DNA from: a virus
DNA: 60,339 bases
IMG/VR virus record: IMGVR_UViG_3300034352_000138
Strand: one strand, 5' to 3'
Shown: positions 1-60,339 of the stretch, one piece after another
How the letters are laid out: every line of letters starts with the position of its first letter
Position numbering within the stretch: the stretch's first letter is position 1
The notes under the pieces: generated by a model
What the model saw: only the letters and a program-made list of their open reading frames with translations
Databases searched by the model: none
Told to the model about the DNA's origin: nothing
Position numbers and translations under genes: made by a program

Positions 1-123
1 CATCATCATCATCAGTAATAAGGCTTTCTAATGGTGGAATCGTAGGGAAGTCGAGCTGATATTTACTTATAAGCTTTAGAAGACGATGTTCTGTGATACC
101 CAGTAGCTCGGAAGCTAACTGGG
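1..123. repeat. Terminal direct repeat, left copy (identical to 60217..60339)
   Basis: Base-by-base comparison of prefix and suffix shows 123/123 identical. The break lies in a (CAT)n run. Confidence 0.97.
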
Positions 124-220
124 TATCCCATTTCGTGTTATGCATAGCTGTATGGATCTTGTTGAGTAACTGAGCACGAGTGTCGTGGTTACCTAAGGTT
201 ATGATCGGTTCAGCTTGCAT
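1..220 (-). CDS. Fis/NtrC-type HTH DNA-binding protein, N-terminal 73 codons; ORF crosses the junction and stops at 60188 (82 aa in total)
   Basis: ATG at 220..218. Hand translation: MQAEPIITLGNHDTRAQLLNKIHTAMHNTKWDTQLASELLGITEHRLLKLISKYQLDFPTIPPLESLITDDDDDGNIPEDLL. The segment QLASELLGITEHRLLKLISKY fits the Fis-type HTH pattern. The ORF is absent from the track because the linearisation splits it. Confidence 0.6.
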   Translation of the reverse strand, partial: MQAEPIITLGNHDTRAQLLNKIHTAMHNTKWDTQLASELLGITEHRLLKLISKYQLDFPTIPPLESLITDDDD

Positions 221-248
221 ATCAGGTCCTTCCGGGTACAGCGCGATG

Positions 249-617
249 TTATCGGGTATCTCCATTAGGTTTCCCCGGTTTGATCTTGTTAAGGATAAAC
301 AAGTATTCATCGGGATGGGTTTCCAGATATATGTTTAGGTATTTGATGGCTATTTCGGGTTTAGTACGTAGGGCGTCGTCAAGTAATTGGAAGGACTTGT
401 CTGTCTCTTCGGCGACCTTTTGGGAACCACTATCGATTATGGTTTCTATGGCTCGGAAGTTATCTGGGGAGACTTTTTTGATGTCTAGGAGGTCGGATGG
501 TTTAGGATCGAATGTTTTCCTCCAACATTCATCGTATTTTTCTTCTCCAAATTTCTCAATGAACTCTTGTTTCGAGTGTGTGACTAATGCGTTTCTAAGA
601 GTGTCTTGCTCGGTCAT
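249..617 (-). CDS. Hypothetical protein (122 aa)
   Basis: Intact ORF with AGGA upstream of its ATG, tightly packed after the upstream gene. No motif recognised. Confidence 0.6.
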   Translation of the reverse strand: MTEQDTLRNALVTHSKQEFIEKFGEEKYDECWRKTFDPKPSDLLDIKKVSPDNFRAIETIIDSGSQKVAEETDKSFQLLDDALRTKPEIAIKYLNIYLETHPDEYLFILNKIKPGKPNGDTR

Positions 618-629
618 ATGGGGTCCTAT

Positions 630-1454
630 TTAGGCGGTTTTAATATCTTCGATGATGGACATGTAATCCTTCGTGAATGCAGCAATTTCTTTACTATCAG
701 GGGTTTCACCCGACAAACTTACGCCGAGATAGGCATGGAGCATGGCGTTTAGAGTGGTGGTGATTTTGGGTGCATTTACGTTTATGCGCGTTTCGGTAAT
801 ACTGAGGGGGGCAATCTGAGCGGCTTCAACTTCCAACTGTTTGACTTGCTTCTTTAATAAGTCGTTGTCTCTTTCTGCGACTCCCAGGCTCCACTGCAGG
901 TCATCCATACGATCTCGTAATTCTGGGTCTTCCTCCAGAGATTCAAGTTTCTGCTCTGTAAGTTGGTCTTTTAGGGTGTTTATTTCTTGTTGTAGATCAT
1001 TAACTTCTCGGGTATAGAGTTCATGTTCTTCTTCGGAAAAACGCATACTCGTCTCATGTTCCTGTAGCTTGGAGACGTAAGCTGAGAGCATGTTCTTTTT
1101 GCCTGTATTTTTAGGCCACCATCTATTCATACGGTGTCCACTAGCGACAGCCGCCCAATCGACGAAGGTTGAAGGGAGCTCTTTCTCTAGTGCAGTCATC
1201 GCGCTTAGACGGTTATGCCGGAGAGATTCATCACTTTCTAGCTTTTTAAGGGATTTTGAGCTGAATCCTTTACGGATCTTGATGGGAGGGTATTTGCCAT
1301 CGTTTGCGTCCGTGATGAAGTCTAGAGAGGCTTCAGGGGCAAGATCGATGGGGCGTTGATAGGTAGCTGTGATGGCTACGTTTGTTATGTTTGATTCCGC
1401 TATGTTTGCTATTGGATTCCGTTTCTTTTTTAATTTATTTGCGTGTTTCTTCAT
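630..1454 (-). CDS. Hypothetical coiled-coil protein (274 aa), first gene downstream of the iteron region
   Basis: Long ORF with a basic N-terminus (KKHANKLKKKRN) and a central heptad-rich segment (EVNDLQQEINTLKDQLTEQKLESLEE). The function (initiator or DNA-binding) is only a guess from position. Confidence 0.7.
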   Translation of the reverse strand: MKKHANKLKKKRNPIANIAESNITNVAITATYQRPIDLAPEASLDFITDANDGKYPPIKIRKGFSSKSLKKLESDESLRHNRLSAMTALEKELPSTFVDWAAVASGHRMNRWWPKNTGKKNMLSAYVSKLQEHETSMRFSEEEHELYTREVNDLQQEINTLKDQLTEQKLESLEEDPELRDRMDDLQWSLGVAERDNDLLKKQVKQLEVEAAQIAPLSITETRINVNAPKITTTLNAMLHAYLGVSLSGETPDSKEIAAFTKDYMSIIEDIKTA

Positions 1455-1498
1455 TGGATACCTTTAAGGTTGTTAAGGCGGTTAATTTAGATAAGCAC

Positions 1499-1537
1499 TT
1501 GATGTATACACTCGATGTATACACTCGATGTATATAG
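1499..1537. repeat. Three tandem 13-mers CT(T/C)GATGTATA(C/T)A, two containing the palindrome TGTATACA
   Basis: Read directly: cttgatgtataca ctcgatgtataca ctcgatgtatata, 45-85 nt upstream of the 1454 start. Confidence 0.9.
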
Positions 1538-1677
1538 CGACTAGTTTAGTACTTGGGCTACTAGGGGCTGTTATGCTTAGAGATACTGCGGTAGCCGACG
1601 TGTAAGTCGGTGTAATATCGACTTTGAGGCTTAGAACGGTGGTGCTGGGGTGCTGGGGTGCTAGGGGCTAAGATTAG

Positions 1678-2118
1678 TGTCCATAAGTGTGGTTTTAACT
1701 TATGGACAGGCGAATCCTTATAAAACAGTGACTTACGGGGGGTGCAATTATTTTTGTCCAAAAGTTGTCCATAACTTGTGGACGGCTGGAGCCCGCATGT
1801 TTACTGGGTTTCCATCCCTTATATAGGTCTTTGTCCATAAGTTAGTACATATTCTTGAGTTAACGGAGTGAAACACCTATAGGGGAAGACTGGGGCTGTT
1901 TATAAAAGGTAGTCATGGACGGGGTAAAGAGGGTGTTGTGGTGGGAACGCGAGAAAAAGTCCCAACTTATGGACAGAGGCCCTTTTTTGGACCAGAAACC
2001 CAGTAACGACGCGGCCTGTAGCCGTCCATAAGTTTTTCCCAACTTATGGACAGTAACGAGAAAAGCATTTTAAGTACTTGTTTTATAAGGGTTCGTCTGT
2101 CCACCTTACTTATGGACA
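1678..2118. repeat. Iteron array: at least 10 copies of the 11-mer TGTCCATAAGT in both orientations (putative origin or operator array)
   Basis: Forward sites at 1678-1688, 1755-1765 (1 mismatch), 1766-1776 (1 mismatch), 1832-1842, 2023-2033. Inverted sites at 1698-1708, 1774-1784 (degenerate), 1965-1975, 2042-2052, 2108-2118. There is a half site at 2098-2103. Several sites form inverted pairs spaced 8-9 nt apart. Confidence 0.85.
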
Positions 2119-2174
2119 CTTTAGCTAAAATCGTATAGATATTGTACGATTTGGGGCTGTAATTGGGGCTTTTG

Positions 2175-2278
2175 CCCAATTCGTGGCGTACTCTCGCTCG
2201 TTAATCCCAGGCAACAATTGGTTTTGAGCAGATGGGGCTGTTTTCCAAAACCCAATTCGTGGCGTACTCTCGCTCGTT
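2175..2278. repeat. Perfect 28-nt direct repeat CCCAATTCGTGGCGTACTCTCGCTCGTT (2175-2202 and 2251-2278)
   Basis: Read directly. Each copy is preceded by a GGGGCT(G)T run. Confidence 0.9.
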
Positions 2279-2337
2279 TCGCAGCCAGGCGAGTGGCCCA
2301 CTGGCCCACGGAAAAGCAGATGGGGCTGTTGGGGCTT

Positions 2338-4107
2338 TTACTTTGAGTATTCTTTAGCATATCCGCCTTCGGCCCCGAGTGGGAGATCTGGGGCCCATTC
2401 TGGGGAAGTAGACATGATTCTAAGCATCTCCTTCAGCGCATCTTCAGCTTCCGATTCTTTGACCACAGCTAGGATCTCATCATGTGTAGTACTTACAGTG
2501 CGTAACCCTAGTTTTTCTATTTCTAATAATTGATCTGCAATCACTACTCTAGCTAAGCCTTGAACTAGATTTTCTTGTAGCTTTGCGCCATATAATTTCT
2601 TTTCGCTTTTACCATAATCGAATAACCACCCACCTTCTTCACCATTGTGGATGTTTGGGTAGCAGATGTTCATACCATTGGGGAATTCAGCTAGTTCTTT
2701 GTAGAAACGAACTGCTCGCCATTCGACGAATCTATCATCGACCATGGTATTCATATAACTGATACATTCATCCATTTTTCGCCAGCTTTGCCGGATATTC
2801 CAATATTGATTTCTATAAAGCTGGATGGTTTTAGCGGCCTTTGGTTCTGAAAGGATAAGTGGGGCCATTCCGAGTGGACCACCAGCGCAATGATCTCGAA
2901 ATCTGCGATGCCCCATGCCGTACCCGCAACCTAGTGCGACAACTTTACCGAATTGGCGTTGTTGTTTAGTAACGTCACCTGGGAGGACACTAAATTGTAC
3001 TGCCGCGGTTTCTTTGTATAGATCTTCTCCCCGACGTAACCGATCAAGGGCGTTAAGTTCTAGGGAAAACCAGCAATTTACTCGTAGTTCTATTTGGGCT
3101 GAATCGGCTACGACTATTACGTGGCCTTTAGGGGCAATTAGACTCTTTCTTAGTTCCCCTCCTCGGGGGAAATTCTGTACATTGAGCCCATCAGTACCGC
3201 TCCAGCGTCCTGTGTGAGCCCCGTAGTATTTCAAGGGCATAGGCATGAGGTGGTTTTTAGTTGATTGGGCCAGAGTTAGTATTGTTCGGGACCTGGAGAC
3301 TTCGATATTAGATTTAGCCGCAAGACGGCCCGCGAAAATATGGTCGTACGTAGGGTATTTGGCGCGTGTTCTGTGAAATTCAGGGTCGTTTTTAGCTAGT
3401 GCAGGTATAGGCCAACCGCTAGCAGAGTCTTTCATGGGGACTTCAATCCCTTCATTTATCAAATAGGCTTCGAATTGTTTGTTAGAGGTTAAAGTTTTTT
3501 CTGGTACCTCACTGGCTTCGATTATATCTTGGCGTTCGTTGATGGCAGTTAGTAGTGCTTGAGACACTCTAGGGATATCTATTTGTAGTGTGGGTTCAAC
3601 ACCCCATCGGTTAGTTATATGTATAAGTTGTTTTTCAGATTCGGGGAAGTAATCTTCTAGTTTTCGATAAATCTTTCGACATAGCTCTACGTCGTTTAAG
3701 GCATATTCTATGAGTTTTTCGTCGCTGGTATTTGCCCCTTCGGTGAGGCCATCGCCTTTTTCTCCTAAATTTAATCTCGTGGCCATGGTAGCGAGTCGGT
3801 GGTCCTTACCCCATATGATTGCTTTGGCCATAGATAGTGTGCAGGACCATCGCTTGGGGGTGATTCCATAATGTTGGGCTAGTACGCACCCATCAAATAG
3901 CATGTTGTGAGCTATTACTTCTGAGTTTTTCCAGTCTAGATCTGGGAGCTTCTCCCCGTCTACCCAGTAAGCTTGTCCATCTTCAATTGCGATTGCAGTG
4001 CCTAGTACTTTGAATCTTGGGTCAGTTACATACTGTAATGTGGGCATTTTTCTGAGACTGAATTTACTATCGTAGTAAGTCTCGAAATCGAGGAATATCT
4101 TCTGCAT
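2338..4107 (-). CDS. Family-A DNA polymerase with 3-prime-5-prime exonuclease domain
   Basis: Exo motifs FLDFET, HNMLFDG and YALNDVEL. Pol motif A VADSAQIELRV, motif B RQFGKVVALGCGYGMG, motif C STTHDEILAV. Confidence 0.95.
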   Translation of the reverse strand: MQKIFLDFETYYDSKFSLRKMPTLQYVTDPRFKVLGTAIAIEDGQAYWVDGEKLPDLDWKNSEVIAHNMLFDGCVLAQHYGITPKRWSCTLSMAKAIIWGKDHRLATMATRLNLGEKGDGLTEGANTSDEKLIEYALNDVELCRKIYRKLEDYFPESEKQLIHITNRWGVEPTLQIDIPRVSQALLTAINERQDIIEASEVPEKTLTSNKQFEAYLINEGIEVPMKDSASGWPIPALAKNDPEFHRTRAKYPTYDHIFAGRLAAKSNIEVSRSRTILTLAQSTKNHLMPMPLKYYGAHTGRWSGTDGLNVQNFPRGGELRKSLIAPKGHVIVVADSAQIELRVNCWFSLELNALDRLRRGEDLYKETAAVQFSVLPGDVTKQQRQFGKVVALGCGYGMGHRRFRDHCAGGPLGMAPLILSEPKAAKTIQLYRNQYWNIRQSWRKMDECISYMNTMVDDRFVEWRAVRFYKELAEFPNGMNICYPNIHNGEEGGWLFDYGKSEKKLYGAKLQENLVQGLARVVIADQLLEIEKLGLRTVSTTHDEILAVVKESEAEDALKEMLRIMSTSPEWAPDLPLGAEGGYAKEYSK

Positions 4108-4196
4108 AGTTGCTCCGGTAGATGAACTACCTATTGTAGGTTGAGCGATAATAGGGGCTGTGGGTACACAATCCTTTGCATACCCACAACAAGAGA

Positions 4197-4523
4197 TTAC
4201 ATGTTTTGGAACATGAGTCCGTCGCGCGTATAAAGACGCATTCCGGTAGTCTCTACCTTTGCAGGCTTCCCTTCTGATGCCGTGTTTTCCTGACGGAAAA
4301 CAGCGACTCCGTACTTTGCTCGAGTGAAGAGGATAGCTAAAGAGGGATCAACAACAACTACGTTTTTGATCTTCTTATGTTCTTCCCCGAATTCCTTAAC
4401 AGCGTCCATGTTGAAAGGGTCAACGCCTGGGATGTGTACCAATTCCAGAGCGAGAGTGCGCTTGGCGTATTCGGCCATAGCAGGAGTTGCGGGCGTTTCG
4501 GACAGGTATCCGATCTGGTCCAT
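4197..4523 (-). CDS. Hypothetical protein (108 aa)
   Basis: ORF with a GAGG SD 8 nt before the ATG. No motif recognised. Confidence 0.65.
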   Translation of the reverse strand: MDQIGYLSETPATPAMAEYAKRTLALELVHIPGVDPFNMDAVKEFGEEHKKIKNVVVVDPSLAILFTRAKYGVAVFRQENTASEGKPAKVETTGMRLYTRDGLMFQNM

Positions 4524-4706
4524 ATTTTTACCTCATAGTAGATGCCCCATTGTGTTACTAACTCTCTCGGGGCGGAGGGAGAGTCTTTGTAGAATCTTGC
4601 ACCCCATTGCGTAACCCTGAAGCCCTACGATCTGGTAGAACCCACCAATGTGTAATTACAGAGAACTTTACTGGCTTGGGCATTTTGGGGGACCTAATAG
4701 GAATGC

Positions 4707-4751
4707 AAAAAGAAGCCCCTCTGATTCAAGCAATGCCTGAACCAGAGGGGC
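4707..4751 (-). terminator. Rho-independent terminator (leftward)
   Basis: On the minus strand, GCCCCTCTG-19 nt loop-CAGAGGGGC is followed by TTCTTTTT. It lies 25 nt after the stop of 4776..5510. Confidence 0.7.
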
Positions 4752-4775
4752 GAATGGAGGTTTAAGGTTTACTGA

Positions 4776-5510
4776 TTAAGCGTTTTGCCGTTCAACCAGG
4801 TTTTCTCCGGGATACTCCTCGAAGCTGTTGCTGACTCGGCGGTCGCCCGCATCGTTTTCGTCGAAGTCATCGGAGTCATCATCGTACCCATCTTCCCAAC
4901 TGATGCTGGTATCGATCTCATCTTGGATGAAAGCGATGTCCTGCATCTGTACAGGGGCAAATGCGCCGTCCCCTGCCGATTCGATTGGGTAGATCAAGGT
5001 GCTGTACTTGTTGTTGAGACGTTCGAGATGTGCGTCCCAGACTGAAGCTACTGTAACGGTGATTTTGCCTGCTCGATTCCTCAAGGCCATTGACAGGACG
5101 TTATCAAAGACCATTACAAGACCGTCGAAGAAGAATTCGTCGGACATGTCGCTGGGTACGTCATGCATCTGGGTACCTAACCACCAGTCTCGTAACGACC
5201 AGACCTTTGTTAACTTCAGGCCACCCTTGTTATGGGCAATGGTCTTGAGCATGCTGGCTACTGCACGTTTCCGTGATTTAAACTCCGCTCTTCGGGCTTC
5301 CTTGCCAGGATCTACTCGTTTTCCTCTTGCGTCGAGGATTTTCTGGACCTGTTGGTCGCGGTGGATGATTGCCGCAACTTTCAGTTCGAAATCCCCCGAT
5401 TCAAGTAAGCATTCGCTTGCTCGGAGAGTGGATTCCTGACTCAAGGTTGTTGCAGGTGCCTGACTGATTCCGGTAGGCTCAGTCTTTTTCTTGCTAGCTT
5501 TCTTAGCCAT
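4776..5510 (-). CDS. Hypothetical protein (244 aa) with an acidic C-terminal region
   Basis: ORF with an AAGGAAAC SD. The C-terminal DGYDDDSDDFDEND tract is reminiscent of acidic SSB tails, but this is not established. Confidence 0.7.
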   Translation of the reverse strand: MAKKASKKKTEPTGISQAPATTLSQESTLRASECLLESGDFELKVAAIIHRDQQVQKILDARGKRVDPGKEARRAEFKSRKRAVASMLKTIAHNKGGLKLTKVWSLRDWWLGTQMHDVPSDMSDEFFFDGLVMVFDNVLSMALRNRAGKITVTVASVWDAHLERLNNKYSTLIYPIESAGDGAFAPVQMQDIAFIQDEIDTSISWEDGYDDDSDDFDENDAGDRRVSNSFEEYPGENLVERQNA

Positions 5511-5525
5511 GTGTAGTTTCCTTGG

Positions 5526-5768
5526 TTAGATTACAATTTTGGACATTACAGCGTCCAAGTGGCGGTGACTCTTTATGTTCCTCCTTGGTTTCGACCTTCT
5601 GGCCTTGGTTTCAGCTATCTCGCGGTGGAGCCGGACTCGTTCTTTATGAGCCCCCACCCCTACGCCTAACGTCCTGTCGAGTTTTTGCAGCTGCTCGAAC
5701 GGGCTCAGCCAGTTTCTAGCTGTTAGCCTTTCAGCGGCTTCGGCTTTTAATACTTCAGCTACCTTCAT
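5526..5768 (-). CDS. Hypothetical protein (80 aa)
   Basis: ORF with a strong SD (TAGGAGGAAAAATG). Confidence 0.65.
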   Translation of the reverse strand: MKVAEVLKAEAAERLTARNWLSPFEQLQKLDRTLGVGVGAHKERVRLHREIAETKARRSKPRRNIKSHRHLDAVMSKIVI

Positions 5769-5776
5769 TTTTCCTC

Positions 5777-6253
5777 CTATGTAATTCGCAGTGTTAGTTC
5801 ACTGCCGAGTTCTTGCCTTACTTTCATTGTCGCGCTAATGTCAGCACTATCGTCGATGATGGTCATACATTTGCCGTTATCTCGCGATTGTGATGACTGC
5901 ATCCACATCCTGATTATGGCTGATGGAGGTATCTCCACACTGAAGTGGAATCCTTCGCAGTCATTGTAATCAAGCGGGTTTATCAACCACCGTTTGACCT
6001 GTCGAAGCAGATCATCGGTTCCGTCCTGACAGATACCGAGGCAGACCATGAACAGGTGTTCCAAGGCCCATTTTAGTCGTGAGGGTTCGCAATTGTTGAT
6101 GGTAAAGTCAACGTACCAATAGGTTCGAGCTTGGACGGGTGGCATAGGGTAATCTTTAGGCCATGAGGCTTCCCCATATTCGGTTTCGCCGATTGCTATA
6201 TCTAATGCTGATTCCTCATTCATTTTTGCTATGGGACGTTTTGATTTAGCCAT
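5777..6253 (-). CDS. Hypothetical protein (158 aa)
   Basis: ORF with a GAGGAAAC SD. No motif recognised. Confidence 0.7.
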   Translation of the reverse strand: MAKSKRPIAKMNEESALDIAIGETEYGEASWPKDYPMPPVQARTYWYVDFTINNCEPSRLKWALEHLFMVCLGICQDGTDDLLRQVKRWLINPLDYNDCEGFHFSVEIPPSAIIRMWMQSSQSRDNGKCMTIIDDSADISATMKVRQELGSELTLRIT

Positions 6254-6317
6254 GATGTTTGTTTCCTCAATAGTTAAATTTCATAGGAAGCCATCCTTGG
6301 CATTTACTCCTCCTTAC

Positions 6318-6449
6318 TTAATAAACAGGGCAAGGTGAGCTTGCGAACCTTGCACTTTCCATCCATCCTTGTAACTCCCATCCTACTATTCCAAAGGTGA
6401 CAATTGACATTAAGAATAGGATGAATATTGGGTGTTTAATTAACTGCAT
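6318..6449 (-). CDS. Small membrane protein (43 aa), not in the ORF track
   Basis: Hand translation MQLIKHPIFILFLMSIVTFGIVGWELQGWMESARFASSPCPVY. A GGAGG SD sits 6 nt upstream and there is one clear TM segment. Confidence 0.45.
   Translation of the reverse strand: MQLIKHPIFILFLMSIVTFGIVGWELQGWMESARFASSPCPVY
6321..6353 (-). promoter_or_regulatory. Conserved hairpin element, copy 1
   Basis: Plus strand: ATAAACAGGGCAAGGT-GAGCTTGCGA-ACCTTGC. The stem is 7 bp and the 10-nt loop is shared with copies 2 and 3 (one substitution in copy 3). Confidence 0.6.
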
Positions 6450-6576
6450 ACCAAGCCTCCTTTTGTTTAAGTACGGGATGCTTTCTTGCCCAGCCTTTAC
6501 ATACCTTTTTCTGGACTTTCCCTTCCAGTTTGCTGTAGAGGGCTAGGGACATGAGCCGTCGTTGGAATTTGTTCAT
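6436..6576 (-). CDS. Small basic protein (46 aa), not in the ORF track
   Basis: Hand translation MNKFQRRLMSLALYSKLEGKVQKKVCKGWARKHPVLKQKEAWYAVN, with a strong SD (GGAGGAGATAAAATG). Confidence 0.5.
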   Translation of the reverse strand: MNKFQRRLMSLALYSKLEGKVQKKVCKGWARKHPVLKQKEAWYAVN

Positions 6577-6631
6577 TTTATCTCCTCCGTTAATACTTCA
6601 TTGGAAATATGGCCATCCCTGGCCGTTAGGT

Positions 6632-6844
6632 TTATTTTCTGAGAAGCTTGTCGCCTCTCGCCCAAGCCGCATGTATTTCCTTAACTATGTATGCTTTGGT
6701 CTCGAACTTTGCTGGAGGATGTTTGAGCCACAAGTGGTGGAGATCTTCCACCAGTGCCCACGCGCGTGAGTCCGCCAAAAGCCGTGTGTTACCTGTGGCT
6801 TCCACTACATTGCAGATGGATTTGACTTCAGTTAGATAGAACAT
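6632..6844 (-). CDS. Hypothetical protein (70 aa)
   Basis: Start moved to the internal ATG at 6844, which is preceded by AAAGGAG at a 6-nt spacing. The longer track ORF has no SD. Confidence 0.55.
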   Translation of the reverse strand: MFYLTEVKSICNVVEATGNTRLLADSRAWALVEDLHHLWLKHPPAKFETKAYIVKEIHAAWARGDKLLRK

Positions 6845-6976
6845 GATTTGCTCCTTTCGTCGGCGAAGCCCTCGCTGTTCCCGAGTGACCACGTCTCAAG
6901 TACCAAGAATTGAATGGCTTTGTTTCCAAGCCACTGATATCGTTGGGCTTACTATTCTTACCTCCCAACTTACCAA

Positions 6977-7010
6977 TTAAACAGGGCCAAGTGAGCTTGC
7001 GAACTTGGCC
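6977..7010 (-). promoter_or_regulatory. Conserved hairpin element, copy 2
   Basis: Plus strand: TTAAACAGGGCCAAGT-GAGCTTGCGA-ACTTGGCC. The stem is 8 bp and differs from copy 1 by compensatory changes. The loop is identical. Confidence 0.6.
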
Positions 7011-7077
7011 ATTGAACTTGAAACATCCCATTGCATGTCCCTGGCCCTGGCTCTTGATCTTAGGAATGGGAAGGCAT

Positions 7078-7109
7078 AAAAAAGCCCCGAGTTCCGAAGA
7101 ACCCGAGGC
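7078..7109 (-). terminator. Rho-independent terminator (leftward)
   Basis: Minus strand: GCCTCGGGTTC-TTCG-GAACTCGGGGC (11 bp, two G-U pairs) followed by TTTTTT. Confidence 0.8.
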
Positions 7110-7116
7110 TGGGTTA

Positions 7117-7203
7117 CTAACTCCACGCCGCCTCGGTAAAGGCGACGAAGATGATGACCGCGATGATGGCGAGGCCGCAGATGCCCTGGATGTGCTCCCT
7201 CAT
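7117..7203 (-). CDS. Hydrophobic micro-protein (28 aa), translationally coupled
   Basis: ATGA overlap with the stop of 7203..7742. Translation MREHIQGICGLAIIAVIIFVAFTEAAWS. The terminator follows immediately. Confidence 0.4.
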   Translation of the reverse strand: MREHIQGICGLAIIAVIIFVAFTEAAWS

Positions 7204-7742
7204 CAGAAGGGGACTACCGAACCCAGGATCTCTGCCACCTTTCCGGTCGCACCTTTGAACTCGACGCTCTTTTTGGGAGCAGCGAACCCTTCTGCCAATT
7301 TCTGCAGAAGGTCGTAGCGGATGCGGACTACATCGCCAGTTACCGCGTAGGCCATGAAAACCTCCTGGGCCTGAGATACTTTGGACTCAGGCGTTAGCGG
7401 AGGAACGTGCCGCTTTACCTGTTTCTTTGGAGCGGGCGCCGGAGCCTGGGGCTCTTGCTCTTGGCGCCGGTGTTCAGCGATCCGCGCCTTGTTGATGGCC
7501 TGCTGATCCGGATACTTCTCGGGGTACTGTTTGCGGAGTACCGTCTCTATCTCCGCCTTTTGCTGCTTCGCAGAGTGCAGATGTAGAACGCTACCATCGT
7601 CCGTCTTTAGGTTTCGGACTACCTTGAGGCCACGCTTCCACACGATCATGCGAACCTTCCACCCTTCGCCGAAGCGGACGATGGTCGGGTACGGTGCCGG
7701 ATACGAACGGGTCTTTGCCACACCTATGTTCTGGTCGCTCAT
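7203..7742 (-). CDS. Hypothetical protein (179 aa), first gene of the leftward arm
   Basis: Start set at MSDQNIG (ATG 7742) with a GGAGAG SD. The 90-codon upstream extension in the track runs across the regulatory repeats. Confidence 0.65.
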   Translation of the reverse strand: MSDQNIGVAKTRSYPAPYPTIVRFGEGWKVRMIVWKRGLKVVRNLKTDDGSVLHLHSAKQQKAEIETVLRKQYPEKYPDQQAINKARIAEHRRQEQEPQAPAPAPKKQVKRHVPPLTPESKVSQAQEVFMAYAVTGDVVRIRYDLLQKLAEGFAAPKKSVEFKGATGKVAEILGSVVPF

Positions 7743-7790
7743 TACATACTCTCCAAGTAACGCAGAAGTCGAATGACTCCTGTCACTCAG

Positions 7791-7823
7791 ATAAACAGGG
7801 CAACCGGAGCTTGCGGAGGTTGC
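7791..7823 (-). promoter_or_regulatory. Conserved hairpin element, copy 3
   Basis: Plus strand: ATAAACAGGGCAACC-GGAGCTTGCGGA-GGTTGC. It has the same flank and loop core with a different stem. Confidence 0.55.
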
Positions 7824-7927
7824 AGGCCCTATGGGAAAAAGCCTCGGAGGGGTGGGGGCCCCCCGCACTAAGATCGGAGCACTAAGGGGGGACGGCGGCA
7901 ACCTCGCAGTTGGGCCATTTAGAATTG

Positions 7928-7956
7928 AACAGCCCCAAAAGCCCCATCTGCTTTCC
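7928..7956. repeat. Inverted partner of 2313..2339 (AAAGCAGATGGGGCT..TTGGGGCT..TT)
   Basis: The reverse complement of 7928-7954 matches 2313-2339 at 25 of 27 positions. Confidence 0.85.
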
Positions 7957-8065
7957 CGAGAAAATAAAATAGCGACGCTAGCCTCAGATTCTCGGGATTC
8001 AAACAGCCCCACTAGGCGATGCTGGTAAGCTTACGGCTGGTAAGCTTCGGTAATAACAATAGTTA

Positions 8066-8488
8066 ATGCAGATCATCGGAAGTACTAAGCTTAAAACTGC
8101 CACCAAAGGCTCAGCCGGGTATGACCTTAGAGCCGAGCTCTCAGAACCTGCCACCCTAGACCCTGGCGACGTAGCACTTGTCCCCACTGGGATCGCCATA
8201 CATTTAGATGACCCAAACATAGTCGCCAAGATCTACGCTCGCAGCGGTCTGGCTATCAAGCACGGGATCACGCTCGCGAACGGAGTGGGCGTAGTAGATA
8301 GTGACTATCAGGACGAGATTTACGTAGGGTTAGCGAATCATTCTTCGGTATCGTTCACTATCGAAGATGGTATGAGGATCGCGCAAATGTTGTTCGAGCC
8401 CGTATTACATCCGGCTTTCAGTTGGGTGGAGGACTTCTCGGAGGAGACAGAGCGTGAAGGTGGGTTTGGATCTACAGGGCTTCATTAA
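8066..8488 (+). CDS. dut: Trimeric dUTPase
   Basis: Motifs SAGYDL, RSGLA, GVVDSDYQDEI, RIAQM and GGFGSTG. Confidence 0.95.
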   Translation: MQIIGSTKLKTATKGSAGYDLRAELSEPATLDPGDVALVPTGIAIHLDDPNIVAKIYARSGLAIKHGITLANGVGVVDSDYQDEIYVGLANHSSVSFTIEDGMRIAQMLFEPVLHPAFSWVEDFSEETEREGGFGSTGLH

Positions 8489-8581
8489 ACCATGACTAAA
8501 TACGTCCAGAGACAACAAGCACGGCGACGGATCCAGCAAAGGAGACGAGCCCAATAAGCTTGCGGTTTAGATGGGGTTTAG

Positions 8582-8854
8582 ATGGGGTTATGCCGCAATG
8601 AAAGAATTAGAAGCATGGAAGTATATATTTGGTTAGAGCGGTATGACTGGTACCTAGACCTAAGCACTAAGCGCCAAGAGTGGGTCCAGAGGTTGGTGGA
8701 AGAGGTAACCCCTGAAGTATTCGTAGGTATGACAGCTATACACGATGCTTTGGATAGGCATGAGTTTGGCTTGTTAGCCGAATTAATGGCGCCTTATGAA
8801 TATCTGTCTGAAAATTTATTTCTGGAAGGTTTAGATTTTGATTCCGATGATTAA
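8582..8854 (+). CDS. Hypothetical protein (about 80-90 aa; start uncertain, 8582 or 8615)
   Basis: ORF only. Neither candidate start has an SD. Confidence 0.4.
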   Translation: MGLCRNERIRSMEVYIWLERYDWYLDLSTKRQEWVQRLVEEVTPEVFVGMTAIHDALDRHEFGLLAELMAPYEYLSENLFLEGLDFDSDD

Positions 8855-8866
8855 TATCCAGCCCAC

Positions 8867-9430
8867 ATGCCTAAAGTTAAATATACTATTGCTGAGTTAT
8901 GTGCCAAACGAAAAGCAGAGCGTGAGGAACAGCATAGGAAGCGAGTTGCAAGGAATGTAGCAAGATGTAATAAGAAGTGTCGTACGAGATATAATGCCAG
9001 GAAACGAAGAGCGAGATTATTAGCTCAGGGAAAACATGGTTCCCAACGCTGGAAGAAAAATCCAGGGGGCAGACCGCGGAAACCTGACAGTGAAGTACAT
9101 CCTTATTGGATTGTGAGGCGTAAATTTACGGAGACGGATATTAGTAACAGGACGAAGAGTGTGGGTGTTATGCGGAGTCCTGAAGAGATTCAGGAATTAC
9201 TGAAGAAACTGGATTGCGATCCTATTGCGAGGATGACGAAGATAGCAGAACGGGCAGAGAAAGCCGGGGATTTGAATATCGCGGCGAGTCTATATAAGGA
9301 GTTGGCTCAGTACGCGGCTCCGAAGAGGAAGGCCCAAGAACCGAAGGTGATTAAGGACAAGAATCTCCTGACTATGAGTGAAGATGAGTTGATGGCAGAG
9401 GTTACTAGGTTGGAGGAGAGTCTTGCCTGA
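8867..9430 (+). CDS. terS: Putative terminase small subunit
   Basis: Lies immediately upstream of terL and overlaps it. It has a very basic N-terminus and a helical C-terminus (DPIARMTKIAERAEKAGDLNIAASLYKELAQYAAPKRKA) typical of small terminases. Confidence 0.55.
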   Translation: MPKVKYTIAELCAKRKAEREEQHRKRVARNVARCNKKCRTRYNARKRRARLLAQGKHGSQRWKKNPGGRPRKPDSEVHPYWIVRRKFTETDISNRTKSVGVMRSPEEIQELLKKLDCDPIARMTKIAERAEKAGDLNIAASLYKELAQYAAPKRKAQEPKVIKDKNLLTMSEDELMAEVTRLEESLA

Positions 9431-10862
9431 GACGCCTGAGTCGTTAAGACAGCGGATTCGGATACTCAAGGAATTAGAGTCTCGGAAATTAGAGGCTCAG
9501 CATGTCTATACACCTTATAAGAAGCAACGCGAGTTCCATAAGATAGGGGCTAAATACGCCGAGCGTTGCTTGATGGCGGGGAACCAGACTGGCAAGACCT
9601 ACGGCGGGGCAATGGAATGTTATTTCCACTTGTCGGGGAATTACCCTGAATGGTGGGAGGGCGTTAAGTTTGATAAGGCGCCTGTTATTTGGGTTGGCGG
9701 GGATACTGGGGAAACGATACGAGATACTACGCAGAGATTGTTGTTGGATCGTCCCGGTAAGTTACAGGAGGATACTTATGTCGGTATCTTGCCGAGGCGG
9801 ATTATCATCGGGGATCCTAAACCTGCGTTAGGGACACCGAACCTGTTTGACCACGTTAAGATCCGGCATATAACAGGCGATATTAGCTACTGCTACTTTA
9901 AGGCTTACGCTAAAGGTAGGCAGAAGTGGCAGGGTGAAACAATCGACATGGTCTGGTTCGACGAGGAACCGCCGGAGGAGTTGTACGCGGAGGGCTTGAC
10001 TAGAACGAACAGAGGTCAGATCGGTCAAAGAGCAGTACTGACGTTCACTCCGTTGCTGGGTATGAGTAACGTGGTTGCTAAATTCTTGCAGAACCCCTCC
10101 CCCGCCCAGAAAGTTGTGAAGATGACCATCGAAGATGTTGGCCACTACACGAAGAAAGAGCGGGAATCTATCGTTGCGTCATATCTGGAGCATGAGCGAG
10201 AAGCTCGGGCTAAAGGTATACCGATAATGGGATCGGGGCGAGTGTTTCCGATTACCGAGGCGACTATCGTTGAGGAGCCGTTGCAGAAAGCTGAGTTACC
10301 GGGCTGGTGGAAAATGATCGCCGGAATTGATTTCGGCTGGCAGCATCCCTCGGCGGCAGTGATGATTCTGTACGATCCAGAGGCTGACGTTGTTCACATC
10401 CACGCTACGCACCGCGCTAAGAACGCGACGCCGATCCTGTTCTCAGGCGGTATACGAACTTGGGGCGATAATATCCCGTTCTCCTGGCCGCATGACGGGC
10501 TTCAGCACGATAAGGGATCGGGTAAAACACTGGCTGAGCAGTATAAGGAAGCCGGGTTGAATATGTTGAAGACACGAGCATCGTTTGACGATGGGTCCTA
10601 CGGGGTTGAGGCCGGATTGATGGACATGCTCGATAGAATGCAGACGGGGCGCTTGAAGGTTTCTCGGCTACTAGGCGATTGGTGGGAGGAGTTTCGCATC
10701 TACCATCGGCGGAATGGGATTGTTGTTAAGGAACGAGATGACCTGATGGCCGCTACCCGCTACGCAATTATGATGATTCGGTACGCCAGACCCCTGGTTG
10801 ATCCGATCAAGCGTTATCCCTCCACCCCTAAAATCATTGCAGACACCGAGGTAGGTTACTAA
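9423..10862 (+). CDS. terL: Terminase large subunit
   Basis: Walker A AGNQTGKTYG, Walker B MVWFDEEP and a C-terminal nuclease region GIDFGWQHPSA. TTG start 4 nt after GGAGGAG. Confidence 0.9.
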   Translation: MPETPESLRQRIRILKELESRKLEAQHVYTPYKKQREFHKIGAKYAERCLMAGNQTGKTYGGAMECYFHLSGNYPEWWEGVKFDKAPVIWVGGDTGETIRDTTQRLLLDRPGKLQEDTYVGILPRRIIIGDPKPALGTPNLFDHVKIRHITGDISYCYFKAYAKGRQKWQGETIDMVWFDEEPPEELYAEGLTRTNRGQIGQRAVLTFTPLLGMSNVVAKFLQNPSPAQKVVKMTIEDVGHYTKKERESIVASYLEHEREARAKGIPIMGSGRVFPITEATIVEEPLQKAELPGWWKMIAGIDFGWQHPSAAVMILYDPEADVVHIHATHRAKNATPILFSGGIRTWGDNIPFSWPHDGLQHDKGSGKTLAEQYKEAGLNMLKTRASFDDGSYGVEAGLMDMLDRMQTGRLKVSRLLGDWWEEFRIYHRRNGIVVKERDDLMAATRYAIMMIRYARPLVDPIKRYPSTPKIIADTEVGY

Positions 10863-12940
10863 TGGCACACGAGAGTATGCACGCTATGGGCATGGCGGCT
10901 AAACAGGAAGAAGAGAGTGAGACTGACCAGCTTCAGTTACTAGGAGCTTCGTTAGCTCGACTCGCTCAAGAACAGGTTGGTATTCGGCAAGTAGTCGAGG
11001 ATCGCTGGCTTGAAGATCTTGAACGTTACATGGGTCAGTATGACTCAGCCACAGCTTCGCGTTTAACCGCTACGGGCGGGAGTAAGGCGTTCGTTAACCT
11101 GACTCGGGCTAAAACCAGTGTCGCAGAAGCTAGGCTCTCAGATATGTTGTTCCCGAGTGACGATAAGAACTGGGGGGTTCAGCCGACGCCAGTGCCTGAG
11201 CTTCAGAAGATGGCCCAAAGTCCGGCCCCCATAACTGGGCCGGAAGGCCAGCAGATGCAGGGACCTGATGGGCAACCTGTGCGTGAGATGGACCTCGCTA
11301 ACCACAAGCTTAATGACGCACTGGACAGATCTCGGGCGATGGAGAAAGAGATCAACGATCAGCTTACGGAAGCCAGATATCACTCGATTATGCGAGATGT
11401 CATACATGATGCTTGCGTATTTGGGACAGGGATTGTTAAGGCCCCAGTAATTCTTAACCGCCGCCGTAAGAGTTGGCAGAACTTAGGGGGAGGAACCCAC
11501 TCTATGCAGATGGTGCAGGAGTTCCGCCCTGGTGTTGAGAGAGTGAACGTCTGGGATTTCTTCCCGGATATGGCTGCTACGCATGTTAGTGAGTGTAACT
11601 TTGTGTTTGAGCGGCGATACGTATCGAAGCGTCAATTGATTGACTTGGCTGGAACCCCAGGTTATTTCCCGAAAGAAATTAGGAAAGTTATATCTTCTAC
11701 GCCCAAGAATATCGCCGGTGGTGGCGAGACGCACGTTGCTAGATTACGGGAGCTATCGGGATTAGCTACCGATTTAACGCAGGGGCGCTACGAGATGTGG
11801 GAATACCACGGACCGCTCGACAAGGAAGACCTCGCCTGTTGCGGTTATGAGGTAGATGATGAAGAAGATGATCTGGGACTTAACGAGGCTATCGTTACTT
11901 TTGTTAATGGGGTTGTCATTAAAGCTGATATTAACCCTATGGAAACTCAAGAACGACCTTATGCGTTGTTCTGTTACGAATCGGACGATACAAGTGTTTT
12001 TGGTTTTGGTCTTCCTTACCTTGTTCGCCATGAACAACGCATCGCTAACGCGAGCTGGCGAATGGCACTTGATAACGCCGCTCTCACCACCGGTGGACAA
12101 GTGGTCATTAACCGAGAGGTACTGATACCTGATGATGGGCAATGGAATTTACGACCTCGGAAAACTTGGCACGTTACGGACCCTACTGTGGACGTTCGAT
12201 CTGCATTCGCTACTCACGAAACTAGCTCCCATCTGGATGAGTTACTGGCAATCTATACTTTGGCTAGGAATATGGCAGATGACGTAACAGCTCTGCCGAT
12301 GCTGGCCCAGGGTGAAATGGGCGGGGCCCCAGATACCGCCTCTGGGATGTCGATGTTGCTCAATTCTTCGAACGTAGTGCTTAGACGCGTAGTGAAGAGT
12401 TTCGATGATGACGTCACTACGCCACTTATTTCTCGGTTCTACGACTGGAATATGCAGTTCAATCCGAAGCCGGAGATCAAGGGTGACTTTGAGGTGGATG
12501 CTCGGGGTAGTTCTACCCTTCTTGTTAAGGAGACACAGACCCAGGCGCTGATTACGATGATGCAGTTAGCTGAGAGCCCAGTATTTGGCCCTCTGACTAA
12601 ACACGCTGCGTTGTTTAGGAAGGTTGCCCAGGCCCAGCACATCACACCGGATGATGTGATTGTTTCAGACGAAGAGATTCAGGCAATGGAGCAGCAACAG
12701 GCCCAACAGGCAGAAGAGCCGGATCCAGAGATGGTCATGAAAGAGAAGGAGTTACAAGTGAAGCTTCAGATTGCGGAGATGAACGCTAAAGTTCAGATGA
12801 TGCGTCTGGCAGAACAGCAGGATGTTTCGATGGCTCAACTAGAGGCTACGTTGGCTAAAGTGCAGTTGGTCGAGGATAACAAGGCCAATATGCACATGTC
12901 CGAAATGGATTACGCACAGAGAGAAGGTAAAGGCATTTGA
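10862..12940 (+). CDS. Portal protein (by position and size)
   Basis: A 692-aa ORF coupled to terL by a TAATG overlap, with a C-terminal coiled-coil tail of about 100 aa. No motif-level proof. Confidence 0.75.
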   Translation: MAHESMHAMGMAAKQEEESETDQLQLLGASLARLAQEQVGIRQVVEDRWLEDLERYMGQYDSATASRLTATGGSKAFVNLTRAKTSVAEARLSDMLFPSDDKNWGVQPTPVPELQKMAQSPAPITGPEGQQMQGPDGQPVREMDLANHKLNDALDRSRAMEKEINDQLTEARYHSIMRDVIHDACVFGTGIVKAPVILNRRRKSWQNLGGGTHSMQMVQEFRPGVERVNVWDFFPDMAATHVSECNFVFERRYVSKRQLIDLAGTPGYFPKEIRKVISSTPKNIAGGGETHVARLRELSGLATDLTQGRYEMWEYHGPLDKEDLACCGYEVDDEEDDLGLNEAIVTFVNGVVIKADINPMETQERPYALFCYESDDTSVFGFGLPYLVRHEQRIANASWRMALDNAALTTGGQVVINREVLIPDDGQWNLRPRKTWHVTDPTVDVRSAFATHETSSHLDELLAIYTLARNMADDVTALPMLAQGEMGGAPDTASGMSMLLNSSNVVLRRVVKSFDDDVTTPLISRFYDWNMQFNPKPEIKGDFEVDARGSSTLLVKETQTQALITMMQLAESPVFGPLTKHAALFRKVAQAQHITPDDVIVSDEEIQAMEQQQAQQAEEPDPEMVMKEKELQVKLQIAEMNAKVQMMRLAEQQDVSMAQLEATLAKVQLVEDNKANMHMSEMDYAQREGKGI

Positions 12941-13152
12941 TTGATACAGCATCAGATACCTGGGACTACGTTCTCAGGTATGTAGAGAAGGAGTTGGAAA
13001 CCATAGACCGGTCGTTAGAGAATCCTAAACTTAGCTACGAGGATACTCAGTTTATTAGAGGCCGGGCGCACACGCTTCGCAGGATTATACAGTTGCCTGA
13101 AACACATTTGATAGGCACCTTGGATAGTAACCCTGCATTTGGATTAGATTAG
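12937..13152 (+). CDS. Hypothetical protein (71 aa)
   Basis: ORF with a TTG start that overlaps the portal stop. Confidence 0.5.
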   Translation: MIDTASDTWDYVLRYVEKELETIDRSLENPKLSYEDTQFIRGRAHTLRRIIQLPETHLIGTLDSNPAFGLD

Positions 13153-13161
13153 GAGAATACA

Positions 13162-14034
13162 TTGACAGAAGCCACTGAGACCCTGGAAGCAACTGATGAA
13201 GATTATGAGGCTGCGTTTCAGGATGCTGTTGACGGTAAGCCCGAGGTTGTGGACGGGGCTGAAGAAGTTGTTGAGGCCTCGGAAGAAAGCGACGTTGTTG
13301 AAGAGCCTACATCGGATGGTATGGATACCGAAGAAGAAACCCATGAGGATGGGGTTGAGGTTGAAGCGTCCGAGGAAATTGAGACCGAGAGTGATGAGCC
13401 GCTCAGTGCTCAGGGCGAAAGGATCAAGGAGCTAGAGCATAACGTTGTATCTAATACAGGTAGAGTTTCTGCTCTGACGCGGAAGTTATATAACACCCAA
13501 GTACCTACTCCTTTAGAAGAGGGGGTACCGCCAGCCGCTGCAGAGGTGGGGGAGAAATGGGCGGAACTTGAGAAAGAGTACCCTGATATTGCAGGGGGTA
13601 CTTCAGAACGTATTCAGCAACTAGAGGCTCGCGTAGAGCAGTTACTGGAGGAGAAGTTAAAACCTATACGCCAGGCTGAAGAAGAACGGTATGTAGATAG
13701 CCAATTAGGACTAGTAGCTCAGGCCTACCCGGATTGGCAGAATACCGTTAATGGAGAGGAGTTTGCAGGGTGGTTATCCACGCAACCCTCGAAAATCCAA
13801 GAGATGAAGAATAGCTATGACGCAGAGGATTACATTTACCTCTTAAAAGGGTATAATACCGGTAAGTCCGATCAGATTAATACTGATAAGGCAGAACAAG
13901 CTGAATCACTTCGGACCTCTAGGGAAAAGAAACTCAAGGCTAATGTAGCCGTTCCAAATAGAGGCCGGGCAAAACCATCAGGCCCTCCTGATGATTTTGA
14001 AGAAGCATTCGCTTGGTACGCCGATAAAGATTGA
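13162..14034 (+). CDS. Putative scaffolding protein
   Basis: Lies between portal and capsid. The N-terminus is strongly acidic and the protein is helical and charged throughout. TTG start with an AGGAG SD. Confidence 0.65.
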   Translation: MTEATETLEATDEDYEAAFQDAVDGKPEVVDGAEEVVEASEESDVVEEPTSDGMDTEEETHEDGVEVEASEEIETESDEPLSAQGERIKELEHNVVSNTGRVSALTRKLYNTQVPTPLEEGVPPAAAEVGEKWAELEKEYPDIAGGTSERIQQLEARVEQLLEEKLKPIRQAEEERYVDSQLGLVAQAYPDWQNTVNGEEFAGWLSTQPSKIQEMKNSYDAEDYIYLLKGYNTGKSDQINTDKAEQAESLRTSREKKLKANVAVPNRGRAKPSGPPDDFEEAFAWYADKD

Positions 14035-14195
14035 TCTGAGGCATTTACACTTAGCCCCCGTTTACGGCGACCAAGGATTAAATGCAGTGACTTATGAAGT
14101 AAATGCGACGGTTATGGCGGTTAAAGTCAGGCCCTCGTTAATAAGACTTCGCACAATCTATATTTTTGAGCGTTTCTAATTAACGAGGTCTAGTA

Positions 14196-15200
14196 ATGGC
14201 TAATACCACTTATGGGAGCATATCCCAACGTACCGCTGCATATGCTGCAAAGCAGATGCTTCAACATGCAGAACCTATCCTGGTTTTGTCCAAATTCGGT
14301 CAGAGCAAACCTCTGCCGAAAAACACGGCTGATAACGTAAAGTTTAGACGCCCTGTTCCTTATACAGTTAGTACTACCCCTTTAACGGAAGGCGTGACCC
14401 CTTCTGAGCAACAGCTCAGTTATGAAGACGTTTCCGTTAGTCTGGCCCAGTATGGTGGCGTAACCAAGATCACTGATAAAGTTCAGGACTTGGCGGAAGA
14501 CCCAGTTCTTTCCGATGCCGCCATGTTGTCGGGTGAGCAGGCTGCTGAAACTATCGAAATGTTGACTTGGGGTGCGGTTAAAGCTGGCACCAATGTCTTC
14601 TACGATACTGCGGCTCATACGGCTAGAACGGCTGTAGATAGTAAGGTTACCCTTAATCGCCTTCGCGCAATCGTCCGTAACTTGAAGTCCAATCGTGGAC
14701 GCCCAGTTACCCAGATGATGTCGGGTTCTGTCAACTACGCTACTTCCCCAGTTGAAGGCGGATTCATCGCTTTCTGCCATACGGATTGCGAAGCTGATGT
14801 TCGTGGGCTGGCCGGGTTTACACACTTGGCTGATTACGGCTCTCGTAAACCGCTTTGCCCCGAAGAAATTGGTTCTGTAGAGAATATCCGTTTCGTTATG
14901 ACCCCACTTCTAACCTCATTCGCGGCAGGTGGTGCGGCAATCGGTTCTACGGGCATGGTCTCTGCGGCTGGTGTTAAAGTTGATGTTTACCCCATCGTTG
15001 TAATCGCTAAACACGCTTACGGACTTGTTCCGCTGAAGGGTGCTAAGGCAATTACTCCGTCTGTACTGAACCCCGGTACGCCTTCTAAATCTGATCCTCT
15101 TGGTCAGATCGGTTTCGTAGGCTGGAAAGCTTACTTTGCGGCTAAGATTCTCAACGAGAATTGGATCGCAAGACTGGAAGTTGGTGTTACCGACCTCTAA
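14196..15200 (+). CDS. Major capsid protein
   Basis: 334 aa, positioned after the scaffold gene, with an SD and a hairpin terminator downstream. The N-terminus SISQRTAAYAAKQML...FGQSKPLPKNTADNVKFRR resembles, from memory, the N4 gp56-type HK97-fold capsid family. Confidence 0.8.
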   Translation: MANTTYGSISQRTAAYAAKQMLQHAEPILVLSKFGQSKPLPKNTADNVKFRRPVPYTVSTTPLTEGVTPSEQQLSYEDVSVSLAQYGGVTKITDKVQDLAEDPVLSDAAMLSGEQAAETIEMLTWGAVKAGTNVFYDTAAHTARTAVDSKVTLNRLRAIVRNLKSNRGRPVTQMMSGSVNYATSPVEGGFIAFCHTDCEADVRGLAGFTHLADYGSRKPLCPEEIGSVENIRFVMTPLLTSFAAGGAAIGSTGMVSAAGVKVDVYPIVVIAKHAYGLVPLKGAKAITPSVLNPGTPSKSDPLGQIGFVGWKAYFAAKILNENWIARLEVGVTDL

Positions 15201-15207
15201 TAAAGAA

Positions 15208-15232
15208 GGGGCCTTTCGGGGCCCCAACTTTT
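15208..15232 (+). terminator. Hairpin terminator/attenuator after the capsid gene
   Basis: GGGGCC-TTTCGG-GGCCCC followed by AACTTTT. Confidence 0.6.
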
Positions 15233-15251
15233 AACCCCTGAGAGAGTTTAT

Positions 15252-15563
15252 ATGCCTAGAACAAAGTTAACTGAGAACATTGTAGACAAGGCAGTTGAGG
15301 GAGAAGTTATCCCTAAGGCAAAGAAGCAAAAAACTGTCAAGATCATGATCCATAAGACTGAGGGCGACACTGGGACGTTAGATGTCCCTGTTTCAGTCAA
15401 TGGGAAAACCTGGCTTATTAAGCGAGGATACGAGGTTGAGGTGCCTGATTTTATCGAAGAGGCCCTTCGTAATGCCGTTAAGTTTGAATTGGGGTACGAC
15501 AGAGAGACTCACTCGACTCCGATCAAAGAGATGCAAGCATATCCATTCAGTATAGTTAAATGA
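15252..15563 (+). CDS. Hypothetical head-module protein (103 aa)
   Basis: ORF in the structural operon. No motif recognised. Confidence 0.65.
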   Translation: MPRTKLTENIVDKAVEGEVIPKAKKQKTVKIMIHKTEGDTGTLDVPVSVNGKTWLIKRGYEVEVPDFIEEALRNAVKFELGYDRETHSTPIKEMQAYPFSIVK

Positions 15564-16189
15564 AGTTAGAGTCCTTCCATCAGTTTATCCTCCCGGAAGT
15601 TGTCGGATGTCCAGCACCTATCATAGATAGGGCGGTCATCGATGCGACCAGGGATTTCTGTGATCGGACTTTTAGTTGGCGTGAGACTTCAACGCAGACA
15701 CTGATTAAAGGGATAACTGAGTATGAAGCAGATATCTCGAGCAAGACGGATGTGGTTAGAGTTCTTAGAGTCGAAGCTAACGGTGTTTCCCACCAGAATC
15801 TCGGCCAACACTTTAACCACAACCCATTCAGCGACGCAGGTTGGGGATCTACGCATCCTACCTACACGTTTACGATCCCTAAATCGATCACTCTTACGGT
15901 GGAGCCACCTGAGAAGGTTGCTAATGGGCTTACCATTGAGGTCGCTATTAAGCCCCAATATAACGTGACTACGATTGATGACGATCTGTTCCATAGGTGG
16001 CGCGAACCAATGGTGTTGAAGGCTAAACAACTACTGTTTATCCAGCCAGGAATGGCTTGGACCAATAATGAGCTAGCTGCTTTCTATCACCAGATGTATA
16101 GCAAGGCTATTGCGCCAGCGGCGGCGGAATCTCGTCGGGAATATGCGTTTAAAGATTTAGCTAACCCTGAAATTTCTCCGGTCTGGTAG
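15560..16189 (+). CDS. Hypothetical virion protein (209 aa)
   Basis: ATGA-coupled ORF in the structural operon. Confidence 0.7.
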   Translation: MKLESFHQFILPEVVGCPAPIIDRAVIDATRDFCDRTFSWRETSTQTLIKGITEYEADISSKTDVVRVLRVEANGVSHQNLGQHFNHNPFSDAGWGSTHPTYTFTIPKSITLTVEPPEKVANGLTIEVAIKPQYNVTTIDDDLFHRWREPMVLKAKQLLFIQPGMAWTNNELAAFYHQMYSKAIAPAAAESRREYAFKDLANPEISPVW

Positions 16190-16849
16190 ATGGCAACTAT
16201 AGATGCTAAAGATGTATTAGACCGAGTTGCCGTTATTTTGAATGATACCGGTAATGTTCGGTGGACTTCCGCAGAACTTATTGATTGGCTGAATGACGCG
16301 CATAGGGAATTAGTTCTCGTGCGACCCGATGCTAACGTCAAGAATATTAGTGTTCAGCTTGTAGCCGGAGTTAAGCAGACCCTGCCTACCGATGGCGTTA
16401 AGTTGGTCGATGTTTCCAGGAACATGGGGTCTAACGGTACTACGGCTGGGTTGGCGATCCGAATAGTATTCAAACACCTGATGGATTCGCAGCAACCTAA
16501 CTGGTATACGGCTACCGCGAAGACGGTTGTTGAGCATTATATGTATGACCTTCGAGACCCGAAGACTTTCTATGTATACCCCGCACAGCCCTCTTCACCT
16601 CATTATGTGGAGGTGATCTATTCTGCGTACCCGACGACTATCGCTAATGTGAATGTCGGTACCAAGATTTCAGTGGATGATGTGTTTGCCAATGCTCTTA
16701 TGGACTTTGTTCTTTATCGAGCTTTTTGCAAGGATGCGGATGCGGGTAATGCGACTCTAGCACAGAAGCATTATGACTCTTTTATCAAGACCTTATCTCT
16801 CAAATTTGAGGTCGATAAGATGGTGGATCCTAACGCTAGATTAGCTTAA
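16190..16849 (+). CDS. Hypothetical virion protein (219 aa), possible head-tail adaptor
   Basis: Position only. It is contiguous with the previous gene. Confidence 0.65.
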   Translation: MATIDAKDVLDRVAVILNDTGNVRWTSAELIDWLNDAHRELVLVRPDANVKNISVQLVAGVKQTLPTDGVKLVDVSRNMGSNGTTAGLAIRIVFKHLMDSQQPNWYTATAKTVVEHYMYDLRDPKTFYVYPAQPSSPHYVEVIYSAYPTTIANVNVGTKISVDDVFANALMDFVLYRAFCKDADAGNATLAQKHYDSFIKTLSLKFEVDKMVDPNARLA

Positions 16850-16898
16850 ATCTACCCTGCATAGCCAATGCTGAGAACAACCTCCAGAGGAGTTAAAT

Positions 16899-17276
16899 AT
16901 GGCTTATTACAGCAGTATCAATTTAGTTTCAGGCGACGATAAGCCAGAACTAAACTTCACAATCAAAGATTCGAATACAGCGGCATCTGGCGCAACGCTG
17001 GATGAGGATGACTCAGATACCTGGGCTCCTATTGATATTACGAATCAGACTATCCGATTTATCTTTCGAGCCCTTGGTGGGGACTCGATCTTGGATACGA
17101 TCATCTGTAGTAAGACTAGCCCCTATACGGATGGTAAGTTTTTCATGCAGTGGAATGCTACTACTCTTGATGTCGATGCTGGTACTTACGAGGCTGAGAT
17201 TGAGATGGAAGACTCCAGCGGTAATAAGCAGACTGTTTTTGATAAGCTCAAATTTAAGGTGCGGGACGACTTCTAG
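16899..17276 (+). CDS. Hypothetical protein (125 aa), Ig-like beta-sandwich suspected
   Basis: Strong SD. The sequence pattern (LNFTIKD...IDITNQTIRFIF...GTYEAEIEM...KFKV) is typical of BppU/Ig-like phage domains. Confidence 0.6.
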   Translation: MAYYSSINLVSGDDKPELNFTIKDSNTAASGATLDEDDSDTWAPIDITNQTIRFIFRALGGDSILDTIICSKTSPYTDGKFFMQWNATTLDVDAGTYEAEIEMEDSSGNKQTVFDKLKFKVRDDF

Positions 17277-17911
17277 TGACCCTTCGTGTAACCATCAGCC
17301 TCCCAGAACTTCATGTAAGTAATACTTACAGGAAGGCCCGGCTTCTTGCTGGGCACGAGGATGCTCGGCTTGTCGATATCTATGTTGACCCGGATACGAA
17401 AAATCGGGTTGCCCGAGAGTCAATCGCTCTTTCTGATGTGGTTGTAATTGCGAAAGTTTTTACTATAGCGGATGCACTATCTGTTTTTGATACACCAGCA
17501 TTAGGTGTAACCCACCCAGTCTCAGATACAACTCAGCTTACTGATACGGCTCTTAAAGGATTTGATTTTTTCTTCACCGATATTATCGGTTTAGCGGATT
17601 CAGCCTCGGTTGTATCGCAACAGACTTTAAGTGAAAGTAGCACAGTTTCTATAGCTGATAGTCTCAGTGCTTCAGTTTCTAAACCTCTTGGTGATTCTTT
17701 TACCTTTGGGGATTCAATAGCGTTTTCGTTTTCATACGATAGAACCCCCGCTGATTCCTTCTCTTTTACCGATTCGATGTCTATATCATCGAATCTTGTT
17801 TTACCCGGCGATACTGTCGGCATGGCAGATTCCGTTACGATAAATATCGGTCCTGCGACATCCTCTGTGTTTAACAACACAACATTCAATACTTCAGCAT
17901 TAGGTGCCTGA
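17276..17911 (+). CDS. Fibre-like protein with degenerate xDSxxF/V repeats (211 aa)
   Basis: GTG start overlapping the previous stop. C-terminal repeats ADSASV, ADSLSA, GDSFTF, GDSIAF, ADSFSF, TDSMSI, ADSVTI. Confidence 0.6.
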   Translation: MTLRVTISLPELHVSNTYRKARLLAGHEDARLVDIYVDPDTKNRVARESIALSDVVVIAKVFTIADALSVFDTPALGVTHPVSDTTQLTDTALKGFDFFFTDIIGLADSASVVSQQTLSESSTVSIADSLSASVSKPLGDSFTFGDSIAFSFSYDRTPADSFSFTDSMSISSNLVLPGDTVGMADSVTINIGPATSSVFNNTTFNTSALGA

Positions 17912-17913
17912 TA

Positions 17914-18339
17914 ATGATTAACGATGGACTCTCTATTACTGGACAGCTCTCTATTTACAAGAACGGAGAGTTAGTTCGTGACATTAACAATCTGGTGGTT
18001 ACTGTTGGCAAGAATTGGGTAGCTGACCGTATGAAACAAGCTAGTTCCGCAGTCATGAGTCATATGGCTGTTGGTACTGGAACTACTGCCGCTGCGGTTG
18101 GCAATACAGCTCTGGTTACGGAACTGGATCGGAACGCCTTATCTAGCACAACCGTGTCTACGAATACTGTTCAGTATTCCGGCACTTGGGCGGCTGGTGA
18201 TGGTACTGGTGCGCTTACAGAAGCTGGGATATTCAATGCGTCTTCAGCGGGAACGATGCTGGCTCGTACAGTATTTTCAGTAGTTAATAAGGGTGCTAGT
18301 GACCAGGTTACGATCACTTGGACTATTACTGTAGGTTAA
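17914..18339 (+). CDS. Hypothetical tail/fibre-associated protein (141 aa)
   Basis: ORF in the fibre cluster. No firm motif. Confidence 0.6.
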   Translation: MINDGLSITGQLSIYKNGELVRDINNLVVTVGKNWVADRMKQASSAVMSHMAVGTGTTAAAVGNTALVTELDRNALSSTTVSTNTVQYSGTWAAGDGTGALTEAGIFNASSAGTMLARTVFSVVNKGASDQVTITWTITVG

Positions 18340-18343
18340 TCCC

Positions 18344-18772
18344 ATGAGCCTGAAGTATTCGAATAAAGCGGCAACGGAGTTAAGTGCCGGAGTTTCTTCC
18401 GGTGCTACTTCGTTTACCGTCGTGGATGCCTCTGAATTTCCAACGCTTGGTACGGGCGATTGGACCTACGTAACGCTGGGTGATGCGGATGTTGTGAAGG
18501 TCACTGCTATAAACACTTCTACTAAAGTGTTTACTTGCGCGGCTACATCTAGTGCACACTCTTCCGGAGACAAGGCAGAGCTTCGAATTACTGCTGAGTT
18601 AATGGATGACGCACGTAACACTACTGATAATGGGCTATACGAACATGTAGCCCAAATCAGTTCTAATTATGAAGTGCTGAATGGCAACAATGCCTTTAGT
18701 GCTGGAGATGTAACAATTGGAACAACTGCGACGGTTACCTTATCAGGTACTTCGATGTGGGTTATAGCATAG
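18344..18772 (+). CDS. Hypothetical protein (142 aa)
   Basis: ORF in the fibre cluster. Confidence 0.6.
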   Translation: MSLKYSNKAATELSAGVSSGATSFTVVDASEFPTLGTGDWTYVTLGDADVVKVTAINTSTKVFTCAATSSAHSSGDKAELRITAELMDDARNTTDNGLYEHVAQISSNYEVLNGNNAFSAGDVTIGTTATVTLSGTSMWVIA

Positions 18773-18781
18773 GAATTTAAG

Positions 18782-20284
18782 ATGCCTGTAAAACTGAAAG
18801 GACTAACTTCTGGGTCGGTAATCATAAAGGCACCGAATACCGGATCACAGGATATTGAAGTAACTTTACCTGGAAGTGCGGGTACTTTATTAAGTGCTAC
18901 AAGTAACGCAGAAATCAAAACTGCATATGAAGCCAACTCGGATACTAATGAATTTAGCGATGCAGAACAGACCAAGTTAGGGGCTATTGAACCTAGTGCC
19001 GATGTAACGGATGCTACGAATGTAGCCGCCGCTGGTGCTTTGATGAAGTCCGGTGGAGCTATGACCGGCACTATTGCCGGATTCACATCCACGGGGATTG
19101 ATGATAATGCTACGAGTACGGCCATCACGGTGGATTCTGGTCAGAAAGTAAAAGTTTCCACGGGTAGTTCTGGGGCTACTGCTCATTCTACTGCGGATGA
19201 TTTCGTGGTTGAGGGAAGTGGGCATACTGGAATTAGTATTTTAGCTGGATCGAGTAGCACGAGTCGATTGCATTTTGCTGACAGTGGGGCTTCTGAGGCT
19301 GGACATATTGTTTATGCACATAGCACAGACTTGTTGGAGATAGGGACGGCAGGAACCCCTCGTGTCAAAATAAATTCATCAGGCAACATGGGCCTGGGGA
19401 CAACTCCACTTTCCGGGTGGCGCAGTGACATAAATGTCATGGAAATGGGCCGAGGTGCTATCGGGGGGATAACGAATGGACTGGGTATTGAGATTTTCGG
19501 TAACGCTTATCGGGATTCCAGTAACTATAGATATAACGGATCGTATGCCTCCGCTCTATACGCGCAAGATAATGGTGTACACACATTCCAAGTAGCCCCA
19601 TCTGGCACCGCTGACGCTGCCATCACGTGGACCACAGCGATGACTATTGATAATGCTGGGCGAATTTTGGTTGGCACTAGCTCGCCATACGCAACCTCTG
19701 TTGCTATGTCGATCAATGTTGATTCTGCTCCGGGTTCAGGTGGCTCAATTGTGTCGAAAACTACTGCAACTGGCGACAAGTTTCACTTGCATTTTCAGAA
19801 CGGTAATGGGGGAGTCGGCGGTATAAAAACAACTGGTTCATCAACAGCCTACAACACCTCGTCAGACTACCGCCTCAAAGAAAACCTAGTCCCGCTCACC
19901 GACTCCATAGAACGAGTCAAGGCACTCCAACCCTACCGATTCAATTTCATTGCAGACCCAGATACTACAGTCGATGGTTTCGTAGCCCATGAGGCTGGCG
20001 AAGTAGTACCGGAAGCAGTATCCGGCGAGAAAGACGCAATGCAGATGGTGGAGTATGAGATTACTCCAGCCGTTGAGGAAGTCCGAGATGACGATGGCAA
20101 CATCATTACCGAGGCAGTGGATGCGGTCATGGGTGAACGCGAGATCATCGACCCACAGGGTATCGATCAGTCCAAATTGGTTCCGCTTCTCACAGCCGCA
20201 TTGCAAACCGCATTGAGCCAGATAGAGGATCTCACTGCCCGAATTGAAGTTCTGGAATCATTACCGAAAGCTAACCAAGTGTAG
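18782..20284 (+). CDS. Tail fibre with C-terminal intramolecular chaperone (peptidase S74) domain
   Basis: C-terminal SSDYRLKENLVPL...RFNFIAD...GFVAHEAGEVVPEAV...IDQSKLVPLLTAALQ...IEDLTARIEVLE is the S74 chaperone signature. Confidence 0.85.
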   Translation: MPVKLKGLTSGSVIIKAPNTGSQDIEVTLPGSAGTLLSATSNAEIKTAYEANSDTNEFSDAEQTKLGAIEPSADVTDATNVAAAGALMKSGGAMTGTIAGFTSTGIDDNATSTAITVDSGQKVKVSTGSSGATAHSTADDFVVEGSGHTGISILAGSSSTSRLHFADSGASEAGHIVYAHSTDLLEIGTAGTPRVKINSSGNMGLGTTPLSGWRSDINVMEMGRGAIGGITNGLGIEIFGNAYRDSSNYRYNGSYASALYAQDNGVHTFQVAPSGTADAAITWTTAMTIDNAGRILVGTSSPYATSVAMSINVDSAPGSGGSIVSKTTATGDKFHLHFQNGNGGVGGIKTTGSSTAYNTSSDYRLKENLVPLTDSIERVKALQPYRFNFIADPDTTVDGFVAHEAGEVVPEAVSGEKDAMQMVEYEITPAVEEVRDDDGNIITEAVDAVMGEREIIDPQGIDQSKLVPLLTAALQTALSQIEDLTARIEVLESLPKANQV

Positions 20285-20293
20285 GAATAAACC

Positions 20294-21022
20294 ATGAGTA
20301 CTCTGAAATCATCGAATGCTGACCTGATTCTGCAAGCAGATACCGGGCAGAAAACAGTCATCAATTCAAATGGTGCCAATACTGCCATCACGGTTGATAG
20401 TTCTCAAAACGTAGGGGTTGGAGTTGCCAGCCCTACTCAGAAACTCGATGTTAACGGAACAGTTAAAGCGACTTCATTTTCTGGGAGTGGTTCAGCGTTA
20501 ACAGGAGTTAGTGATCCGACATGGGATGGTGGAGCAACAGGACTAACTGCCGCTACAGGTAGAACGAGTTTGGGTTTAGTGATTGGAACAAACGTTCAGG
20601 CGTTTGATGCAACGATTATGGTGGGTGCTGATATTGGCTCAACAGTTCAAGCTTACGATGCAGATACAGCCAAGACTGATGCGGCTCAAACCTTTACAGC
20701 AAGCCAACGTGGAGAGATTACAACGCTCACTTCTGCGACTACCGTTACTCCTGACTTTGCAGACTCCAACAACTTTACTTTAACGCTTGGTCATAATGTC
20801 ACATTAGCTAATCCAACTAACCTAACGGCTGGACAGTCAGGATCTATCTTCGCTGTTCAAGATGGGACAGGTTCGAGAACAATGGCGTTTGGTTCTTATT
20901 GGGATTTCGCTGGGGGAACGGCTCCAACGATGACAACGACTGCATCGGGGATTGATCGAATAGATTATTGTGTACGGACTACAACGTCCATTCATGCGGT
21001 AGTGACTTTGGCTCTTAGCTAA
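20294..21022 (+). CDS. Fibre-like protein (242 aa)
   Basis: The N-terminal segment ITVDSSQNVGVGVASPTQKLDVNGTVKATSF is shared in style with the preceding fibre. Confidence 0.65.
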   Translation: MSTLKSSNADLILQADTGQKTVINSNGANTAITVDSSQNVGVGVASPTQKLDVNGTVKATSFSGSGSALTGVSDPTWDGGATGLTAATGRTSLGLVIGTNVQAFDATIMVGADIGSTVQAYDADTAKTDAAQTFTASQRGEITTLTSATTVTPDFADSNNFTLTLGHNVTLANPTNLTAGQSGSIFAVQDGTGSRTMAFGSYWDFAGGTAPTMTTTASGIDRIDYCVRTTTSIHAVVTLALS

Positions 21023-24000
21023 TGGGTGTTCTCAGCGAAAATTCGATCATTGGTGCATCTGGTGTTAGCGGCGAGTTCAGTATTGATAGTTCACTGCGAT
21101 TCAATGACGATGACTCTGCGTATTTGAATTGGACTCCGAGCAGTGCTGGGAATCGGAAGACCTGGACTTGGAGTGGTTGGGTTAAACGGGGGAGTACTGG
21201 GGCAGAGCTTGGGTTATTAGGGGAAACAAATACATATGACTATATCCGTTTTGAGAGTGGCGGCTCAATTCGACTCCGATTTTATAATGGATCTACGACA
21301 GTACTTAGTCTCATTACAACTGCTGTATATCGAGATCCGTCAGCTTGGTATCACGTTCTAGTAAAAACAGATACCACCCAGGCTACTGCAAGCAATCGTT
21401 GTAAAATCTATGTGAATGGAGTTCAAGTAACTGCGTTTACCACGGAAACATACCCATCACAAAATTATGATGGGCTACTTAATTCCGCAATTTTGCATAC
21501 AGTTGGGTCAGTTGGTGCGTCCAGATATTTCGACGGCTACCTAGCCGAAGTCAACTTCATCGACGGCTCTGCTCTTGCCCCCACAGATTTTGGGGAGTTC
21601 GATGCAACCTATGGGCATTGGAAAGCTAAGGAATACACAGGGTCATATACCGGCAACTCGTTTTATCTGCCATTTGATAATGCCGGAACTAAGCATACGC
21701 TAACTGCAAATGGAAATACTAAGCACTCAACAACTCAACAAAAGTTTGGTGCTACTAGCATCAAGTTTGACGGGACCGGGGATTATCTTAGCATTCCCGA
21801 CCATGACGATTGGACATTCGGGACAGATAATTGGACTATTGAATTCTGGGCTAGGTTTGACGATGTAACATCATTCGATCAAGTGCTATTGAGGAAAGGT
21901 ACAAGTAACCCCAATAATACTTTCATTATTGAATGGTCAAGCTCCGGCAGTGGAGGACTTCGCCTCGGTTGGTACGAGTCATCGACTTGGACCTATATCG
22001 GGGGGAGTTCATCTGGGTTTTCTAGCAACGTTTGGTATCATATTGCTATAGTTCGTAATGGTACTTCCTTCGTAATTTATAAAGATGGTTCATCTTATGC
22101 TAGTGCGACTAATTCGGGATCACTACCGGATACTTCAGACGTAGTAACGATTGGGGCAAATGGTGTTGGAACTGTCGAATTTGCTGGGTATATGGACGAA
22201 ATTCGTATATCTAATATTGCCAGATATACCTCCGGGTTCACCCCATCAACCTCCATATTCATATCTGATTCATACACTCGCCTCCTGATCCAATCAGATA
22301 CCACCAACGGTTCAACGACATTTGCTGACTCCTCGGGTGTAGTCGGTGGGGCGGGTAACGATCAATCTGGTCAAGCTAATCACTGGACCCCTAACAACCT
22401 CACTGCATCCGACCAGATGCTGGATTCTCCGACTAATAACTTTGCTACGTTGAATCCTCTGTCTAAAGCGACATCCGGTCAAGGAACATATTCTGAAGGG
22501 AACTTAAAATTAGTTACTCCTAGTAGTGGAAATGGTTTAGCAGTCTCCTCATTCGGCGTTACGTCTGGGAAATACTATTCAGAATATTATGTTGGTGATA
22601 GTGTACAACGAGGTACAGTTGGTGTTACTGGCGATGTAGACGCAACACTTACCGCTAATACTAATCTAGGGTCGTTGTCTTCTAGTTTTGATGTTGGCTA
22701 CATGGGAAATGACGGAGATAAATTTATAGGTAATACTGAAAGTACATATGGATCTGCGTTTTCAGCTGGGGATGTTATTGGGATTGCGTTGAATGCTGAT
22801 GCTAATCAAATTACTTTCTATCATAACGGGACGAGTAAAGGGGCGATATCACTTGCAGCAAACGGGACTTATCATTTTGCATATGGAGATATTTCAGCTG
22901 GATTCGGCAGCACATCAGTAGTCAACTTCGGCCAGGACGCAACATTCGCCGGGAACAAGTCACCCAGCACCACCTACTCTGACGGTACTTACGGGGAATT
23001 CTTCTACCAGCCTCCGTCTGGGTTCAAAGCCCTTTGCACACTCAATATTCCAGATCCTGCCGTGGTGCCGGGTGAGCATTTTAATGCACTGACTTATACG
23101 GGGACTGGAGCAGATAACAGAAGTATCACTGGTGCTGGTTTCCAGCCAGATTTTACTTGGTTGAAATCTAGGAGTGCGGCTACAAACCATTACCTTTACG
23201 ACTCTATACGGGGAGCGAATTACCAACTTTTATCTAATGATGACGGGGCGGAATCCAATACAGCGGATAGAATGCAGGCTTTTGAGTCTGATGGTTTTCA
23301 ACTTGGGACGAGTACCGAAGTTAATAATAACAACGCAACCTACATCTCCTGGAACTGGAAAGCAGGAACTTCTGTTTCTGGAACAACCGCTGGTGCGGGT
23401 ACTGGAAAAGCATATTCTGGGTCAGTCAATACTTCCAACGGGTTCAGCATTGTAACGTATAAAGGTAATGGTACTGCTGGTCATGGTATTCCCCACAGAT
23501 TATCCAAAGCACCGGATATCTGGATTGTAAAACATCGTAATGCAAGCGGCGGCTGGATGGTCGGTTCAAGCCAATATACCGATTACACATATTGGAACGC
23601 ACTGAACGATACATTTGCACCGTACAACACAGCGAGTAATAACAGGTGGTATTCGGAACCGGATGCATCGAATGTATATATTCAAACTACTATTGCTGTT
23701 TCCGAGCTTAATACAAATGACGATGATTACCTTATGTACTGCTGGCATTCAGTCGATGGTTTCAGCAAGATCGGGTCATACACCGGCAACGGAAGCACTG
23801 ACGGGCCATTTATATACACAGGATTCCAGCCGAAGTATGTGATGGTGAAAAAGACAAGTGCTGCTGAGTCTTGGTTTATTGCTGACGATGCCAGAGAATC
23901 ATATAACCCATTTGATTATGGGTTACTTGCTGATAGTTCTGGTGCTGAACTTATTTCCGTGAAAATGATTGATTTACTCAGTAATGGTTTTAAACCAAGG

Positions 24001-24090
24001 AAAGTTACCGGGTATCACAACGACTCCGGGGCTACATACATCTACATGGCATTCGCAGAATTCCCATTCAAATACGCTAACGCGAGGTAA
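21022..24090 (+). CDS. Large receptor-binding-type protein: two LamG/concanavalin-like domains plus a SPRY domain (1022 aa)
   Basis: LamG-like signatures are WYHVLV...FDGYLAEVNFIDGSAL and WYHIAIVRNG...FAGYMDEIRISNIARY. The SPRY-like signature is GKYYSEYYV...GDVIGIALNADANQITFYHNG. Confidence 0.75.
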   Translation: MGVLSENSIIGASGVSGEFSIDSSLRFNDDDSAYLNWTPSSAGNRKTWTWSGWVKRGSTGAELGLLGETNTYDYIRFESGGSIRLRFYNGSTTVLSLITTAVYRDPSAWYHVLVKTDTTQATASNRCKIYVNGVQVTAFTTETYPSQNYDGLLNSAILHTVGSVGASRYFDGYLAEVNFIDGSALAPTDFGEFDATYGHWKAKEYTGSYTGNSFYLPFDNAGTKHTLTANGNTKHSTTQQKFGATSIKFDGTGDYLSIPDHDDWTFGTDNWTIEFWARFDDVTSFDQVLLRKGTSNPNNTFIIEWSSSGSGGLRLGWYESSTWTYIGGSSSGFSSNVWYHIAIVRNGTSFVIYKDGSSYASATNSGSLPDTSDVVTIGANGVGTVEFAGYMDEIRISNIARYTSGFTPSTSIFISDSYTRLLIQSDTTNGSTTFADSSGVVGGAGNDQSGQANHWTPNNLTASDQMLDSPTNNFATLNPLSKATSGQGTYSEGNLKLVTPSSGNGLAVSSFGVTSGKYYSEYYVGDSVQRGTVGVTGDVDATLTANTNLGSLSSSFDVGYMGNDGDKFIGNTESTYGSAFSAGDVIGIALNADANQITFYHNGTSKGAISLAANGTYHFAYGDISAGFGSTSVVNFGQDATFAGNKSPSTTYSDGTYGEFFYQPPSGFKALCTLNIPDPAVVPGEHFNALTYTGTGADNRSITGAGFQPDFTWLKSRSAATNHYLYDSIRGANYQLLSNDDGAESNTADRMQAFESDGFQLGTSTEVNNNNATYISWNWKAGTSVSGTTAGAGTGKAYSGSVNTSNGFSIVTYKGNGTAGHGIPHRLSKAPDIWIVKHRNASGGWMVGSSQYTDYTYWNALNDTFAPYNTASNNRWYSEPDASNVYIQTTIAVSELNTNDDDYLMYCWHSVDGFSKIGSYTGNGSTDGPFIYTGFQPKYVMVKKTSAAESWFIADDARESYNPFDYGLLADSSGAELISVKMIDLLSNGFKPRKVTGYHNDSGATYIYMAFAEFPFKYANAR

Positions 24091-24095
24091 TAAAT

Positions 24096-24725
24096 ATGTG
24101 GTTTAACGGCAGTATAGAAACAGGCAATATTATCTCTCGTCCAAGAGGTATGACGATTAATGGGGTGCAGTATCCTCCCTCCATATTCTCAGTATGGACC
24201 CAGGATGAACTCGCGGAACTGGAAATCTACCCCTATCGGGAAAACAGTATTAATCAGCAATACTATTGGCAGGGACAACTCATCAAGGAATTTGTCGATG
24301 GTGAGGTGATTGGCACATACGGCCAGATCGACCGGGACGTTGACCAACTGAAAGAACATATGATCGATGCAACTCGATCAATCGTTTCCTCGATGTTGAG
24401 TAGAGATGACTGGATGGTATCCCGTGAGTTTGAGGGTGGAACAAAGATGCCCTCAGATACAGTAGCGTATCGCGCATCTCTTCGAACTGAGTCGAACTCA
24501 AAAGAATCTGAGATCAATACACTCACCACAATTGATGAGGTGATTGCTTATCGGGAACGGCCAGCCGTTGAGACTCGTAAAATCAAACACACGGCAGAGG
24601 ATGGAACCGAAACATGGGGACCGGAAACTGAAGCGCATGACCGGAATATTGACATGGTGATGCACTATGAAGCTGTAGATCCTTCAGCCGAAGTTGATCC
24701 GGCTTTTGTCTCGTTGGTTTTTTAA
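24096..24725 (+). CDS. Hypothetical protein (209 aa)
   Basis: ORF after the fibre genes. A fibre assembly factor is possible, by position only. Confidence 0.6.
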   Translation: MWFNGSIETGNIISRPRGMTINGVQYPPSIFSVWTQDELAELEIYPYRENSINQQYYWQGQLIKEFVDGEVIGTYGQIDRDVDQLKEHMIDATRSIVSSMLSRDDWMVSREFEGGTKMPSDTVAYRASLRTESNSKESEINTLTTIDEVIAYRERPAVETRKIKHTAEDGTETWGPETEAHDRNIDMVMHYEAVDPSAEVDPAFVSLVF

Positions 24726-24740
24726 GTTTAAGGCTAATAA

Positions 24741-24938
24741 ATGAACATGGAATACCGAATCAATGAGATCGAGAAACGGCTTAATAGAAATGATGTCGTT
24801 ATCGAACGCATTTCTGATGAACTCGATGAGATTAAGCAACTCATTTCCCAGATCCGGTATTCGATTACCGGGGGCGTTTTCGTCTTTATAGTCAGTGAGA
24901 TGGGTTTCTTCAAAGCCCTATCAATAGCAATGCCGTAG
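24741..24938 (+). CDS. Small protein with coiled coil plus C-terminal TM segment (65 aa)
   Basis: N-terminal heptads (INEIEKRLNRNDVVIERISDELDEIKQLI) followed by the TM segment GGVFVFIVSEMGFF. Confidence 0.55.
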   Translation: MNMEYRINEIEKRLNRNDVVIERISDELDEIKQLISQIRYSITGGVFVFIVSEMGFFKALSIAMP

Positions 24939-24947
24939 GAGGCACAC

Positions 24948-25130
24948 ATGTTTGCATATATAATCGCTCGGTTGAGCGAGGCCAGCACCATTCGTGGAAT
25001 CATCATGCTTTTCGGGGCCATGGGCCTGTCGGTAGCCCCAGAAGTCAGTGAGGGTATCATTACAGCTACTATCGCGACGGCGGGTGTAGTCGGTGTGGCC
25101 TTCGCGGATAAGGCAGACAAGCCGGAGTAA
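24948..25130 (+). CDS. Small membrane protein (60 aa)
   Basis: Strong SD (GTAGGAGG). Hydrophobic segments GIIMLFGAMGLSV and ITATIATAGVVGVAF. Confidence 0.6.
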   Translation: MFAYIIARLSEASTIRGIIMLFGAMGLSVAPEVSEGIITATIATAGVVGVAFADKADKPE

Positions 25131-25133
25131 TCG

Positions 25134-26735
25134 ATGGCTAAGATCCACGTTCCGAATTTCGAAGGACTCACGCCTAAAGTTGACCCCTCTTTATTGAAGG
25201 ATACGGAGGCTGTTGAGTGCGAGAATGCTCGACTGGATCGTGGCCAGTTAGAACCCTGGAAAGGTTTAGCGGCAGAGACTACAGTTAATTCGTCTGCCCA
25301 GACGGTTTATAAGTATGGAAGTGACTGGCTGTACTGGACTACAGAGATCGATGTAGTCCCTACGCCAGTGACTGCAGATCCTTACGCCCGGATCTACTTC
25401 ACCGGTGACGGGGATCCAAAGTACACTTATCAGGGACGCCCCACTTCAGCCGGAGCCCCAAACGGGTTCCTGCTTGGAGTCCCAGCACCGGGGGTTACGC
25501 CTACTACGACCACCTCTACTACGGCAGGCGATTATGAGGAGGACAGATTTTACGTCTTCACTTACGTTACACCCCTAGGGGAAGAGGGCCCTCCATCTAG
25601 CCCAAGTTCTAGTCTTACAGTCATTGATAATAATGATGTCGCGGTTACGTTTCCGACTGAATCCATAGGTAGTTATAACTTGGGGACGGGGGCATTTCGT
25701 CGGCTCTATAGAACTGGGTCGGGTACCACCTCCACTGATTATCAATTCGTTGCCGATATTGCGATAGGCACCCTGACTTACACGGATGCAGTTGCTCAGG
25801 ATTCGTTGGGTGAGGTCCTCCCCTCCCTAACCTGGGATCCTCCTCCGCAAGCAGCTTCTACAGGAATTGGCGCCCTACAAGGGTTGACCACTTTAACGAA
25901 TGGGTTCCTTGCAGGGTTCTCGGGGAATACGCTCTGCTTCAGTGAAGCCTTTATCCCTTCGGCCTGGCCCTTGTCATATCGGATGAGTTTTAGCGCCGAT
26001 ATTGTGGGTATAGGTATCGCGGGCAATTCGCTAATTGTTCTGACTGAAGCTTTCCCGTACCTGGTTTCTGGGGATGCCCCTAGTGCCATGGTCGCAGTAC
26101 GTATCGAGACGGCACAGGCTTGTTCGAATAAGGCCTCTATAGTTGATATTGGGGATTTCCTGGTTTATGCGAGCCCAGATGGGTTGATGGCAGTCAGTGA
26201 AGCCGGGGTGAGTAACCTAACGCAGGACATCTTTACGCGGGCTCAGTGGCAGACCTATAGCCCGAGTACCATGAGGGGATTCTACTACGAAGAGCTATAT
26301 CTTGGGATTTCAAATACTAAAACCTTCTTGATTACGAAAGGTGGGGTTCTAACGGATCTAACCGGAGTTACTGCCATCAACGGAGTTAACGATTACGAAA
26401 GCGATCGACTTTTACTCCTGCAGAGTGCTGGAGTCATTAAGGCTTTTAACGAAGGGTCTAGTTTAACGGCTAAGTGGAGAAGTAAACCTTTTAGACTGGC
26501 TCGACCCTCTACGTTGGGTATTGCGGAAGCAGATGTAGATGGTTCAGTTACATTTAAGTTATACGCAGATGGGGCGTTGAAGTTAACAAAGGCTCTTACC
26601 GGGTTCGAACGATTTCGGCTACCGAGCGGATTCTTGGCTCGTAAATATGAGTTCTCTTTAGAGGGTACGGGTACGACGCATTCTATGACCTTGGCGTCTA
26701 CGGTATTTAACTCTGTTGGTGAGGCTAGTGGCTAG
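25134..26735 (+). CDS. Hypothetical virion protein (533 aa)
   Basis: Long ORF in the structural operon. No motif recognised. Confidence 0.7.
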   Translation: MAKIHVPNFEGLTPKVDPSLLKDTEAVECENARLDRGQLEPWKGLAAETTVNSSAQTVYKYGSDWLYWTTEIDVVPTPVTADPYARIYFTGDGDPKYTYQGRPTSAGAPNGFLLGVPAPGVTPTTTTSTTAGDYEEDRFYVFTYVTPLGEEGPPSSPSSSLTVIDNNDVAVTFPTESIGSYNLGTGAFRRLYRTGSGTTSTDYQFVADIAIGTLTYTDAVAQDSLGEVLPSLTWDPPPQAASTGIGALQGLTTLTNGFLAGFSGNTLCFSEAFIPSAWPLSYRMSFSADIVGIGIAGNSLIVLTEAFPYLVSGDAPSAMVAVRIETAQACSNKASIVDIGDFLVYASPDGLMAVSEAGVSNLTQDIFTRAQWQTYSPSTMRGFYYEELYLGISNTKTFLITKGGVLTDLTGVTAINGVNDYESDRLLLLQSAGVIKAFNEGSSLTAKWRSKPFRLARPSTLGIAEADVDGSVTFKLYADGALKLTKALTGFERFRLPSGFLARKYEFSLEGTGTTHSMTLASTVFNSVGEASG

Positions 26736-27969
26736 TAAACTGCCTGCCCTCCCTTCGGGTCTATCTACAGGACTCCGTAACTTCCTTAGCGCCTTATCGA
26801 CTTCCGTTAAGCAAACACAGGATACGCTTACGGTTACTCAGACAACCGTGGCGGAGACCACTAAAGCTTTAGCGATAACTTCTGGGTTGACGAATAGTAC
26901 GATCCCGCCTGCGCCTACAGGAGTTGCGGCGGCTGGGGCATTCAATAATATCGTTATTACTTGGGATGCCCATAACTACGCTAACTTCTCTTTTGCAGAA
27001 GTGTGGCGGGGCGCAACCAGCACTTTGGCTAATGCCACGGTTATAGGTACGACTAATGGGGTCATCTTTCCTGATGCTACGGGCGAAAACGAGTCTTATT
27101 ATTACTGGGTTCGGTTTGTTAGCAATGCAAATGTAGCTGGGGCGTTCAACTCAGCAGGGGTTTCAGGATCGACTATCAGTTTAGCCCCTGCGAAATTGGT
27201 TCTTTCGGACCCTACAGGTGGATCAAATTTAATACCATTCAAAACAGTTACTACGGCTTATTGCTCAGGCGCATCAGGATCTGATCAGACTGCTTGTGAG
27301 GCGGCGGGAGGAACCTGGATTCCTGTCGGTACATACATGGACGCGGCTTACATCGAGGATGCCTCGATAGCGAGTGCGAAGATAGCGAGTCTTGCGGCGG
27401 ATAAGATCGTTGCAACCAGTGCCTGGATTGATACGGCTGATATTGTAGATGCGGCGATTACTAACGCTAAAGTTGGAAGTGCCGCTATTACTACGGCCAA
27501 GATCGGAAGTGCCGCTATTACTACGGTTAAGATCGGGGATGCCCAGGTCGATACCTTGCAGGTTGCTGGGCAAGCTATAACGATACCTTCCAGCGCACAC
27601 TCCAGTACTAGCGCACAATCCAGTAGTACGACTTACTCGGATATCCTGAGTCTGTCATTTACTTCAACCGGATCGCCGGTATCGGTTGCTTATTCGGTTG
27701 AGATCCAGGGTGGGTATGGTGTTCGGTATCCTTATACCTATATCCCGGCCTTATCTCCAAACTACTTCTGTAATATTCGACTTCTTAGGGGTTCCACGAC
27801 TTTGTGGGAGTTGCTGGGGCTGAATTACCCTATTGCCGGGGCAATTTCAGATACACCAGGGTCAGGAAGCGTAACTTATAAACTACAGGCTAGTTTTGCT
27901 TTGGCTTATTACGCCACTCAATACACAATTGGAGATCGCTCCCTAGTATGCATCGAGACTAAGCGATGA
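26716..27969 (+). CDS. Tail protein with FN3-like domain and A-I-T/K-I-G repeats (start 26716 TTG or 26728 GTG)
   Basis: FN3-like PPAPTGVAAAGAFNNIVITWD...YYYWVRFVS. Repeats AKIASLAADKIVA, AAITNAKVGSAAITTAKIGSAAITTVKIG, as in host-specificity proteins. Confidence 0.65.
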   Translation: MVRLVASKLPALPSGLSTGLRNFLSALSTSVKQTQDTLTVTQTTVAETTKALAITSGLTNSTIPPAPTGVAAAGAFNNIVITWDAHNYANFSFAEVWRGATSTLANATVIGTTNGVIFPDATGENESYYYWVRFVSNANVAGAFNSAGVSGSTISLAPAKLVLSDPTGGSNLIPFKTVTTAYCSGASGSDQTACEAAGGTWIPVGTYMDAAYIEDASIASAKIASLAADKIVATSAWIDTADIVDAAITNAKVGSAAITTAKIGSAAITTVKIGDAQVDTLQVAGQAITIPSSAHSSTSAQSSSTTYSDILSLSFTSTGSPVSVAYSVEIQGGYGVRYPYTYIPALSPNYFCNIRLLRGSTTLWELLGLNYPIAGAISDTPGSGSVTYKLQASFALAYYATQYTIGDRSLVCIETKR

Positions 27970-28349
27970 GCATATACCTTATATATGAAGCAGACTCAGG
28001 TAAAGTAGACAGGATCTATACCGGGGTTGAACCTGAGTTACAGCTTACCTCTGGGGAGATGTCCATGCTTAGCCCGACTTCCGCCCCAGATACACGGGAA
28101 GTCTATGTTGTGGACGGGGGTCTTGTTATTCGCGCTAATTTTCCAGTGCTAATCTCTGAAGGGGTTATTTCTGAGGTTCCGTGGGGGACAAAAGCACAGA
28201 TTCGCTCAGAAACGGTACAAGGGCTTTCCACCGAAGCGGTCATTATGGACGGGTCCATCGATTTGAGTGCCAGCGATCCGGGTACTTATACGGTCTCTCT
28301 AGCTCTATTCCCATACAAGGATCAGGATTTCGAGGTAATCGTGCTGTGA
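27966..28349 (+). CDS. Hypothetical protein (127 aa)
   Basis: ATGA-coupled ORF. Confidence 0.6.
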   Translation: MSIYLIYEADSGKVDRIYTGVEPELQLTSGEMSMLSPTSAPDTREVYVVDGGLVIRANFPVLISEGVISEVPWGTKAQIRSETVQGLSTEAVIMDGSIDLSASDPGTYTVSLALFPYKDQDFEVIVL

Positions 28350-28519
28350 AGATTGAACTGAAGCAAGGGTATTCGGACAAACGACAAGCTGATTACCCCG
28401 CGTTCGGGGATCAACTGGATATGCTCTGGCATTCTATGGATCAGGGTGAAATACCCAAGTCCCCAGAATTCTATGAAGTAATTAAATCAGTAAAGGAGAA
28501 GCATCCGAAGGATGACTAG
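28346..28519 (+). CDS. Hypothetical protein (57 aa)
   Basis: The GTG at 28346 overlaps the previous stop (GTGA). The longer track ORF (from 28181) would overlap 27966..28349 heavily. Confidence 0.4.
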   Translation: MKIELKQGYSDKRQADYPAFGDQLDMLWHSMDQGEIPKSPEFYEVIKSVKEKHPKDD

Positions 28520-28913
28520 ACTCTACCCCGTAGATATTAGAGATCACTGGGATGACATCAAACAGGATGTTATTGATTTACAAGAACGATATAACTTCGA
28601 ATGGCGACCGGAAGACGTTTATTACGAATGCAGAAGTGGGAACGCGTTCTTATATTTCGGAGATAAGCCGGGATTTATTGTGTTCAAAGAACAGTCTAAT
28701 GAGTACACCGGAGAAAAAGAACTCTTCATGTGGATGGCCTGCGCTCCGGGGCTTGGCCATATTGAAGAATACTATGAAGATTACATGGAGATCGCCAAGA
28801 GAATTGGTGCGAGCAAGATGGTCTGGTCGTCTCCTCGCAAAGCTTTCCAGCGATTGGCGGAAAAGAATTACTGGAAAATTCGTACAACGATTTATGAAAT
28901 GGAAGTGAGGTAA
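28512..28913 (+). CDS. Hypothetical protein (133 aa)
   Basis: ORF coupled to the previous gene. No motif recognised. Confidence 0.6.
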   Translation: MTRLYPVDIRDHWDDIKQDVIDLQERYNFEWRPEDVYYECRSGNAFLYFGDKPGFIVFKEQSNEYTGEKELFMWMACAPGLGHIEEYYEDYMEIAKRIGASKMVWSSPRKAFQRLAEKNYWKIRTTIYEMEVR

Positions 28914-28917
28914 TAGC

Positions 28918-29493
28918 ATGGGTGGCGATAGCCCGACAAGGTATACACCAAAGAATCACCCTGAAGAAAGGGAATTGGCGAAGATTGCCGAGGAACAATG
29001 GCAGGAATATAAGCTGCGTTATATCCCGATTGAGAATGAGTGGATGCAGCGAGTCGAGGGTCTGAATGATCCAGGGGCTCATGATTCAGCTAGAGGTATG
29101 GCTGCATCTGAATTTGCCCAAGCTAACCCGGATGCTGTCCAGCGTATGCAGGCAGGTATGGGGGCCGGGGATATGGTGCGTCGTAGCCAAGCCATGCCGG
29201 AATTTACTAAATCCGCGAATAACCTCGCCCAGATTAAGAACCGAGCTAGCCTCGGGGTAACGGACCGTTATGTCAGGGGTATGGAATCAGTTATTGGTAT
29301 CGGCCAAGGGGAACAAACTGAGGGTTTACAGGGCCTAACAGATCTAGCGGAACAAGCAGTACAGGGGCGAATCGATAATACTAAAAATCGATTTGAACGT
29401 AAACAAGGCAAGCTGGATTCCATGGGATCTCTGGCGGGCGGAGTTTCAGCATACGGTTTAGCAAAAGTTGGCCGTAAGAAAGGAGCTACATAA
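28918..29493 (+). CDS. Putative internal virion protein, MGGDSP paralogue 1 (191 aa)
   Basis: The N-terminus MGGDSP...EEQWQEYKLRYIPIENEW parallels the next gene. Confidence 0.6.
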   Translation: MGGDSPTRYTPKNHPEERELAKIAEEQWQEYKLRYIPIENEWMQRVEGLNDPGAHDSARGMAASEFAQANPDAVQRMQAGMGAGDMVRRSQAMPEFTKSANNLAQIKNRASLGVTDRYVRGMESVIGIGQGEQTEGLQGLTDLAEQAVQGRIDNTKNRFERKQGKLDSMGSLAGGVSAYGLAKVGRKKGAT

Positions 29494-29903
29494 TGGGTGG
29501 TGATTCTCCGAAAGTAAAAGAATCTTTTGATCGGGCTTCTGCCGAGCATCGATCTAAATTAACTCGAGAACAGTGGGAAGATTACAAGACTCGCTACCAG
29601 CCTTGGGAAGATAAGTTGATTGGTTTCGCTAACGACCCTACGGTTAAGCAACAGGGTGTTGATTACGCTAAGACGGCAGTAGATAACACTTATAACATAG
29701 GTCTAGGTCAGTACACGCGAAATCGAATGCGGTTGGGAGAGTCTCCTAAACTGGATGCACTTGAAACGCGACAGCTCAGATTGGGTAAAGCACAGTCCAT
29801 GGCCCAGTCGGTTAATGATGCCCGTAATTATGCGGATGATCGTAGAGAGAAGGTTCAAACATCGGGGCTGAGTTCAGCCGCTAGTACAGTGAGGAGTGGT
29901 TAA
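29493..29903 (+). CDS. Putative internal virion protein, MGGDSP paralogue 2 (136 aa)
   Basis: The N-terminus is MGGDSP...REQWEDYKTRYQPWEDKL. It overlaps paralogue 1 by TAATG. Confidence 0.6.
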   Translation: MGGDSPKVKESFDRASAEHRSKLTREQWEDYKTRYQPWEDKLIGFANDPTVKQQGVDYAKTAVDNTYNIGLGQYTRNRMRLGESPKLDALETRQLRLGKAQSMAQSVNDARNYADDRREKVQTSGLSSAASTVRSG

Positions 29904-29904
29904 G

Positions 29905-30996
29905 ATGGCAGGCGGATTACTAGGCGGCGGATTACGTAAGAAACAGTTATCTAATGAGCTTCGGCGGCAAGCCGGGACTCGAAGTGACCTTATTTTTGCC
30001 GAAGAAGCAAGGATAGCGGCTCAGGAACAAGCGGCTCAGGACCAGGCTGCTGGTACTGTAGTTGGTGCGGTAGCTCCAGTGGCTTATGACTGGGCCAAAG
30101 ATGCGGATATGTTTAACGATCCCCGCACAGCTCTATCGCCGGATGCTTATAAGGAGAGTTTATCCAGAGCTACTACTAAAGGGATGAAAGATGAGTTCGT
30201 AAAAGGTAACCGGGAAAAGTACCTGAACGAGCAAGCGGGTGATTGGTTCGATGCGAAGTACAACGAATTGATGGGCGAAGGTAAATCTGCGGCGGGCTCT
30301 CAGGATGTTGTCAAGGATATCGGCACCTCTAAGGATGCCTCTGGTGGGCTAGTAAATGCCGCTAATGACGGTCCTATGTATGACTCAAAAGGCCAAATTA
30401 ATAAGACCTGGGCAGATAGCAGTCTAACAGATAGCGGTAAGGCGACCGTACAGCCTACTACTGTTGACGTAGGTTCTTCTACGCAGGCGGTGAAGGGTTT
30501 CGATGGGACGACTCGGGTGATGTCTACCGATCCTGGGTTTACTGCAAAGGCAATGGGGTTAGATAAGTTTGCAAATGTGGGCGGCGAGAAAGCTGTTACG
30601 GAAGGTAGCAAGGCAGCTGTTGACGTAGGTAGTAAGGCAGCTGTTGACGTAGGTAGTAAGGCAGCTGTTGACGTAGGTAGTAAGGCAGCTGTTGACGCAG
30701 GTAGCAAGGCAGCTGTTGACGCAGGTAGCAAGGCAGCTGTTGACGCAGGTAGCAAGGCAGCTCTTACAGAGGCGGCTAAAACAACAGTGGCCCAAAGCGT
30801 AGGGTCAGGCTTAGCCAGTGCAGGTGCAGGTGTAGTAGGTGGCCTTGCTGGGGGAGCTATCGGTGAAGCTGTAGGTGGGAAAACAGGTGGGAAGATTGGG
30901 AATGTAGCAGGGTCAGTACTCGCAGGAGCCGCTGTAGGTGGGCCTGTTGGAGCAGGGGTAGCCCTCTTGATATCCGGCATCGGCGCGTTAATTTAG
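29905..30996 (+). CDS. Repeat-containing protein with C-terminal glycine-zipper membrane segment (363 aa)
   Basis: ATG at 29905 after a GAGGAG SD (the track starts at GTG 29896). It contains six GSKAAVD(V/A) octapeptide repeats plus a partial seventh. The C-terminus is GLAGGAIGEAVGGKTGGKIGNVAGSVLAGAAVGGPVGAGVALLISGIGALI. Confidence 0.7.
   Translation: MAGGLLGGGLRKKQLSNELRRQAGTRSDLIFAEEARIAAQEQAAQDQAAGTVVGAVAPVAYDWAKDADMFNDPRTALSPDAYKESLSRATTKGMKDEFVKGNREKYLNEQAGDWFDAKYNELMGEGKSAAGSQDVVKDIGTSKDASGGLVNAANDGPMYDSKGQINKTWADSSLTDSGKATVQPTTVDVGSSTQAVKGFDGTTRVMSTDPGFTAKAMGLDKFANVGGEKAVTEGSKAAVDVGSKAAVDVGSKAAVDVGSKAAVDAGSKAAVDAGSKAAVDAGSKAALTEAAKTTVAQSVGSGLASAGAGVVGGLAGGAIGEAVGGKTGGKIGNVAGSVLAGAAVGGPVGAGVALLISGIGALI
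30604..30765 (+). repeat. 24-nt tandem repeat, 6 full copies plus a partial one, inside the CDS
   Basis: GGTAG(C/T)AAGGCAGCTGTTGACG(T/C)A repeats head to tail, in frame. Confidence 0.95.
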
Positions 30997-31006
30997 GAGA
31001 GTTAGG

Positions 31007-33451
31007 ATGGCAGGTTTTAGTGAAGGGTTTTCTCGTGGCTTCGGCTTGGTCGATAAGGTTATGGCGCGTGAACAGGAACTGGAGCAGCAGCAGAAGTTAT
31101 TGGATGAGAACAAGCGCCAATATGATGAGACTATAAAGGAGAGAAAGGCGCTTCGGCGGGGTACTGAAAAATTCCAGACCGCGTCCCTAATGGAACAGAC
31201 AAGACGGTCGAAAGTGATGGAGGGGCTCAGCCAACGCACCCTCGAGGAGGTACAGATAAAGAAGGTACAGATAGAAGCAGCCAACCAGCGGCTTAATAAG
31301 GCAAATAGCGAGTGGCGGCATAACTTTGTGAATGAAAAATTTAACAGTGATAATCGGCATTGGGACGAAGCACAGAAAGAGAAGGTTAGGGTAGCGACCG
31401 CTAATATCAATATCCTGAAGAATAGACTTTCGGCTCGTAAAGAGATTGCGGCAAACGAATTGAAGTTAGGCCGGGATAAGCTAGAGCAGATGGGTGAATT
31501 GGCTAGGGAGCGTGAGGCCGGTATAACGAAGAGGTTTGGGTTATCTGAAAAGGGTCTGACGACTAGACAAGCGACCGCCATTAATTCCAAAGAATATATG
31601 CAAGGAGTGCACCTTGAATTTCAAAAGGAAGAAAATGAAGCCCGTAATGAGCTTACTGATAGAAGTCTTGATCTTCAGGAAAACTACCAGGATGAGACTC
31701 TTGATCTTCGGGGCGATGAGTTATCCCTAAAACGTACTATAAGTGTACTGCAAAGTCGTAGGGCTAGGGGTTTGAATGACGCCCAAATTGACCAAATCGA
31801 AACCTATACTGAGCTGGCCGTAAAGAAATTTGGGTGGAGTAAGGAGGTTGCAGAGAAAGCAGCTACCGCGCAGGTAGCCCAGCAATTGCTAGACGGCAGA
31901 GATATGGCCTTGCGGGAAGAGAAAGGTGAGGTAGACTCGTATGTAATGCTGGAACGGTTGGGTATAAGTCGGGCCCAATATGAGACAACGCGTAGGCAAG
32001 CCCAGCTGGAGGGTGATATTAGACTGGCGGTAGCTCGGGCCAATATAGGCCATACAGACGCATTAGCTAGGTACCTAGGGACACAGAACCAGGCCTTGAC
32101 TAATAGTACAGTTTTTACTGAGATCGACAATCGTAGGGCCGTGGATAATGTGGCGTTAGATGGCATCATAAACGTACGCCCGAATGGAGCATTTGATAGT
32201 TTAAACATCCGTAGCGGCTCAGGCGGTTTGGATGATCTAGCTACGCTGCAAAGAACCACGAATATAGATCTCCCGAGTATATTAAATGATCCTGCGGGCT
32301 ATAAGGCGGACCTTGCAATATTGAATGACCCAGGTCAAATTGGGCAAGCTGGATGGCTTAAAGCTTTTAATAGACAAAGGGGGTCGGAGTTACTAAAGAG
32401 TCAAGGACAAAGGGTGCAGGGCTCAACTATGGCGTTCGCTCCAGAATATGACGCTAATGGTGCGATGATAGGCCAAAAACAAATTGATGTGCAGGGGTTC
32501 TCAGTTATAGATGCTGAATTGGTTGGAATTATGCCCGCGAAGGGGCTATCTGCTCGCCAAACAGATGGGGGCGAAATAAGGGCAGAGGGCCCAAGTCAGG
32601 TTACGGATGTATTTGAAGAAGGTACTGGGGACCGAAGACCGGGTTGGAAGGATGTGTACCAGAAAAATGCAAATGAAAAAGCGCGGCAGTCGGGAGAAGA
32701 ATTACCCTTCCCCGGTATAGCGCCTAAATCGGGGTCTGAGCCTTTGGCCGGTATACCGATCATACGTACCACTGTAGTGGGGCCAGGAGGGGCTCATTAT
32801 TCTTATGAGGCTCCTGCCACTAAGACCCGCCAGGCTAATGCCAAAGGGGACCCAGTAAATATCGTTACTATAGGTGATATGGCCCAGAAGAACGGCGAAT
32901 TTGAGGAACTGCGGGACAAGGCCCTCAGAGATCCCAGTCTTATGGCAAAACTTGAGCTTACTAGTGCTGGGCAGGGAGTTATATCGAGGCATGCTATTCG
33001 TTCTAATCCTGCGGCCGATCTGCGGTTGAAGCGGTTGAATATTAAATCGGCGGAGATACAAATGAAGTCTGCATTAAGTGAGGCCATCCAAAAAACAGAC
33101 GCAACTAATAGTAAGGAAGGTATGCAGGCACTTAAAGGTTGGTTCGTATACTCAGATAAGAGAAACGATACTCCTATATTGCATATGGAGGATGCAGCAG
33201 AGTTTGTAACGTCGTTGGCAAATGTATCGGTAGGGCTACGTAAGATGGGTTTGCAGTCTAACTGGGATAGTATGAATACTGTGGAACGGGGGATCTATGT
33301 CCAGGCATTTCATGCCGCTAAGAATAGGATTAAACGTGACGGGAGCTCTTATAATGCGGGAGATTTACTCGATGAATGGGTGCTGGGTATAAAAAAGGCA
33401 TTTGAGGGGCAACAGTCGGGACTTTACGGCGCTACGAGCAAGGGTTATTAA
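31007..33451 (+). CDS. Putative internal/ejection protein, N-terminal coiled coil (814 aa)
   Basis: Strong SD, about 300 aa of charged heptad sequence, and a position directly before the giant ORF. Confidence 0.65.
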   Translation: MAGFSEGFSRGFGLVDKVMAREQELEQQQKLLDENKRQYDETIKERKALRRGTEKFQTASLMEQTRRSKVMEGLSQRTLEEVQIKKVQIEAANQRLNKANSEWRHNFVNEKFNSDNRHWDEAQKEKVRVATANINILKNRLSARKEIAANELKLGRDKLEQMGELAREREAGITKRFGLSEKGLTTRQATAINSKEYMQGVHLEFQKEENEARNELTDRSLDLQENYQDETLDLRGDELSLKRTISVLQSRRARGLNDAQIDQIETYTELAVKKFGWSKEVAEKAATAQVAQQLLDGRDMALREEKGEVDSYVMLERLGISRAQYETTRRQAQLEGDIRLAVARANIGHTDALARYLGTQNQALTNSTVFTEIDNRRAVDNVALDGIINVRPNGAFDSLNIRSGSGGLDDLATLQRTTNIDLPSILNDPAGYKADLAILNDPGQIGQAGWLKAFNRQRGSELLKSQGQRVQGSTMAFAPEYDANGAMIGQKQIDVQGFSVIDAELVGIMPAKGLSARQTDGGEIRAEGPSQVTDVFEEGTGDRRPGWKDVYQKNANEKARQSGEELPFPGIAPKSGSEPLAGIPIIRTTVVGPGGAHYSYEAPATKTRQANAKGDPVNIVTIGDMAQKNGEFEELRDKALRDPSLMAKLELTSAGQGVISRHAIRSNPAADLRLKRLNIKSAEIQMKSALSEAIQKTDATNSKEGMQALKGWFVYSDKRNDTPILHMEDAAEFVTSLANVSVGLRKMGLQSNWDSMNTVERGIYVQAFHAAKNRIKRDGSSYNAGDLLDEWVLGIKKAFEGQQSGLYGATSKGY

Positions 33452-33456
33452 CTAAT

Positions 33457-36400
33457 ATGGCTGGATACAATATTCGTGATGTAATCGCCCCCCTCATGAT
33501 GGATGAGGAGGGTCGCGATATTCTCCTAAAGAATGGATATAGGATCCATGATGGCGATACAGTTATTTCACCTAGTGGGGAGAAAATCCGACTCTCAGGT
33601 ATTGACGCGGATGAAGTAGCTAACCCCTATAAAGGTACTTCCGATCAAGGTGCGGGGCGGTTAGCCCAAAATGCACTAGCTTATGGGTTAGACCAGGGAG
33701 GGGTATCGGTAAATCGTACGGGGCAAGACCACCACGGTAGAACAACTGCGGGCTTAGAGAGCAATATAGGGGATATTGAAGAGTACCTTGTCGCTAACAT
33801 GTACGCTTCTCGTTGGCCGAAATATGATAAGGATGGGTCTTTAGTAAATGCTGAAAACCTTCAGGGGCTTATGTATGCAAGCAAGGAGAATAAACACCCC
33901 GTAAAAGAGTTCATAAATCGAAATTTCCCCGTCGTTCCGGGGCGTTTACCTACACTCCCAAAAGGGAGGCTTACGCATACTCGTGGGGTGACTAGTAGAG
34001 CTTGGGCCCGTGGCATTGATAGCACACAACAGGGTGCTTATGGTTTAGCACATCTTGTAGGGCGAGCAGCAGGCAGTGAGGGCATCCAAGAGTGGGCCGA
34101 AGAAGGTATTGAGGAACAAGAACGGCAACTTCGTAAGAACCCAGCACGTTACCGATCTACGGCAGACGTCCATGGCGTTGGGGATGCTCTGGGTTTTGCA
34201 TACGAGAAAACGATAGAGAATCTTCCGCTATTAGCGTCAGCAGGTGTCGGAGGACTTGGTGCCAAGGTTACAGGACATATAGCGGGTAGGCAAATTGCTC
34301 AGAAGGCAGCGCATAGTGCCATGCAACGCGCAGGCGCTATGGGGGCTCGGGGCGAGGTTCTAAGTTCTATAGCCGGGAAGGCTGGTGCAGAGGCTGTACG
34401 GCAGCAAGCTAATAAACTAGGGGTAGCGGCAGGTACAGCAGTCTTTGGTGTAGCCAATACTGGGGAAACTGAAATCGGGCAGATGGCATTGGCGGACCCC
34501 GCCTCCCCTGCTGAAGTTTTAGGTATTGGGGCATTTAAGACCTACCTGGATAAAACTGGTATCGAAGTCATTATAGGTAGGTACTTAGGGGCCAAGGCCG
34601 CCAAGGGCGTAGTCGCTAAAGCTAAGAAGATTGCTACCGGAACAGTGGTCGCGGCGGGCGTAGAAGGTATGACTGAAGCTAGCCAGACCTTCTTGGATTT
34701 GGCGCTTCGGGATAGGCAAGATCCTAATTTCAATGCATTTGGCCCCGAAGCCCGGTCCATAATGCGCGAAGCTGGCATAACCGGGGCCGCTGTAGGCGGT
34801 ATGCTCGGCGGTGTTAGCGGCACTATAGGGGCAGTTTCTGAGAAGATTTCTGAGAAGGCCGCTCAAGCTATAGAAGAGAAAGAGCAGAAGATTGGGGAGG
34901 CTGAAGAAGCCGCTCGCCCTATAAGTACACTTAGGGAAGCGGCTGAAACACTTAGTACTAGCCAATGGCAGCGAATTCGAAATATCGCCAGTTCACATAG
35001 TGGCGGTAACCCGACTTCTAAGGACCAGGCTAGAACTTCTCTACGAGAAGCGGCCCCGCAAGTGAAAGAGGTTTTGGGAGAGGCTTATGCGGGTAAGGTA
35101 TTTAAGCCCCAAGTAGATGAGGACGGGGATGCGGTCCTATTTGAGGGGGGTTTTGATGAGGGCAACCCAGATCAGTACGACGCCAAGATGGAGTATATCC
35201 AGAAATATGCTCAGAAGGTTCTTGATGACCGGGCCAAGGCACAAGAAGCTATTAGGAAGCAGAAGGAGTCCGATGAAGCCAGCCCAAAAGATATAGTATT
35301 CGAGGAAGAGGAGACTGAAGTTCCGTCAGACCCAGAAGGTTGGGAGTATGTCGGCGAACGTAACAAGGACGGCAAATACCACGGACAAGGCACTTTTACC
35401 TGGCCCGAGGGGGATAGATACGTCGGTGGATTCAGGAATGGCAACTATCACGGCCAAGGCACCTATACCCATGCCGATGGAAGGGTGCAAAAGGGTATAT
35501 GGAAGAACGGTGCGTTTGTTGGGGAGTCTACTGAAGAGGTAGGAGGCGACAGAACTGAGACCAAGCCTGCGGTTAATAAGAAACCTACTAAAGGAGTCAA
35601 AGATTCTCCTGGTCCAGGGGATGCAGAAGTAAGCACTGATGCAACACCCGTTACCCCATTTCAGGAGTTAAAAAGTAGGCTAGACGGCGGACGTAAAGGG
35701 CCCGAGGATCACACGGCGACACAAAGTGCTATTACCACTAAGACCGAGGAGGGGGAGCCTGCTAAGGGTGATGAGACTAACGTCCAAACTCCACAAGCTT
35801 CTGATTCTAATACTGATGAAGTTTGGGGAATCGGCTCTGCAACTCCGATTATCCCGTCTCAGGTTAATAAAGGTGGGGCTAAGCTAGCGCAGGACGTCAA
35901 GGAGAAGGGTGCGAATAGGGGTTGGAGTGTCACTAGCCCTGAATTTATCCACTCCCCACTCAAGCAGATACTCAGGGTTGTAAAAAGTAGGCTAGACGGA
36001 GAAACGCCTGCACAGGAGCGGGAAGCTGACACTATTAGATTGAAGGATAATCTAAAGGACGTAGATGGGGAAATTGGCAAGCTTAAAAAAGCCGTTGAGA
36101 ATACCTATAAAGAGGGCTCAAAGGCTCAAAGTCGTAAGGATACACTTAGTAAGGTTATTAGGACGCAGTGGGATATGTCCTTAGAGGAGCGCCTCACCTC
36201 CTTAGAAGGGACGCGCGGGAAGTTGCTGCAGGAGCAAGCAGCCTTACAGGGCCCAGCCCCAACTAATGACGTTAGTCTTATTGCTTTAACCGAGGATGAG
36301 AAGTTCCTGGATGTAACTGATTGGGCGGGTGAAAAAGACGCGAACGCTCTCAAGAAGAGGCTGGGGAAAGACGCGCCCAAGATTACTCATGTTGTGGCGG

Positions 36401-39400
36401 TTAATACAGCAGATCTTGGTGACGGTTCGCAAACGGCTCTTAGTGACTCAGTATCCAAAGCAACAGAACGCCCCGTAACTACTCAGATCCGAACATTTGC
36501 TAAAGGCGGTAAGTGGTTCATCCACACGAATACAGCTAAGGACAGGGATGTAGGACTTTCAGCTGGGGAGATTCGAACAAGAATCCGCGCATCCTACGAT
36601 TCCGCTAAAAACTCTAGGAACGCGACTATTGAGCTCCAGCCTATGGAGGATGGGAAGCCTGCGGTTGACGACGATGGGAATAAGTTACCACCTCGTAAAT
36701 TCGACGCGCATTTACTTACTTACCTAGGTATGCATGCGGCTACGCAGTCGTCATTTAAAAGTACAGACCGTAAACGGGGCGATACACTCAGTTACTTCTT
36801 GGACGGGCTTGCGACTTTAGAATTGAACCTCGCCCCGGTTAGTAGGAAGGGTAAGGCCTACACTCATTCTGTAGTAGATAAGGATGGGAATGTCTCAAAA
36901 ATCGGAGATGAAAAATTCCGTATAGATGGCGATCAAGTCATACAGGTTGGTAAAGAGCCGATAACTGTTAAGTCAGATACCCGAGGCCCTACCAGGCATG
37001 TCGATGGCGCTGTCGATGTGGGGCAGGAAAGTAATGAGTTCTTAATAACTCCCGAGAAAGTTGAAGCTCGGCAGGCAGAACTAGAACGCGAAAGCACTGC
37101 CTCCGATGCTGATATCGATGCGCGGTTGAAATCCGGGGAGATCAATGAGGAGCAAGCAAAACAGGAGATCCAGGAGCAGAGTGATAAGAACTTCGGCGCT
37201 GAGCAACTAGCGGAAGAATACGAACTTCGTACGCTCCCTATACTTCGGACTCGATTGGATGTACTTCGAGCATTTCAGGCAGGCCTAGGTGAGGTCGCCA
37301 AGAAGTCGAAGAAAATCTCAGATTTGGTAGATTCGATGGGGGCCGCGGTTAAGAGGATTAAAGGCGGCGCTAATATCAAACGGGGGGCTTATGCAGCAAT
37401 GGCTGAGCCGTCAGCCCGTGAACTCGAACTTGAGGAAAGATTATTTGGCCCTGAGTTCGATGGGGTTCGGGCAGAAGCTAAGAAAATTAGAGGGGAACTC
37501 ACAGAACTCAGAGGGAAGATTCGTCAGCGTAAGGAGGAGATTAAAGCGCATAGGGAGGAGATTAAAGCACATAGGGAGGAGATTGCAGAGCTTGATAGGG
37601 ATCCAAAGCCCTACAATGCCTATGAGATTGGCAAGCTTGAGAAAGAGATTGGCACCCTTGAAGGAAAGATCGGTAAGCTTGAGAAAGAGATTACTAAATT
37701 TGAAGGTACGATCAAGAAACGAGAGTCTCCGCGTGGTAAGGCGGCTACACGTAATGAACTTAATGAACTTGAGGAGGATATCCTCGCGCTAAGCAAAAAG
37801 CGTCAAAAGCTTGAAGATGCAAGGGCTAAAGAATTTCTCCGGGCAAAAGCTATATCCGCTAGTCAGGAAGCGGACTACCTAGCTAAGGAGAATGCTGAGA
37901 AGGACATCAACCCCGTTCCTTTCCCACTTAATAGAGGCCTTGAGGGTACTGAGGGTGGGGCTAAAGGGCGTGAAACTAAACGGCTTCTGAATGAGTCGCT
38001 TGATGACTTGGTTACTAGGTTCCAAGAGCTAAAGAAGTCTTTACCTAAAACCGCTGAGAAAAGCGGGAAAGTTAAGGCTGTTCGCAGAGCGGCTTTCGAC
38101 GAACTTAATGAGGTTCAGCGGCAGATTCGTAAGATAGAAGCAGCCATCACCAGCTACGGGCGAGACACTGTAAATTATGGGTCGGATGTCCAGATGACCA
38201 TAACTGAGGACGGTGATATCGTACCGCTCAGTGGGACGAACGTCGCTAAAGATTATGAGCCGGATATTACTACCAAGAATCCTGATGCGGGGCGCCAGGG
38301 TGATAGGGATCTAACCGATACGACTACCCCCCAGAGGAGTTCTAAACCTGGGAAAACCTCTGATGTACGAGCTAAACTCAATATAAAACTTGATAAGAAC
38401 ATGGCGCCTGTCGTCAAGATGCTTCGGTGGGCCCGAGAACATCTTGGATTGGAAGGTACTTCACTATCAGTCATCGATGAGAACGGTCTGGAGAAGATGA
38501 TCGCCAGCCTCGAAAAGGGGTTGAAGAACTGGGATGCCAGAATTGCAAAGGAAGTTAAGAAGCGGGGGCTCAATAAGAAGGACAAAAAGAAGGACAAAAC
38601 GCAATTCCTATTCCAGCAAAAAGAGAATCACGATATTTACGTATTGAAGCTGAAGCGGCTAAAAGGCGCACGAAAGGTTTTGGATCGCGGTGGCATCATT
38701 TATAACGACGACTTTAATGATAAGAAAGGGGTTGATCGCTCCTGGGCGCGTATACCGATCATGATCCTTAGTACTAAGACTAAGGCTGTTAAGGATGCAG
38801 AGGGGAACATAGTACAGCCGAGCCGGGTACTTTCTGGGGAGGAACGTCTTGATACGATGTTGCATGAATTTGGTCACTTCGTACAACGTGTGTCTATGGA
38901 CCAGATCATCGCCCAGGCTCAGGATCAAGGTCCGAACTCTGATGCGGCTAAGGTCGTTGAGTCTATATTTGGTAGGGTGGATTGGGCTCAAAAATATGAT
39001 CGTGAGTCTCCAGAGCGGAGGACTGGGGAGACTAAGAAAGCCTTTACAGCTCGGGTTAAGGAACATAACGAGCGAGTGAAACTTAGCGAAACGCGCGTTG
39101 CGGACCAGGCTGAAGCACGGGAATGGTTTGCGAACATGCTGGTTTATTGGGCTAGTACTAAAGAGGCTCCTAAAACTGCGGTAGAGCATTTCTTTAAGGA
39201 AGCGGCGAAGAAGCTGAGAGCTTGGTTCGATAGAGTAACCAAGGAGATGAAAGCCTATAAGGGCTCAAACGAATACCTTAAAGTTCGGGAAGATGCTCGT
39301 GGTAAAGCCCATAAGAGGTTGCTACATTGGCAGGGTGTAAAGAAGAAAGCGGAGAAGACACTTACAACAAAGGGCAATATGAAGATCCTCTCTGGGGAGG

Positions 39401-42258
39401 AGAAGATTGCGCTGGATAAAGAAGTCGCCAAAGCATTAGGTCACATCCAACGAATTGAAGAGGATTTACATGCACTTGAAACTGAGTCCCAAGAAGCTCA
39501 GTCCCTAGAAGGGGGCCGAGAAAAGAACTTCATGCAGTTCATGGACGCTATGGCGGGTCGTGGGCAACCTAATTCTAGGGCTATTAGACGGGGTAAGAAG
39601 GTATTCACGGAGCGACAAAGAATTCAGACCCGGCACAATAGACTGTTAGAGGGCTTAGGGCAGACCCTCCAGGAGCAGATCAGTTGGCTCGACTCTAAAG
39701 TAGCTGTCTTGGAGGGCCCTGCTAAGGTTAAGTTCGCTAAGAGAGTGGCAAAGGTTAAGCAGAGATTGCATAAAGGGCATGCCGCAACGAGAAAACAATA
39801 TGCAAAGGCGAGGGATACCGCTCTGGCTTCTTTTGATAAGGAGTGGGGGGAGATCATGACCCAGGCCAAGATGGCTGGGAAACCTGTACCTAGATCTTTG
39901 GATAAGACTAGAGAATTGGTAGAAAGCTTAGCGTTCTCTATGCATAGCCGTCCTAGATCTGATGGGGTTCTGGGTGATAGGTATTTCGGTGAAGAGATTA
40001 TGGGTCGTGCTAAGGCTAAGGTTGAAGCTGGCGTAACTCGTACGAGGAGTAGTCGCGGAGGAGCGTGGACAGAATCCCAGGTTTCGAATCTCTGGGGCAA
40101 AGTGGCTCAGCGCGGAAGTCTTATGGTACAGGCTGTTGATGGCAGACTTAAAGGAATGAAGTCTTCTGCTGATACACCCTCAGTAACTGCCACATTCATG
40201 GCGAATCTGTTTCGTTGGGATATGGGTACAGTAGGGATAGGTTCAAATACTATACCCGATACTGTTACTCGGATTAAACGACGTATCCAACCCATGATGC
40301 AGAAGTCCCTGGACACTATGCCAGTCGTACCCCATTTGATTGAACGTCTTAAAAATCCAGAGGCTTCCAAGGAAGATCTAGCTTTACTTAAAGAGATTAC
40401 TGAGGGATTAATTAAGCACCAGTCTGTGAAGCTCAAGGACTTAGATGTCTCTGATAGGGCCAGAACAGAGATTGGTAAGGTTCGTCAGTATTTTAAGGAG
40501 GTATATAGCACGAGTGTGAGTGGTACTGGTGGGGCTACGGTGGGAGAGATGTTGAATATTTGGGAAGTAGAGAATTACTTTCCGATGATTTTAGATATTG
40601 AAAAGTTTAGTAACCCGGAGAGAAAGGAGTACATCCTTCGGGCTATAGGAAAAGACAAAGCCTTTAATTTTATAGACGCAGACGGTCAGTGGTTAGAACA
40701 CGGTGAGGCGAATGCCGAGAAGGTCTACAATAATATTATTACGGCTGAAGGGCAGACTGATCCTTCTATTATAATGAAGCCGGACGTTCTTGGTCCTCAG
40801 TTTATGGGTAAATTACATCGTGAATTTTCCCCGAAGTTACAATCTGATTTGGCAGAGTTTTACCATGATAATGTGTATCAGATTATGGTGGGCTATACAG
40901 ACGCTCTTGCTAAGCGGTTAGCTTGGCAGATACATGTAGGGGGATATGAGCAGGATAAGAGTGGTCGTTTTGTTCTTAGAGAGGCACGGAGTGAGCATGA
41001 GACCGTTGCAGATCGATTGATGTACTCCCCGGTGGCTAGGCTCAATTGGATGTTGAATAATGCGGTGGAGCTTGGGGATCTTAAAGCTGAAGATGCTATA
41101 TGGATTCGTGAGGTGGCTATACCTGCTTATCAGGGAAATCTCGGGGCAGATATGTCGCCGGGTATTCGGAAGGCAGTGGCTTGGACTAAAACCTACCTTA
41201 GTGTTTCGATTCTAGCGGGGGCAACTTTTACATCGATACCTGATCTTGCCGGGATTTATATTAGGCTTGGGGCTTATGCAGATGCTAATAGGTCATATGA
41301 GGGAATTAAGGAGTTATTTAAACTAGCTACGGATAGTGGTTATAGAAAGGAGGCAGCTCGATATGCAAATGTATTGCTTACTGTTCATGACGATTTCGTA
41401 GATCATGCTTTAGCTAATACTACTGCTATTGGTTATACCCCAGCACCGATCCTTAAAGTTAATGATGCTTTCTTTAAAGTTATCATGCTGAAGCAATGGA
41501 CCGATTTCACAAGAATTCTTGCGACTAATATTGCGAAGGATGATATTAAGTGGTTGTATGGGGAGAATACTGCAGAGGCTAATGAGAAACTGGGAAGGTT
41601 GGGTTTAGAACGGAGAGATGTAGAGGCTTGGATTGATGCGGGGGCGGATAGTAATCATTTGACCCAGCAAGAATATGACTACGCAAATCCTCGAATAGCT
41701 ATAGCTTTAAACAGATGGGTGGATCAAGCGGTTATTCGACCATCAGCGGCGTTAAGGCCAGGGCGTTGGGGGTCGGATCATAGGATGGCATTCTCTTGGT
41801 ATCTAAATGACTTCGTTTGGGGGTTTTACGAGACTGTTATGAAACAAGCTTACCAGGGGTTTAAGGATCAGAAGGGATTTGCTAAGGTGTTGCCCCCGTT
41901 GATGTTGGCGGCTACGGTTTTACCTCTAGCGGCTTTAGGGTATGAGCTTCGGAAGCTAATCTTTGGTAAGTTACCAGCGGCGGCTTTAGATACTAGGGAT
42001 GTAACTCGGGAACTTCACGGGCTGGATTATTTAGCAGAGGTGTTTCGTAGATCGGGTTTGATGGGTCCGCTTCAGATGTATGATGATTATGCGACTGATC
42101 GACAACGGGGTAAGTCAGCGATATTGAATTTAGGTGGAGTGTTGCCAGAGAAGTTCTTGGATTTGATAGATAATCCAGAAAGGACTATGTGGAAGACTAA
42201 CCCCATTACAGGGACTTCCCCTACTCTTAGAGCCTACTTCAAGGATCAGCTAGAATGA
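33457..42258 (+). CDS. Giant multidomain virion-type protein (2933 aa): SNase-like nuclease, Gly/Ala-rich hydrophobic region, MORN repeats, coiled coils, HExxH metallopeptidase motif, C-terminal hydrophobic segments
   Basis: SNase pattern IHDGDTV...IRLSGIDADE...DHHGRTTA (nt 33538-33816). MORN repeats YVGERNKDGKYHGQGTFTW and YVGGFRNGNYHGQGTYTH (nt about 35341-35525). Heptad repeats EEIKAHR x2 plus EEIAELD, and GKLEKEI-type. HEFGH at nt 38863-38877. TM-like LSVSILAGATFTSIPDLAGIYI and VLPPLMLAATVLPLAALGY. Confidence 0.8.
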   Translation: MAGYNIRDVIAPLMMDEEGRDILLKNGYRIHDGDTVISPSGEKIRLSGIDADEVANPYKGTSDQGAGRLAQNALAYGLDQGGVSVNRTGQDHHGRTTAGLESNIGDIEEYLVANMYASRWPKYDKDGSLVNAENLQGLMYASKENKHPVKEFINRNFPVVPGRLPTLPKGRLTHTRGVTSRAWARGIDSTQQGAYGLAHLVGRAAGSEGIQEWAEEGIEEQERQLRKNPARYRSTADVHGVGDALGFAYEKTIENLPLLASAGVGGLGAKVTGHIAGRQIAQKAAHSAMQRAGAMGARGEVLSSIAGKAGAEAVRQQANKLGVAAGTAVFGVANTGETEIGQMALADPASPAEVLGIGAFKTYLDKTGIEVIIGRYLGAKAAKGVVAKAKKIATGTVVAAGVEGMTEASQTFLDLALRDRQDPNFNAFGPEARSIMREAGITGAAVGGMLGGVSGTIGAVSEKISEKAAQAIEEKEQKIGEAEEAARPISTLREAAETLSTSQWQRIRNIASSHSGGNPTSKDQARTSLREAAPQVKEVLGEAYAGKVFKPQVDEDGDAVLFEGGFDEGNPDQYDAKMEYIQKYAQKVLDDRAKAQEAIRKQKESDEASPKDIVFEEEETEVPSDPEGWEYVGERNKDGKYHGQGTFTWPEGDRYVGGFRNGNYHGQGTYTHADGRVQKGIWKNGAFVGESTEEVGGDRTETKPAVNKKPTKGVKDSPGPGDAEVSTDATPVTPFQELKSRLDGGRKGPEDHTATQSAITTKTEEGEPAKGDETNVQTPQASDSNTDEVWGIGSATPIIPSQVNKGGAKLAQDVKEKGANRGWSVTSPEFIHSPLKQILRVVKSRLDGETPAQEREADTIRLKDNLKDVDGEIGKLKKAVENTYKEGSKAQSRKDTLSKVIRTQWDMSLEERLTSLEGTRGKLLQEQAALQGPAPTNDVSLIALTEDEKFLDVTDWAGEKDANALKKRLGKDAPKITHVVAVNTADLGDGSQTALSDSVSKATERPVTTQIRTFAKGGKWFIHTNTAKDRDVGLSAGEIRTRIRASYDSAKNSRNATIELQPMEDGKPAVDDDGNKLPPRKFDAHLLTYLGMHAATQSSFKSTDRKRGDTLSYFLDGLATLELNLAPVSRKGKAYTHSVVDKDGNVSKIGDEKFRIDGDQVIQVGKEPITVKSDTRGPTRHVDGAVDVGQESNEFLITPEKVEARQAELERESTASDADIDARLKSGEINEEQAKQEIQEQSDKNFGAEQLAEEYELRTLPILRTRLDVLRAFQAGLGEVAKKSKKISDLVDSMGAAVKRIKGGANIKRGAYAAMAEPSARELELEERLFGPEFDGVRAEAKKIRGELTELRGKIRQRKEEIKAHREEIKAHREEIAELDRDPKPYNAYEIGKLEKEIGTLEGKIGKLEKEITKFEGTIKKRESPRGKAATRNELNELEEDILALSKKRQKLEDARAKEFLRAKAISASQEADYLAKENAEKDINPVPFPLNRGLEGTEGGAKGRETKRLLNESLDDLVTRFQELKKSLPKTAEKSGKVKAVRRAAFDELNEVQRQIRKIEAAITSYGRDTVNYGSDVQMTITEDGDIVPLSGTNVAKDYEPDITTKNPDAGRQGDRDLTDTTTPQRSSKPGKTSDVRAKLNIKLDKNMAPVVKMLRWAREHLGLEGTSLSVIDENGLEKMIASLEKGLKNWDARIAKEVKKRGLNKKDKKKDKTQFLFQQKENHDIYVLKLKRLKGARKVLDRGGIIYNDDFNDKKGVDRSWARIPIMILSTKTKAVKDAEGNIVQPSRVLSGEERLDTMLHEFGHFVQRVSMDQIIAQAQDQGPNSDAAKVVESIFGRVDWAQKYDRESPERRTGETKKAFTARVKEHNERVKLSETRVADQAEAREWFANMLVYWASTKEAPKTAVEHFFKEAAKKLRAWFDRVTKEMKAYKGSNEYLKVREDARGKAHKRLLHWQGVKKKAEKTLTTKGNMKILSGEEKIALDKEVAKALGHIQRIEEDLHALETESQEAQSLEGGREKNFMQFMDAMAGRGQPNSRAIRRGKKVFTERQRIQTRHNRLLEGLGQTLQEQISWLDSKVAVLEGPAKVKFAKRVAKVKQRLHKGHAATRKQYAKARDTALASFDKEWGEIMTQAKMAGKPVPRSLDKTRELVESLAFSMHSRPRSDGVLGDRYFGEEIMGRAKAKVEAGVTRTRSSRGGAWTESQVSNLWGKVAQRGSLMVQAVDGRLKGMKSSADTPSVTATFMANLFRWDMGTVGIGSNTIPDTVTRIKRRIQPMMQKSLDTMPVVPHLIERLKNPEASKEDLALLKEITEGLIKHQSVKLKDLDVSDRARTEIGKVRQYFKEVYSTSVSGTGGATVGEMLNIWEVENYFPMILDIEKFSNPERKEYILRAIGKDKAFNFIDADGQWLEHGEANAEKVYNNIITAEGQTDPSIIMKPDVLGPQFMGKLHREFSPKLQSDLAEFYHDNVYQIMVGYTDALAKRLAWQIHVGGYEQDKSGRFVLREARSEHETVADRLMYSPVARLNWMLNNAVELGDLKAEDAIWIREVAIPAYQGNLGADMSPGIRKAVAWTKTYLSVSILAGATFTSIPDLAGIYIRLGAYADANRSYEGIKELFKLATDSGYRKEAARYANVLLTVHDDFVDHALANTTAIGYTPAPILKVNDAFFKVIMLKQWTDFTRILATNIAKDDIKWLYGENTAEANEKLGRLGLERRDVEAWIDAGADSNHLTQQEYDYANPRIAIALNRWVDQAVIRPSAALRPGRWGSDHRMAFSWYLNDFVWGFYETVMKQAYQGFKDQKGFAKVLPPLMLAATVLPLAALGYELRKLIFGKLPAAALDTRDVTRELHGLDYLAEVFRRSGLMGPLQMYDDYATDRQRGKSAILNLGGVLPEKFLDLIDNPERTMWKTNPITGTSPTLRAYFKDQLE

Positions 42259-42304
42259 GGTATAATATAGGTTAGTTGGATCTCCTGGCGGTGGCACAAC
42301 TAGA

Positions 42305-42342
42305 CCCCACATCGATTTCTCAGGGCGCGATGTGGGGTTTTT
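42305..42342 (+). terminator. Rho-independent terminator of the rightward arm
   Basis: CCCCACATCG-13 nt-CGATGTGGGG followed by TTTTT. Confidence 0.8.
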
Positions 42343-42350
42343 AATGCCTG

Positions 42351-42785
42351 TCAGAAAATGGGTTGTAGGGGGCCATTACCGTAGGGCAGGTAGAAGTCTG
42401 TAACTTCGTTCCATAGTTGGGCTAGCTCTACGTTGGATATGTAGTCTGGGGCGTTGAGGATTTTACGGATACGAATATAATTTGGGCGATCTTTTCTGGT
42501 TACGAGGGGTACTACTTTGGGGGATTTATGCCCTTCACGGACGACTTGTAGGTGTTCTCGTCCACTAGGAGTTAGTTCATAAGTGATTCGCTCCATGACC
42601 TGTGGAAAGGTGCGTACATATCCTGGTTCTGGGTAAGATGCGACCCAATCTTTCTCGAGGATGATGCTAATTAATCTGCGTATCCTGTTTAGTTTGACGT
42701 CATCCGTGAAGCATTTGAACAACTTAGGTCTTTCTATGCGGGGGTTCTCTTCTATTATCGTTAGGAGTTTTAGTTGGGAGGCCAT
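42351..42785 (-). CDS. Putative winged-helix DNA-binding protein (144 aa)
   Basis: Pattern LKLLTIIEEN...RIRRLISIILEKDWV...ITYELTPSGREHL fits MarR/PadR-like wHTH. It is the last gene of the leftward arm, next to attP. Confidence 0.4.
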   Translation of the reverse strand: MASQLKLLTIIEENPRIERPKLFKCFTDDVKLNRIRRLISIILEKDWVASYPEPGYVRTFPQVMERITYELTPSGREHLQVVREGHKSPKVVPLVTRKDRPNYIRIRKILNAPDYISNVELAQLWNEVTDFYLPYGNGPLQPIF

Positions 42786-42873
42786 GGGCGTAGTTGGATG
42801 TTATTGGATGTTAATATAGTGTAATACATGCCTGGAGAGGGGCTGTATTTGGGTGGGTAAATCGGGGTTTTGG

Positions 42874-42889
42874 CAGAGATATGACAGAG
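42874..42889. promoter_or_regulatory. Candidate integrase arm-type site (P arm): CAGAGATATGACAGAG
   Basis: It is a near-identical direct repeat of 43090..43105. The two copies flank the tRNA-derived core. Confidence 0.45.
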
Positions 42890-42936
42890 TAGATCCTCTG
42901 CCAAGATACTAGAGTAGTCTAAGCGATTGATTTAAA

Positions 42937-42984
42937 TGGTCGGGGTAGAGGGATTCGAACCCCCGACATCCTGCTCCCAAAGCA
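42937..42984 (-). other. attP core: 3-prime 48 nt of a tRNA-Pro(UGG) gene (partial, not a functional tRNA)
   Basis: Minus strand TGC-TTTGGGA-GCAGG-ATGTC-GGGGG-TTCGAAT-CCCTC-TACCCCG-A-CCA. This reads as anticodon loop with UGG, variable loop, T arm, acceptor 3-prime strand, discriminator and CCA. No D arm or 5-prime acceptor strand lies upstream. Confidence 0.8.
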
Positions 42985-43089
42985 TCGACTACTAGCAGAG
43001 TGCTTCTAGAATCAGTACTTTAAATCTTCTTGATTCTGCCAAACCAGTTTGAACCAGTTGAACCCTGTGGGGATCTAATTTCGCCCTGA

Positions 43090-43105
43090 CAGAGATATGG
43101 CAGAG
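43090..43105. promoter_or_regulatory. Candidate integrase arm-type site (P-prime arm): CAGAGATATGGCAGAG
   Basis: 15 of 16 positions identical to 42874..42889, in the same orientation. Confidence 0.45.
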
Positions 43106-43135
43106 CGACAGTCTATAGACTCTCTGTACTTCTGT

Positions 43136-43480
43136 CTATTGCTTGTCTTTATCTTGAAGGACCCCGTTTAGGTAAATTTCTACCTCATCTGTTAATTTAA
43201 TATCGGATTCTACGTGGACCTTATGACATTCTGGGTACTGGTTTTTGAGTGCTTGGATGATAGCATCGAAAACTGCATGTTTAGTATCAATACCGCCAAC
43301 TTCGAAGTGGTTAATCACCTCCTTTAAGATTGATTCCTCTTGTGCTTGGCTGAGTTCTAGACCAAGTCCATGTGCTAGGAGGTGGACATTACTAATATCC
43401 CACCAATCTATGAGGAGGATATCGTTATCCTGATAAAGCTCGTGCAGCTTATCTATGATGTTTTTAACGGTGTATGGCAT
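43136..43480 (-). CDS. Hypothetical protein (114 aa) between integrase and attP
   Basis: ORF only. It sits in an att-proximal cargo position. Confidence 0.6.
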   Translation of the reverse strand: MPYTVKNIIDKLHELYQDNDILLIDWWDISNVHLLAHGLGLELSQAQEESILKEVINHFEVGGIDTKHAVFDAIIQALKNQYPECHKVHVESDIKLTDEVEIYLNGVLQDKDKQ

Positions 43481-43487
43481 AATTTTA

Positions 43488-44498
43488 TTACTCTATATTG
43501 GATGCGTAGTTAGCTAGGTGTTGGGGTGCTAAATGGGCATAGCGTTCTACCATGTCTAAACTACTCCATGCGCCTAGTTGTTTAAGGCCTTCGATGGGCG
43601 TTCCGTTCTGGATATGCCAACTGGCCCAAGTATGGCGTAAGTCGTGCCATGTAAATTCTGTGATCTCTGCCCGTTTTAGTGCGTTTTTAAATGCTCTTGT
43701 GTAAGGGTTTTTAATCGGTTCGCCGTTGTAATGGAAAATGTGTGTAGGGTGTTTGCCTTTCTGCGCGTATAAGACTTCCCTCCCCGTCTTATTGAGTGGT
43801 ACGCGAATAGTTTTCCCTTTTCCCTTTTTACTTTTGGTTTGATCTGCGTGAATCCAGGCTAGGTTGTTTTCTAGGTCTATTTGGGACCATGTAAGGTTAG
43901 TGACGTTAGATTTTCGTAATCCGGTCGCCAAAGAAAATCTAACCATAACTTCTAAATGTGGGGGTAATTGTAGAAGTAGTTTTGCTGCGTCAGCTTTAGA
44001 TAAGAAACGTACTCGCTTCTTATCTTCGGGCAGGAGGTTAAATTGGGGTAGTTTGCTGATATAGCCCCAAGGTTTGAGGCATTTATGTAGAACTGTACTG
44101 ATTGCCGCAATGTATATATTAACAGTGCGGTACTTTACGCCTTCTGCGAGTTTGATATCGATTAGGTCATCGATTAACTCTTCGGTGATCGCAGAGAGTG
44201 GTAGGTTACCTATGTGGGGGTCAAGCCATTTGAATTGGGTGTTGCGATCTGAGAGTGTCTTTGGTTTGATGTGTTTTTGGGCCCATTTAACCCAGCGCAC
44301 TACGGCTTCGTACCAGAATATCTCTCGTTGGATACCTAAGTGGGTTTTATCCCAGGCTTCAGCTTGTCTTTTATCAGCGTATTCTTGAGCTTTTAGCTTG
44401 TCGGTAGTCCGAGTAGATCTTCGTACTCTTTTCTGGTCTGGTAATTTGAAGTCGTAGAACCAATACGGGGAATTTGGGTCTTTGTAGAGTTTGGCCAT
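43488..44498 (-). CDS. int: Tyrosine integrase
   Basis: C-terminal catalytic region TGLRKSN...FTWHDLRHTWASWHIQNG...LGAWSSLDMVERYAHL (R, HxxR, Y). The N-terminal SAM-like domain and the adjacent xis and attP support the call. Confidence 0.95.
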   Translation of the reverse strand: MAKLYKDPNSPYWFYDFKLPDQKRVRRSTRTTDKLKAQEYADKRQAEAWDKTHLGIQREIFWYEAVVRWVKWAQKHIKPKTLSDRNTQFKWLDPHIGNLPLSAITEELIDDLIDIKLAEGVKYRTVNIYIAAISTVLHKCLKPWGYISKLPQFNLLPEDKKRVRFLSKADAAKLLLQLPPHLEVMVRFSLATGLRKSNVTNLTWSQIDLENNLAWIHADQTKSKKGKGKTIRVPLNKTGREVLYAQKGKHPTHIFHYNGEPIKNPYTRAFKNALKRAEITEFTWHDLRHTWASWHIQNGTPIEGLKQLGAWSSLDMVERYAHLAPQHLANYASNIE

Positions 44499-44692
44499 GG
44501 CGGTGGGCTTTGGGTGGGGATTTTAACCCCATCGTATAGCTGATCTAGGTAGTTTGCCAAGTCTACCTCTTTGAATACCCATCGTCTTCCGACTTTTACA
44601 GCTTTGATTTCCCCCACTTTAGCCTTAGTTCGGATTGTTTCATGGTGGGCTTTTAGGTACTCAGCCGCTTGTTCTAGGTTCAGTGTTTTCAT
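44393..44692 (-). CDS. xis: Excisionase/AlpA-type HTH protein
   Basis: LNLEQAAEYLKAHHETIRTKAKVGEIKAVKVGRRWVFKEVDLANYL matches the excisionase-family HTH pattern. Its 3-prime 106 nt overlap int in another frame. Confidence 0.75.
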   Translation of the reverse strand: MKTLNLEQAAEYLKAHHETIRTKAKVGEIKAVKVGRRWVFKEVDLANYLDQLYDGVKIPTQSPPPWPNSTKTQIPRIGSTTSNYQTRKEYEDLLGLPTS

Positions 44693-44925
44693 ATGAAGGG
44701 ATCGATTTCGTAGCCCATGCCTCCGTCATCGATGTAAACCTGTACTGGGAAAGTTGAACAACGGAGGCGTTCGCCCTTCTCTTGGATGCATAGTCGCAAA
44801 GTGTGATTCTTTTCATCGTAAGCCCATCTAGCGTCGTCAAGAGATTTACACTCTTCGGCGCTGAGCGGCTGAGCTACTAGGGTACTAAGTACCAGAGTCG
44901 CTACTTGCAGAAGTTTTTGTCCCAT
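44689..44925 (-). CDS. Small secreted protein (78 aa) with signal peptide and 3 mature-region cysteines
   Basis: N-terminus MGQKLLQVATLVLSTLVAQPLSA followed by EECKS. Confidence 0.6.
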   Translation of the reverse strand: MGQKLLQVATLVLSTLVAQPLSAEECKSLDDARWAYDEKNHTLRLCIQEKGERLRCSTFPVQVYIDDGGMGYEIDPFI

Positions 44926-45119
44926 TTGTTTCGCTCATCTAGTGAATTGTAGAGGCATCGGTCAATTCGCCAGGATCTATGACCAGCGATCTTGGCATAG
45001 CGGCGGGCTTTAACGCAGGCTTGGGTAAAGTTACTGGCGACAACTTTACGGTCCTTTTGCTTGGTTCCGTATTTATCATAGAAGTAGATGATGTAGGAGC
45101 CGACTTCTAGTGCTGCCAT
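44901..45119 (-). CDS. Hypothetical protein (72 aa)
   Basis: ORF coupled to thyX. Confidence 0.5.
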   Translation of the reverse strand: MAALEVGSYIIYFYDKYGTKQKDRKVVASNFTQACVKARRYAKIAGHRSWRIDRCLYNSLDERNKWDKNFCK

Positions 45120-45727
45120 GCTACAGCTCCTATAGTTGGCATTTCAAAGCACATGATTTCTTTGATTTGCTCAGCTATATCTCGATGCTCAGCTTGGGTG
45201 TCTTCTTCTCCTCGAAGTGCAGTGTAATGGAGCCAGCTTCGGATATTTCCTGTCATGTAGAGGCGGGAGGTTGTACATTCGGGGAGCAGGAATCGTGCTG
45301 TCTCTTTAGCAACTCCGTCCGCTATTGCTTTTCTGTAGGCAGTCTCGGCAGAGATTTCTAGATTCTCTTTGAGGATCTGGAAGTTGTTTTGCGTGAAGTC
45401 ATCGAGATCATTAATTGAGGATTGACGATTCTTCTCAGCTTGGCGCCTAGCAACTACGGGTTCGAAATTCAGATTTTCAGCATATCGTTGAGAGAACTCT
45501 TGGAAGCAGAATGAACGATGTCGTAATATCTGTCGGGCTATGGCTCTAGAGGTGTTTATCTCTACAGTCATCGATGCATGTTCGAAAGGTGACCAATGTT
45601 TGTGCTCAATACAGTAGGAGAGAAGTTTTCTTATTTCTGGATTAGTTTGGTTATCTGAAGTAACTCTCGCACAGTAAGCGATGATCTTTTCAGCGTCGGG
45701 GGTGATGGCGATTAGCTTTGTGTTCAT
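45107..45727 (-). CDS. thyX: FAD-dependent thymidylate synthase ThyX
   Basis: ThyX signature RHRSFCFQEFSQRY, plus HWSPFEH. Confidence 0.9.
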   Translation of the reverse strand: MNTKLIAITPDAEKIIAYCARVTSDNQTNPEIRKLLSYCIEHKHWSPFEHASMTVEINTSRAIARQILRHRSFCFQEFSQRYAENLNFEPVVARRQAEKNRQSSINDLDDFTQNNFQILKENLEISAETAYRKAIADGVAKETARFLLPECTTSRLYMTGNIRSWLHYTALRGEEDTQAEHRDIAEQIKEIMCFEMPTIGAVAWQH

Positions 45728-45972
45728 GGTTTAGCTACTCTTGTGCCTTTATAGTAGATATGACTTTGCTCTAGCATTGTGTCCAGGTCACCCACTGGGT
45801 GATCGGGTAGTTCTTTGATTCGATGGTATATGTTAAGGGCTTCATTAAGGGTTCTGTGGTAACTGAGATGGAATACCCGTTTGTTCTGGTATATTCGAAC
45901 ACGGTAACGTTCTCTAGTTTCTTCGTACCAAATTCCTCTGGGTAGTTTTACAGGTAGTTTAGTTAGTGTCAT
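45724..45972 (-). CDS. AP2-like DNA-binding domain protein (82 aa)
   Basis: RGIWYEETRERYRVRIYQNKRVFHLSYHRTLNEALNIY follows the AP2 strand-strand-helix pattern. Confidence 0.5.
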   Translation of the reverse strand: MTLTKLPVKLPRGIWYEETRERYRVRIYQNKRVFHLSYHRTLNEALNIYHRIKELPDHPVGDLDTMLEQSHIYYKGTRVAKP

Positions 45973-46351
45973 TGATTACAGTATCCATGAATTTAAGGAA
46001 GGGTTCATCATCAGTATGTACCCATATGATTAGGTCTAATAAAGTGATCTTCTCTCCGAATACAAATGGATTTGCCCTGGTTGCGATCCCATTGGCTAAT
46101 GCGGGGTTTCGGTGGATGTATTTGCAGATTTGCCGGTGTCGGGCTTTATTTACTGGGTCCCCAGATATTAGCTGTGGAACTGGATATCTTTCATCTAGGT
46201 AGTGGACAATAGTAGATAGGTCTGAAAATCTATTCTCTCTAGTGATGAGTTGTGTGATGGGAGTTTCTTTGGCTTCAAATTCAATCCCTTTGAGTTTTAG
46301 AATTGCGTAGATTAGATTAAATCCGGGGCCTGAGCCTTCTAAGTGGTACAT
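45959..46351 (-). CDS. Compact GST-fold / stringent-starvation-protein-A (SspA)-like protein (130 aa)
   Basis: STIVHYLDERYPVPQLISGDPVNKARHR parallels E. coli SspA [29 protein letters not shown]. The thioredoxin-like N-terminus is LKLKGIEFEAKE and a later match is PFVFGEKITLLDL. Confidence 0.5.
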   Translation of the reverse strand: MYHLEGSGPGFNLIYAILKLKGIEFEAKETPITQLITRENRFSDLSTIVHYLDERYPVPQLISGDPVNKARHRQICKYIHRNPALANGIATRANPFVFGEKITLLDLIIWVHTDDEPFLKFMDTVINDTN

Positions 46352-46716
46352 AGTGTTTTTTCCATCCAGGTTATTAGTTCTTTTCTGGAGATGGCTTCAT
46401 CCTTACTGACTTTATGAGTTTCCCAGCTCTGGTCTTTAAAGATTAGGCAATCTGACGGAGAGCCGACGACTACGAATACATTACGTCCTTCGTTATATCG
46501 CTCTCTTAGCCATTTTAATTGGAGGCGGGATAACTTAGGTTTAACTCGTTTAGGAAGCCCCTTTGGGTAAAACTTATATTCGATCCATAAATCGATTTTT
46601 GGTGTTGAGTAGTAGGTATCTGCAACGCCCGAAGAGAATCTATCGCTGATTTTCCAACGATAGATCTCTTTTGGGAGTTTAGTATGTAGGGCTCGGATGA
46701 ACCCCGATTCGTTCAC
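46339..46716 (-). CDS. VRR-NUC-type PD-(D/E)XK nuclease
   Basis: GVADTYY...IDLWIEYKF (D...E-x-K) followed by LSRLQLKWLRERYNEGRNVFVVVG. Confidence 0.55.
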   Translation of the reverse strand: MNESGFIRALHTKLPKEIYRWKISDRFSSGVADTYYSTPKIDLWIEYKFYPKGLPKRVKPKLSRLQLKWLRERYNEGRNVFVVVGSPSDCLIFKDQSWETHKVSKDEAISRKELITWMEKTLCTT

Positions 46717-47384
46717 CCTTGGTCAAGTACTAGCTGTGCGTCGTCCCGTAACGCTACGATTTCCTGTAGATAAGGATGTGGCGTAGCGTTGGCATACTGA
46801 ATTAGAGGGTAAGTTACTCTAGGTTCGAACTGCAAATCCACTTTAACTTGTAGTGGCATTAAGTGGTTAGTTTCACCTAGGTCCCGTACAAAGTTAAGGA
46901 AGGGTTTGATAGAGGATGGAGGGAGATCAATTAACCACGGTGTAGTACCCTTCTCTTTCTTAGGAGCTGGGTCTACAGGGACAATAGCGAGGGCGATACC
47001 GTTTTTACAACGCTTACCTTTGCTCATCCCTTCGGCTGAGCCCCAGACATCCCATTTACAGGTATTGCAGCCTTCATCGCTTTGTTTGGCTGTAGAGCGA
47101 TCGTTAGGTTCTAGAAGGTCTTCGTCTTTATTGGACGCGAAGCATACGGGAGGCTTTTTATCCATTGAGTTGTAGGCTTCGGGGAAGTACTTACGGGTAT
47201 AACGCCAATCAAGAATAATGGCTGTTAATGGTCCATCTGAAGTGACGCCACTAGGTAAACTAAACTTCTTACCCCCTAGTTTTATCGAAGTAGGGTCGTA
47301 CGTGGATTTCTCGAATGAAGCAGTTTGGGCTTCGAGTTCTTTCTTTAGCTGTGCTTGAATATCAAGTAGGGCCTGACTTGCCAT
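46713..47384 (-). CDS. Hypothetical Cys-rich protein (223 aa), possible ssDNA-binding/recombination factor
   Basis: Cysteines in PVCF, GCNTCKW and KRCKN suggest a zinc site. It lies in the replication module. Confidence 0.6.
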   Translation of the reverse strand: MASQALLDIQAQLKKELEAQTASFEKSTYDPTSIKLGGKKFSLPSGVTSDGPLTAIILDWRYTRKYFPEAYNSMDKKPPVCFASNKDEDLLEPNDRSTAKQSDEGCNTCKWDVWGSAEGMSKGKRCKNGIALAIVPVDPAPKKEKGTTPWLIDLPPSSIKPFLNFVRDLGETNHLMPLQVKVDLQFEPRVTYPLIQYANATPHPYLQEIVALRDDAQLVLDQG

Positions 47385-47394
47385 ATATTACCTC

Positions 47395-47793
47395 TTAGGA
47401 TTTCTTTCTAAGTGAAATGGATACTTTGGTGTAGGGTCGTAGCCCTGGAACTTCTTCACCTTGTTGTAGTAGCTCTCTAAAGCCTGTTGCTAGGACTCGT
47501 TTTCCTAGTAAGTACAGCGAATCGGTTTCTTTGATATAAGCTTCAAAGGCGTCCCAATCCTCAATTACAGGTAATACAAGTTCGGTTCGTCTGGCAGTGG
47601 CTTGTTTACCGGCACTTGTATCGGTGTCTTCTTCTTCTAAGCGGTGTAACAACTGGGATTCGAGTAGATCAATATCAGATTTGATGTCTTTAATTGAACT
47701 TTCTAACTCTTTTTTCTCAGCTTTAAGCGCATACATCTCATCGATAATTTTACCAATTGTTAGTGCTGGGGCTGTTTGGGCTGTTGTACTCAT
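47395..47793 (-). CDS. Hypothetical coiled-coil protein (132 aa), Gp157/Gam-like by architecture only
   Basis: It has an N-terminal coiled coil and precedes the recombination-type genes. Confidence 0.55.
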   Translation of the reverse strand: MSTTAQTAPALTIGKIIDEMYALKAEKKELESSIKDIKSDIDLLESQLLHRLEEEDTDTSAGKQATARRTELVLPVIEDWDAFEAYIKETDSLYLLGKRVLATGFRELLQQGEEVPGLRPYTKVSISLRKKS

Positions 47794-49130
47794 GTCTCTA
47801 GTAACTCCAATAAGTGATTCATCTTTGATACTTTACTTTCTAGACGTTTGTAAGCGTTGACGTCTATGGTGCCGTGAGCGGCGATCAGAATGGTTTCTGT
47901 CTTTCTGTCTTGGCCAGCTCGGTAGATTCTTCGGTTAAACTGTTGGTACTGTTCTGCGTTGTATGTGGGGGAGGCCCAGATGGTGGTAGTTCCTTTAGTT
48001 AGGGTTAATCCGTGAGAAGCAGATGCTGGGTGGGCGTATATGACTTTGATTAGTCCGCTTTGGAAATCAGCAACAGCTTGGTTTCTTTGTTCTATACTCT
48101 GAGATCCATCGATTACTGCGTATGCGTAACCACGTTTCTTAGCTAAGTCGATAAGCGCATCTCTTTGGTGTGTCCAATTGAATGCAACTAAGCATTGATC
48201 CCGTTCATCGATGAGATCTGTGATTAGTTCGTATCGCTCTTTGGCTAGTTTGAGGATACTTACATCACCGTATACTGAGCCGGATGCAACTTGCATAAGT
48301 TTTGTAGCTAGGGAAGCTGCATTTACTGCAGAAACAGATTTGTCTTTGCCGAAAGAGACCAGGGCTTGGTTTTTGAGTTCTTGGTATATCCGCATATGGG
48401 CTCGAGTAAGGTGAATCTCTAGAGTGCGTACACGATTGGCGGGTATATCTACGCAATCTTCAAATTTGTGCCTAATGTTTATATCTTGGATAAGTCCATA
48501 GATTGCTTCCTGTATATGATCTTTTTCTACCCATTCAGTAAAGGGGCCTCGAGACTGAGGGACATGGGTTGCAGATCTGAATTTCCAGTACGAAGTTCCA
48601 AGTCGTTCTCCGTCATCTACTAGTTTCATTTGATGCCAGATATCTATGATGCCGTTAGGATTTGGGGTTCCTGTCATGAGTATCTTGTTATCGAAATAGC
48701 TGGCTATGGTGGCCATAGCTTTGCTTCGTTTACTTCTAGGGTTCTTATAGGCTGTTGACTCATCTATGCAGAGGAAGTCAAAATCATCCCATGTCCAGTT
48801 AGCAGCCATCCATGAAGCGGCGTCATGGTTAACGAGGACTATATCTACTGCTTGATCGTCTAATGCTTGTTGTCGGTTCTTTGCTGTGGCGATTCGATAT
48901 GTAAGTTCTGGGGCGAATTTCATAATATCTACGGCCCAAGAGGGGTGGAGTATGCTCTTAGGCGCAAATATCAGGGTTCGGTAATAGGTACTTTGGCGGA
49001 TGTGTTCGAGGACACAGCGAGTTTTTCCAGTACCGGGATCTGAGGTGATGAAGACTTTCGGGTTGTCCTTGAGAAATTCGATGGTTTCTGTTTGGTGATC
49101 GAATAGCTCAGGTTGGGCCAGGGCGCTCAT
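47790..49130 (-). CDS. SNF2-family helicase
   Basis: Motif I DPGTGKTR, motif II LCIDESTAYKN, and C-terminal helicase motifs HGLTLTKG and RIYRAGQDRKT. Confidence 0.85.
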   Translation of the reverse strand: MSALAQPELFDHQTETIEFLKDNPKVFITSDPGTGKTRCVLEHIRQSTYYRTLIFAPKSILHPSWAVDIMKFAPELTYRIATAKNRQQALDDQAVDIVLVNHDAASWMAANWTWDDFDFLCIDESTAYKNPRSKRSKAMATIASYFDNKILMTGTPNPNGIIDIWHQMKLVDDGERLGTSYWKFRSATHVPQSRGPFTEWVEKDHIQEAIYGLIQDINIRHKFEDCVDIPANRVRTLEIHLTRAHMRIYQELKNQALVSFGKDKSVSAVNAASLATKLMQVASGSVYGDVSILKLAKERYELITDLIDERDQCLVAFNWTHQRDALIDLAKKRGYAYAVIDGSQSIEQRNQAVADFQSGLIKVIYAHPASASHGLTLTKGTTTIWASPTYNAEQYQQFNRRIYRAGQDRKTETILIAAHGTIDVNAYKRLESKVSKMNHLLELLET

Positions 49131-49288
49131 AGGTTTGTATTAATGCAGTCGATAGTTTCTACGATATCATCGAGTTTCTTTACGATTTTTTCAGTCTGGA
49201 TTACTAGGTGTTCTAGTGCCTCGACTTGTCTAACTTTTAATTTAAAGGTTTCTTCTTCTAAGCGTATAGCTGTCATGTTGTTCCACAT
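49127..49288 (-). CDS. Small coiled-coil protein (53 aa), not in the ORF track
   Basis: Hand translation MWNNMTAIRLEEETFKLKVRQVEALEHLVIQTEKIVKKLDDIVETIDCINTNL. TAATG overlap upstream and ATGA overlap downstream. Confidence 0.5.
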   Translation of the reverse strand: MWNNMTAIRLEEETFKLKVRQVEALEHLVIQTEKIVKKLDDIVETIDCINTNL

Positions 49289-49959
49289 TATTCAGTTACT
49301 CCATATTGGCAGTGGTCGGTCCCAAAGGGTCCATAGGTACAGTATCGGCAGTTCCATTTGTTGTTAATGGCTTTGAATACTGTGTCGTATTGCAGGGTAG
49401 TTACTCGGCGTTCGTAGTTCTTTATGAACTTGTCGATTTGTTTCCGGTTGTAGGTTGTGGTTTTTACAAAGCCTTGATCTACGTAGGCAAATTCAACGTG
49501 GAATTTCTCTATGCTAGGGTATCGTTTGGATGCTCCTATAGCGTAGAGTTGTCCTTGTGATATTCGTTTGATTGGGTAGTCCTTACCGGTTTTCCAATCT
49601 ATGATCCAACATTGCGGTGGGTCTACGATGAAAGCATCTAGCTTCATTCGGCAACAGATATCTTCCTTATCCCATTCGGTAACTTTCCATGTATCTGTGA
49701 AGCCCCAGTCTTGTTCGACAATTGGGTTAGCTTCTTTTATTGCCGCGCAGTAGTCTTCGATCCCTGATGCTTCTTCGGGGATTTCAGAATCTTTAAGGAG
49801 GAAGTCTTCTAACTGGGTATGGATGCGGTTACCCCGGACCATGGGGTTATTTGCATCTGGTGTAGGTTCGGGTATTCGATCTATGTATTTGAGCTTATAT
49901 CTTTGGGGGCATCCCTCATACAGTGTCAGGGAGCTGAAACTCCATGGGCGGTTGCTCAT
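49288..49959 (-). CDS. Cas4/RecB-like PD-(D/E)XK exonuclease with Fe-S cysteines
   Basis: N-terminal CPQRYKLKY, IIDWKTGK, GQLYAIG, and a C-terminal CRYCTYGPFGTDHC cluster. Confidence 0.8.
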   Translation of the reverse strand: MSNRPWSFSSLTLYEGCPQRYKLKYIDRIPEPTPDANNPMVRGNRIHTQLEDFLLKDSEIPEEASGIEDYCAAIKEANPIVEQDWGFTDTWKVTEWDKEDICCRMKLDAFIVDPPQCWIIDWKTGKDYPIKRISQGQLYAIGASKRYPSIEKFHVEFAYVDQGFVKTTTYNRKQIDKFIKNYERRVTTLQYDTVFKAINNKWNCRYCTYGPFGTDHCQYGVTE

Positions 49960-50092
49960 TTAGGGGGGTCTCCAATTGGTTTAGGTTTTGGTGGAGTTGG
50001 GTTAGTTCTCTTTCGTGGCGAGTTAGGGCAGTTTGCATAGTTTCGATTTGTTCTAATAGAGAACCTAGGGTTTGTTGTATTGGGTAGTTCAT
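49916..50092 (-). CDS. Possible small protein (58 aa), not in the ORF track
   Basis: Hand translation MNYPIQQTLGSLLEQIETMQTALTRHERELTQLHQNLNQLETPLNEQPPMEFQLPDTV. It overlaps the nuclease start by 44 nt. Confidence 0.3.
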   Translation of the reverse strand: MNYPIQQTLGSLLEQIETMQTALTRHERELTQLHQNLNQLETPLNEQPPMEFQLPDTV

Positions 50093-50094
50093 AG

Positions 50095-52401
50095 TTAATT
50101 TTCTTTTCTAATTGGTATTACTGTGCCGGGGATGTTTTCCCCTGGTTCAGGGAGGTCTAGGTCTTCAATCTCTCCTTCCCATTCTGTCTCGAAGACAAAC
50201 CGGCGTATTTTATTAACACGCTTTCTGGAGAACTCCACTCCGTGGTGGGCACAGATGGTAGTGAATTTGTTTAAGGATGGGGCATTGTCGGATTTTATAT
50301 TTGAGACATAGATGTATACCCTTAGTAGATCTTCCTTGAATATAGGGCATTTACTTCCCAGGGAATTTATCCAAGTTTTTATCACTTGCTCAAACGCAGT
50401 ATATTGGAGGATCTTTGATATTGGAGGATTTGGTTCTAATTGATCCGTGAAGAAATCTAGGTCCCCGGTTATAATCGCTTCGAAGATATTGTCATGGCTA
50501 GAGCGACTCTTTTTAATTAGTTTCGCTCGCGACACATTCATTAGAGGTTTTCGTATCTCTGCTTTGGTTATTTGAATACTCTTTAAGTATTTACAGAAGT
50601 CTGTTAATTCATTAGTAAGTGCTTCGGCAAACTCATCATCCATATCGAGCATCTTTTCTTGTCGGGGAGCGACATTGAATCTACGATCATCTCCTCTCAT
50701 CTTAATGGGTATATCTGCGTTAGATAAGAATAGGAAATTAGTGAAGTTGGGACGCATCTTCTGATCTTTTCGCATTCCTCGGATGGTCACAAAGGGATCT
50801 GTTATGTATGTTCGTAATATGCCGTAAGCGTGTTTATTGGCTTGGGTGTCGTCTAATTCAAATTCATCGACTACGCATATTAAGCAGTGTTCTATGGATG
50901 CATTTTTCTCCTCGATAATCATTCGAGTATTAGAGAATTGAGTATGCTCAAATCCAAATATTGGCTGGAGGATGTGGGAGTAGAGGGTTCCTTTACCCGT
51001 GCCGGTTCGTCCGTGGAGTAGCCAGCATGTTTCTGCTTTGCTTCTTGTTTGGAGTATGAAGGCCAGCCATTTAACGAAATGGTCATAGCACTCATCGTCT
51101 ACAAGAGTGTGTCGGAGTAGTTTTTCAGTATAAGGCGGACAAGTTGGAATCGTTTCAGTTACTTCTAGATATTGAGTTGGCTTGAATAAGTTAAACCATT
51201 TATTTGTAGGTTCAATTTGGGCTAATCGTGGGGGGTTGAATTCTACCTTCCAATCAAATACGTGTTTGACTGGTTCTTCTCCGTTAGTTACTAAGAAATC
51301 TGTAAGCCGAGTTTTACTGGAGGTGATGTTGTACTCTTCTACTTCATTAGTTACGGTATCGTATTTAACTTGGTAGTAGTGATCTGGACCGGGGTCTCTA
51401 AAGACTATTGCTTTGGTCTGTTTAAGCTCTCCAGTGAGGGAGTTGACTGTGAGGCCCGAACCGCCAACTGGGTTTTTAATGTGATATTGAGCATAGAGTT
51501 TAGGGTCTAAGTCTTTGAGCCTCATAAGGGGCTCTTCTTTGAAGTTGTAGATCGTTTCGGGTTGATCTATTTTGAAGTAATAACCCCAACTGTCGCCCCC
51601 ATTAAGATTTAATCGAATGAAATCCCCGTCTTCTTTCTGGTCGGTGATTCTAACTTCTTGGGGTTTTACGGTTATATACCCATTGTGGGGTTTAGGGGCC
51701 GAGACCAGGCCTTCATTACCGCGGAGTTCATTTATTGTGTCCTGTACGTTGTATTCGCCGGTGAGGTGGTGGAAGGTGAGTAAGTCTTTATTATGTTTGA
51801 TTAGGGTGAAGCGTTTTGTGATCGGGTCGGTCTCCTGGATGGGAGGCGCGAGGTAAATTAGCTTACCGTTGTCATTTACAGTGATGTCCAGGGGCCACTT
51901 GAGGCATAGTTTATTGTTACTAAGTTCCAGATGGTCATAAAGATGCTGGAAGTTAAGAGTTTTAATTGTTTCTTTGATATCTGATGTGGCTATATCTGCA
52001 TCTAGTAGGAAGAAGTAATGCCCTCTTATGGAGGCGTCGTCTTTTGATTTGGAGGAGAACTGGAATATGTAGCTGGTATCGCTAAACCCAATTGAGTTTA
52101 CAAAGTCATCTCGAGTGTTGAAGGGTAAGTTGTCGTTATCTACATCGAGTACGATGAGTTTGGTTTTTTGTTGTTTGGCTTTACCGGCTCTAGACTCATT
52201 GTTTAGGGCTTTTTCTAACTCTCCTTTGATTAGACAGTTGCCTTGGTCGGCGTGGAGTTTAAGTGCTGTGAGTAGTGAATCGAGATCAGTGCAGGTGTGG
52301 GTGAAGCTGTTGAAGTTTAATACTTGCGGGTAACTCTGGTTAGTGATTAAGTTCTTCACTAAAGGTGTGCCGTCGCTTGCGGCTAAGAACGTCGTTATCA
52401 T
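50095..52401 (-). CDS. Primase-helicase: AEP-type prim-pol N-terminus fused to an SF3 (D5-like) helicase
   Basis: LIVLDVDN and IRGHYFFLL (AEP motifs I/II-like). Walker A LLHGRTGTGKGTL, Walker B LICVVDEFE. Confidence 0.8.
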   Translation of the reverse strand: MITTFLAASDGTPLVKNLITNQSYPQVLNFNSFTHTCTDLDSLLTALKLHADQGNCLIKGELEKALNNESRAGKAKQQKTKLIVLDVDNDNLPFNTRDDFVNSIGFSDTSYIFQFSSKSKDDASIRGHYFFLLDADIATSDIKETIKTLNFQHLYDHLELSNNKLCLKWPLDITVNDNGKLIYLAPPIQETDPITKRFTLIKHNKDLLTFHHLTGEYNVQDTINELRGNEGLVSAPKPHNGYITVKPQEVRITDQKEDGDFIRLNLNGGDSWGYYFKIDQPETIYNFKEEPLMRLKDLDPKLYAQYHIKNPVGGSGLTVNSLTGELKQTKAIVFRDPGPDHYYQVKYDTVTNEVEEYNITSSKTRLTDFLVTNGEEPVKHVFDWKVEFNPPRLAQIEPTNKWFNLFKPTQYLEVTETIPTCPPYTEKLLRHTLVDDECYDHFVKWLAFILQTRSKAETCWLLHGRTGTGKGTLYSHILQPIFGFEHTQFSNTRMIIEEKNASIEHCLICVVDEFELDDTQANKHAYGILRTYITDPFVTIRGMRKDQKMRPNFTNFLFLSNADIPIKMRGDDRRFNVAPRQEKMLDMDDEFAEALTNELTDFCKYLKSIQITKAEIRKPLMNVSRAKLIKKSRSSHDNIFEAIITGDLDFFTDQLEPNPPISKILQYTAFEQVIKTWINSLGSKCPIFKEDLLRVYIYVSNIKSDNAPSLNKFTTICAHHGVEFSRKRVNKIRRFVFETEWEGEIEDLDLPEPGENIPGTVIPIRKEN

Positions 52402-52457
52402 GCTCTACTCTCTTTTAATCTATCGAACGATTTTACTCCTGACTAGCACTGGGGCTT

Positions 52458-53525
52458 TTATAGATCTTCGCGGATCGTTATACCTATCGGGAACTGAGGT
52501 TGACCGAATTCTGTTAGGGTAAAGTACCGGACAGTTACCATCTTTCCGATGTATTCATTTGGGTGGTCAATTTGATGTCTACGTTCTGCATCCGTCCCTT
52601 TCATACGAACTTTGAATCCATCGCATACCAGGATGCCGTTGCCATCTTTATCAGCTTCTACACCTTGTACTAGATATTCAGATTCTTTGAATTTCTTGTA
52701 TTTGAATAGGTCAGGAGATCGTTGGCCTCGTACATAGGGACTAAGGGCGTGACGGAGCATTAATCCTTCATAGCCTTGGTCGAGGTAGTTTTTCAGGTGT
52801 TTATCGACCTCTTTAGGTCCTCCAAGTATTGGTGTATTGGGGACTAGCTTTATAAGGGGGTTATTGATGTTCTCAACTATGTTTTTAGCGCACTCATATC
52901 TAAGTTTGTATCCCCAAGGTTGGTCCCAAGGTTTATCGGGGACGACATCGAAAATTCTAAATTGGATTCTAGGGGTCATGTCATTGGGTTTTTTAACCGC
53001 TCTGACAATTCGATTTAGGGGAGTGTTGTGAAGGTATAGTTCCCCATCTAGCATGCGGTGAACGGCATCGGGTATGAGAGCTTCCAGGTGAGGGACTTTA
53101 TAAAAGGTTCCTTTTCGAGACTGGAACCCTTTACCAGGGATATAGATTGCGCGGACACCATCTAGTTTAGGTGAGCCCCATACTGATTCAAGGGTCCATA
53201 AGACTTGGTGGGATAGCTTTGTGTAATCTCGGGCTAACATGGGTTGTACGAATTCTGAGTACTCGAGATTGTTGATGTCTTCTGAATAGCCTTCTCGTTC
53301 TTTACGCTTTACCCATTTGGCTTCTGCTTCCAGTAAAGCCTGTTGTTCTGGTGTAGTTTCATTACTTCGACCTACATTTTTAGCTTTGCAAGTAGTTACT
53401 TTAGAAATTAATTTTCCGTCCTTTAAGCCATGATGGCAGGTGAAAGTTTCGGTGTTAACTGTTACAAACCATTCACGAATCTTTCCCTTTGAATCTAATT
53501 TGTATAGCGGTTTATTAAAGTTCAT
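52458..53525 (-). CDS. lig: ATP-dependent DNA ligase
   Basis: Motif I SPKLDGVRA, motif III MLDGELY, motif IV YEGLMLR, motif V LFKYKKF. Confidence 0.93.
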   Translation of the reverse strand: MNFNKPLYKLDSKGKIREWFVTVNTETFTCHHGLKDGKLISKVTTCKAKNVGRSNETTPEQQALLEAEAKWVKRKEREGYSEDINNLEYSEFVQPMLARDYTKLSHQVLWTLESVWGSPKLDGVRAIYIPGKGFQSRKGTFYKVPHLEALIPDAVHRMLDGELYLHNTPLNRIVRAVKKPNDMTPRIQFRIFDVVPDKPWDQPWGYKLRYECAKNIVENINNPLIKLVPNTPILGGPKEVDKHLKNYLDQGYEGLMLRHALSPYVRGQRSPDLFKYKKFKESEYLVQGVEADKDGNGILVCDGFKVRMKGTDAERRHQIDHPNEYIGKMVTVRYFTLTEFGQPQFPIGITIREDL

Positions 53526-53583
53526 ATAGACCTCGTATAGAGTATTTTGGATTAGCGTCGCTTTTTAAGAAGCTCTATATAGT

Positions 53584-53623
53584 GGAAATAGAAAGGCCCC
53601 CTAATCTTCTCGTTAGGAGGCCT
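53584..53623 (-). terminator. Rho-independent terminator (leftward)
   Basis: Minus strand AGGCCTCCTAA-8 nt-TTAGGGGGCCT followed by TTCTATTTCC. Confidence 0.65.
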
Positions 53624-53827
53624 TAGTTTGAAAGTTGGCTAGCTCTCAGCGGAGTAACATCTAAGGCTTATGTCTAACCTACACTTTCAACACAAGAAGA
53701 GCGTGTACTAAAGATGTTATGAGACTGGACTCCCTTAACTTTCGGTCAGTGTTTTTACGAATCAACCCACCGCTGACTGGGATTGTCCGGCTTCTTCTCC
53801 CCTCGGAGAACCCTGCCGACAGGGTCT

Positions 53828-54142
53828 TTATAGAGTTCCTTTAGGGTGTTCTAAGGCTAGTAAGAAGATTAGGCAGCACATTGCGTGAGCTAAGTGTGGT
53901 TCTTGAGTTTCTTTATCAAGAATTTCACCCGCCTGATAAGCGGCTAGATGTCGTTGTGCGGCGGCGAAATACCTACGTTCAGCATCAGGTACGTCTCGCC
54001 AGTTATCTCTGCCATACTTTTCCGCCCCGAACATCAGTACGTGGAGGACTGGTTCTAGGGCCTGCATCGGCAATAAGCTCCAGTCGGTTTTGAATTCGTC
54101 GAATTTTTGTCCTAATTTGATCTGCTTTACGTTCTTGCTCAT
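53828..54142 (-). CDS. DUF5664-type dATP/dGTP pyrophosphohydrolase-like protein
   Basis: LLPMQALEPVLHVLMFGAEKYGRDNW...AAQRHLAAYQAGEILDKETQEPHLAHAMCCLIFLL matches the family signature (GAxKY..NW, RH, HLAHA) as I recall it. Confidence 0.65.
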   Translation of the reverse strand: MSKNVKQIKLGQKFDEFKTDWSLLPMQALEPVLHVLMFGAEKYGRDNWRDVPDAERRYFAAAQRHLAAYQAGEILDKETQEPHLAHAMCCLIFLLALEHPKGTL

Positions 54143-54205
54143 CTATCATGTCCTGTGTGTCGTGGAGCCATTTAAGGAGTTCTACAATGTAAGGGTCTGG
54201 GGTCA

Positions 54206-55264
54206 TTAGTCCTGCCAAAGTCTATTGATTACGTCGTTCTTCGTTTTAGTACGAAGACTTTTGAGTGCTGTGTTTGCTGATGGTGTTATAGAGCTAGAGC
54301 TTGGGGTATATGCGAGCCACATGGGGTGTAACTGGACTTCATGGTGGTTAGCGTCGTCGTCGCACCAATTAGTCATATTCATGGGGAAGGGTCTTTTTCG
54401 CATATCTGATTTTTTCCAGCAGAAGACTTGGGCCAGCTTCATATCGTCTTCGAATTCTTGGATTTCTGTTCCGTCTATAAAGGATGCTAATAGATAATGG
54501 GGTGTTGAAAGTGGTGCAAGTTTGTCCCATTTAGCGGGGACTCGTAGTATATTTTCGTATTGCGTACCTTCGAGTTTCCCAAACCAAGGTATATCTCCTC
54601 GGGCTTTTATTTCGATGTGCGTTGCCCAAACTCGGGGGTTTTGGAACTGGTTGGAGAAGACTGTTTTATACTGTCTGGCGCGTTTCTCGATAAACTGTTT
54701 TCGTTTTAGTGCAGTATCGTGCTTTACGACGGAGGTTTCAGGTACCCAGAAGTCGTCGTTGGGTACGGTGTACAAATTATCTTTATAACAGACTAACTGG
54801 GAATCAGGGGGTACGGTACCGTTGTATTTTGGGAATTTACCCCGTTTGATGATTCGGATAATGTGGCGGTTAGCTCTTTCTGATTTGTACTGAGATTGGA
54901 TATCGTGGAGTCGGGTGATATCTCTATGTCCTAGGGGTATGTCGTTAAGTCTTAGGAATTTACGTATTGCCTCGTTTGATACGAAGTTGTTTCGGAGATC
55001 GTCTGGGTTTTCTTTAAAGTACTTCCATAGGAGTTTATGTAGTTGCATAACTTTTGCTCTGGCGGTGGGAGGGTTCCACAACCTGTAGGTCCTATCTTTA
55101 ACTTCCAGGCTATACATGTTGAGGAAGTAACTCATGTCGTGGTCTATATCTTTTTGGTCCTCATAGGTTCGAGTTAATTTAGTACGTAGGTCGGTTAATC
55201 CTACTGCACCATCGAATGTCGGGTCGTGTCCTGACTCAGTAGTTTTAATTGCGCCGGTAGACAT
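54206..55264 (-). CDS. Hypothetical protein (352 aa)
   Basis: Start moved to ATG 55264, 9 nt after GGAG. No motif recognised. Confidence 0.7.
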   Translation of the reverse strand: MSTGAIKTTESGHDPTFDGAVGLTDLRTKLTRTYEDQKDIDHDMSYFLNMYSLEVKDRTYRLWNPPTARAKVMQLHKLLWKYFKENPDDLRNNFVSNEAIRKFLRLNDIPLGHRDITRLHDIQSQYKSERANRHIIRIIKRGKFPKYNGTVPPDSQLVCYKDNLYTVPNDDFWVPETSVVKHDTALKRKQFIEKRARQYKTVFSNQFQNPRVWATHIEIKARGDIPWFGKLEGTQYENILRVPAKWDKLAPLSTPHYLLASFIDGTEIQEFEDDMKLAQVFCWKKSDMRKRPFPMNMTNWCDDDANHHEVQLHPMWLAYTPSSSSITPSANTALKSLRTKTKNDVINRLWQD

Positions 55265-56417
55265 CGATATATTCTCCGAATGGCGCTGTAATATTGGCTG
55301 TTCTAGCCCAATAGACAGGGCATTCTGGCTGTTCAATTTCGTTCCAGTCCCAAGGCTCCATATCGGTGAAATAGATCAGGGCGTCTGTGGGGTGTTTCTT
55401 GACGTAATCGAATACAGGCTTAAAGCAAGTTCCTCCTCGGCCTATTGCGGTGAATTCAACTGTCTCTTCAGGTTCAAATTCCAAGGGTTCTCCTTGGAGT
55501 CTTGTGTCGCATTGGATGACTGTTACGCCCTCGAAATGGACGTTTTCTAGCAGCATATTTAATTCTGCATTGCAGTCGTTAAGAGCTTGTATATCCATGG
55601 ATCCTGAACTATCTATGGCATAGGTTAGATGTCCAATACTTGGGGCGTTGAGGGTGGGTACATGAAGGCCTAGGGACAGGTATAGTTGTTCTGGGGGATA
55701 CCAATTAAAGTCGGTTTTGGCTATAGATCCGACGACATTGCTTAGTTGCGTTACCCAATCTACTTTAGCTTCACCTAAGCCGAGTTGTTCTAATAAGTTT
55801 CCAGCTATGTTTCCAGCAGCTTTCTCGGCTTGGAGGGCTTGTCGTTGGGCTATTTGCCAATCTTGAATTTGTTCGGGTATGGATGGTTGGCTAGTGTCTT
55901 TGGAGTCTTGTGGGTCAGTGAATTCTCCCCAAGGTACGTTATAGCAACCGGGTCCATCTCCTTTCTCTGTAGGGACCAGGCCTAGTTCACCGGGTCCACA
56001 AGGCCCTTCAGGATCGTCTGGTAGTAAGCTATAGATCTCTTCAGCAGACTTCTTGGAGTATTCCTCACTGATAAGTGCGCCGGGTGGGAGTTGAAAGCCG
56101 AAGTCATGGACTAAGATCCAGTTAATTGCGTAATCGCATGCTACATTCCACTTTCTGGGGTCTCGATCTCCTCGACGGTACATGTGGAGGAGAGCGCAAT
56201 GCATAATTTCGTGAGCAACTACACCTAGTAGCTGGAGAAATGGTAATGCGGCTACCCAAATGGGGTTGTACCAAAGGTAAGTACCGTTAGTGGCCATGGT
56301 TTGGGTCTGACCTTCGGCAACGCGTAGTTTAAGGGCTAGAACTCCGAAGAATGGGCTATCTAGTAGTAGTTTGGTACGTGCTTTGGCGAGGAAGTTTTTG
56401 GCGGCGGACATAAGCAA
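55245..56417 (-). CDS. DUF2201-type protein: N-terminal HExxH metallopeptidase-like domain plus C-terminal VWA domain
   Basis: VVAHEIMHCALLH (HExxH) and the MIDAS motif AIDSSGSM. It is downstream of a MoxR-type ATPase. Confidence 0.8.
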   Translation of the reverse strand: MLMSAAKNFLAKARTKLLLDSPFFGVLALKLRVAEGQTQTMATNGTYLWYNPIWVAALPFLQLLGVVAHEIMHCALLHMYRRGDRDPRKWNVACDYAINWILVHDFGFQLPPGALISEEYSKKSAEEIYSLLPDDPEGPCGPGELGLVPTEKGDGPGCYNVPWGEFTDPQDSKDTSQPSIPEQIQDWQIAQRQALQAEKAAGNIAGNLLEQLGLGEAKVDWVTQLSNVVGSIAKTDFNWYPPEQLYLSLGLHVPTLNAPSIGHLTYAIDSSGSMDIQALNDCNAELNMLLENVHFEGVTVIQCDTRLQGEPLEFEPEETVEFTAIGRGGTCFKPVFDYVKKHPTDALIYFTDMEPWDWNEIEQPECPVYWARTANITAPFGEYIDVYRRN

Positions 56418-56618
56418 TCCTTATTATTGCGTAATAATCTAAAGGGGCTGTTAGTAGGCAGTTTTACACCGTACCCAGGGTGATAAGTTCCAAAGAAGAA
56501 GCTAGGAGTCCCGCGATCTCCTGATGCCCTCCTCTAGAACTACGTTAGTAGATGTGACTAAGTAGGTGGAGTGTGGATACAACGAGGATCGCGAATAGAA
56601 CTAGAAGTAAACGGTTCA

Positions 56619-57629
56619 CTATGCGGCTTTTTCTTCTCTGGTTTCAGTGAGTAATTGGCTATTAGCACGGGCCCAGGCACTAAAGGCTTTAGCTTTAATA
56701 ATGCGTGGGTAATTCCCTTTAGCTGTTTTGACCATGAGAACCTGAAATTCCTTATCTAGACGTTCTGCAAACTTGAAGAAGTTATCGACTGTGGAATCGT
56801 CTACGGTGTAAGCCACTGAAGTGGTAATAGCGTATAACGTAGCGACATCTTCTGGGATTATCATTGCGTTAGGGCTATTAAGGGTTTCTTTGGCTGTAGG
56901 CAGGTTTTCGTAAGTTCTACGGAAGGCCATGAACTCGTACGCTGGGCCCTCCCCTACTACACCGGCAATAAGTTCAGGCAGTAGGTGTTCTTTGGGTTTG
57001 GTTTTGAGGAGGTTACTGGCGTATTCCCAAGTTCTGTAGCAAGCATAAGGTTCTTGGGACTGTTTAGGGTCGAAGGTGAACAGTGCATCTTGGCGGAATC
57101 GACCAAATGCAATGATCTGTGGGTGAATCCCATTGGGTACTCCCCAATCCAAGAACCCTGTGTGGTCCAAATCGATCTCTAGGTGGACTACTCGTGAAGT
57201 GATTTGGGCAGGGTAGTTATGGGTAGCCGCTTTGTCTTTCTTACGGTTACCTGTGGCAACTACGAAAGAACCTTTGGGCAGTACAATCTCACCCATGATT
57301 CGTTCGATTAATAATTGGCTATAACCGTTCTGGATGGCCTGTACGCATTGCGGGAACTCATCAATGAGGATGAGTGCGGGCTTATCCTTTTCTCGAGGCC
57401 ATTTCATCAGGGGTAGGAATTGGGCAACTCCTTCCTGTACGGATAAGGCCCCTTTGATGTCCAGGAGATCAGATAAGGGTGCGTGGATGTTAATCAAGTT
57501 GAGTTTAGCCCGTTTGGCATAGTCTCGAACTGCTGTGGTTTTGCCGATTCCTGGGGCGCCTTTGACTAAGGCACTAAGTCCGGCTTTATGGGCGCTATCT
57601 AATGCATCTTTCAGGTCTGACAATTTCAT
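56619..57629 (-). CDS. MoxR-like AAA+ ATPase
   Basis: Walker A KGAPGIGKTT, Walker B ALILIDEFPQ. Single-AAA size of about 330 aa. Confidence 0.85.
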   Translation of the reverse strand: MKLSDLKDALDSAHKAGLSALVKGAPGIGKTTAVRDYAKRAKLNLINIHAPLSDLLDIKGALSVQEGVAQFLPLMKWPREKDKPALILIDEFPQCVQAIQNGYSQLLIERIMGEIVLPKGSFVVATGNRKKDKAATHNYPAQITSRVVHLEIDLDHTGFLDWGVPNGIHPQIIAFGRFRQDALFTFDPKQSQEPYACYRTWEYASNLLKTKPKEHLLPELIAGVVGEGPAYEFMAFRRTYENLPTAKETLNSPNAMIIPEDVATLYAITTSVAYTVDDSTVDNFFKFAERLDKEFQVLMVKTAKGNYPRIIKAKAFSAWARANSQLLTETREEKAA

Positions 57630-57646
57630 TTGGCGGTGGCTCCTAT

Positions 57647-58081
57647 TTAGTCTTTCTTACGATTTTCTCTTTCAAAAACATACACTTTAGGTAGTAATCC
57701 TCTTTCCTTCTCGCAAGCTTGCTGACCGGTGTCATTTACGGTATCAAGGTATTCCGGACTCCAGAAATCATCTCTAGAGACTAGGGCTCTGAAGGTGTCT
57801 TCTCCATAATAGTGATCTTCGAATGTATCGATTACATCATTTTTAGGCATTTCTTTGAGACCTACGACCCACTCATTATCATAGTCGTCGTTGTATCCAT
57901 TCCAAGTATATGATCGATGGCCTGAATGGTTAGTATTAGGGTCTCTGATCTCTAGGATTTCATAGATATATAATGTTGCTCGCATACAATCTACTTGAGA
58001 GGGTGTGTACATAGCATAATGTGCTTTCATAGCACTTGTGCGTCTCTTCTCATCCCTAGCTATTTCAAATTCAGATAGCAT
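57647..58081 (-). CDS. Hypothetical protein (144 aa)
   Basis: ORF only, with no TM segment, so it is not a spanin. Confidence 0.65.
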   Translation of the reverse strand: MLSEFEIARDEKRRTSAMKAHYAMYTPSQVDCMRATLYIYEILEIRDPNTNHSGHRSYTWNGYNDDYDNEWVVGLKEMPKNDVIDTFEDHYYGEDTFRALVSRDDFWSPEYLDTVNDTGQQACEKERGLLPKVYVFERENRKKD

Positions 58082-58096
58082 GGCGGTGGCTCCTTT

Positions 58097-58576
58097 TTAA
58101 GCTCCGTGGTAAACGTGATCGTCGATTAATTCAAAGTGGGGGCCATCTATGAATGGACGACGTCCTTGCGATCGACGGGTATCAATGTAATGGGCCATTG
58201 CTTCTTCGCATGTGCCCATCCAATCGGTTAGGTCTGGGATATTCCAAGCAGCACCCCATCTAATACCGACTCCTTCGGTTATGGCCGCTCGTTTCATTGC
58301 GTCGGCTATGTCATCGTAGAGGTTGATCTCCCAACTCCCTCTGCTACCGATGTAAGCCATGAGATCTACAGCTCGTCCGCTTAAATGTTTAGACTTCATC
58401 GTACGAGAGGCTCCATATGCATAGAGTTTCTTTTGCTCATCTAGGGTTCTAAGTCCTTGGATGACACCAAAATCGACGCGAGTAAGAGCTATAGCACGTT
58501 TAACAACCCTAACTAGGTCAGGTTCTACGTTGTTTAGGCGTTCAATTGATCTACGAGAGAGTTGATAATATGACAT
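58097..58576 (-). CDS. Endolysin, peptidase M15 (L-alanyl-D-glutamate/VanY-like) family
   Basis: SKHLSGRAVDL (H-x6-D) and DGPHFEL zinc-ligand motifs. Confidence 0.88.
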   Translation of the reverse strand: MSYYQLSRRSIERLNNVEPDLVRVVKRAIALTRVDFGVIQGLRTLDEQKKLYAYGASRTMKSKHLSGRAVDLMAYIGSRGSWEINLYDDIADAMKRAAITEGVGIRWGAAWNIPDLTDWMGTCEEAMAHYIDTRRSQGRRPFIDGPHFELIDDHVYHGA

Positions 58577-58759
58577 TTAGATTTTGCCCCACGCTTGGAG
58601 TAGTAGGTGGATAAAGGTTGCTGGGATTAATAGTAGGCCAAAGGTGCATAGGCCATAAAAATACTTGTCGAGTTTTGGTGATGGGGTGGGAATGAATTGG
58701 TATAGAGCAGTTCCATAAATTCCGATCATGAGGGCTGTTACATATAAGACTTTCGACAT
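58577..58759 (-). CDS. Putative holin (60 aa, two TM segments)
   Basis: It abuts the endolysin start. TM segments VLYVTALMIGIYGTALYQFI and LCTFGLLLIPATFIHLLL. Confidence 0.6.
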   Translation of the reverse strand: MSKVLYVTALMIGIYGTALYQFIPTPSPKLDKYFYGLCTFGLLLIPATFIHLLLQAWGKI

Positions 58760-58764
58760 CGTTG

Positions 58765-59061
58765 TTATTTGTATCCTGCTTTTATGCGGTTGGTATCAAT
58801 GAGACATCTTTGGCGAGACCGATCAATGATGCGGAGACGGGTACTTAGGAGGCTGGAAGTTTCTAATTTAGCCTCTTCATCCGCGGTCAACTCTCCATGG
58901 GTCCAGACTCGTTCGTATTCCCGGTCAGCTAGCCTCTGAATCTCTTTGCGAGAGGCGCCTTTGGGGATTTCAACCAGGCTGGTGAAAGTCATTTGCTTCT
59001 CGTGGACTAGCTCCATGAACTTGGGTGCTTGGTTCCAGGGGAGGTATTTACGGATGTTCAA
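58765..59061 (-). CDS. Hypothetical protein (98 aa)
   Basis: TTG start overlapping the stop of the upstream RHH gene. Confidence 0.5.
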   Translation of the reverse strand: MNIRKYLPWNQAPKFMELVHEKQMTFTSLVEIPKGASRKEIQRLADREYERVWTHGELTADEEAKLETSSLLSTRLRIIDRSRQRCLIDTNRIKAGYK

Positions 59062-59228
59062 TTAGTTCTCCTGTTTACTTTGGTAGTTATAATGTGACTA
59101 ATCCAGTTAGAAAGTGGTCTATTATCTTTAGCTGCGAGGACTTTAGCTTTGGCAAACACTTTGGGGGTTAGTCGATGTTGGACCACTATGGAGCGGGTTT
59201 TGTAGTCATTGGCGGGTTTTGTAGTCAT
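59058..59228 (-). CDS. Ribbon-helix-helix protein (56 aa), not in the ORF track
   Basis: Hand translation MTTKPANDYKTRSIVVQHRLTPKVFAKAKVLAAKDNRPLSNWISHIITTKVNRRTN. It shows the strand-helix-helix pattern of CopG/Arc proteins. Confidence 0.55.
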   Translation of the reverse strand: MTTKPANDYKTRSIVVQHRLTPKVFAKAKVLAAKDNRPLSNWISHIITTKVNRRTN

Positions 59229-59230
59229 TG
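59193..59230. repeat. 19-bp tandem repeat GCGGGTTTTGTAGTCATTG x2 (plus a partial third), each copy carrying an ATG on the minus strand
   Basis: Read directly. Copies at 59193-59211 and 59212-59230 are identical. Confidence 0.95.
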
Positions 59231-59240
59231 GCGGTGTTTC

Positions 59241-59471
59241 CTATTTCTGTGGTTCCCACTTATGCCCAGTAAGGGCAGTTAGTCCTCTCCGAAGAGAGAA
59301 GCGAGTAAATTCACCGGTACTTATTCCTTCTTTCTCAGCAAGTAATCGTATAGCTTCCAGCATGCTAGGTTCTATTTGGACGAGTAGACGGCCTTCTCTG
59401 AGTTCAATCATTTCTCGCCCTTGACGTAGTTCTCGGCGGGCTAAACTTTGTAAGGTTTCTTCCTGGGTCAT
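59241..59471 (-). CDS. Ribbon-helix-helix protein (76 aa)
   Basis: Start at ATG 59471 after GAGGAA. LLVQIEPSMLEAIRLLAEKEGISTGEFTRFSLRRGL fits the RHH pattern. Confidence 0.6.
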   Translation of the reverse strand: MTQEETLQSLARRELRQGREMIELREGRLLVQIEPSMLEAIRLLAEKEGISTGEFTRFSLRRGLTALTGHKWEPQK

Positions 59472-59479
59472 ATGTTCCT

Positions 59480-59845
59480 CTAGTCGTCTTCCGCAAGGGT
59501 ACATATCCTTGCTCGTTTGTTGGGGGGTCGGATGGTAGTAACGAATGTCTTTAGTAATTTTGCAGTTTCTACAGCGCCAAGTTTATTTTGGAAGAATTCT
59601 ATATCCTTGAAGTACTTATCGAGTTCTCTTTCGTTGTAGTATCTAATTTTACGGGCAAGTCCAACTACTTGAATGGGTTTAGGGAAATTGGCATTCCGTT
59701 GATGGTTAGCCGCTACATGTCGCCCTACCTCTCTAGCACTTGCGTAGGTATTTATAGTTACACCTAGGGGCTTAGCTCTGGCGCGTCTGGCCGTAGCGGA
59801 ATTCTTTTTACTTTGTTCTGAAGTAACGGGGACTCTAACGGTCAT
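59480..59845 (-). CDS. Hypothetical basic protein (121 aa)
   Basis: ORF only. Confidence 0.6.
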   Translation of the reverse strand: MTVRVPVTSEQSKKNSATARRARAKPLGVTINTYASAREVGRHVAANHQRNANFPKPIQVVGLARKIRYYNERELDKYFKDIEFFQNKLGAVETAKLLKTFVTTIRPPNKRARICTLAEDD

Positions 59846-59847
59846 GA

Positions 59848-60063
59848 TTACCCAATAGTGATTTTATTACCTTCAGCGGTACTAGAAATTAGCCCTATAC
59901 CTCGTTCATCATCTTCATCGATATGGATAAGGTTATTAGCTTCGAGGGAATTGAGGGTGTAGTTAATTCCTTTGTGTACGCCAATTCTTTCCCCTCCTCT
60001 CCAGGAGAAGTAGCAGGCTGTTGCCAGTAAACAGGAGTACGCGATCATTTGCTCGGTATTCAT
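59848..60063 (-). CDS. Hypothetical protein (71 aa from the internal ATG; the track ORF extends to 60159)
   Basis: The N-terminal 32 codons of the longer ORF look non-protein-like. MNTEQMIAYSCLLATACYFSW begins with a hydrophobic segment. The start is uncertain. Confidence 0.45.
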   Translation of the reverse strand: MNTEQMIAYSCLLATACYFSWRGGERIGVHKGINYTLNSLEANNLIHIDEDDERGIGLISSTAEGNKITIG

Positions 60064-60187
60064 ATGAAATCCAATAGAGTTGTACTTACGAATAAGAGAA
60101 AAAGAAGCCCTAGCACAATTATGTCTAGGGCCATGAGGAGGATTAGAGCTGTGGTCCATGGGTTTAAGCTGTATCTAGTAAACATCT

Positions 60188-60339
60188 TCAAAGCAGGTCC
60201 TCCGGAATATTGCCATCATCATCATCATCAGTAATAAGGCTTTCTAATGGTGGAATCGTAGGGAAGTCGAGCTGATATTTACTTATAAGCTTTAGAAGAC
60301 GATGTTCTGTGATACCCAGTAGCTCGGAAGCTAACTGGG
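60188..60339 (-). CDS. 3-prime part of the junction-spanning Fis-type HTH gene (60217-60339 duplicates 1-123)
   Basis: Same reading frame as 220..1, with a TGA stop at 60190..60188. Confidence 0.6.
   Translation of the reverse strand, partial: QLASELLGITEHRLLKLISKYQLDFPTIPPLESLITDDDDDGNIPEDLL
60217..60339. repeat. Terminal direct repeat, right copy
   Basis: Identical to 1..123. Confidence 0.97.

Follow-up and report, generated by a model that had tools for sequence, protein, structure and literature searches.

A hairpin-plus-tail element repeated ahead of three early cassettes of an uncultivated podovirus-like phage, most likely a control of early transcription

In the lambda nut site, a short hairpin with a conserved loop stands beside a conserved single-stranded motif in the early leader, upstream of the first gene and the first strong terminator, and a basic, lineage-specific protein is the first gene product. 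The boxB hairpin has a 5-bp stem and a GNRA-like pentaloop, boxA (CGCUCUUA / GCUCUUUA) lies 5' of it, and N is encoded between the first hairpin and the first strong terminator. The order is reversed in the E. coli rrn leader, where a hairpin of 24 nt (GCCGCU-12 nt-AGCGGC, 6-bp stem) is followed after 2 nt by UGCUCUUUAACAA; we know of no need of a specific protein for the rrn boxB loop. NusB-NusE recognises 8 nt of boxA, with additional contacts to the dsRNA beside it (PMC3177189). N4 early promoters are defined by a 5-7 bp stem, a 3-nt loop and a GC-rich heptamer centred at -11; their conserved bases are required, and their variable stem bases are free if paired (PMC4496689). PeSLs of T4-type phages, small lineage-specific stem-loop repeats that flank hypervariable early ORFans, with some copies in a terminator- or promoter-type position, are defined by consensus sigma-70 promoters (PMC2839356). 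In the podovirus T7, conserved RNase III hairpins of ~20 bp or more with internal loops stand ahead of successive early cistrons.

Here these systems are compared with a 33-nt hairpin-plus-tail element that occurs three times on one strand (minus, the gene strand) of an uncultivated, podovirus-like phage genome of ~60 kb; the window, 60,339 bp, is the whole stretch of DNA that was analysed. The phage belongs to a group distantly related to Pseudomonas phage KPP25, Xanthomonas phage DES1 and Rhizobium RHph_TM3-type podoviruses, in which early-gene control is uncharacterised. The element is real and under selection, and it is most likely a control of early transcription, the exact role being beyond the reach of sequence alone.

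Structure and covariation of the three copies

The three positions named in a first-pass annotation of the window (6321-6353, 6977-7010 and 7791-7823) were borne out when the sequence was re-read:

6321..6353, minus strand: copy 1; hairpin 6353-6330, stem GCAAGGT/ACCTTGC, loop TCGCAAGCTC; tail CCTGTTTAT at 6329-6321; 63.4 bits
6977..7010, minus strand: copy 2; hairpin 7010-6985, stem GGCCAAGT/ACTTGGCC, loop TCGCAAGCTC; tail CTGTTTAA to 6977; 62.2 bits
7791..7823, minus strand: copy 3; hairpin 7823-7800, stem GCAACC/GGTTGC, loop CCGCAAGCTC; tail CCTGTTTAT at 7799-7791; 56.0 bits

On the minus strand the element reads as a 7-bp stem, the loop YCGCAAGCUC, the returning stem and the tail CCUGUUUAW. 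As DNA, the stem pairs are G-C, C-G, N-N, A-T, N-N, N-N and T-A, followed by the 10-nt loop and CCTGTTTAW; copy 2 adds an eighth, outer G-C pair, and the stem of copy 3 consists of 6 bp and a U.C mismatch at the loop-closing position. Both the flank TAAACAGGGC and the loop GAGCTTGCGR occur exactly only at the three copies in 60,339 bp. A covariance model built from the copies, a check that the first-pass annotation had proposed, scored their own sites at 56.0-63.4 bits and the next match in the genome at 13.9 bits (E = 0.067).

Covarying stems around a fixed loop had been noticed at first reading, and closer counting agrees: the half-sites differ among the copies with complementarity kept, while the loop (9/10 nt) and the 3' tail (9-10 nt) are invariant. 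Among these three paralogous copies within one genome, pair counting found formed pairs in 95% of cells, and three of the seven stem pairs change on both sides with pairing kept (A-U/C-G; G-C/A-U/C-G; G-C/C-G). The observed pairing and covariation values were matched by 5-12 of 500 shuffles, and pairing falls to 19-57% in slid registers. Selection on structure is thereby supported, not selection on a peptide or on a palindromic duplex site. An invariant loop and tail beside three of seven pairs that change on both sides are the pattern expected of a structure that a sequence-specific factor reads.

The short hairpins have a modest RNA folding energy of about -11 to -12 kcal/mol, with z near zero in a 53-nt context, and DNA folding z-scores of -1.7 to -3.2 for 28-mers. 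All 20 of the 20 formed pairs are Watson-Crick, without a single G.U pair, which is not required of an RNA-only element; action as RNA and action as DNA are therefore equally compatible with the pairing. Of the earlier proposal of a protein-recognised RNA hairpin, selection on structure is thus supported and the part that concerns RNA is weakened. The copies had been described as read in different ORF frames, which is true of copy 2, but copies 1 and 3 share a frame (peptide A-x-x-A-S-S-x-C-P-V-Y). Despite this correction, the conclusion that the conservation is not at protein level still holds.

Genomic setting and relatives

One copy stands ahead of each of the first three early leftward cassettes, always on the gene strand and in an untranslated stretch. 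The neighbouring features are as follows:

4715..4751, minus strand: terminator T2; strong intrinsic, 17 pairs; closes cassette C
7077..7110 (called 7110-7083), minus strand: terminator T1; strong intrinsic, 12-bp stem, T6; boundary of cassettes A and B
7203..7742, minus strand: gene 1; 179 aa, pI 10.0, basic; homologues not found
7840..7865, minus strand: terminator-like hairpin of the leader; G/C-rich, with T5; copy 3 follows 12-20 nt downstream
7866..7925, minus strand: block conserved in the clade, upstream of copy 3; CTAAATGGCCCAACTGCGAGGTTGCCGCCGTCCCCCC..., C-rich tracts and a -10-like hexamer that reads nAAAAT in relatives

The tail ends 48 nt ahead of the next annotated start for copy 3, upstream of gene 1, the first leftward gene; 133 nt for copy 2, upstream of a 70-aa gene and 66 nt downstream of T1; and 68 nt for copy 1, upstream of a 158-aa gene and overlapping the 3' end of a hydrophobic 43-aa ORF. 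These values replace the 50-140 nt given at first. The terminator reported upstream of copy 2 is real and is T1 (7110-7083, 12-bp stem, T6), which comes after gene 1 and a hydrophobic 28-aa ORF.

The conserved block and its -10-like hexamer are found ~90 nt upstream of copy 3, which is therefore plausibly inside a leader; the block itself, we infer, may hold the leftward promoter and the leader start. A hairpin in this block, CAACU-GCGA-GGUUG, has its stem in common with copy 3. It was considered as a boxB-like candidate and dropped, the pairing being lost in relatives L073, L075 and L076. Profile and homologue searches with gene 1 gave no homologue or family match, and its AlphaFold2 model (pLDDT 48) is too low for a fold search. 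By its position, equivalent to that of N in lambda, the gene 1 product is a candidate trans-factor. A 46-aa protein (6436..6576) had been suggested as the binder, but it lies downstream of T1, a poor position for an N-like factor, and the basic 179-aa gene 1 product is better placed.

Could the copies simply be intrinsic terminators of a weak kind, or attenuators? All three have a hairpin and, behind it, a tail that contains U, and the terminator scan flagged an alternative 5-bp hairpin inside copy 1, the only call it made at the elements; the full hairpins were not called. This reading, which the first-pass annotation had listed as a refuting alternative, is nevertheless most improbable: unlike an intrinsic terminator, the element has a 10-nt loop and a tail, CCCUGUUUAU, with three consecutive U and no run of at least 5 U after the stem; the conserved loop would be superfluous, two copies lie just past far better terminators, and the genome's real terminators look quite different.

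The distances to the start codons also bear on a role as translational operators, in which an early RNA-binding protein would act on leader hairpins and time or limit the translation of each cassette, as T4 RegA and gp32 do on their targets. The invariant loop and tail would suit such a protein, and in all three copies a purine-rich GGAG follows 8-12 nt past the tail. However, real start codons are 48-133 nt away from the hairpins, which leave the Shine-Dalgarno sequences of these codons uncovered, and a start codon follows at copy 1 only, for a mini-ORF of 9 codons. A further point in favour comes from relative L075, in which SSB is the first gene behind the equivalent hairpin; in T4 the SSB class autoregulates on its own leader. 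On balance this role is unlikely.

Among the collections searched, the element is private to this phage. The first-pass annotation had named beforehand the absence of homologous hairpins as one observation that would speak against it, and none was found in any relative or public collection searched. An exact-pattern scan of IMG/VR returned 63 matches, all in conserved coding sequence or due to chance and none a hairpin; metagenome and genome collections returned 157, the best with 6/7 pairs, in a distribution that chance predicts. Three Pseudanabaena matches were rejected as an unrelated conserved gene. The covariance model found no copy in 80 TerL-related loci (E > 0.6) or in dUTPase-related contigs, blastn of the element against GenBank phages gave chance 18-20-mers only, and the whole window had zero matches in Rfam at the gathering threshold. 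Likewise, no relatives of the early proteins were found in IMG/VR, and exact-protein look-ups returned nothing beyond this phage itself and a single strain 96.5% identical to it. The two recoverable copies of that strain are unchanged, and it adds no covariation, because the neighbouring T1, spacer and UTR are unchanged as well.

No counterparts of the early proteins are present in those relatives that have DNA polymerase, dUTPase and TerL in common with this phage, and the element region is not conserved among relatives with 82-87% TerL identity. Lineage-specific ORFans flanked by repeats in so variable a region, with PeSLs as a precedent, might suggest that the elements are mainly recombination joints through which early ORFan cassettes are gained, lost and shuffled, with any role in expression secondary. 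We regard this as quite unlikely: joints would be expected to have identical stems, yet the stems are the diverged part and the identity of 19-20 nt falls in two blocks, and a cassette together with the element was found in no other genome.

In these relatives the architecture is kept and the sequence is not. A hairpin with a different conserved 11-mer, CTCGGCTATAT, stands in the leader ahead of gene 1 and recurs past the strong terminator behind gene 1; the layout of gene 1 and then a strong terminator is conserved, and the first gene and the motif differ from those of this phage. The 11-mer contains a fair -10 (TATATT). In L075 the SSB gene mentioned above is the first after this hairpin. 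The equivalent hairpins are long (14-25 bp, -28 to -44 kcal/mol).

Hairpins of that length are of RNase III-substrate size, and the present elements lie between cistrons of a podovirus-like early operon, as do the T7 sites. The elements could be sites of RNA processing or stability. A host or phage endoribonuclease of RNase E type would cut in the AU-rich tail and separate the cassettes into individual mRNAs, and the hairpin would shield either the upstream product at its 3' end or the downstream product at its 5' end; single-stranded G-UUUA-W behind a hairpin is a setting typical of RNase E. This is nonetheless rather unlikely. Stems of 6-8 bp differ from those of T7 and, at 7 bp, are too short for RNase III; neither cutting nor protection requires an invariant 10-nt loop; and copies 2 and 3 follow terminators, so that a 3' end there needs no processing.

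Antitermination and promoter readings

The best single reading, which we hold tentatively, is that each element is a cis-acting, nut-like module of processive antitermination on the nascent early mRNA, built in reversed, rrn-like order. Host RNA polymerase would start leftward in the conserved block near 7910 and transcribe copy 3 within a leader of roughly 165 nt. As RNA, the invariant 10-nt loop would then be offered to a phage-specific early protein, for which the gene 1 product is the best candidate by position, and the single-stranded tail CCUGUUUAW would be a boxA-like site for host NusB/NusE. The complex would travel with the polymerase, allowing read-through of T1 (7110-7083) and later of T2 (4751-4715) and shielding the long untranslated leaders from Rho, and would be reloaded by copies 2 and 1 at the heads of the next two cassettes.

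The arrangement argues for this scheme in that copy 3 precedes gene 1 and T1, copies 2 and 1 precede T2, and all copies are untranslated, on the gene strand and 48-133 nt before the next gene. As in the lambda leader, a short hairpin with a conserved loop adjoins a conserved single-stranded motif upstream of a basic (pI 10.0), lineage-specific first product, as lineage-specific as the element itself. As in the rrn leader, a hairpin of 24 nt is followed closely, here after 1 nt, by a boxA-like CUGUUUA; the tail CCUGUUUA agrees with the E. coli boxA core GCUCUUUA at 6/8 positions, and the boxA of the host may differ from that of E. coli. Furthermore, because neither a phage RNA polymerase nor a sigma-70-like promoter adjoining the copies was found, independent initiation at each copy is disfavoured.

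Several points stand against antitermination. The stem of 7 bp (6-8) and the loop of 10 nt, YCGCAAGCUC, depart from the boxB definition, and the boxA-like CCUGUUUA (6/8) lies 3' of the hairpin, the reverse of lambda. That likeness arose after several known motifs had been tried; a canonical boxA was found neither near the copies nor in the rightward leader, and an N homologue was not found in this phage. Unlike lambda, one operon has three sites and the rightward operon none. The upstream promoter amounts to a weak -10-like hexamer in the conserved block, and the main target of rrn-type complexes is Rho and not a strong intrinsic terminator like T1. The counterpart of the motif in the relatives, CUCGGCUAUAU, does not resemble boxA and is followed by a gene for SSB instead of one for an N-like protein. 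The absence of G.U pairs leaves nothing to mark the RNA strand. Read-through would be needed for about six small genes only, because genes further downstream, that for DNA polymerase among them, are served by ACAGCCCC-type promoters of their own. The boxB/nut-like option raised at first reading is kept in a modified form, with a boxA-like tail and rrn-like order in its favour; the hairpin departs from the boxB definition, and homologues were not found in the collections searched.

A further objection is that copy 2 comes right after a strong terminator and copy 3 after a terminator-like hairpin, which is odd for a nut site and is the classic layout of a terminator followed by a promoter. The main rival builds on this: the element would be a composite DNA signal at unit heads, one promoter per early unit with the hairpin as insulator or terminator, similar to PeSLs. 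Three units would result: copy 3, gene 1 and T1; copy 2 and three small genes; and copy 1, three genes and T2. Two copies lie just downstream of terminator-type hairpins, and the element is the only conserved sequence at each cassette head, the minus strand of 6260-8100 having no sigma-70-like promoter of at least 8/12. The rest of the genome is built of promoter-gene-terminator units with promoters of the class ACAGCCCC-N15-TAnnnT, the relatives have hairpin plus CTCGGCTATAT, with its TATATT, at the same two positions, and the stem pairs are all Watson-Crick. Like the surroundings of PeSLs (PMC2839356), the cassettes consist of hypervariable ORFans.

This promoter reading is nonetheless doubtful, since no acceptable -10 exists: TTTATT, TTTAAT and TTTATC are without A at position 2, TATTAA, TAATTG and TATCTG are without T at position 6, and the best -35 candidate, TCGCAA, matches at 3/6. 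Readings as sigma-70, sigma-54, sigma-32, sigma-28 and ECF promoters, by eye and by script, were abandoned for want of a consistent match. PeSLs have consensus sigma-70 promoters and efficiently terminating G/C-run stems, whereas the phage elements have neither, and in the latter the loop is the conserved part. An invariant loop is superfluous for an insulating hairpin, a basal early promoter is not expected to be lineage-specific, and an alternative sigma factor or polymerase was not found. Complementarity of the loop to other phage transcripts was limited to one-mismatch sites, at chance frequency.

The element could also be an N4-type promoter, in which an extruded hairpin of the template (plus) strand is used by a virion-delivered polymerase that starts in the conserved tail. 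As in N4, three copies in one orientation lie at the start of the early region, each with a GC-rich centre, conserved central and flanking bases, flanking inverted repeats and variable stem bases that just pair, and a conserved stretch is directly 3' of the hairpin. Tandem G.A pairs and a C-TT-G mini-loop could lengthen the plus-strand hairpin. An ejected virion protein of 2933 aa, about 1000 aa of which are without assignment, might offer a place for the enzyme. Against this, the stem length fits the N4 definition but the loop has 10 nt instead of 3, the phage genome is not related to Schitoviridae, and no RNA polymerase, of the virion or other, was detected: PHROGs, Pfam, a PDB sequence search and a motif scan found no such domain in ORFs of at least 150 aa. 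For the giant protein, Pfam, PHROGs and PDB sequence searches give MORN repeats only; its sole Rx3Kx7YG match sits in a coiled coil, with motifs A/C not at the right spacing, and its C-terminal domain, for which 1463 homologues exist, is a common domain of giant virion proteins, e.g. that of KPP25. Its N terminus has a staphylococcal-nuclease-like motif (homologue P0121 matches PF00565), and homologues carry an IrrE/M78 peptidase domain. The AlphaFold2 models of gene 1 (pLDDT 48) and of the C-terminal domain (pLDDT 46.5) are both of low confidence, and a remotely homologous polymerase may have escaped these searches. On balance an N4-type promoter is very unlikely, and so, as a long shot, are structure-dependent DNA hairpin promoters for a profile-invisible polymerase, maybe one in the ~1000 unassigned residues.

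Whichever reading applies, the locus is a compact and testable system, comprising three sites of 33 nt, in each of which loop, tail and stem pairs can be mutated independently, a pair of strong terminators and a few small, basic early proteins; besides gene 1, basic early proteins are encoded at 6436-6576 and 5526-5768. Nut-like antitermination, if true, would provide a phage antitermination site in which, as in rrn, the hairpin precedes boxA, and in which loop and protein form a new pair. Promoters at unit heads would represent a class of non-sigma-70 early promoter in a phage without a visible polymerase, and hairpin promoters proper would extend N4-style early transcription by a phage's own polymerase to a second, unrelated and widespread group, the family of the giant protein having > 1400 members. 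In conclusion, the recurrence at conserved positions of a hairpin and a 10-11-nt motif, divergent in sequence among relatives, suggests that such a module is a general design principle for the clade.

Hairpin elements at the heads of the early cassettes

Three hairpin-plus-tail elements lie where the first-pass annotation had placed them, in the early leftward operon, each heading one gene cassette. Copy 2 follows a strong intrinsic terminator (T1), as had also been claimed.

7791-7823, minus strand: copy 3, heading cassette A, with gene 1 (7203-7742, 179 aa, pI 10.0), a 28-aa hydrophobic ORF and terminator T1 (7110-7083)
6977-7010, minus strand: copy 2, heading cassette B, with ORFs of 70, 46 and 43 aa
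6321-6353, minus strand: copy 1, heading cassette C, with genes of 158, 80 and 244 aa and the strong terminator T2 (4751-4715)

On the gene strand the stem pairs of each element are G-C, C-G, N-N, A-U, N-N, N-N, U-A, the loop is YCGCAAGCUC, and CCUGUUUAW follows. The conservation of flank and loop was upheld, each exact string being confined to the three element sites in the genome. The stems, described as differing yet staying paired, carry two-sided changes in three of the seven pairs with 95% of cells paired; every pair formed in the three copies is Watson-Crick, and pairing collapses to 19-57% in slid registers. A covariance model scored the three copies at 56-63 bits and the rest of the genome at 13.9 or less. 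Of the claim that ORFs cross the elements in different frames, the part on copy 2 held, while copies 1 and 3 share a frame; the conservation is indeed not at the protein level, since frames differ and the ORF that crosses copy 3 would be an improbable extension upstream. The element is real, under selection and private to its lineage, a cis-acting signal in early gene control; with loop and tail invariant, stem positions free as long as they pair, and a single orientation, its anatomy demands a factor able to read a single strand in folded form. This anatomy does not fit a plain terminator, and a weak terminator is the least credible reading.

The early proteins have no homologues in the relatives, which keep the DNA polymerase, a 108-aa protein, the dUTPase and the packaging genes in synteny. 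Cassette A ends in a hydrophobic ORF of 28 aa (7117-7203, minus), shortly before copy 2, and cassette B in one of 43 aa (6318-6449, minus), shortly before copy 1. On the minus strand, 6260-8100 holds no sigma-70-like promoter scoring 8/12 or more. PeSLs, the T4-type cassettes of promoter and stem-loop, are defined by consensus sigma-70 promoters (PMC2839356); the cassette context here fits a PeSL-like reading, but such promoters are absent.

Genome layout, promoter-like boxes and the polymerase question

The window holds one complete phage genome, about 60.2 kb long and circular or circularly permuted, because a second, independent assembly of this phage (60,118 bp) spans the junction of the window ends, which overlap by about 123 nt (1-135 and 60217-60339). 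No DNA-level similarity was found among GenBank phages, and the closest proteins, 30-50% identical, come from KPP25-, DES1- and RHph_TM3-type phages.

8066 to 42258, plus strand: dUTPase, TerL, SU10-type portal and adaptor, major capsid, tail, internal virion proteins and a 2933-aa virion protein (33457-42258)
About 7742 leftwards over the junction to 43488, minus strand: small ORFans first, then DNA polymerase A, ATPase, ligase, primase, exonuclease, helicase, thymidylate synthase and integrase

The tyrosine integrase (43488-44498, minus) sits at the distal end of the leftward set, in a genome that otherwise has a full lytic-type replication module; neither a tRNA gene nor an attP was identified for it, and the phage may be temperate or the integrase may work as a resolvase. 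A 104-aa protein (53828-54142, minus) scores E = 2e-31 against PF18909, the N-terminal domain of dATP/dGTP diphosphohydrolase, a family known from purine-modifying phages; no PurZ-like gene was seen in the genome. Between the DNA polymerase and the next gene, the non-coding, repeat-rich gap 1455-2340 holds DnaA-box-like repeats (TTATGGACA / TGTCCATAA), a stretch of 28 nt repeated exactly at 2175 and 2251, two copies of AACAGCCCCATCTGCT, three of CATCGAGTGTATA around 1500-1540 and an imperfect inverted repeat of 107 nt; it is probably the replication origin.

A second motif class, elsewhere in the genome, is clearly promoter-like. The box ACAGCCCC occurs at 11 exact sites against 1.7 expected, almost all non-coding and in the orientation of the next gene, and at five of them exactly 15 nt separate the box from a TAnnnT hexamer; the variant box AAAGCCCC marks a sixth site, upstream of the primase.

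1571, 4161, 42846, 47775 and 52458 (the variant), minus strand; 8003, plus strand: ACAGCCCC-N15-TAnnnT class sites
1899, 2160, 2241, 2329 and 56451, minus strand; 7929, plus strand: further ACAGCCCC boxes

Behind these sites lie the DNA polymerase, the primase, the dUTPase/structural operon and others. The motif is kept in relatives, and four related loci (L067, L073, L075 and L076) have three tandem boxes before the rightward operon. By analogy, ACAGCCCC looks like an upstream box in place of the -35, as with MotA boxes or the sites of phage sigma factors, and ACAGCCCC-N15-TAnnnT would be a phage-specific class; the hairpin elements are without the box. Both the -10 hexamer (TAAGCT) of the promoter with the rightward ACAGCCCC box and the dUTPase leader at its 5' end are overlapped by a perfect 8-bp hairpin, AAGCTTAC-GGCTG-GTAAGCTT (8027-8047); no obvious Shine-Dalgarno sequence precedes the start codon of the dUTPase.

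The description of N4 early promoters fits the element's anatomy almost word for word (PMC4496689), but the loop here is 10 nt and the enzyme is missing, which leaves an N4-type promoter highly improbable. No phage RNA polymerase was found in the genome; a very remote one, while conceivable, has no support. The 2933-aa virion protein has a staphylococcal-nuclease-like N terminus, Gly/Ala-rich segments, MORN repeats (~615-690), long coiled coils, an HEFGH metallopeptidase motif at 1802 and a C-terminal domain of about 600 aa that recurs in over 1400 giant proteins of 1600-3700 aa, the KPP25 virion structural protein among them. PF00565 and IrrE/M78 domains are present in homologues of the 2933-aa protein, which is probably a multi-enzyme protein that is ejected. 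Its sole Rx3Kx7YG match was rejected as a polymerase motif, lying in coiled coil without partners at the right spacing, and both AlphaFold2 models, one of the gene 1 product and one of the virion protein's C-terminal domain, were of low confidence.

The divergent control region and related loci

The divergent control region is kept clade-wide, with rightward ACAGCCCC boxes, then a leftward block nAAAATGGCTCAACCGCGAGGTTGCCGCCGTCCCCC, then C-rich and G/C-rich tracts. A leftward transcription start near 7910 is plausible because the nAAAATGGCTCAACCGCGAGGTTGCCGCCGTCCCCC block holds a -10-like hexamer. In this leader (7866-7925 and 7840-7865, minus) the nucleotide sequence of the block is shared throughout the clade, though the genes behind it differ; the C-rich and G/C-rich tracts after it (GGGGGGCCCCCACCCC) are joined by a T5 run, and the whole could be a leftward promoter plus a rut-like or attenuator leader. 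GGTTGCC, the 3' arm of copy 3, recurs in the leader block. In a 91-97%-identical strain (L307, L310, L311) the control region carries a 128-nt insertion at window 7940-7954, with a 15-nt duplication (GCCCCATCTGCTTT) on both flanks, two copies of CCCTGTTA oriented opposite to the elements' CCCTGTTTA, and ATGACAAC/GTTGTCAT repeats, which looks like a small mobile or regulatory module.

In the related loci L073-L076 the conserved block is followed by a stable hairpin (-28 kcal/mol in L075), CTCGGCTATAT directly behind it, gene 1 (an SSB in L075) and a strong terminator, after which come another hairpin of very high stability (-41 to -44 kcal/mol), CTCGGCTATAT once more and a small membrane-protein gene. 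Since hairpin and CTCGGCTATAT precede gene 1 and follow the terminator, a module of hairpin and conserved 10-11-nt 3' motif occupies the two places that copies 3 and 2 have in the window, its sequence being unrelated. Between copies the relatives share the motif only, whereas the window's copies share the loop too. The relatives' post-terminator hairpin (L076 7237-7332, L075 7277-7342, minus) is a 23-25-bp inverted repeat, its arms containing a CTCGGCTATAT-type motif and its complement; the L076 loop holds five tandem CTAAG-type repeats, and the hairpin could act as a switch between alternative pairings or as an array of protein-binding sites. In L075 the second hairpin module is followed by a membrane-type ORF of 45 aa (~7100-7236, minus).

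The search for homologous hairpins in relatives, named in the first-pass annotation, returned none. The covariance model had no match in 80 loci around related terminases, 13 of them 82-87% TerL-identical, nor in dUTPase-related contigs; blastn against GenBank phages and Rfam came back empty; and pattern scans of IMG/VR, a metagenome collection and one genome per prokaryotic species gave only chance or coding matches without the stem. Covariation is therefore confined to the three paralogous copies. Near-identical contigs from other samples carry the same elements; in a strain with 96.5% identity across 1376 nt, neither copy 3 nor copy 2 has changed, which adds little because the adjacent terminator, spacer and UTR are equally unchanged.

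Candidate functions of the element

A nut-like site, read on the RNA for processive antitermination, is ranked first as a tentative choice. Copy 3 lies inside a probable leader, ahead of gene 1 and T1; gene 1, basic and lineage-specific, would suit such a system, as would the strong terminators within the early operon and the boxA-like tail. The E. coli rrn leader sequence examined here has a 24-nt hairpin, 2 nt and then UGCUCUUUAACAA; the phage element has a 24-nt hairpin, 1 nt and CUGUUUA, which agrees with the boxA core at 6/8 positions. The boxA stretch read by NusB-NusE is 8 nt long, and the pair also touches neighbouring dsRNA (PMC3177189). Against nut-like antitermination, copies 2 and 3 stand directly after terminator-type hairpins, three sites occur within a single operon, the relatives' motif is unlike boxA, and the downstream replication genes have their own promoters. 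A composite promoter/insulator is a rather doubtful second, an RNA processing or stability site is less likely again, a translational operator is improbable, and a recombination joint, very improbable, stands just ahead of the N4-type promoter; some of the probability is given to none of these readings.

The hairpin proposed earlier as protein-recognised and possibly nut-like thus stands as an observation, and its interpretation is reasonable and putative, not yet separable from a DNA-level signal at the head of each unit.

Follow-up and report, generated by a model that had tools for sequence, protein, structure and literature searches.

The window, by which we mean the whole stretch of viral DNA that was analysed (IMG/VR virus record IMGVR_UViG_3300034352_000138; 60,339 nucleotides), carries a 123-bp terminal direct repeat at its ends, which indicates that it is a complete genome of ~60 kb. 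Its plus-strand structural operon is closed by an intact ORF of 2933 aa that takes up 14.6% of the window, in keeping with the 15 percent originally estimated, and that starts 5 nt past an 814-aa ORF; the genes beyond it are on the minus strand. That this ORF would end the structural operon behind an 814-aa coiled-coil protein, and that the capsid protein would be N4 gp56-like, had both been proposed in the original prediction, and the gene order agrees with the former while the latter is borne out by distant homology of the capsid and portal proteins to N4 gp56 and gp59 (E 2e-8 and 6e-5, respectively). The operon runs through two cysteine-free proteins of 366 and 814 aa to the giant ORF, and no genes for a tail tube, sheath, tape-measure chaperone or distal tail were found among the phage's neighbouring genes; gene order and this lack of long-tail genes mark the giant ORF as the largest and last gene of a putative ejection-gene cluster. 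An integrase gene is also present in the genome. Three relatives (L003, L011 and L012) have the same gene arrangement, with integrase and replication genes after the giant gene, and megablast found no close relatives among isolated phages. The features of the locus are as follows.

29896..30996, + strand: 366-aa protein, cysteine-free, with a Gly-rich hydrophobic C-terminal tail (position and composition only)
31007..33451, + strand: 814-aa protein, cysteine-free, partly coiled-coil, directly upstream of the giant ORF (position only)
33457..42258, + strand: giant ORF, complete, 2933 aa, cysteine-free (ORF call, translation, composition)
33517..33831, + strand: SNase domain, aa ~21-125 (Pfam, PDB profile, AF2, Foldseek)
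33589..33615, + strand: RLSGIDADE, aa 45-53, with R45 (=R35), D50 (=D40) and E53 (=E43) (alignment to SNase)
33736..33741, + strand: G94-R95, R95 being SNase R87 (alignment to SNase)
33952..34896, + strand: Gly/Ala-rich helical N-module, aa 166-480, a conserved family module (alignment, AF2, Foldseek, hydropathy)
35338..35526, + strand: three MORN repeats, aa ~628-690 (Pfam, PDB)
35527..38526, + strand: variable, largely coiled-coil middle, aa ~691-1690 (phmmer, alignment with relative P0001)
37533..37584, + strand: in-frame 21-nt tandem repeat, 2.5 copies, REEIKAH heptads (repeat search)
37624..37713, + strand: in-frame 21/42-nt tandem repeat, EIGKLEK heptads (repeat search)
38644..39261, + strand: zincin-like metallopeptidase domain, aa ~1730-1935 (family alignment, PDB profile, Pfam in relatives)
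38863..38877, + strand: HEFGH zinc-binding/catalytic motif (motif, family alignment)
39121..39123, + strand: E1889, predicted third zinc ligand (gluzincin Glu; invariant column)
40144..42255, + strand: family-defining all-alpha C-terminal domain, aa 2230-2933 (profile search, AF2, Foldseek)
41173..41256, + strand: moderately hydrophobic segment, aa 2573-2600 (Kyte-Doolittle 1.07-1.25)
41887..41973, + strand: strongly hydrophobic conserved segment, aa 2811-2839, LPLAALGYELR (hydropathy, family motif)

The two proteins encoded immediately upstream have no detectable relation to gp15 or gp14. From its position the 814-aa protein is a putative gp15-slot partner of the giant protein; it gave no Pfam or PHROG match and no tblastn match among isolated phages, and its sole relative is 25% identical over 190 aa. 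Position and composition together suggest the 366-aa protein as a putative small pore-forming partner.

The SNase domain (PF00565) was missed in a Pfam scan of the whole protein and passes the threshold when the scan is limited to aa 1-186 (23.2 bits, cutoff 21, E 1e-4, aa 43-126). A profile of three sequences, the N-terminus and those of two relatives, matched 293 SNase chains in the PDB with a best E of 1.5e-6, and in its alignment D34/R45/D50/E53/R95 coincide with SNase D21/R35/D40/E43/R87, so that the catalytic pattern originally read from RLSGIDADE and the GR pair, here at aa 45-53 and 94-95, does fall on the catalytic residues of the enzyme. The equivalents of T41 and Y85 are Ala and His, and T41 is the only member of the catalytic and Ca2+-binding set D21, D40, T41, R35, E43 and R87 to be substituted. 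Across the SNase domains of the family, which are ~25% identical overall, the equivalents of D21, R35 and E43 are present in 35/35 and that of R87 in 34/36, and such invariance at so low an overall identity points to selection on catalysis; the D50 column is more variable, with Asp in 23 sequences and Asn in 8. In the AF2 model aa 21-120 form strands and helices (pLDDT 76-89), and Foldseek matched the domain to small phage thermonuclease homologs (TMt 0.47-0.57, E 4e-3 to 3e-2). Judged by its residues, then, the domain is apparently an active DNA/RNA nuclease.

Behind it lies the Gly/Ala-rich hydrophobic region that had been predicted, at aa 166-480, with a hydrophobicity that is weak and confined to glycine-zipper-like segments at aa 253-276, 369-402 and 435-457. 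This module is 45% identical to that of the syntenic relative P0001 and is present in 91 of 113 large relatives; AF2 models it as helices (pLDDT about 80-89), and Foldseek matches it to the N-terminal parts of polyvalent proteins bearing other cargo. At the other end of the protein, the transmembrane-like helices that had been expected hold up at aa 2811-2829, the sole strong hydrophobic stretch (Kyte-Doolittle 1.74), and less well at aa 2573-2600, which is weaker; in the hydropathy of the whole protein one segment alone reaches the hydrophobicity of a classical transmembrane helix.

The two to three MORN repeats anticipated are three, scoring 28 bits in Pfam against a cutoff of 22.5 and matching MORN1 and radial-spoke proteins in the PDB over aa 615-691 (E 9e-10). 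With phmmer, aa 481-1690 searched against 155 relatives match the giant protein itself alone, and the middle region could not be aligned even with P0001. The in-frame 21-nt repeats lie within this middle, within a few bases of where they had first been placed.

The HEFGH motif is exactly where it had been predicted to be, and it is joined by the invariant downstream E1889: H1803, E1804, H1807 and E1889 are the sole invariant columns among 19 diverse relatives (alignment A4). A family profile matched Pro-Pro endopeptidase/Zmp1 in the PDB along the entire catalytic domain (E 1e-4) and, weakly, lethal factor and ATLF. Pfam recognised Peptidase_M78 in 11/19 relatives (best E 3.8e-8); the giant protein alone scores 14.7 bits for it, under the cutoff of 22. 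On the strength of these conserved residues we consider that this is a true zincin peptidase domain. A specific homology to the C1 subdomain of N4 was considered and rejected, the alignment being limited to the HExxH helix.

The C-terminal domain was modeled by AF2 with a pLDDT of 75.7 and a pTM of 0.77. Searched with Foldseek against BFVD, the model matches a structural protein of phage KPP25 (E 1e-17, TMq 0.67) and internal virion or core proteins of VP2, RSB3, PAO1_Ab05, LKA1 and others (E 1e-9 to 4e-5); for the gp16-type matches the TM is about 0.44-0.57, with predicted models on both sides of the comparison. All named BFVD matches of the domain are internal virion, core, structural or polyvalent proteins, and its neighbors there include proteins annotated as [quoted passage not shown]. 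Against solved structures Foldseek gave nothing significant (best E 0.25; best phage match the core proteins of 9vvp, E 0.35), and matches of the domain profile to haemagglutinin HA2 among PDB sequences were discarded as being at chance level. The domain thus resembles the T7/phiKMV-type internal virion protein D (gp16) in predicted fold only, and no sequence-level homology to T7 gp16 or the VP2 internal virion protein was found by hhalign or hmmsearch/phmmer.

The family is defined by the C-terminal ~700 aa, which at least 1463 clusters share (E<=1e-3, exhaustive search). A word-indexed protein search was far less sensitive, returning 4-5 matches against those 1463, and single-protein scans of IMG/VR with the N- and C-termini returned none. 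The family is very large and experimentally unstudied, and the giant protein is one member of it. The domain is nearly always C-terminal, in phage proteins of 1500-3742 aa that have a common frame of Gly/Ala-rich helical N-module, variable cargo, zincin and all-alpha C-domain; HExxH occurs in 110/112 large relatives and 103/112 are cysteine-free, as are T7 gp15 and gp16 and N4 gp50 (vRNAP). The slot at the very N-terminus takes exchangeable enzymes, being empty or holding a lysozyme, an SLT or an SNase: roughly one family member in three has SNase there, P0048 has SLT and P0146 has Phage_lysozyme. Among the Foldseek neighbors the frame is common to proteins with helicase, RelA/SpoT and acetyltransferase cargo. 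The original prediction had described the domain combination as unfamiliar among characterised ejection proteins; the architecture is not unique, its frame being standard in these clusters. Its assignment of the ORF to polyvalent-type giant proteins is favored by the polyvalent-annotated neighbors of both the N- and C-modules, by the KPP25 structural protein and by relative P0004, which carries LPD23/LPD39.

What, then, does this protein do? We think it probable that, in a temperate phage of podovirus type whose head is distantly N4-like, the giant ORF specifies the largest ejection (internal virion) protein, third of its set and by function a polyvalent protein of the gp16/N4-gp50 class. All the tests run agree with the core of what was originally proposed, namely a virion-delivered polyvalent giant with SNase, MORN repeats, zincin and membrane segments and no RNA polymerase. 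From the gp16-type predicted fold of the C-terminal third we infer that the protein would be first of all a part of the DNA-delivery machine. The head would package few copies of it, and at adsorption it would thread the tail behind its smaller upstream partners and enter the host before the DNA does, probably largely unfolded, as its gene position and the almost complete lack of cysteine in the family's proteins suggest. Since relatives place an SLT or a phage lysozyme in the same slot, as T7 gp16 does, the N-terminal enzyme would come out on the periplasmic side. SNase enzymes need Ca2+ at levels that are not free in the cytoplasm, and its availability outside the cytoplasm fits this placement. 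On the basis of two relatives and T7, the slot of the nuclease thus probably points to the periplasm over the cytoplasm. The Gly/Ala-rich module and the C-terminal hydrophobic segments would engage the inner membrane and the all-alpha C-domain would form the inner-membrane/cytoplasmic part of the DNA conduit, roles suggested by the resemblance of the predicted fold to gp16-type proteins. The central zincin, with its four catalytic/ligand residues invariant, may cut the polyprotein or a host target. The SNase, its catalytic residues conserved, would be a working nuclease, the best guess for its substrate being nucleic acid at the envelope, such as the DNA of competing elements; the host chromosome is disfavored as a target because the phage carries an integrase.

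Does the nuclease act in the cytoplasm instead? The polyvalent-protein concept (PMC5512222) predicts that it would, with the zincin freeing the SNase in the cytoplasm to degrade host, plasmid or rival-phage nucleic acids or to counter defence, and with the DNA-delivery scaffold secondary. The conservation of catalytic residues in both SNase and zincin speaks for such an effector, as does the cargo of frame-sharing proteins (helicase, RelA/SpoT, acetyltransferase), which needs cytoplasmic substrates. We nevertheless regard it as rather unlikely, because the Ca2+ requirement of SNases exceeds the free cytoplasmic level, the SNase precedes the first membrane-interacting module in the slot where relatives hold peptidoglycan hydrolases, and wholesale destruction of host DNA at entry would be self-defeating for a phage with an integrase. 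Or is the domain no longer an enzyme at all? In other proteins, such as Tudor-SN, the SNase fold serves as a binding module, and an OB-fold "wing" on the ejection channel, with a DNA-binding or structural role, would be compatible with the equivalent of D40 being Asn, Ala, Ser or Gln in 12/35 family members, with the Ala at T41 in this protein and with the weak Pfam score of the SNase in the whole protein. The retention of D21, R35, E43 and R87 despite the low overall identity is what would be expected of selection on catalysis, and loss of enzymatic function seems quite unlikely.

Two further readings were considered. A giant, cysteine-free protein with HExxH whose gene closes a distantly N4-like head module might be a divergent virion RNA polymerase, N4-like or crAss-like, and the strings TVHDDF and DEDGD do occur in it. 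The original prediction had already judged the TVHDDF match weak and such a polymerase unsupported. In the family neither the H nor the DD of this string (aa 2642-2647) is conserved, DEDGD lies within a region unique to the giant protein, and the middle region, where a polymerase would be expected, is absent even from P0001. N4 vRNAP structures are deposited in the PDB, and neither the PDB nor the Pfam searches of the giant protein returned an RNA polymerase family. Against N4 gp50 itself the best BLASTP E was 2.6 and phmmer gave no match; with hhalign likewise giving no polymerase similarity to gp50, we consider a virion RNA polymerase ruled out and give the idea almost no credence. Tape measure proteins of long-tailed phages are long, helical, cysteine-poor proteins with Gly/Ala-rich hydrophobic stretches and at times peptidase or lysozyme domains, traits that the giant protein shares. 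Gene order and neighbors rule this out too, and it is very improbable, since the ORF is last in its operon, beyond the fiber genes, no tube, sheath, chaperone or distal-tail genes adjoin it, and 2933 aa as a tape measure would imply a tail of ~440 nm. In addition, the Foldseek neighbors are podovirus internal virion proteins, and KPP25 is placed in the Podoviridae by the title of the paper describing it.

To our knowledge, what is known in detail of the ejection proteins of short-tailed phages comes from T7, P22 and N4 only. If the predicted fold is a guide, our analysis connects the ejection-protein class with a very large and so far unstudied family of giant proteins from metagenomic phages, whose frame is fixed as Gly/Ala-rich N-module, zincin and gp16-like C-domain. 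The near-absolute lack of cysteine, common to T7 gp15/gp16 and N4 gp50, is a simple signature that could help to spot the ejected proteins of uncultured phages. Should the nuclease prove active and enter the cell together with the DNA, it would represent a first-strike enzyme of a new kind. A bolder form of this idea, which we put forward as a speculation that is unlikely to hold, has the virion deliver the SNase head as a Ca2+-dependent nuclease that works at the periplasmic face of the ejection channel and, within seconds of the start of infection, destroys foreign DNA on its way in, be it that of a superinfecting phage or DNA arriving by transformation or conjugation. If so, about one third of a family of >1000 phage lineages would wield an exclusion weapon of an undescribed kind that acts before gene expression, and, as a corollary, the N4 virion RNA polymerase would be one specialized offshoot of a general "frame plus cargo" ejection protein.

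Among known systems, staphylococcal nuclease/thermonuclease (PF00565) is matched in fold, in Ca2+ ligands and in catalytic D21, R35, D40, E43 and R87; unlike it, the domain here lacks a signal peptide, is fused to the N-terminus of a 2933-aa protein and has T41 replaced by Ala and Y85 by His. Relatives of the giant protein in isolated phages are KPP25 ORF088 (~2009 aa, Pseudomonas phage; "virion structural protein" by record annotation only) and a 2050-aa protein of Aeromonas phage phiA008, which have in common with it the C-terminal domain (tblastn E 1e-20 to 5e-25) as well as an HExxH in their central part; phiA008 has the Gly/Ala-rich module too. Both are shorter and ~26% identical over the last ~480 aa, and in KPP25, unlike here, more structural genes follow the giant gene. 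Polyvalent proteins (Iyer, Burroughs, Anand, de Souza, Aravind 2017; PMC5512222) are alike in uniting unrelated activities in one polypeptide, with a zincin hub and a late/structural gene context. The giant protein is of this kind in combining SNase, zincin and MORN in a single structural-operon ORF. It differs in that a Pfam scan found none of the named LPD domains in it, and SNase and MORN have 0 occurrences in the main text of that paper. Other polyvalent proteins carry cytoplasm-acting cargo, which counts against a periplasmic placement of the SNase.

N4 gp50, the third ejection protein of the Schitoviridae, is also giant, cysteine-free and terminal after a distantly homologous capsid/portal module, and its map of membrane-spanning NTD, cargo, HExxH C1 and large alpha C2 (PMC13434306) has the same order of parts: membrane-associated N-domain, cargo, HExxH zincin subdomain and large alpha-helical C-domain. 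Its cargo is an RNA polymerase module, of which the giant protein has none, and the phage here is smaller and, with its integrase, temperate; hhalign gave 34% probability over the 18 residues of the HExxH helix and below 1% elsewhere, and the Gly/Ala-rich module showed no similarity to the N-terminal domain of N4, so that homology between the two was rejected. For T7 gp16 the hhalign probability was below 1%, and the family HMM matches no T7 or VP2 ORF. The giant protein is 2.2 times longer than gp16, has an SNase in place of the transglycosylase and adds a zincin, MORN repeats and a unique coiled-coil stretch of ~1000 aa. In T7 gp16 an N-terminal transglycosylase in the periplasm is followed by TMH I, a cytoplasmic C hub and TMH II (PMC8954989). 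Like gp16 and the core proteins of Autographiviridae (phiKMV, RSB3, LKA1, LIMElight), the giant protein is the largest and last of its ejection set, with an N-terminal enzyme, then a membrane-interacting region, and a large all-alpha C-domain with a hydrophobic segment ~100 aa from the C-terminus; both it and gp16 lack cysteine, and, as in gp16, the N-terminus of one family member is an SLT. It is this same order of parts in the domain maps of T7 gp16 and N4 gp50 that we count in favor of the giant protein being an ejection protein.

The giant open reading frame at 33457-42258 on the plus strand encodes 2933 amino acids without interruption, occupies 14.6% of the genome and is the final structural gene, starting 5 nt beyond an 814-aa ORF, which agrees with the original prediction that it takes about 15% of the genome and closes the structural operon after an 814-aa protein. 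A 123-bp terminal direct repeat at positions 1-123 and 60217-60339 of the window indicates that the phage genome, about 60.2 kb long, is complete; isolated phages include no close DNA-level match to it. The minus strand encodes a family-A DNA polymerase, a DUF5906 primase-helicase, an SNF2 helicase and an integrase. The features referred to here are as follows.

~8.9 kb to 42.3 kb, plus strand: structural module, with large terminase, portal, capsid and fibre genes and a 1022-aa LamG/SPRY fibre protein
10862-12940, plus strand: portal, distant homologue of N4 gp59 (E 6e-5)
14196-15200, plus strand: capsid protein, distant homologue of N4 gp56 (23% identity, E 2e-8)
21022-24090, plus strand: 1022-aa fibre-like protein with Laminin_G_3, SPRY and DUF7483 domains, the last very strong (E 2e-99)
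43488-44498, minus strand: integrase, ~1.2 kb downstream of the giant gene
52458-53525, minus strand: 355-aa ORF, syntenic with the DNA-ligase gene called in the contig (L003) of the closest full-length relative, P0001
55245-57629, minus strand: MoxR/VWA-type pair in the replication arm, a DUF2201 putative metallopeptidase/VWA-like protein and an adjoining AAA ATPase

The window yielded no gene for a tube, sheath, tape measure or chaperone. Because a remote homology of capsid and portal to N4 gp56 and gp59 is detectable, the earlier impression of an N4-like head was right, and for the same reason this temperate lineage of ~60 kb looks, from its sequence, like a distant cousin of the Schitoviridae that lacks the virion RNA polymerase (vRNAP). 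The gene context is kept in three relatives (L003, L011 and L012), where the giant gene ends the structural genes and an integrase, the replication genes known from the window, or both come next; in L011 and L012 the giant gene adjoins the integrase.

The giant protein was predicted to begin with a staphylococcal nuclease (SNase) domain that keeps the catalytic pattern, and the evidence agrees. Residues 1-186 scanned alone score 23.2 bits (E 1e-4) against the Pfam SNase model, for which the cutoff is 21, and the syntenic P0001 (2792 aa) scores 28.3 bits; a three-sequence SNase profile matched 293 PDB SNase chains (best E 1.5e-6); D34, R45, D50, E53 and R95 align in that profile with SNase D21, R35, D40, E43 and R87; and the AF2 model of aa 1-490 shows, with good confidence (pLDDT 76-89), a domain rich in beta-strands at aa 21-120, which Foldseek matches to small phage thermonuclease homologues. 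Among 113 large proteins (the query and 112 large relatives retrieved for family counts), SNase is present in at least 38, 34 from iterative search and four added by Pfam, two of which (P0102 and P0113) exceed the Pfam cutoff. Since the Gly/Ala module starts at about residue 45-60 in members without SNase and at about 150-190 in those bearing it, the nuclease is an N-terminal add-on. These domains are only ~25% identical, yet the residues corresponding to D21, R35 and E43 never vary, R87 has its counterpart in 34 of 36, and at the D40 position 23 have Asp and eight have Asn, which argues for selection for catalysis.

Other enzymes occupy the same N-terminal slot: an SLT transglycosylase in the relative P0048 (aa 7-108, 88 bits) and a phage lysozyme in P0146 (aa 34-157, 45 bits). 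Because peptidoglycan, the substrate of both, is extracytoplasmic and SNase-type enzymes require Ca2+, the simplest reading of this position is that the slot would be exposed on the periplasmic side during ejection. The transglycosylase of T7 gp16 comprises residues 1-156, lies before the first membrane region and works in the periplasm (PMC8954989).

How much of the protein is common to its relatives? An exhaustive HMMER search with aa 2150-2933 returned 1463 clusters at E<=1e-3, of which 1022 also pass E<=1e-10; nearly always the matching part is the very C-terminal end of a protein 1500-3742 aa long. HExxH is present in 110 of the 112 large relatives, typically 800-1300 residues from the C-terminus, and the Gly/Ala-rich helical module (aa 166-480) in 91 of the 113 proteins, whereas the middle of the query (aa 481-1690, MORN repeats and heptad arrays included) has a counterpart in no other family member. 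We therefore read in these sequences a family frame of N-module, variable cargo or spacer, zincin and C-domain. One member of at least 1502 aa (HMM E 1e-165), whose open frame runs up to the start of the locus taken, lies within 412335-419786 of a 528-kb contig of Allochromatium humboldtianum DSM 21881 (NZ_JABZEO010000001.1), presumably in a prophage.

Several finer predictions could be placed on this frame. Of the two to three MORN repeats expected, three are seen at aa ~628-690, where Pfam and matches to MORN proteins in the PDB (E 9e-10) both support them, and the in-frame 21-nt repeats reported at 37534-37590 and 37627-37715 were located at 37533-37584 and 37624-37713. The HEFGH zincin motif lies exactly as predicted at 38863-38877; when 19 diverse relatives are aligned, H1803, E1804, H1807 and E1889 are the sole invariant columns, a pattern that reads as a gluzincin signature. 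The zincin profile matched Pro-Pro endopeptidase/Zmp1 in the PDB over the whole catalytic domain (E 1e-4) and lethal-factor-like proteins more weakly, and 11 of the 19 relatives match Peptidase_M78 in Pfam. Where a hydrophobic Gly/Ala-rich region and C-terminal TM-like helices had been predicted, one segment is strongly hydrophobic (aa 2811-2829), one moderately (aa 2573-2600), and Gly-zipper-like stretches within aa 253-457 are weakly so.

The AF2 model of aa 2230-2933 is all-alpha and of fair confidence (pLDDT 75.7, pTM 0.77). Among predicted viral structures it matches the KPP25 structural protein (E 1e-17, TMq 0.67), several entries named 'Large polyvalent protein associated domain-containing protein', and internal virion or core proteins of Autographiviridae type (E 1e-9 to 4e-5, TMq 0.44-0.57), namely VP2 internal virion protein, RSB3 internal core protein, PAO1_Ab05, LKA1 and LIMElight, with 'internal virion protein D' of pEp_SNUABM_12, BB8 and JG068; every named match is a phage internal, core, structural or polyvalent protein. 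Because no solved structure matched significantly (the best phage match being 'core proteins of bacteriophage E1004', E 0.35) and no sequence-level link to T7 gp16-type proteins was demonstrable, we use 'gp16-like' for a likely function and a predicted fold, not for family membership. For the N-terminal model, the matches are the opening portions of polyvalent proteins annotated with other cargo (helicase, RelA/SpoT, acetyltransferase, goose-type lysozyme).

The query contains no cysteine in 2933 aa, against 0.64% in the window's other proteins (chance ~7e-9), and of the 112 large relatives 103 have none, eight have one and one has three. Five consecutive cysteine-free genes (191, 136, 366, 814 and 2933 aa; 28918-42258) end the structural operon, and T7 gp15 and gp16, N4 gp50 and the C-terminal regions of six N4-like vRNAPs are also free of cysteine. 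Its absence may serve generally as a mark, readable from sequence, of proteins that phages eject through their tails.

Two upstream neighbours have features of their own. The 366-aa protein (29896-30996), two genes upstream, carries a 24-nt in-frame repeat (7.2 copies, 30591-30762, GSKAAVDV/A) and a glycine-zipper-like, Gly/Ala-rich hydrophobic C-terminal tail of ~70 aa; a role in ejection as a pore-forming partner is conceivable. The 814-aa protein opens with a short conserved peptide of 21 residues, MAGFSEGFSRGFGLVDKVMAR (31007-31069), that shares 90% identity with the start of the corresponding protein in the P0001 contig (2718-2780), and beyond it the two are barely alignable (25% over 190 aa).

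Beyond the domain identities, catalytic-residue conservation, family frame, gene position, cysteine depletion and predicted-fold neighbours, all shown by the analysis, we propose that the giant protein would be packaged and ejected, crossing the tail unfolded; such passage would explain selection against cysteine, since the chain would have to traverse the oxidising periplasm and to refold. The N-terminal nuclease would act outside the cytoplasm, the Gly/Ala module and C-terminal hydrophobic segments would engage the inner membrane, and the C-domain would form the inner part of a DNA conduit. The zincin may process its own chain or a host protein, as has been proposed for polyvalent proteins (PMC5512222). 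What, then, would the nuclease cut? A phage that carries an integrase seems unlikely to destroy the chromosome of its host as it enters, and our preferred guess, held with low confidence, is foreign DNA in transit through the envelope.

A virion RNA polymerase, which the original prediction had considered unsupported but in need of formal exclusion, is ruled out as far as sequence methods go. Neither Pfam nor PDB searches of the giant protein returned an RNA polymerase family, and in TVHDDF neither the H nor the DD is conserved across the family. Against N4 gp50 the best BLASTP E was 2.6, phmmer gave no match, hhalign probability was below 1% for the C-terminal 1250 aa and the N-module, and alignment of N4 C1 with the zincin was limited to the HExxH helix. 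A DEDGD string (35116-35130, aa 554-558) resembles DxDGD, the motif with which two-barrel RNA polymerases bind metal, but the part of the query that contains it is unique to this protein, and no similarity supports the resemblance.

Three points do not appear in the searched literature: SNase as a cargo domain (no mention in PMC5512222), the exchangeable N-terminal slot and the cysteine-free signature (cysteine is mentioned in neither PMC8954989 nor PMC13434306). The class itself is known, with polyvalent proteins described in 2017 (PMC5512222) and ejection proteins known from T7 and N4, and within it the giant protein typifies a large family. Like the giant gene, that of N4 gp50 ends its structural module, and its product likewise combines absence of cysteine (in 3500 aa) with an HExxH motif, 1273 residues from the end. 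In its published structure gp50 runs from an N-domain that spans the membrane, through the polymerase and the HExxH-bearing subdomain C1, to C2, which is large and built of alpha-helices (PMC13434306), and this order of parts is that of the giant protein.
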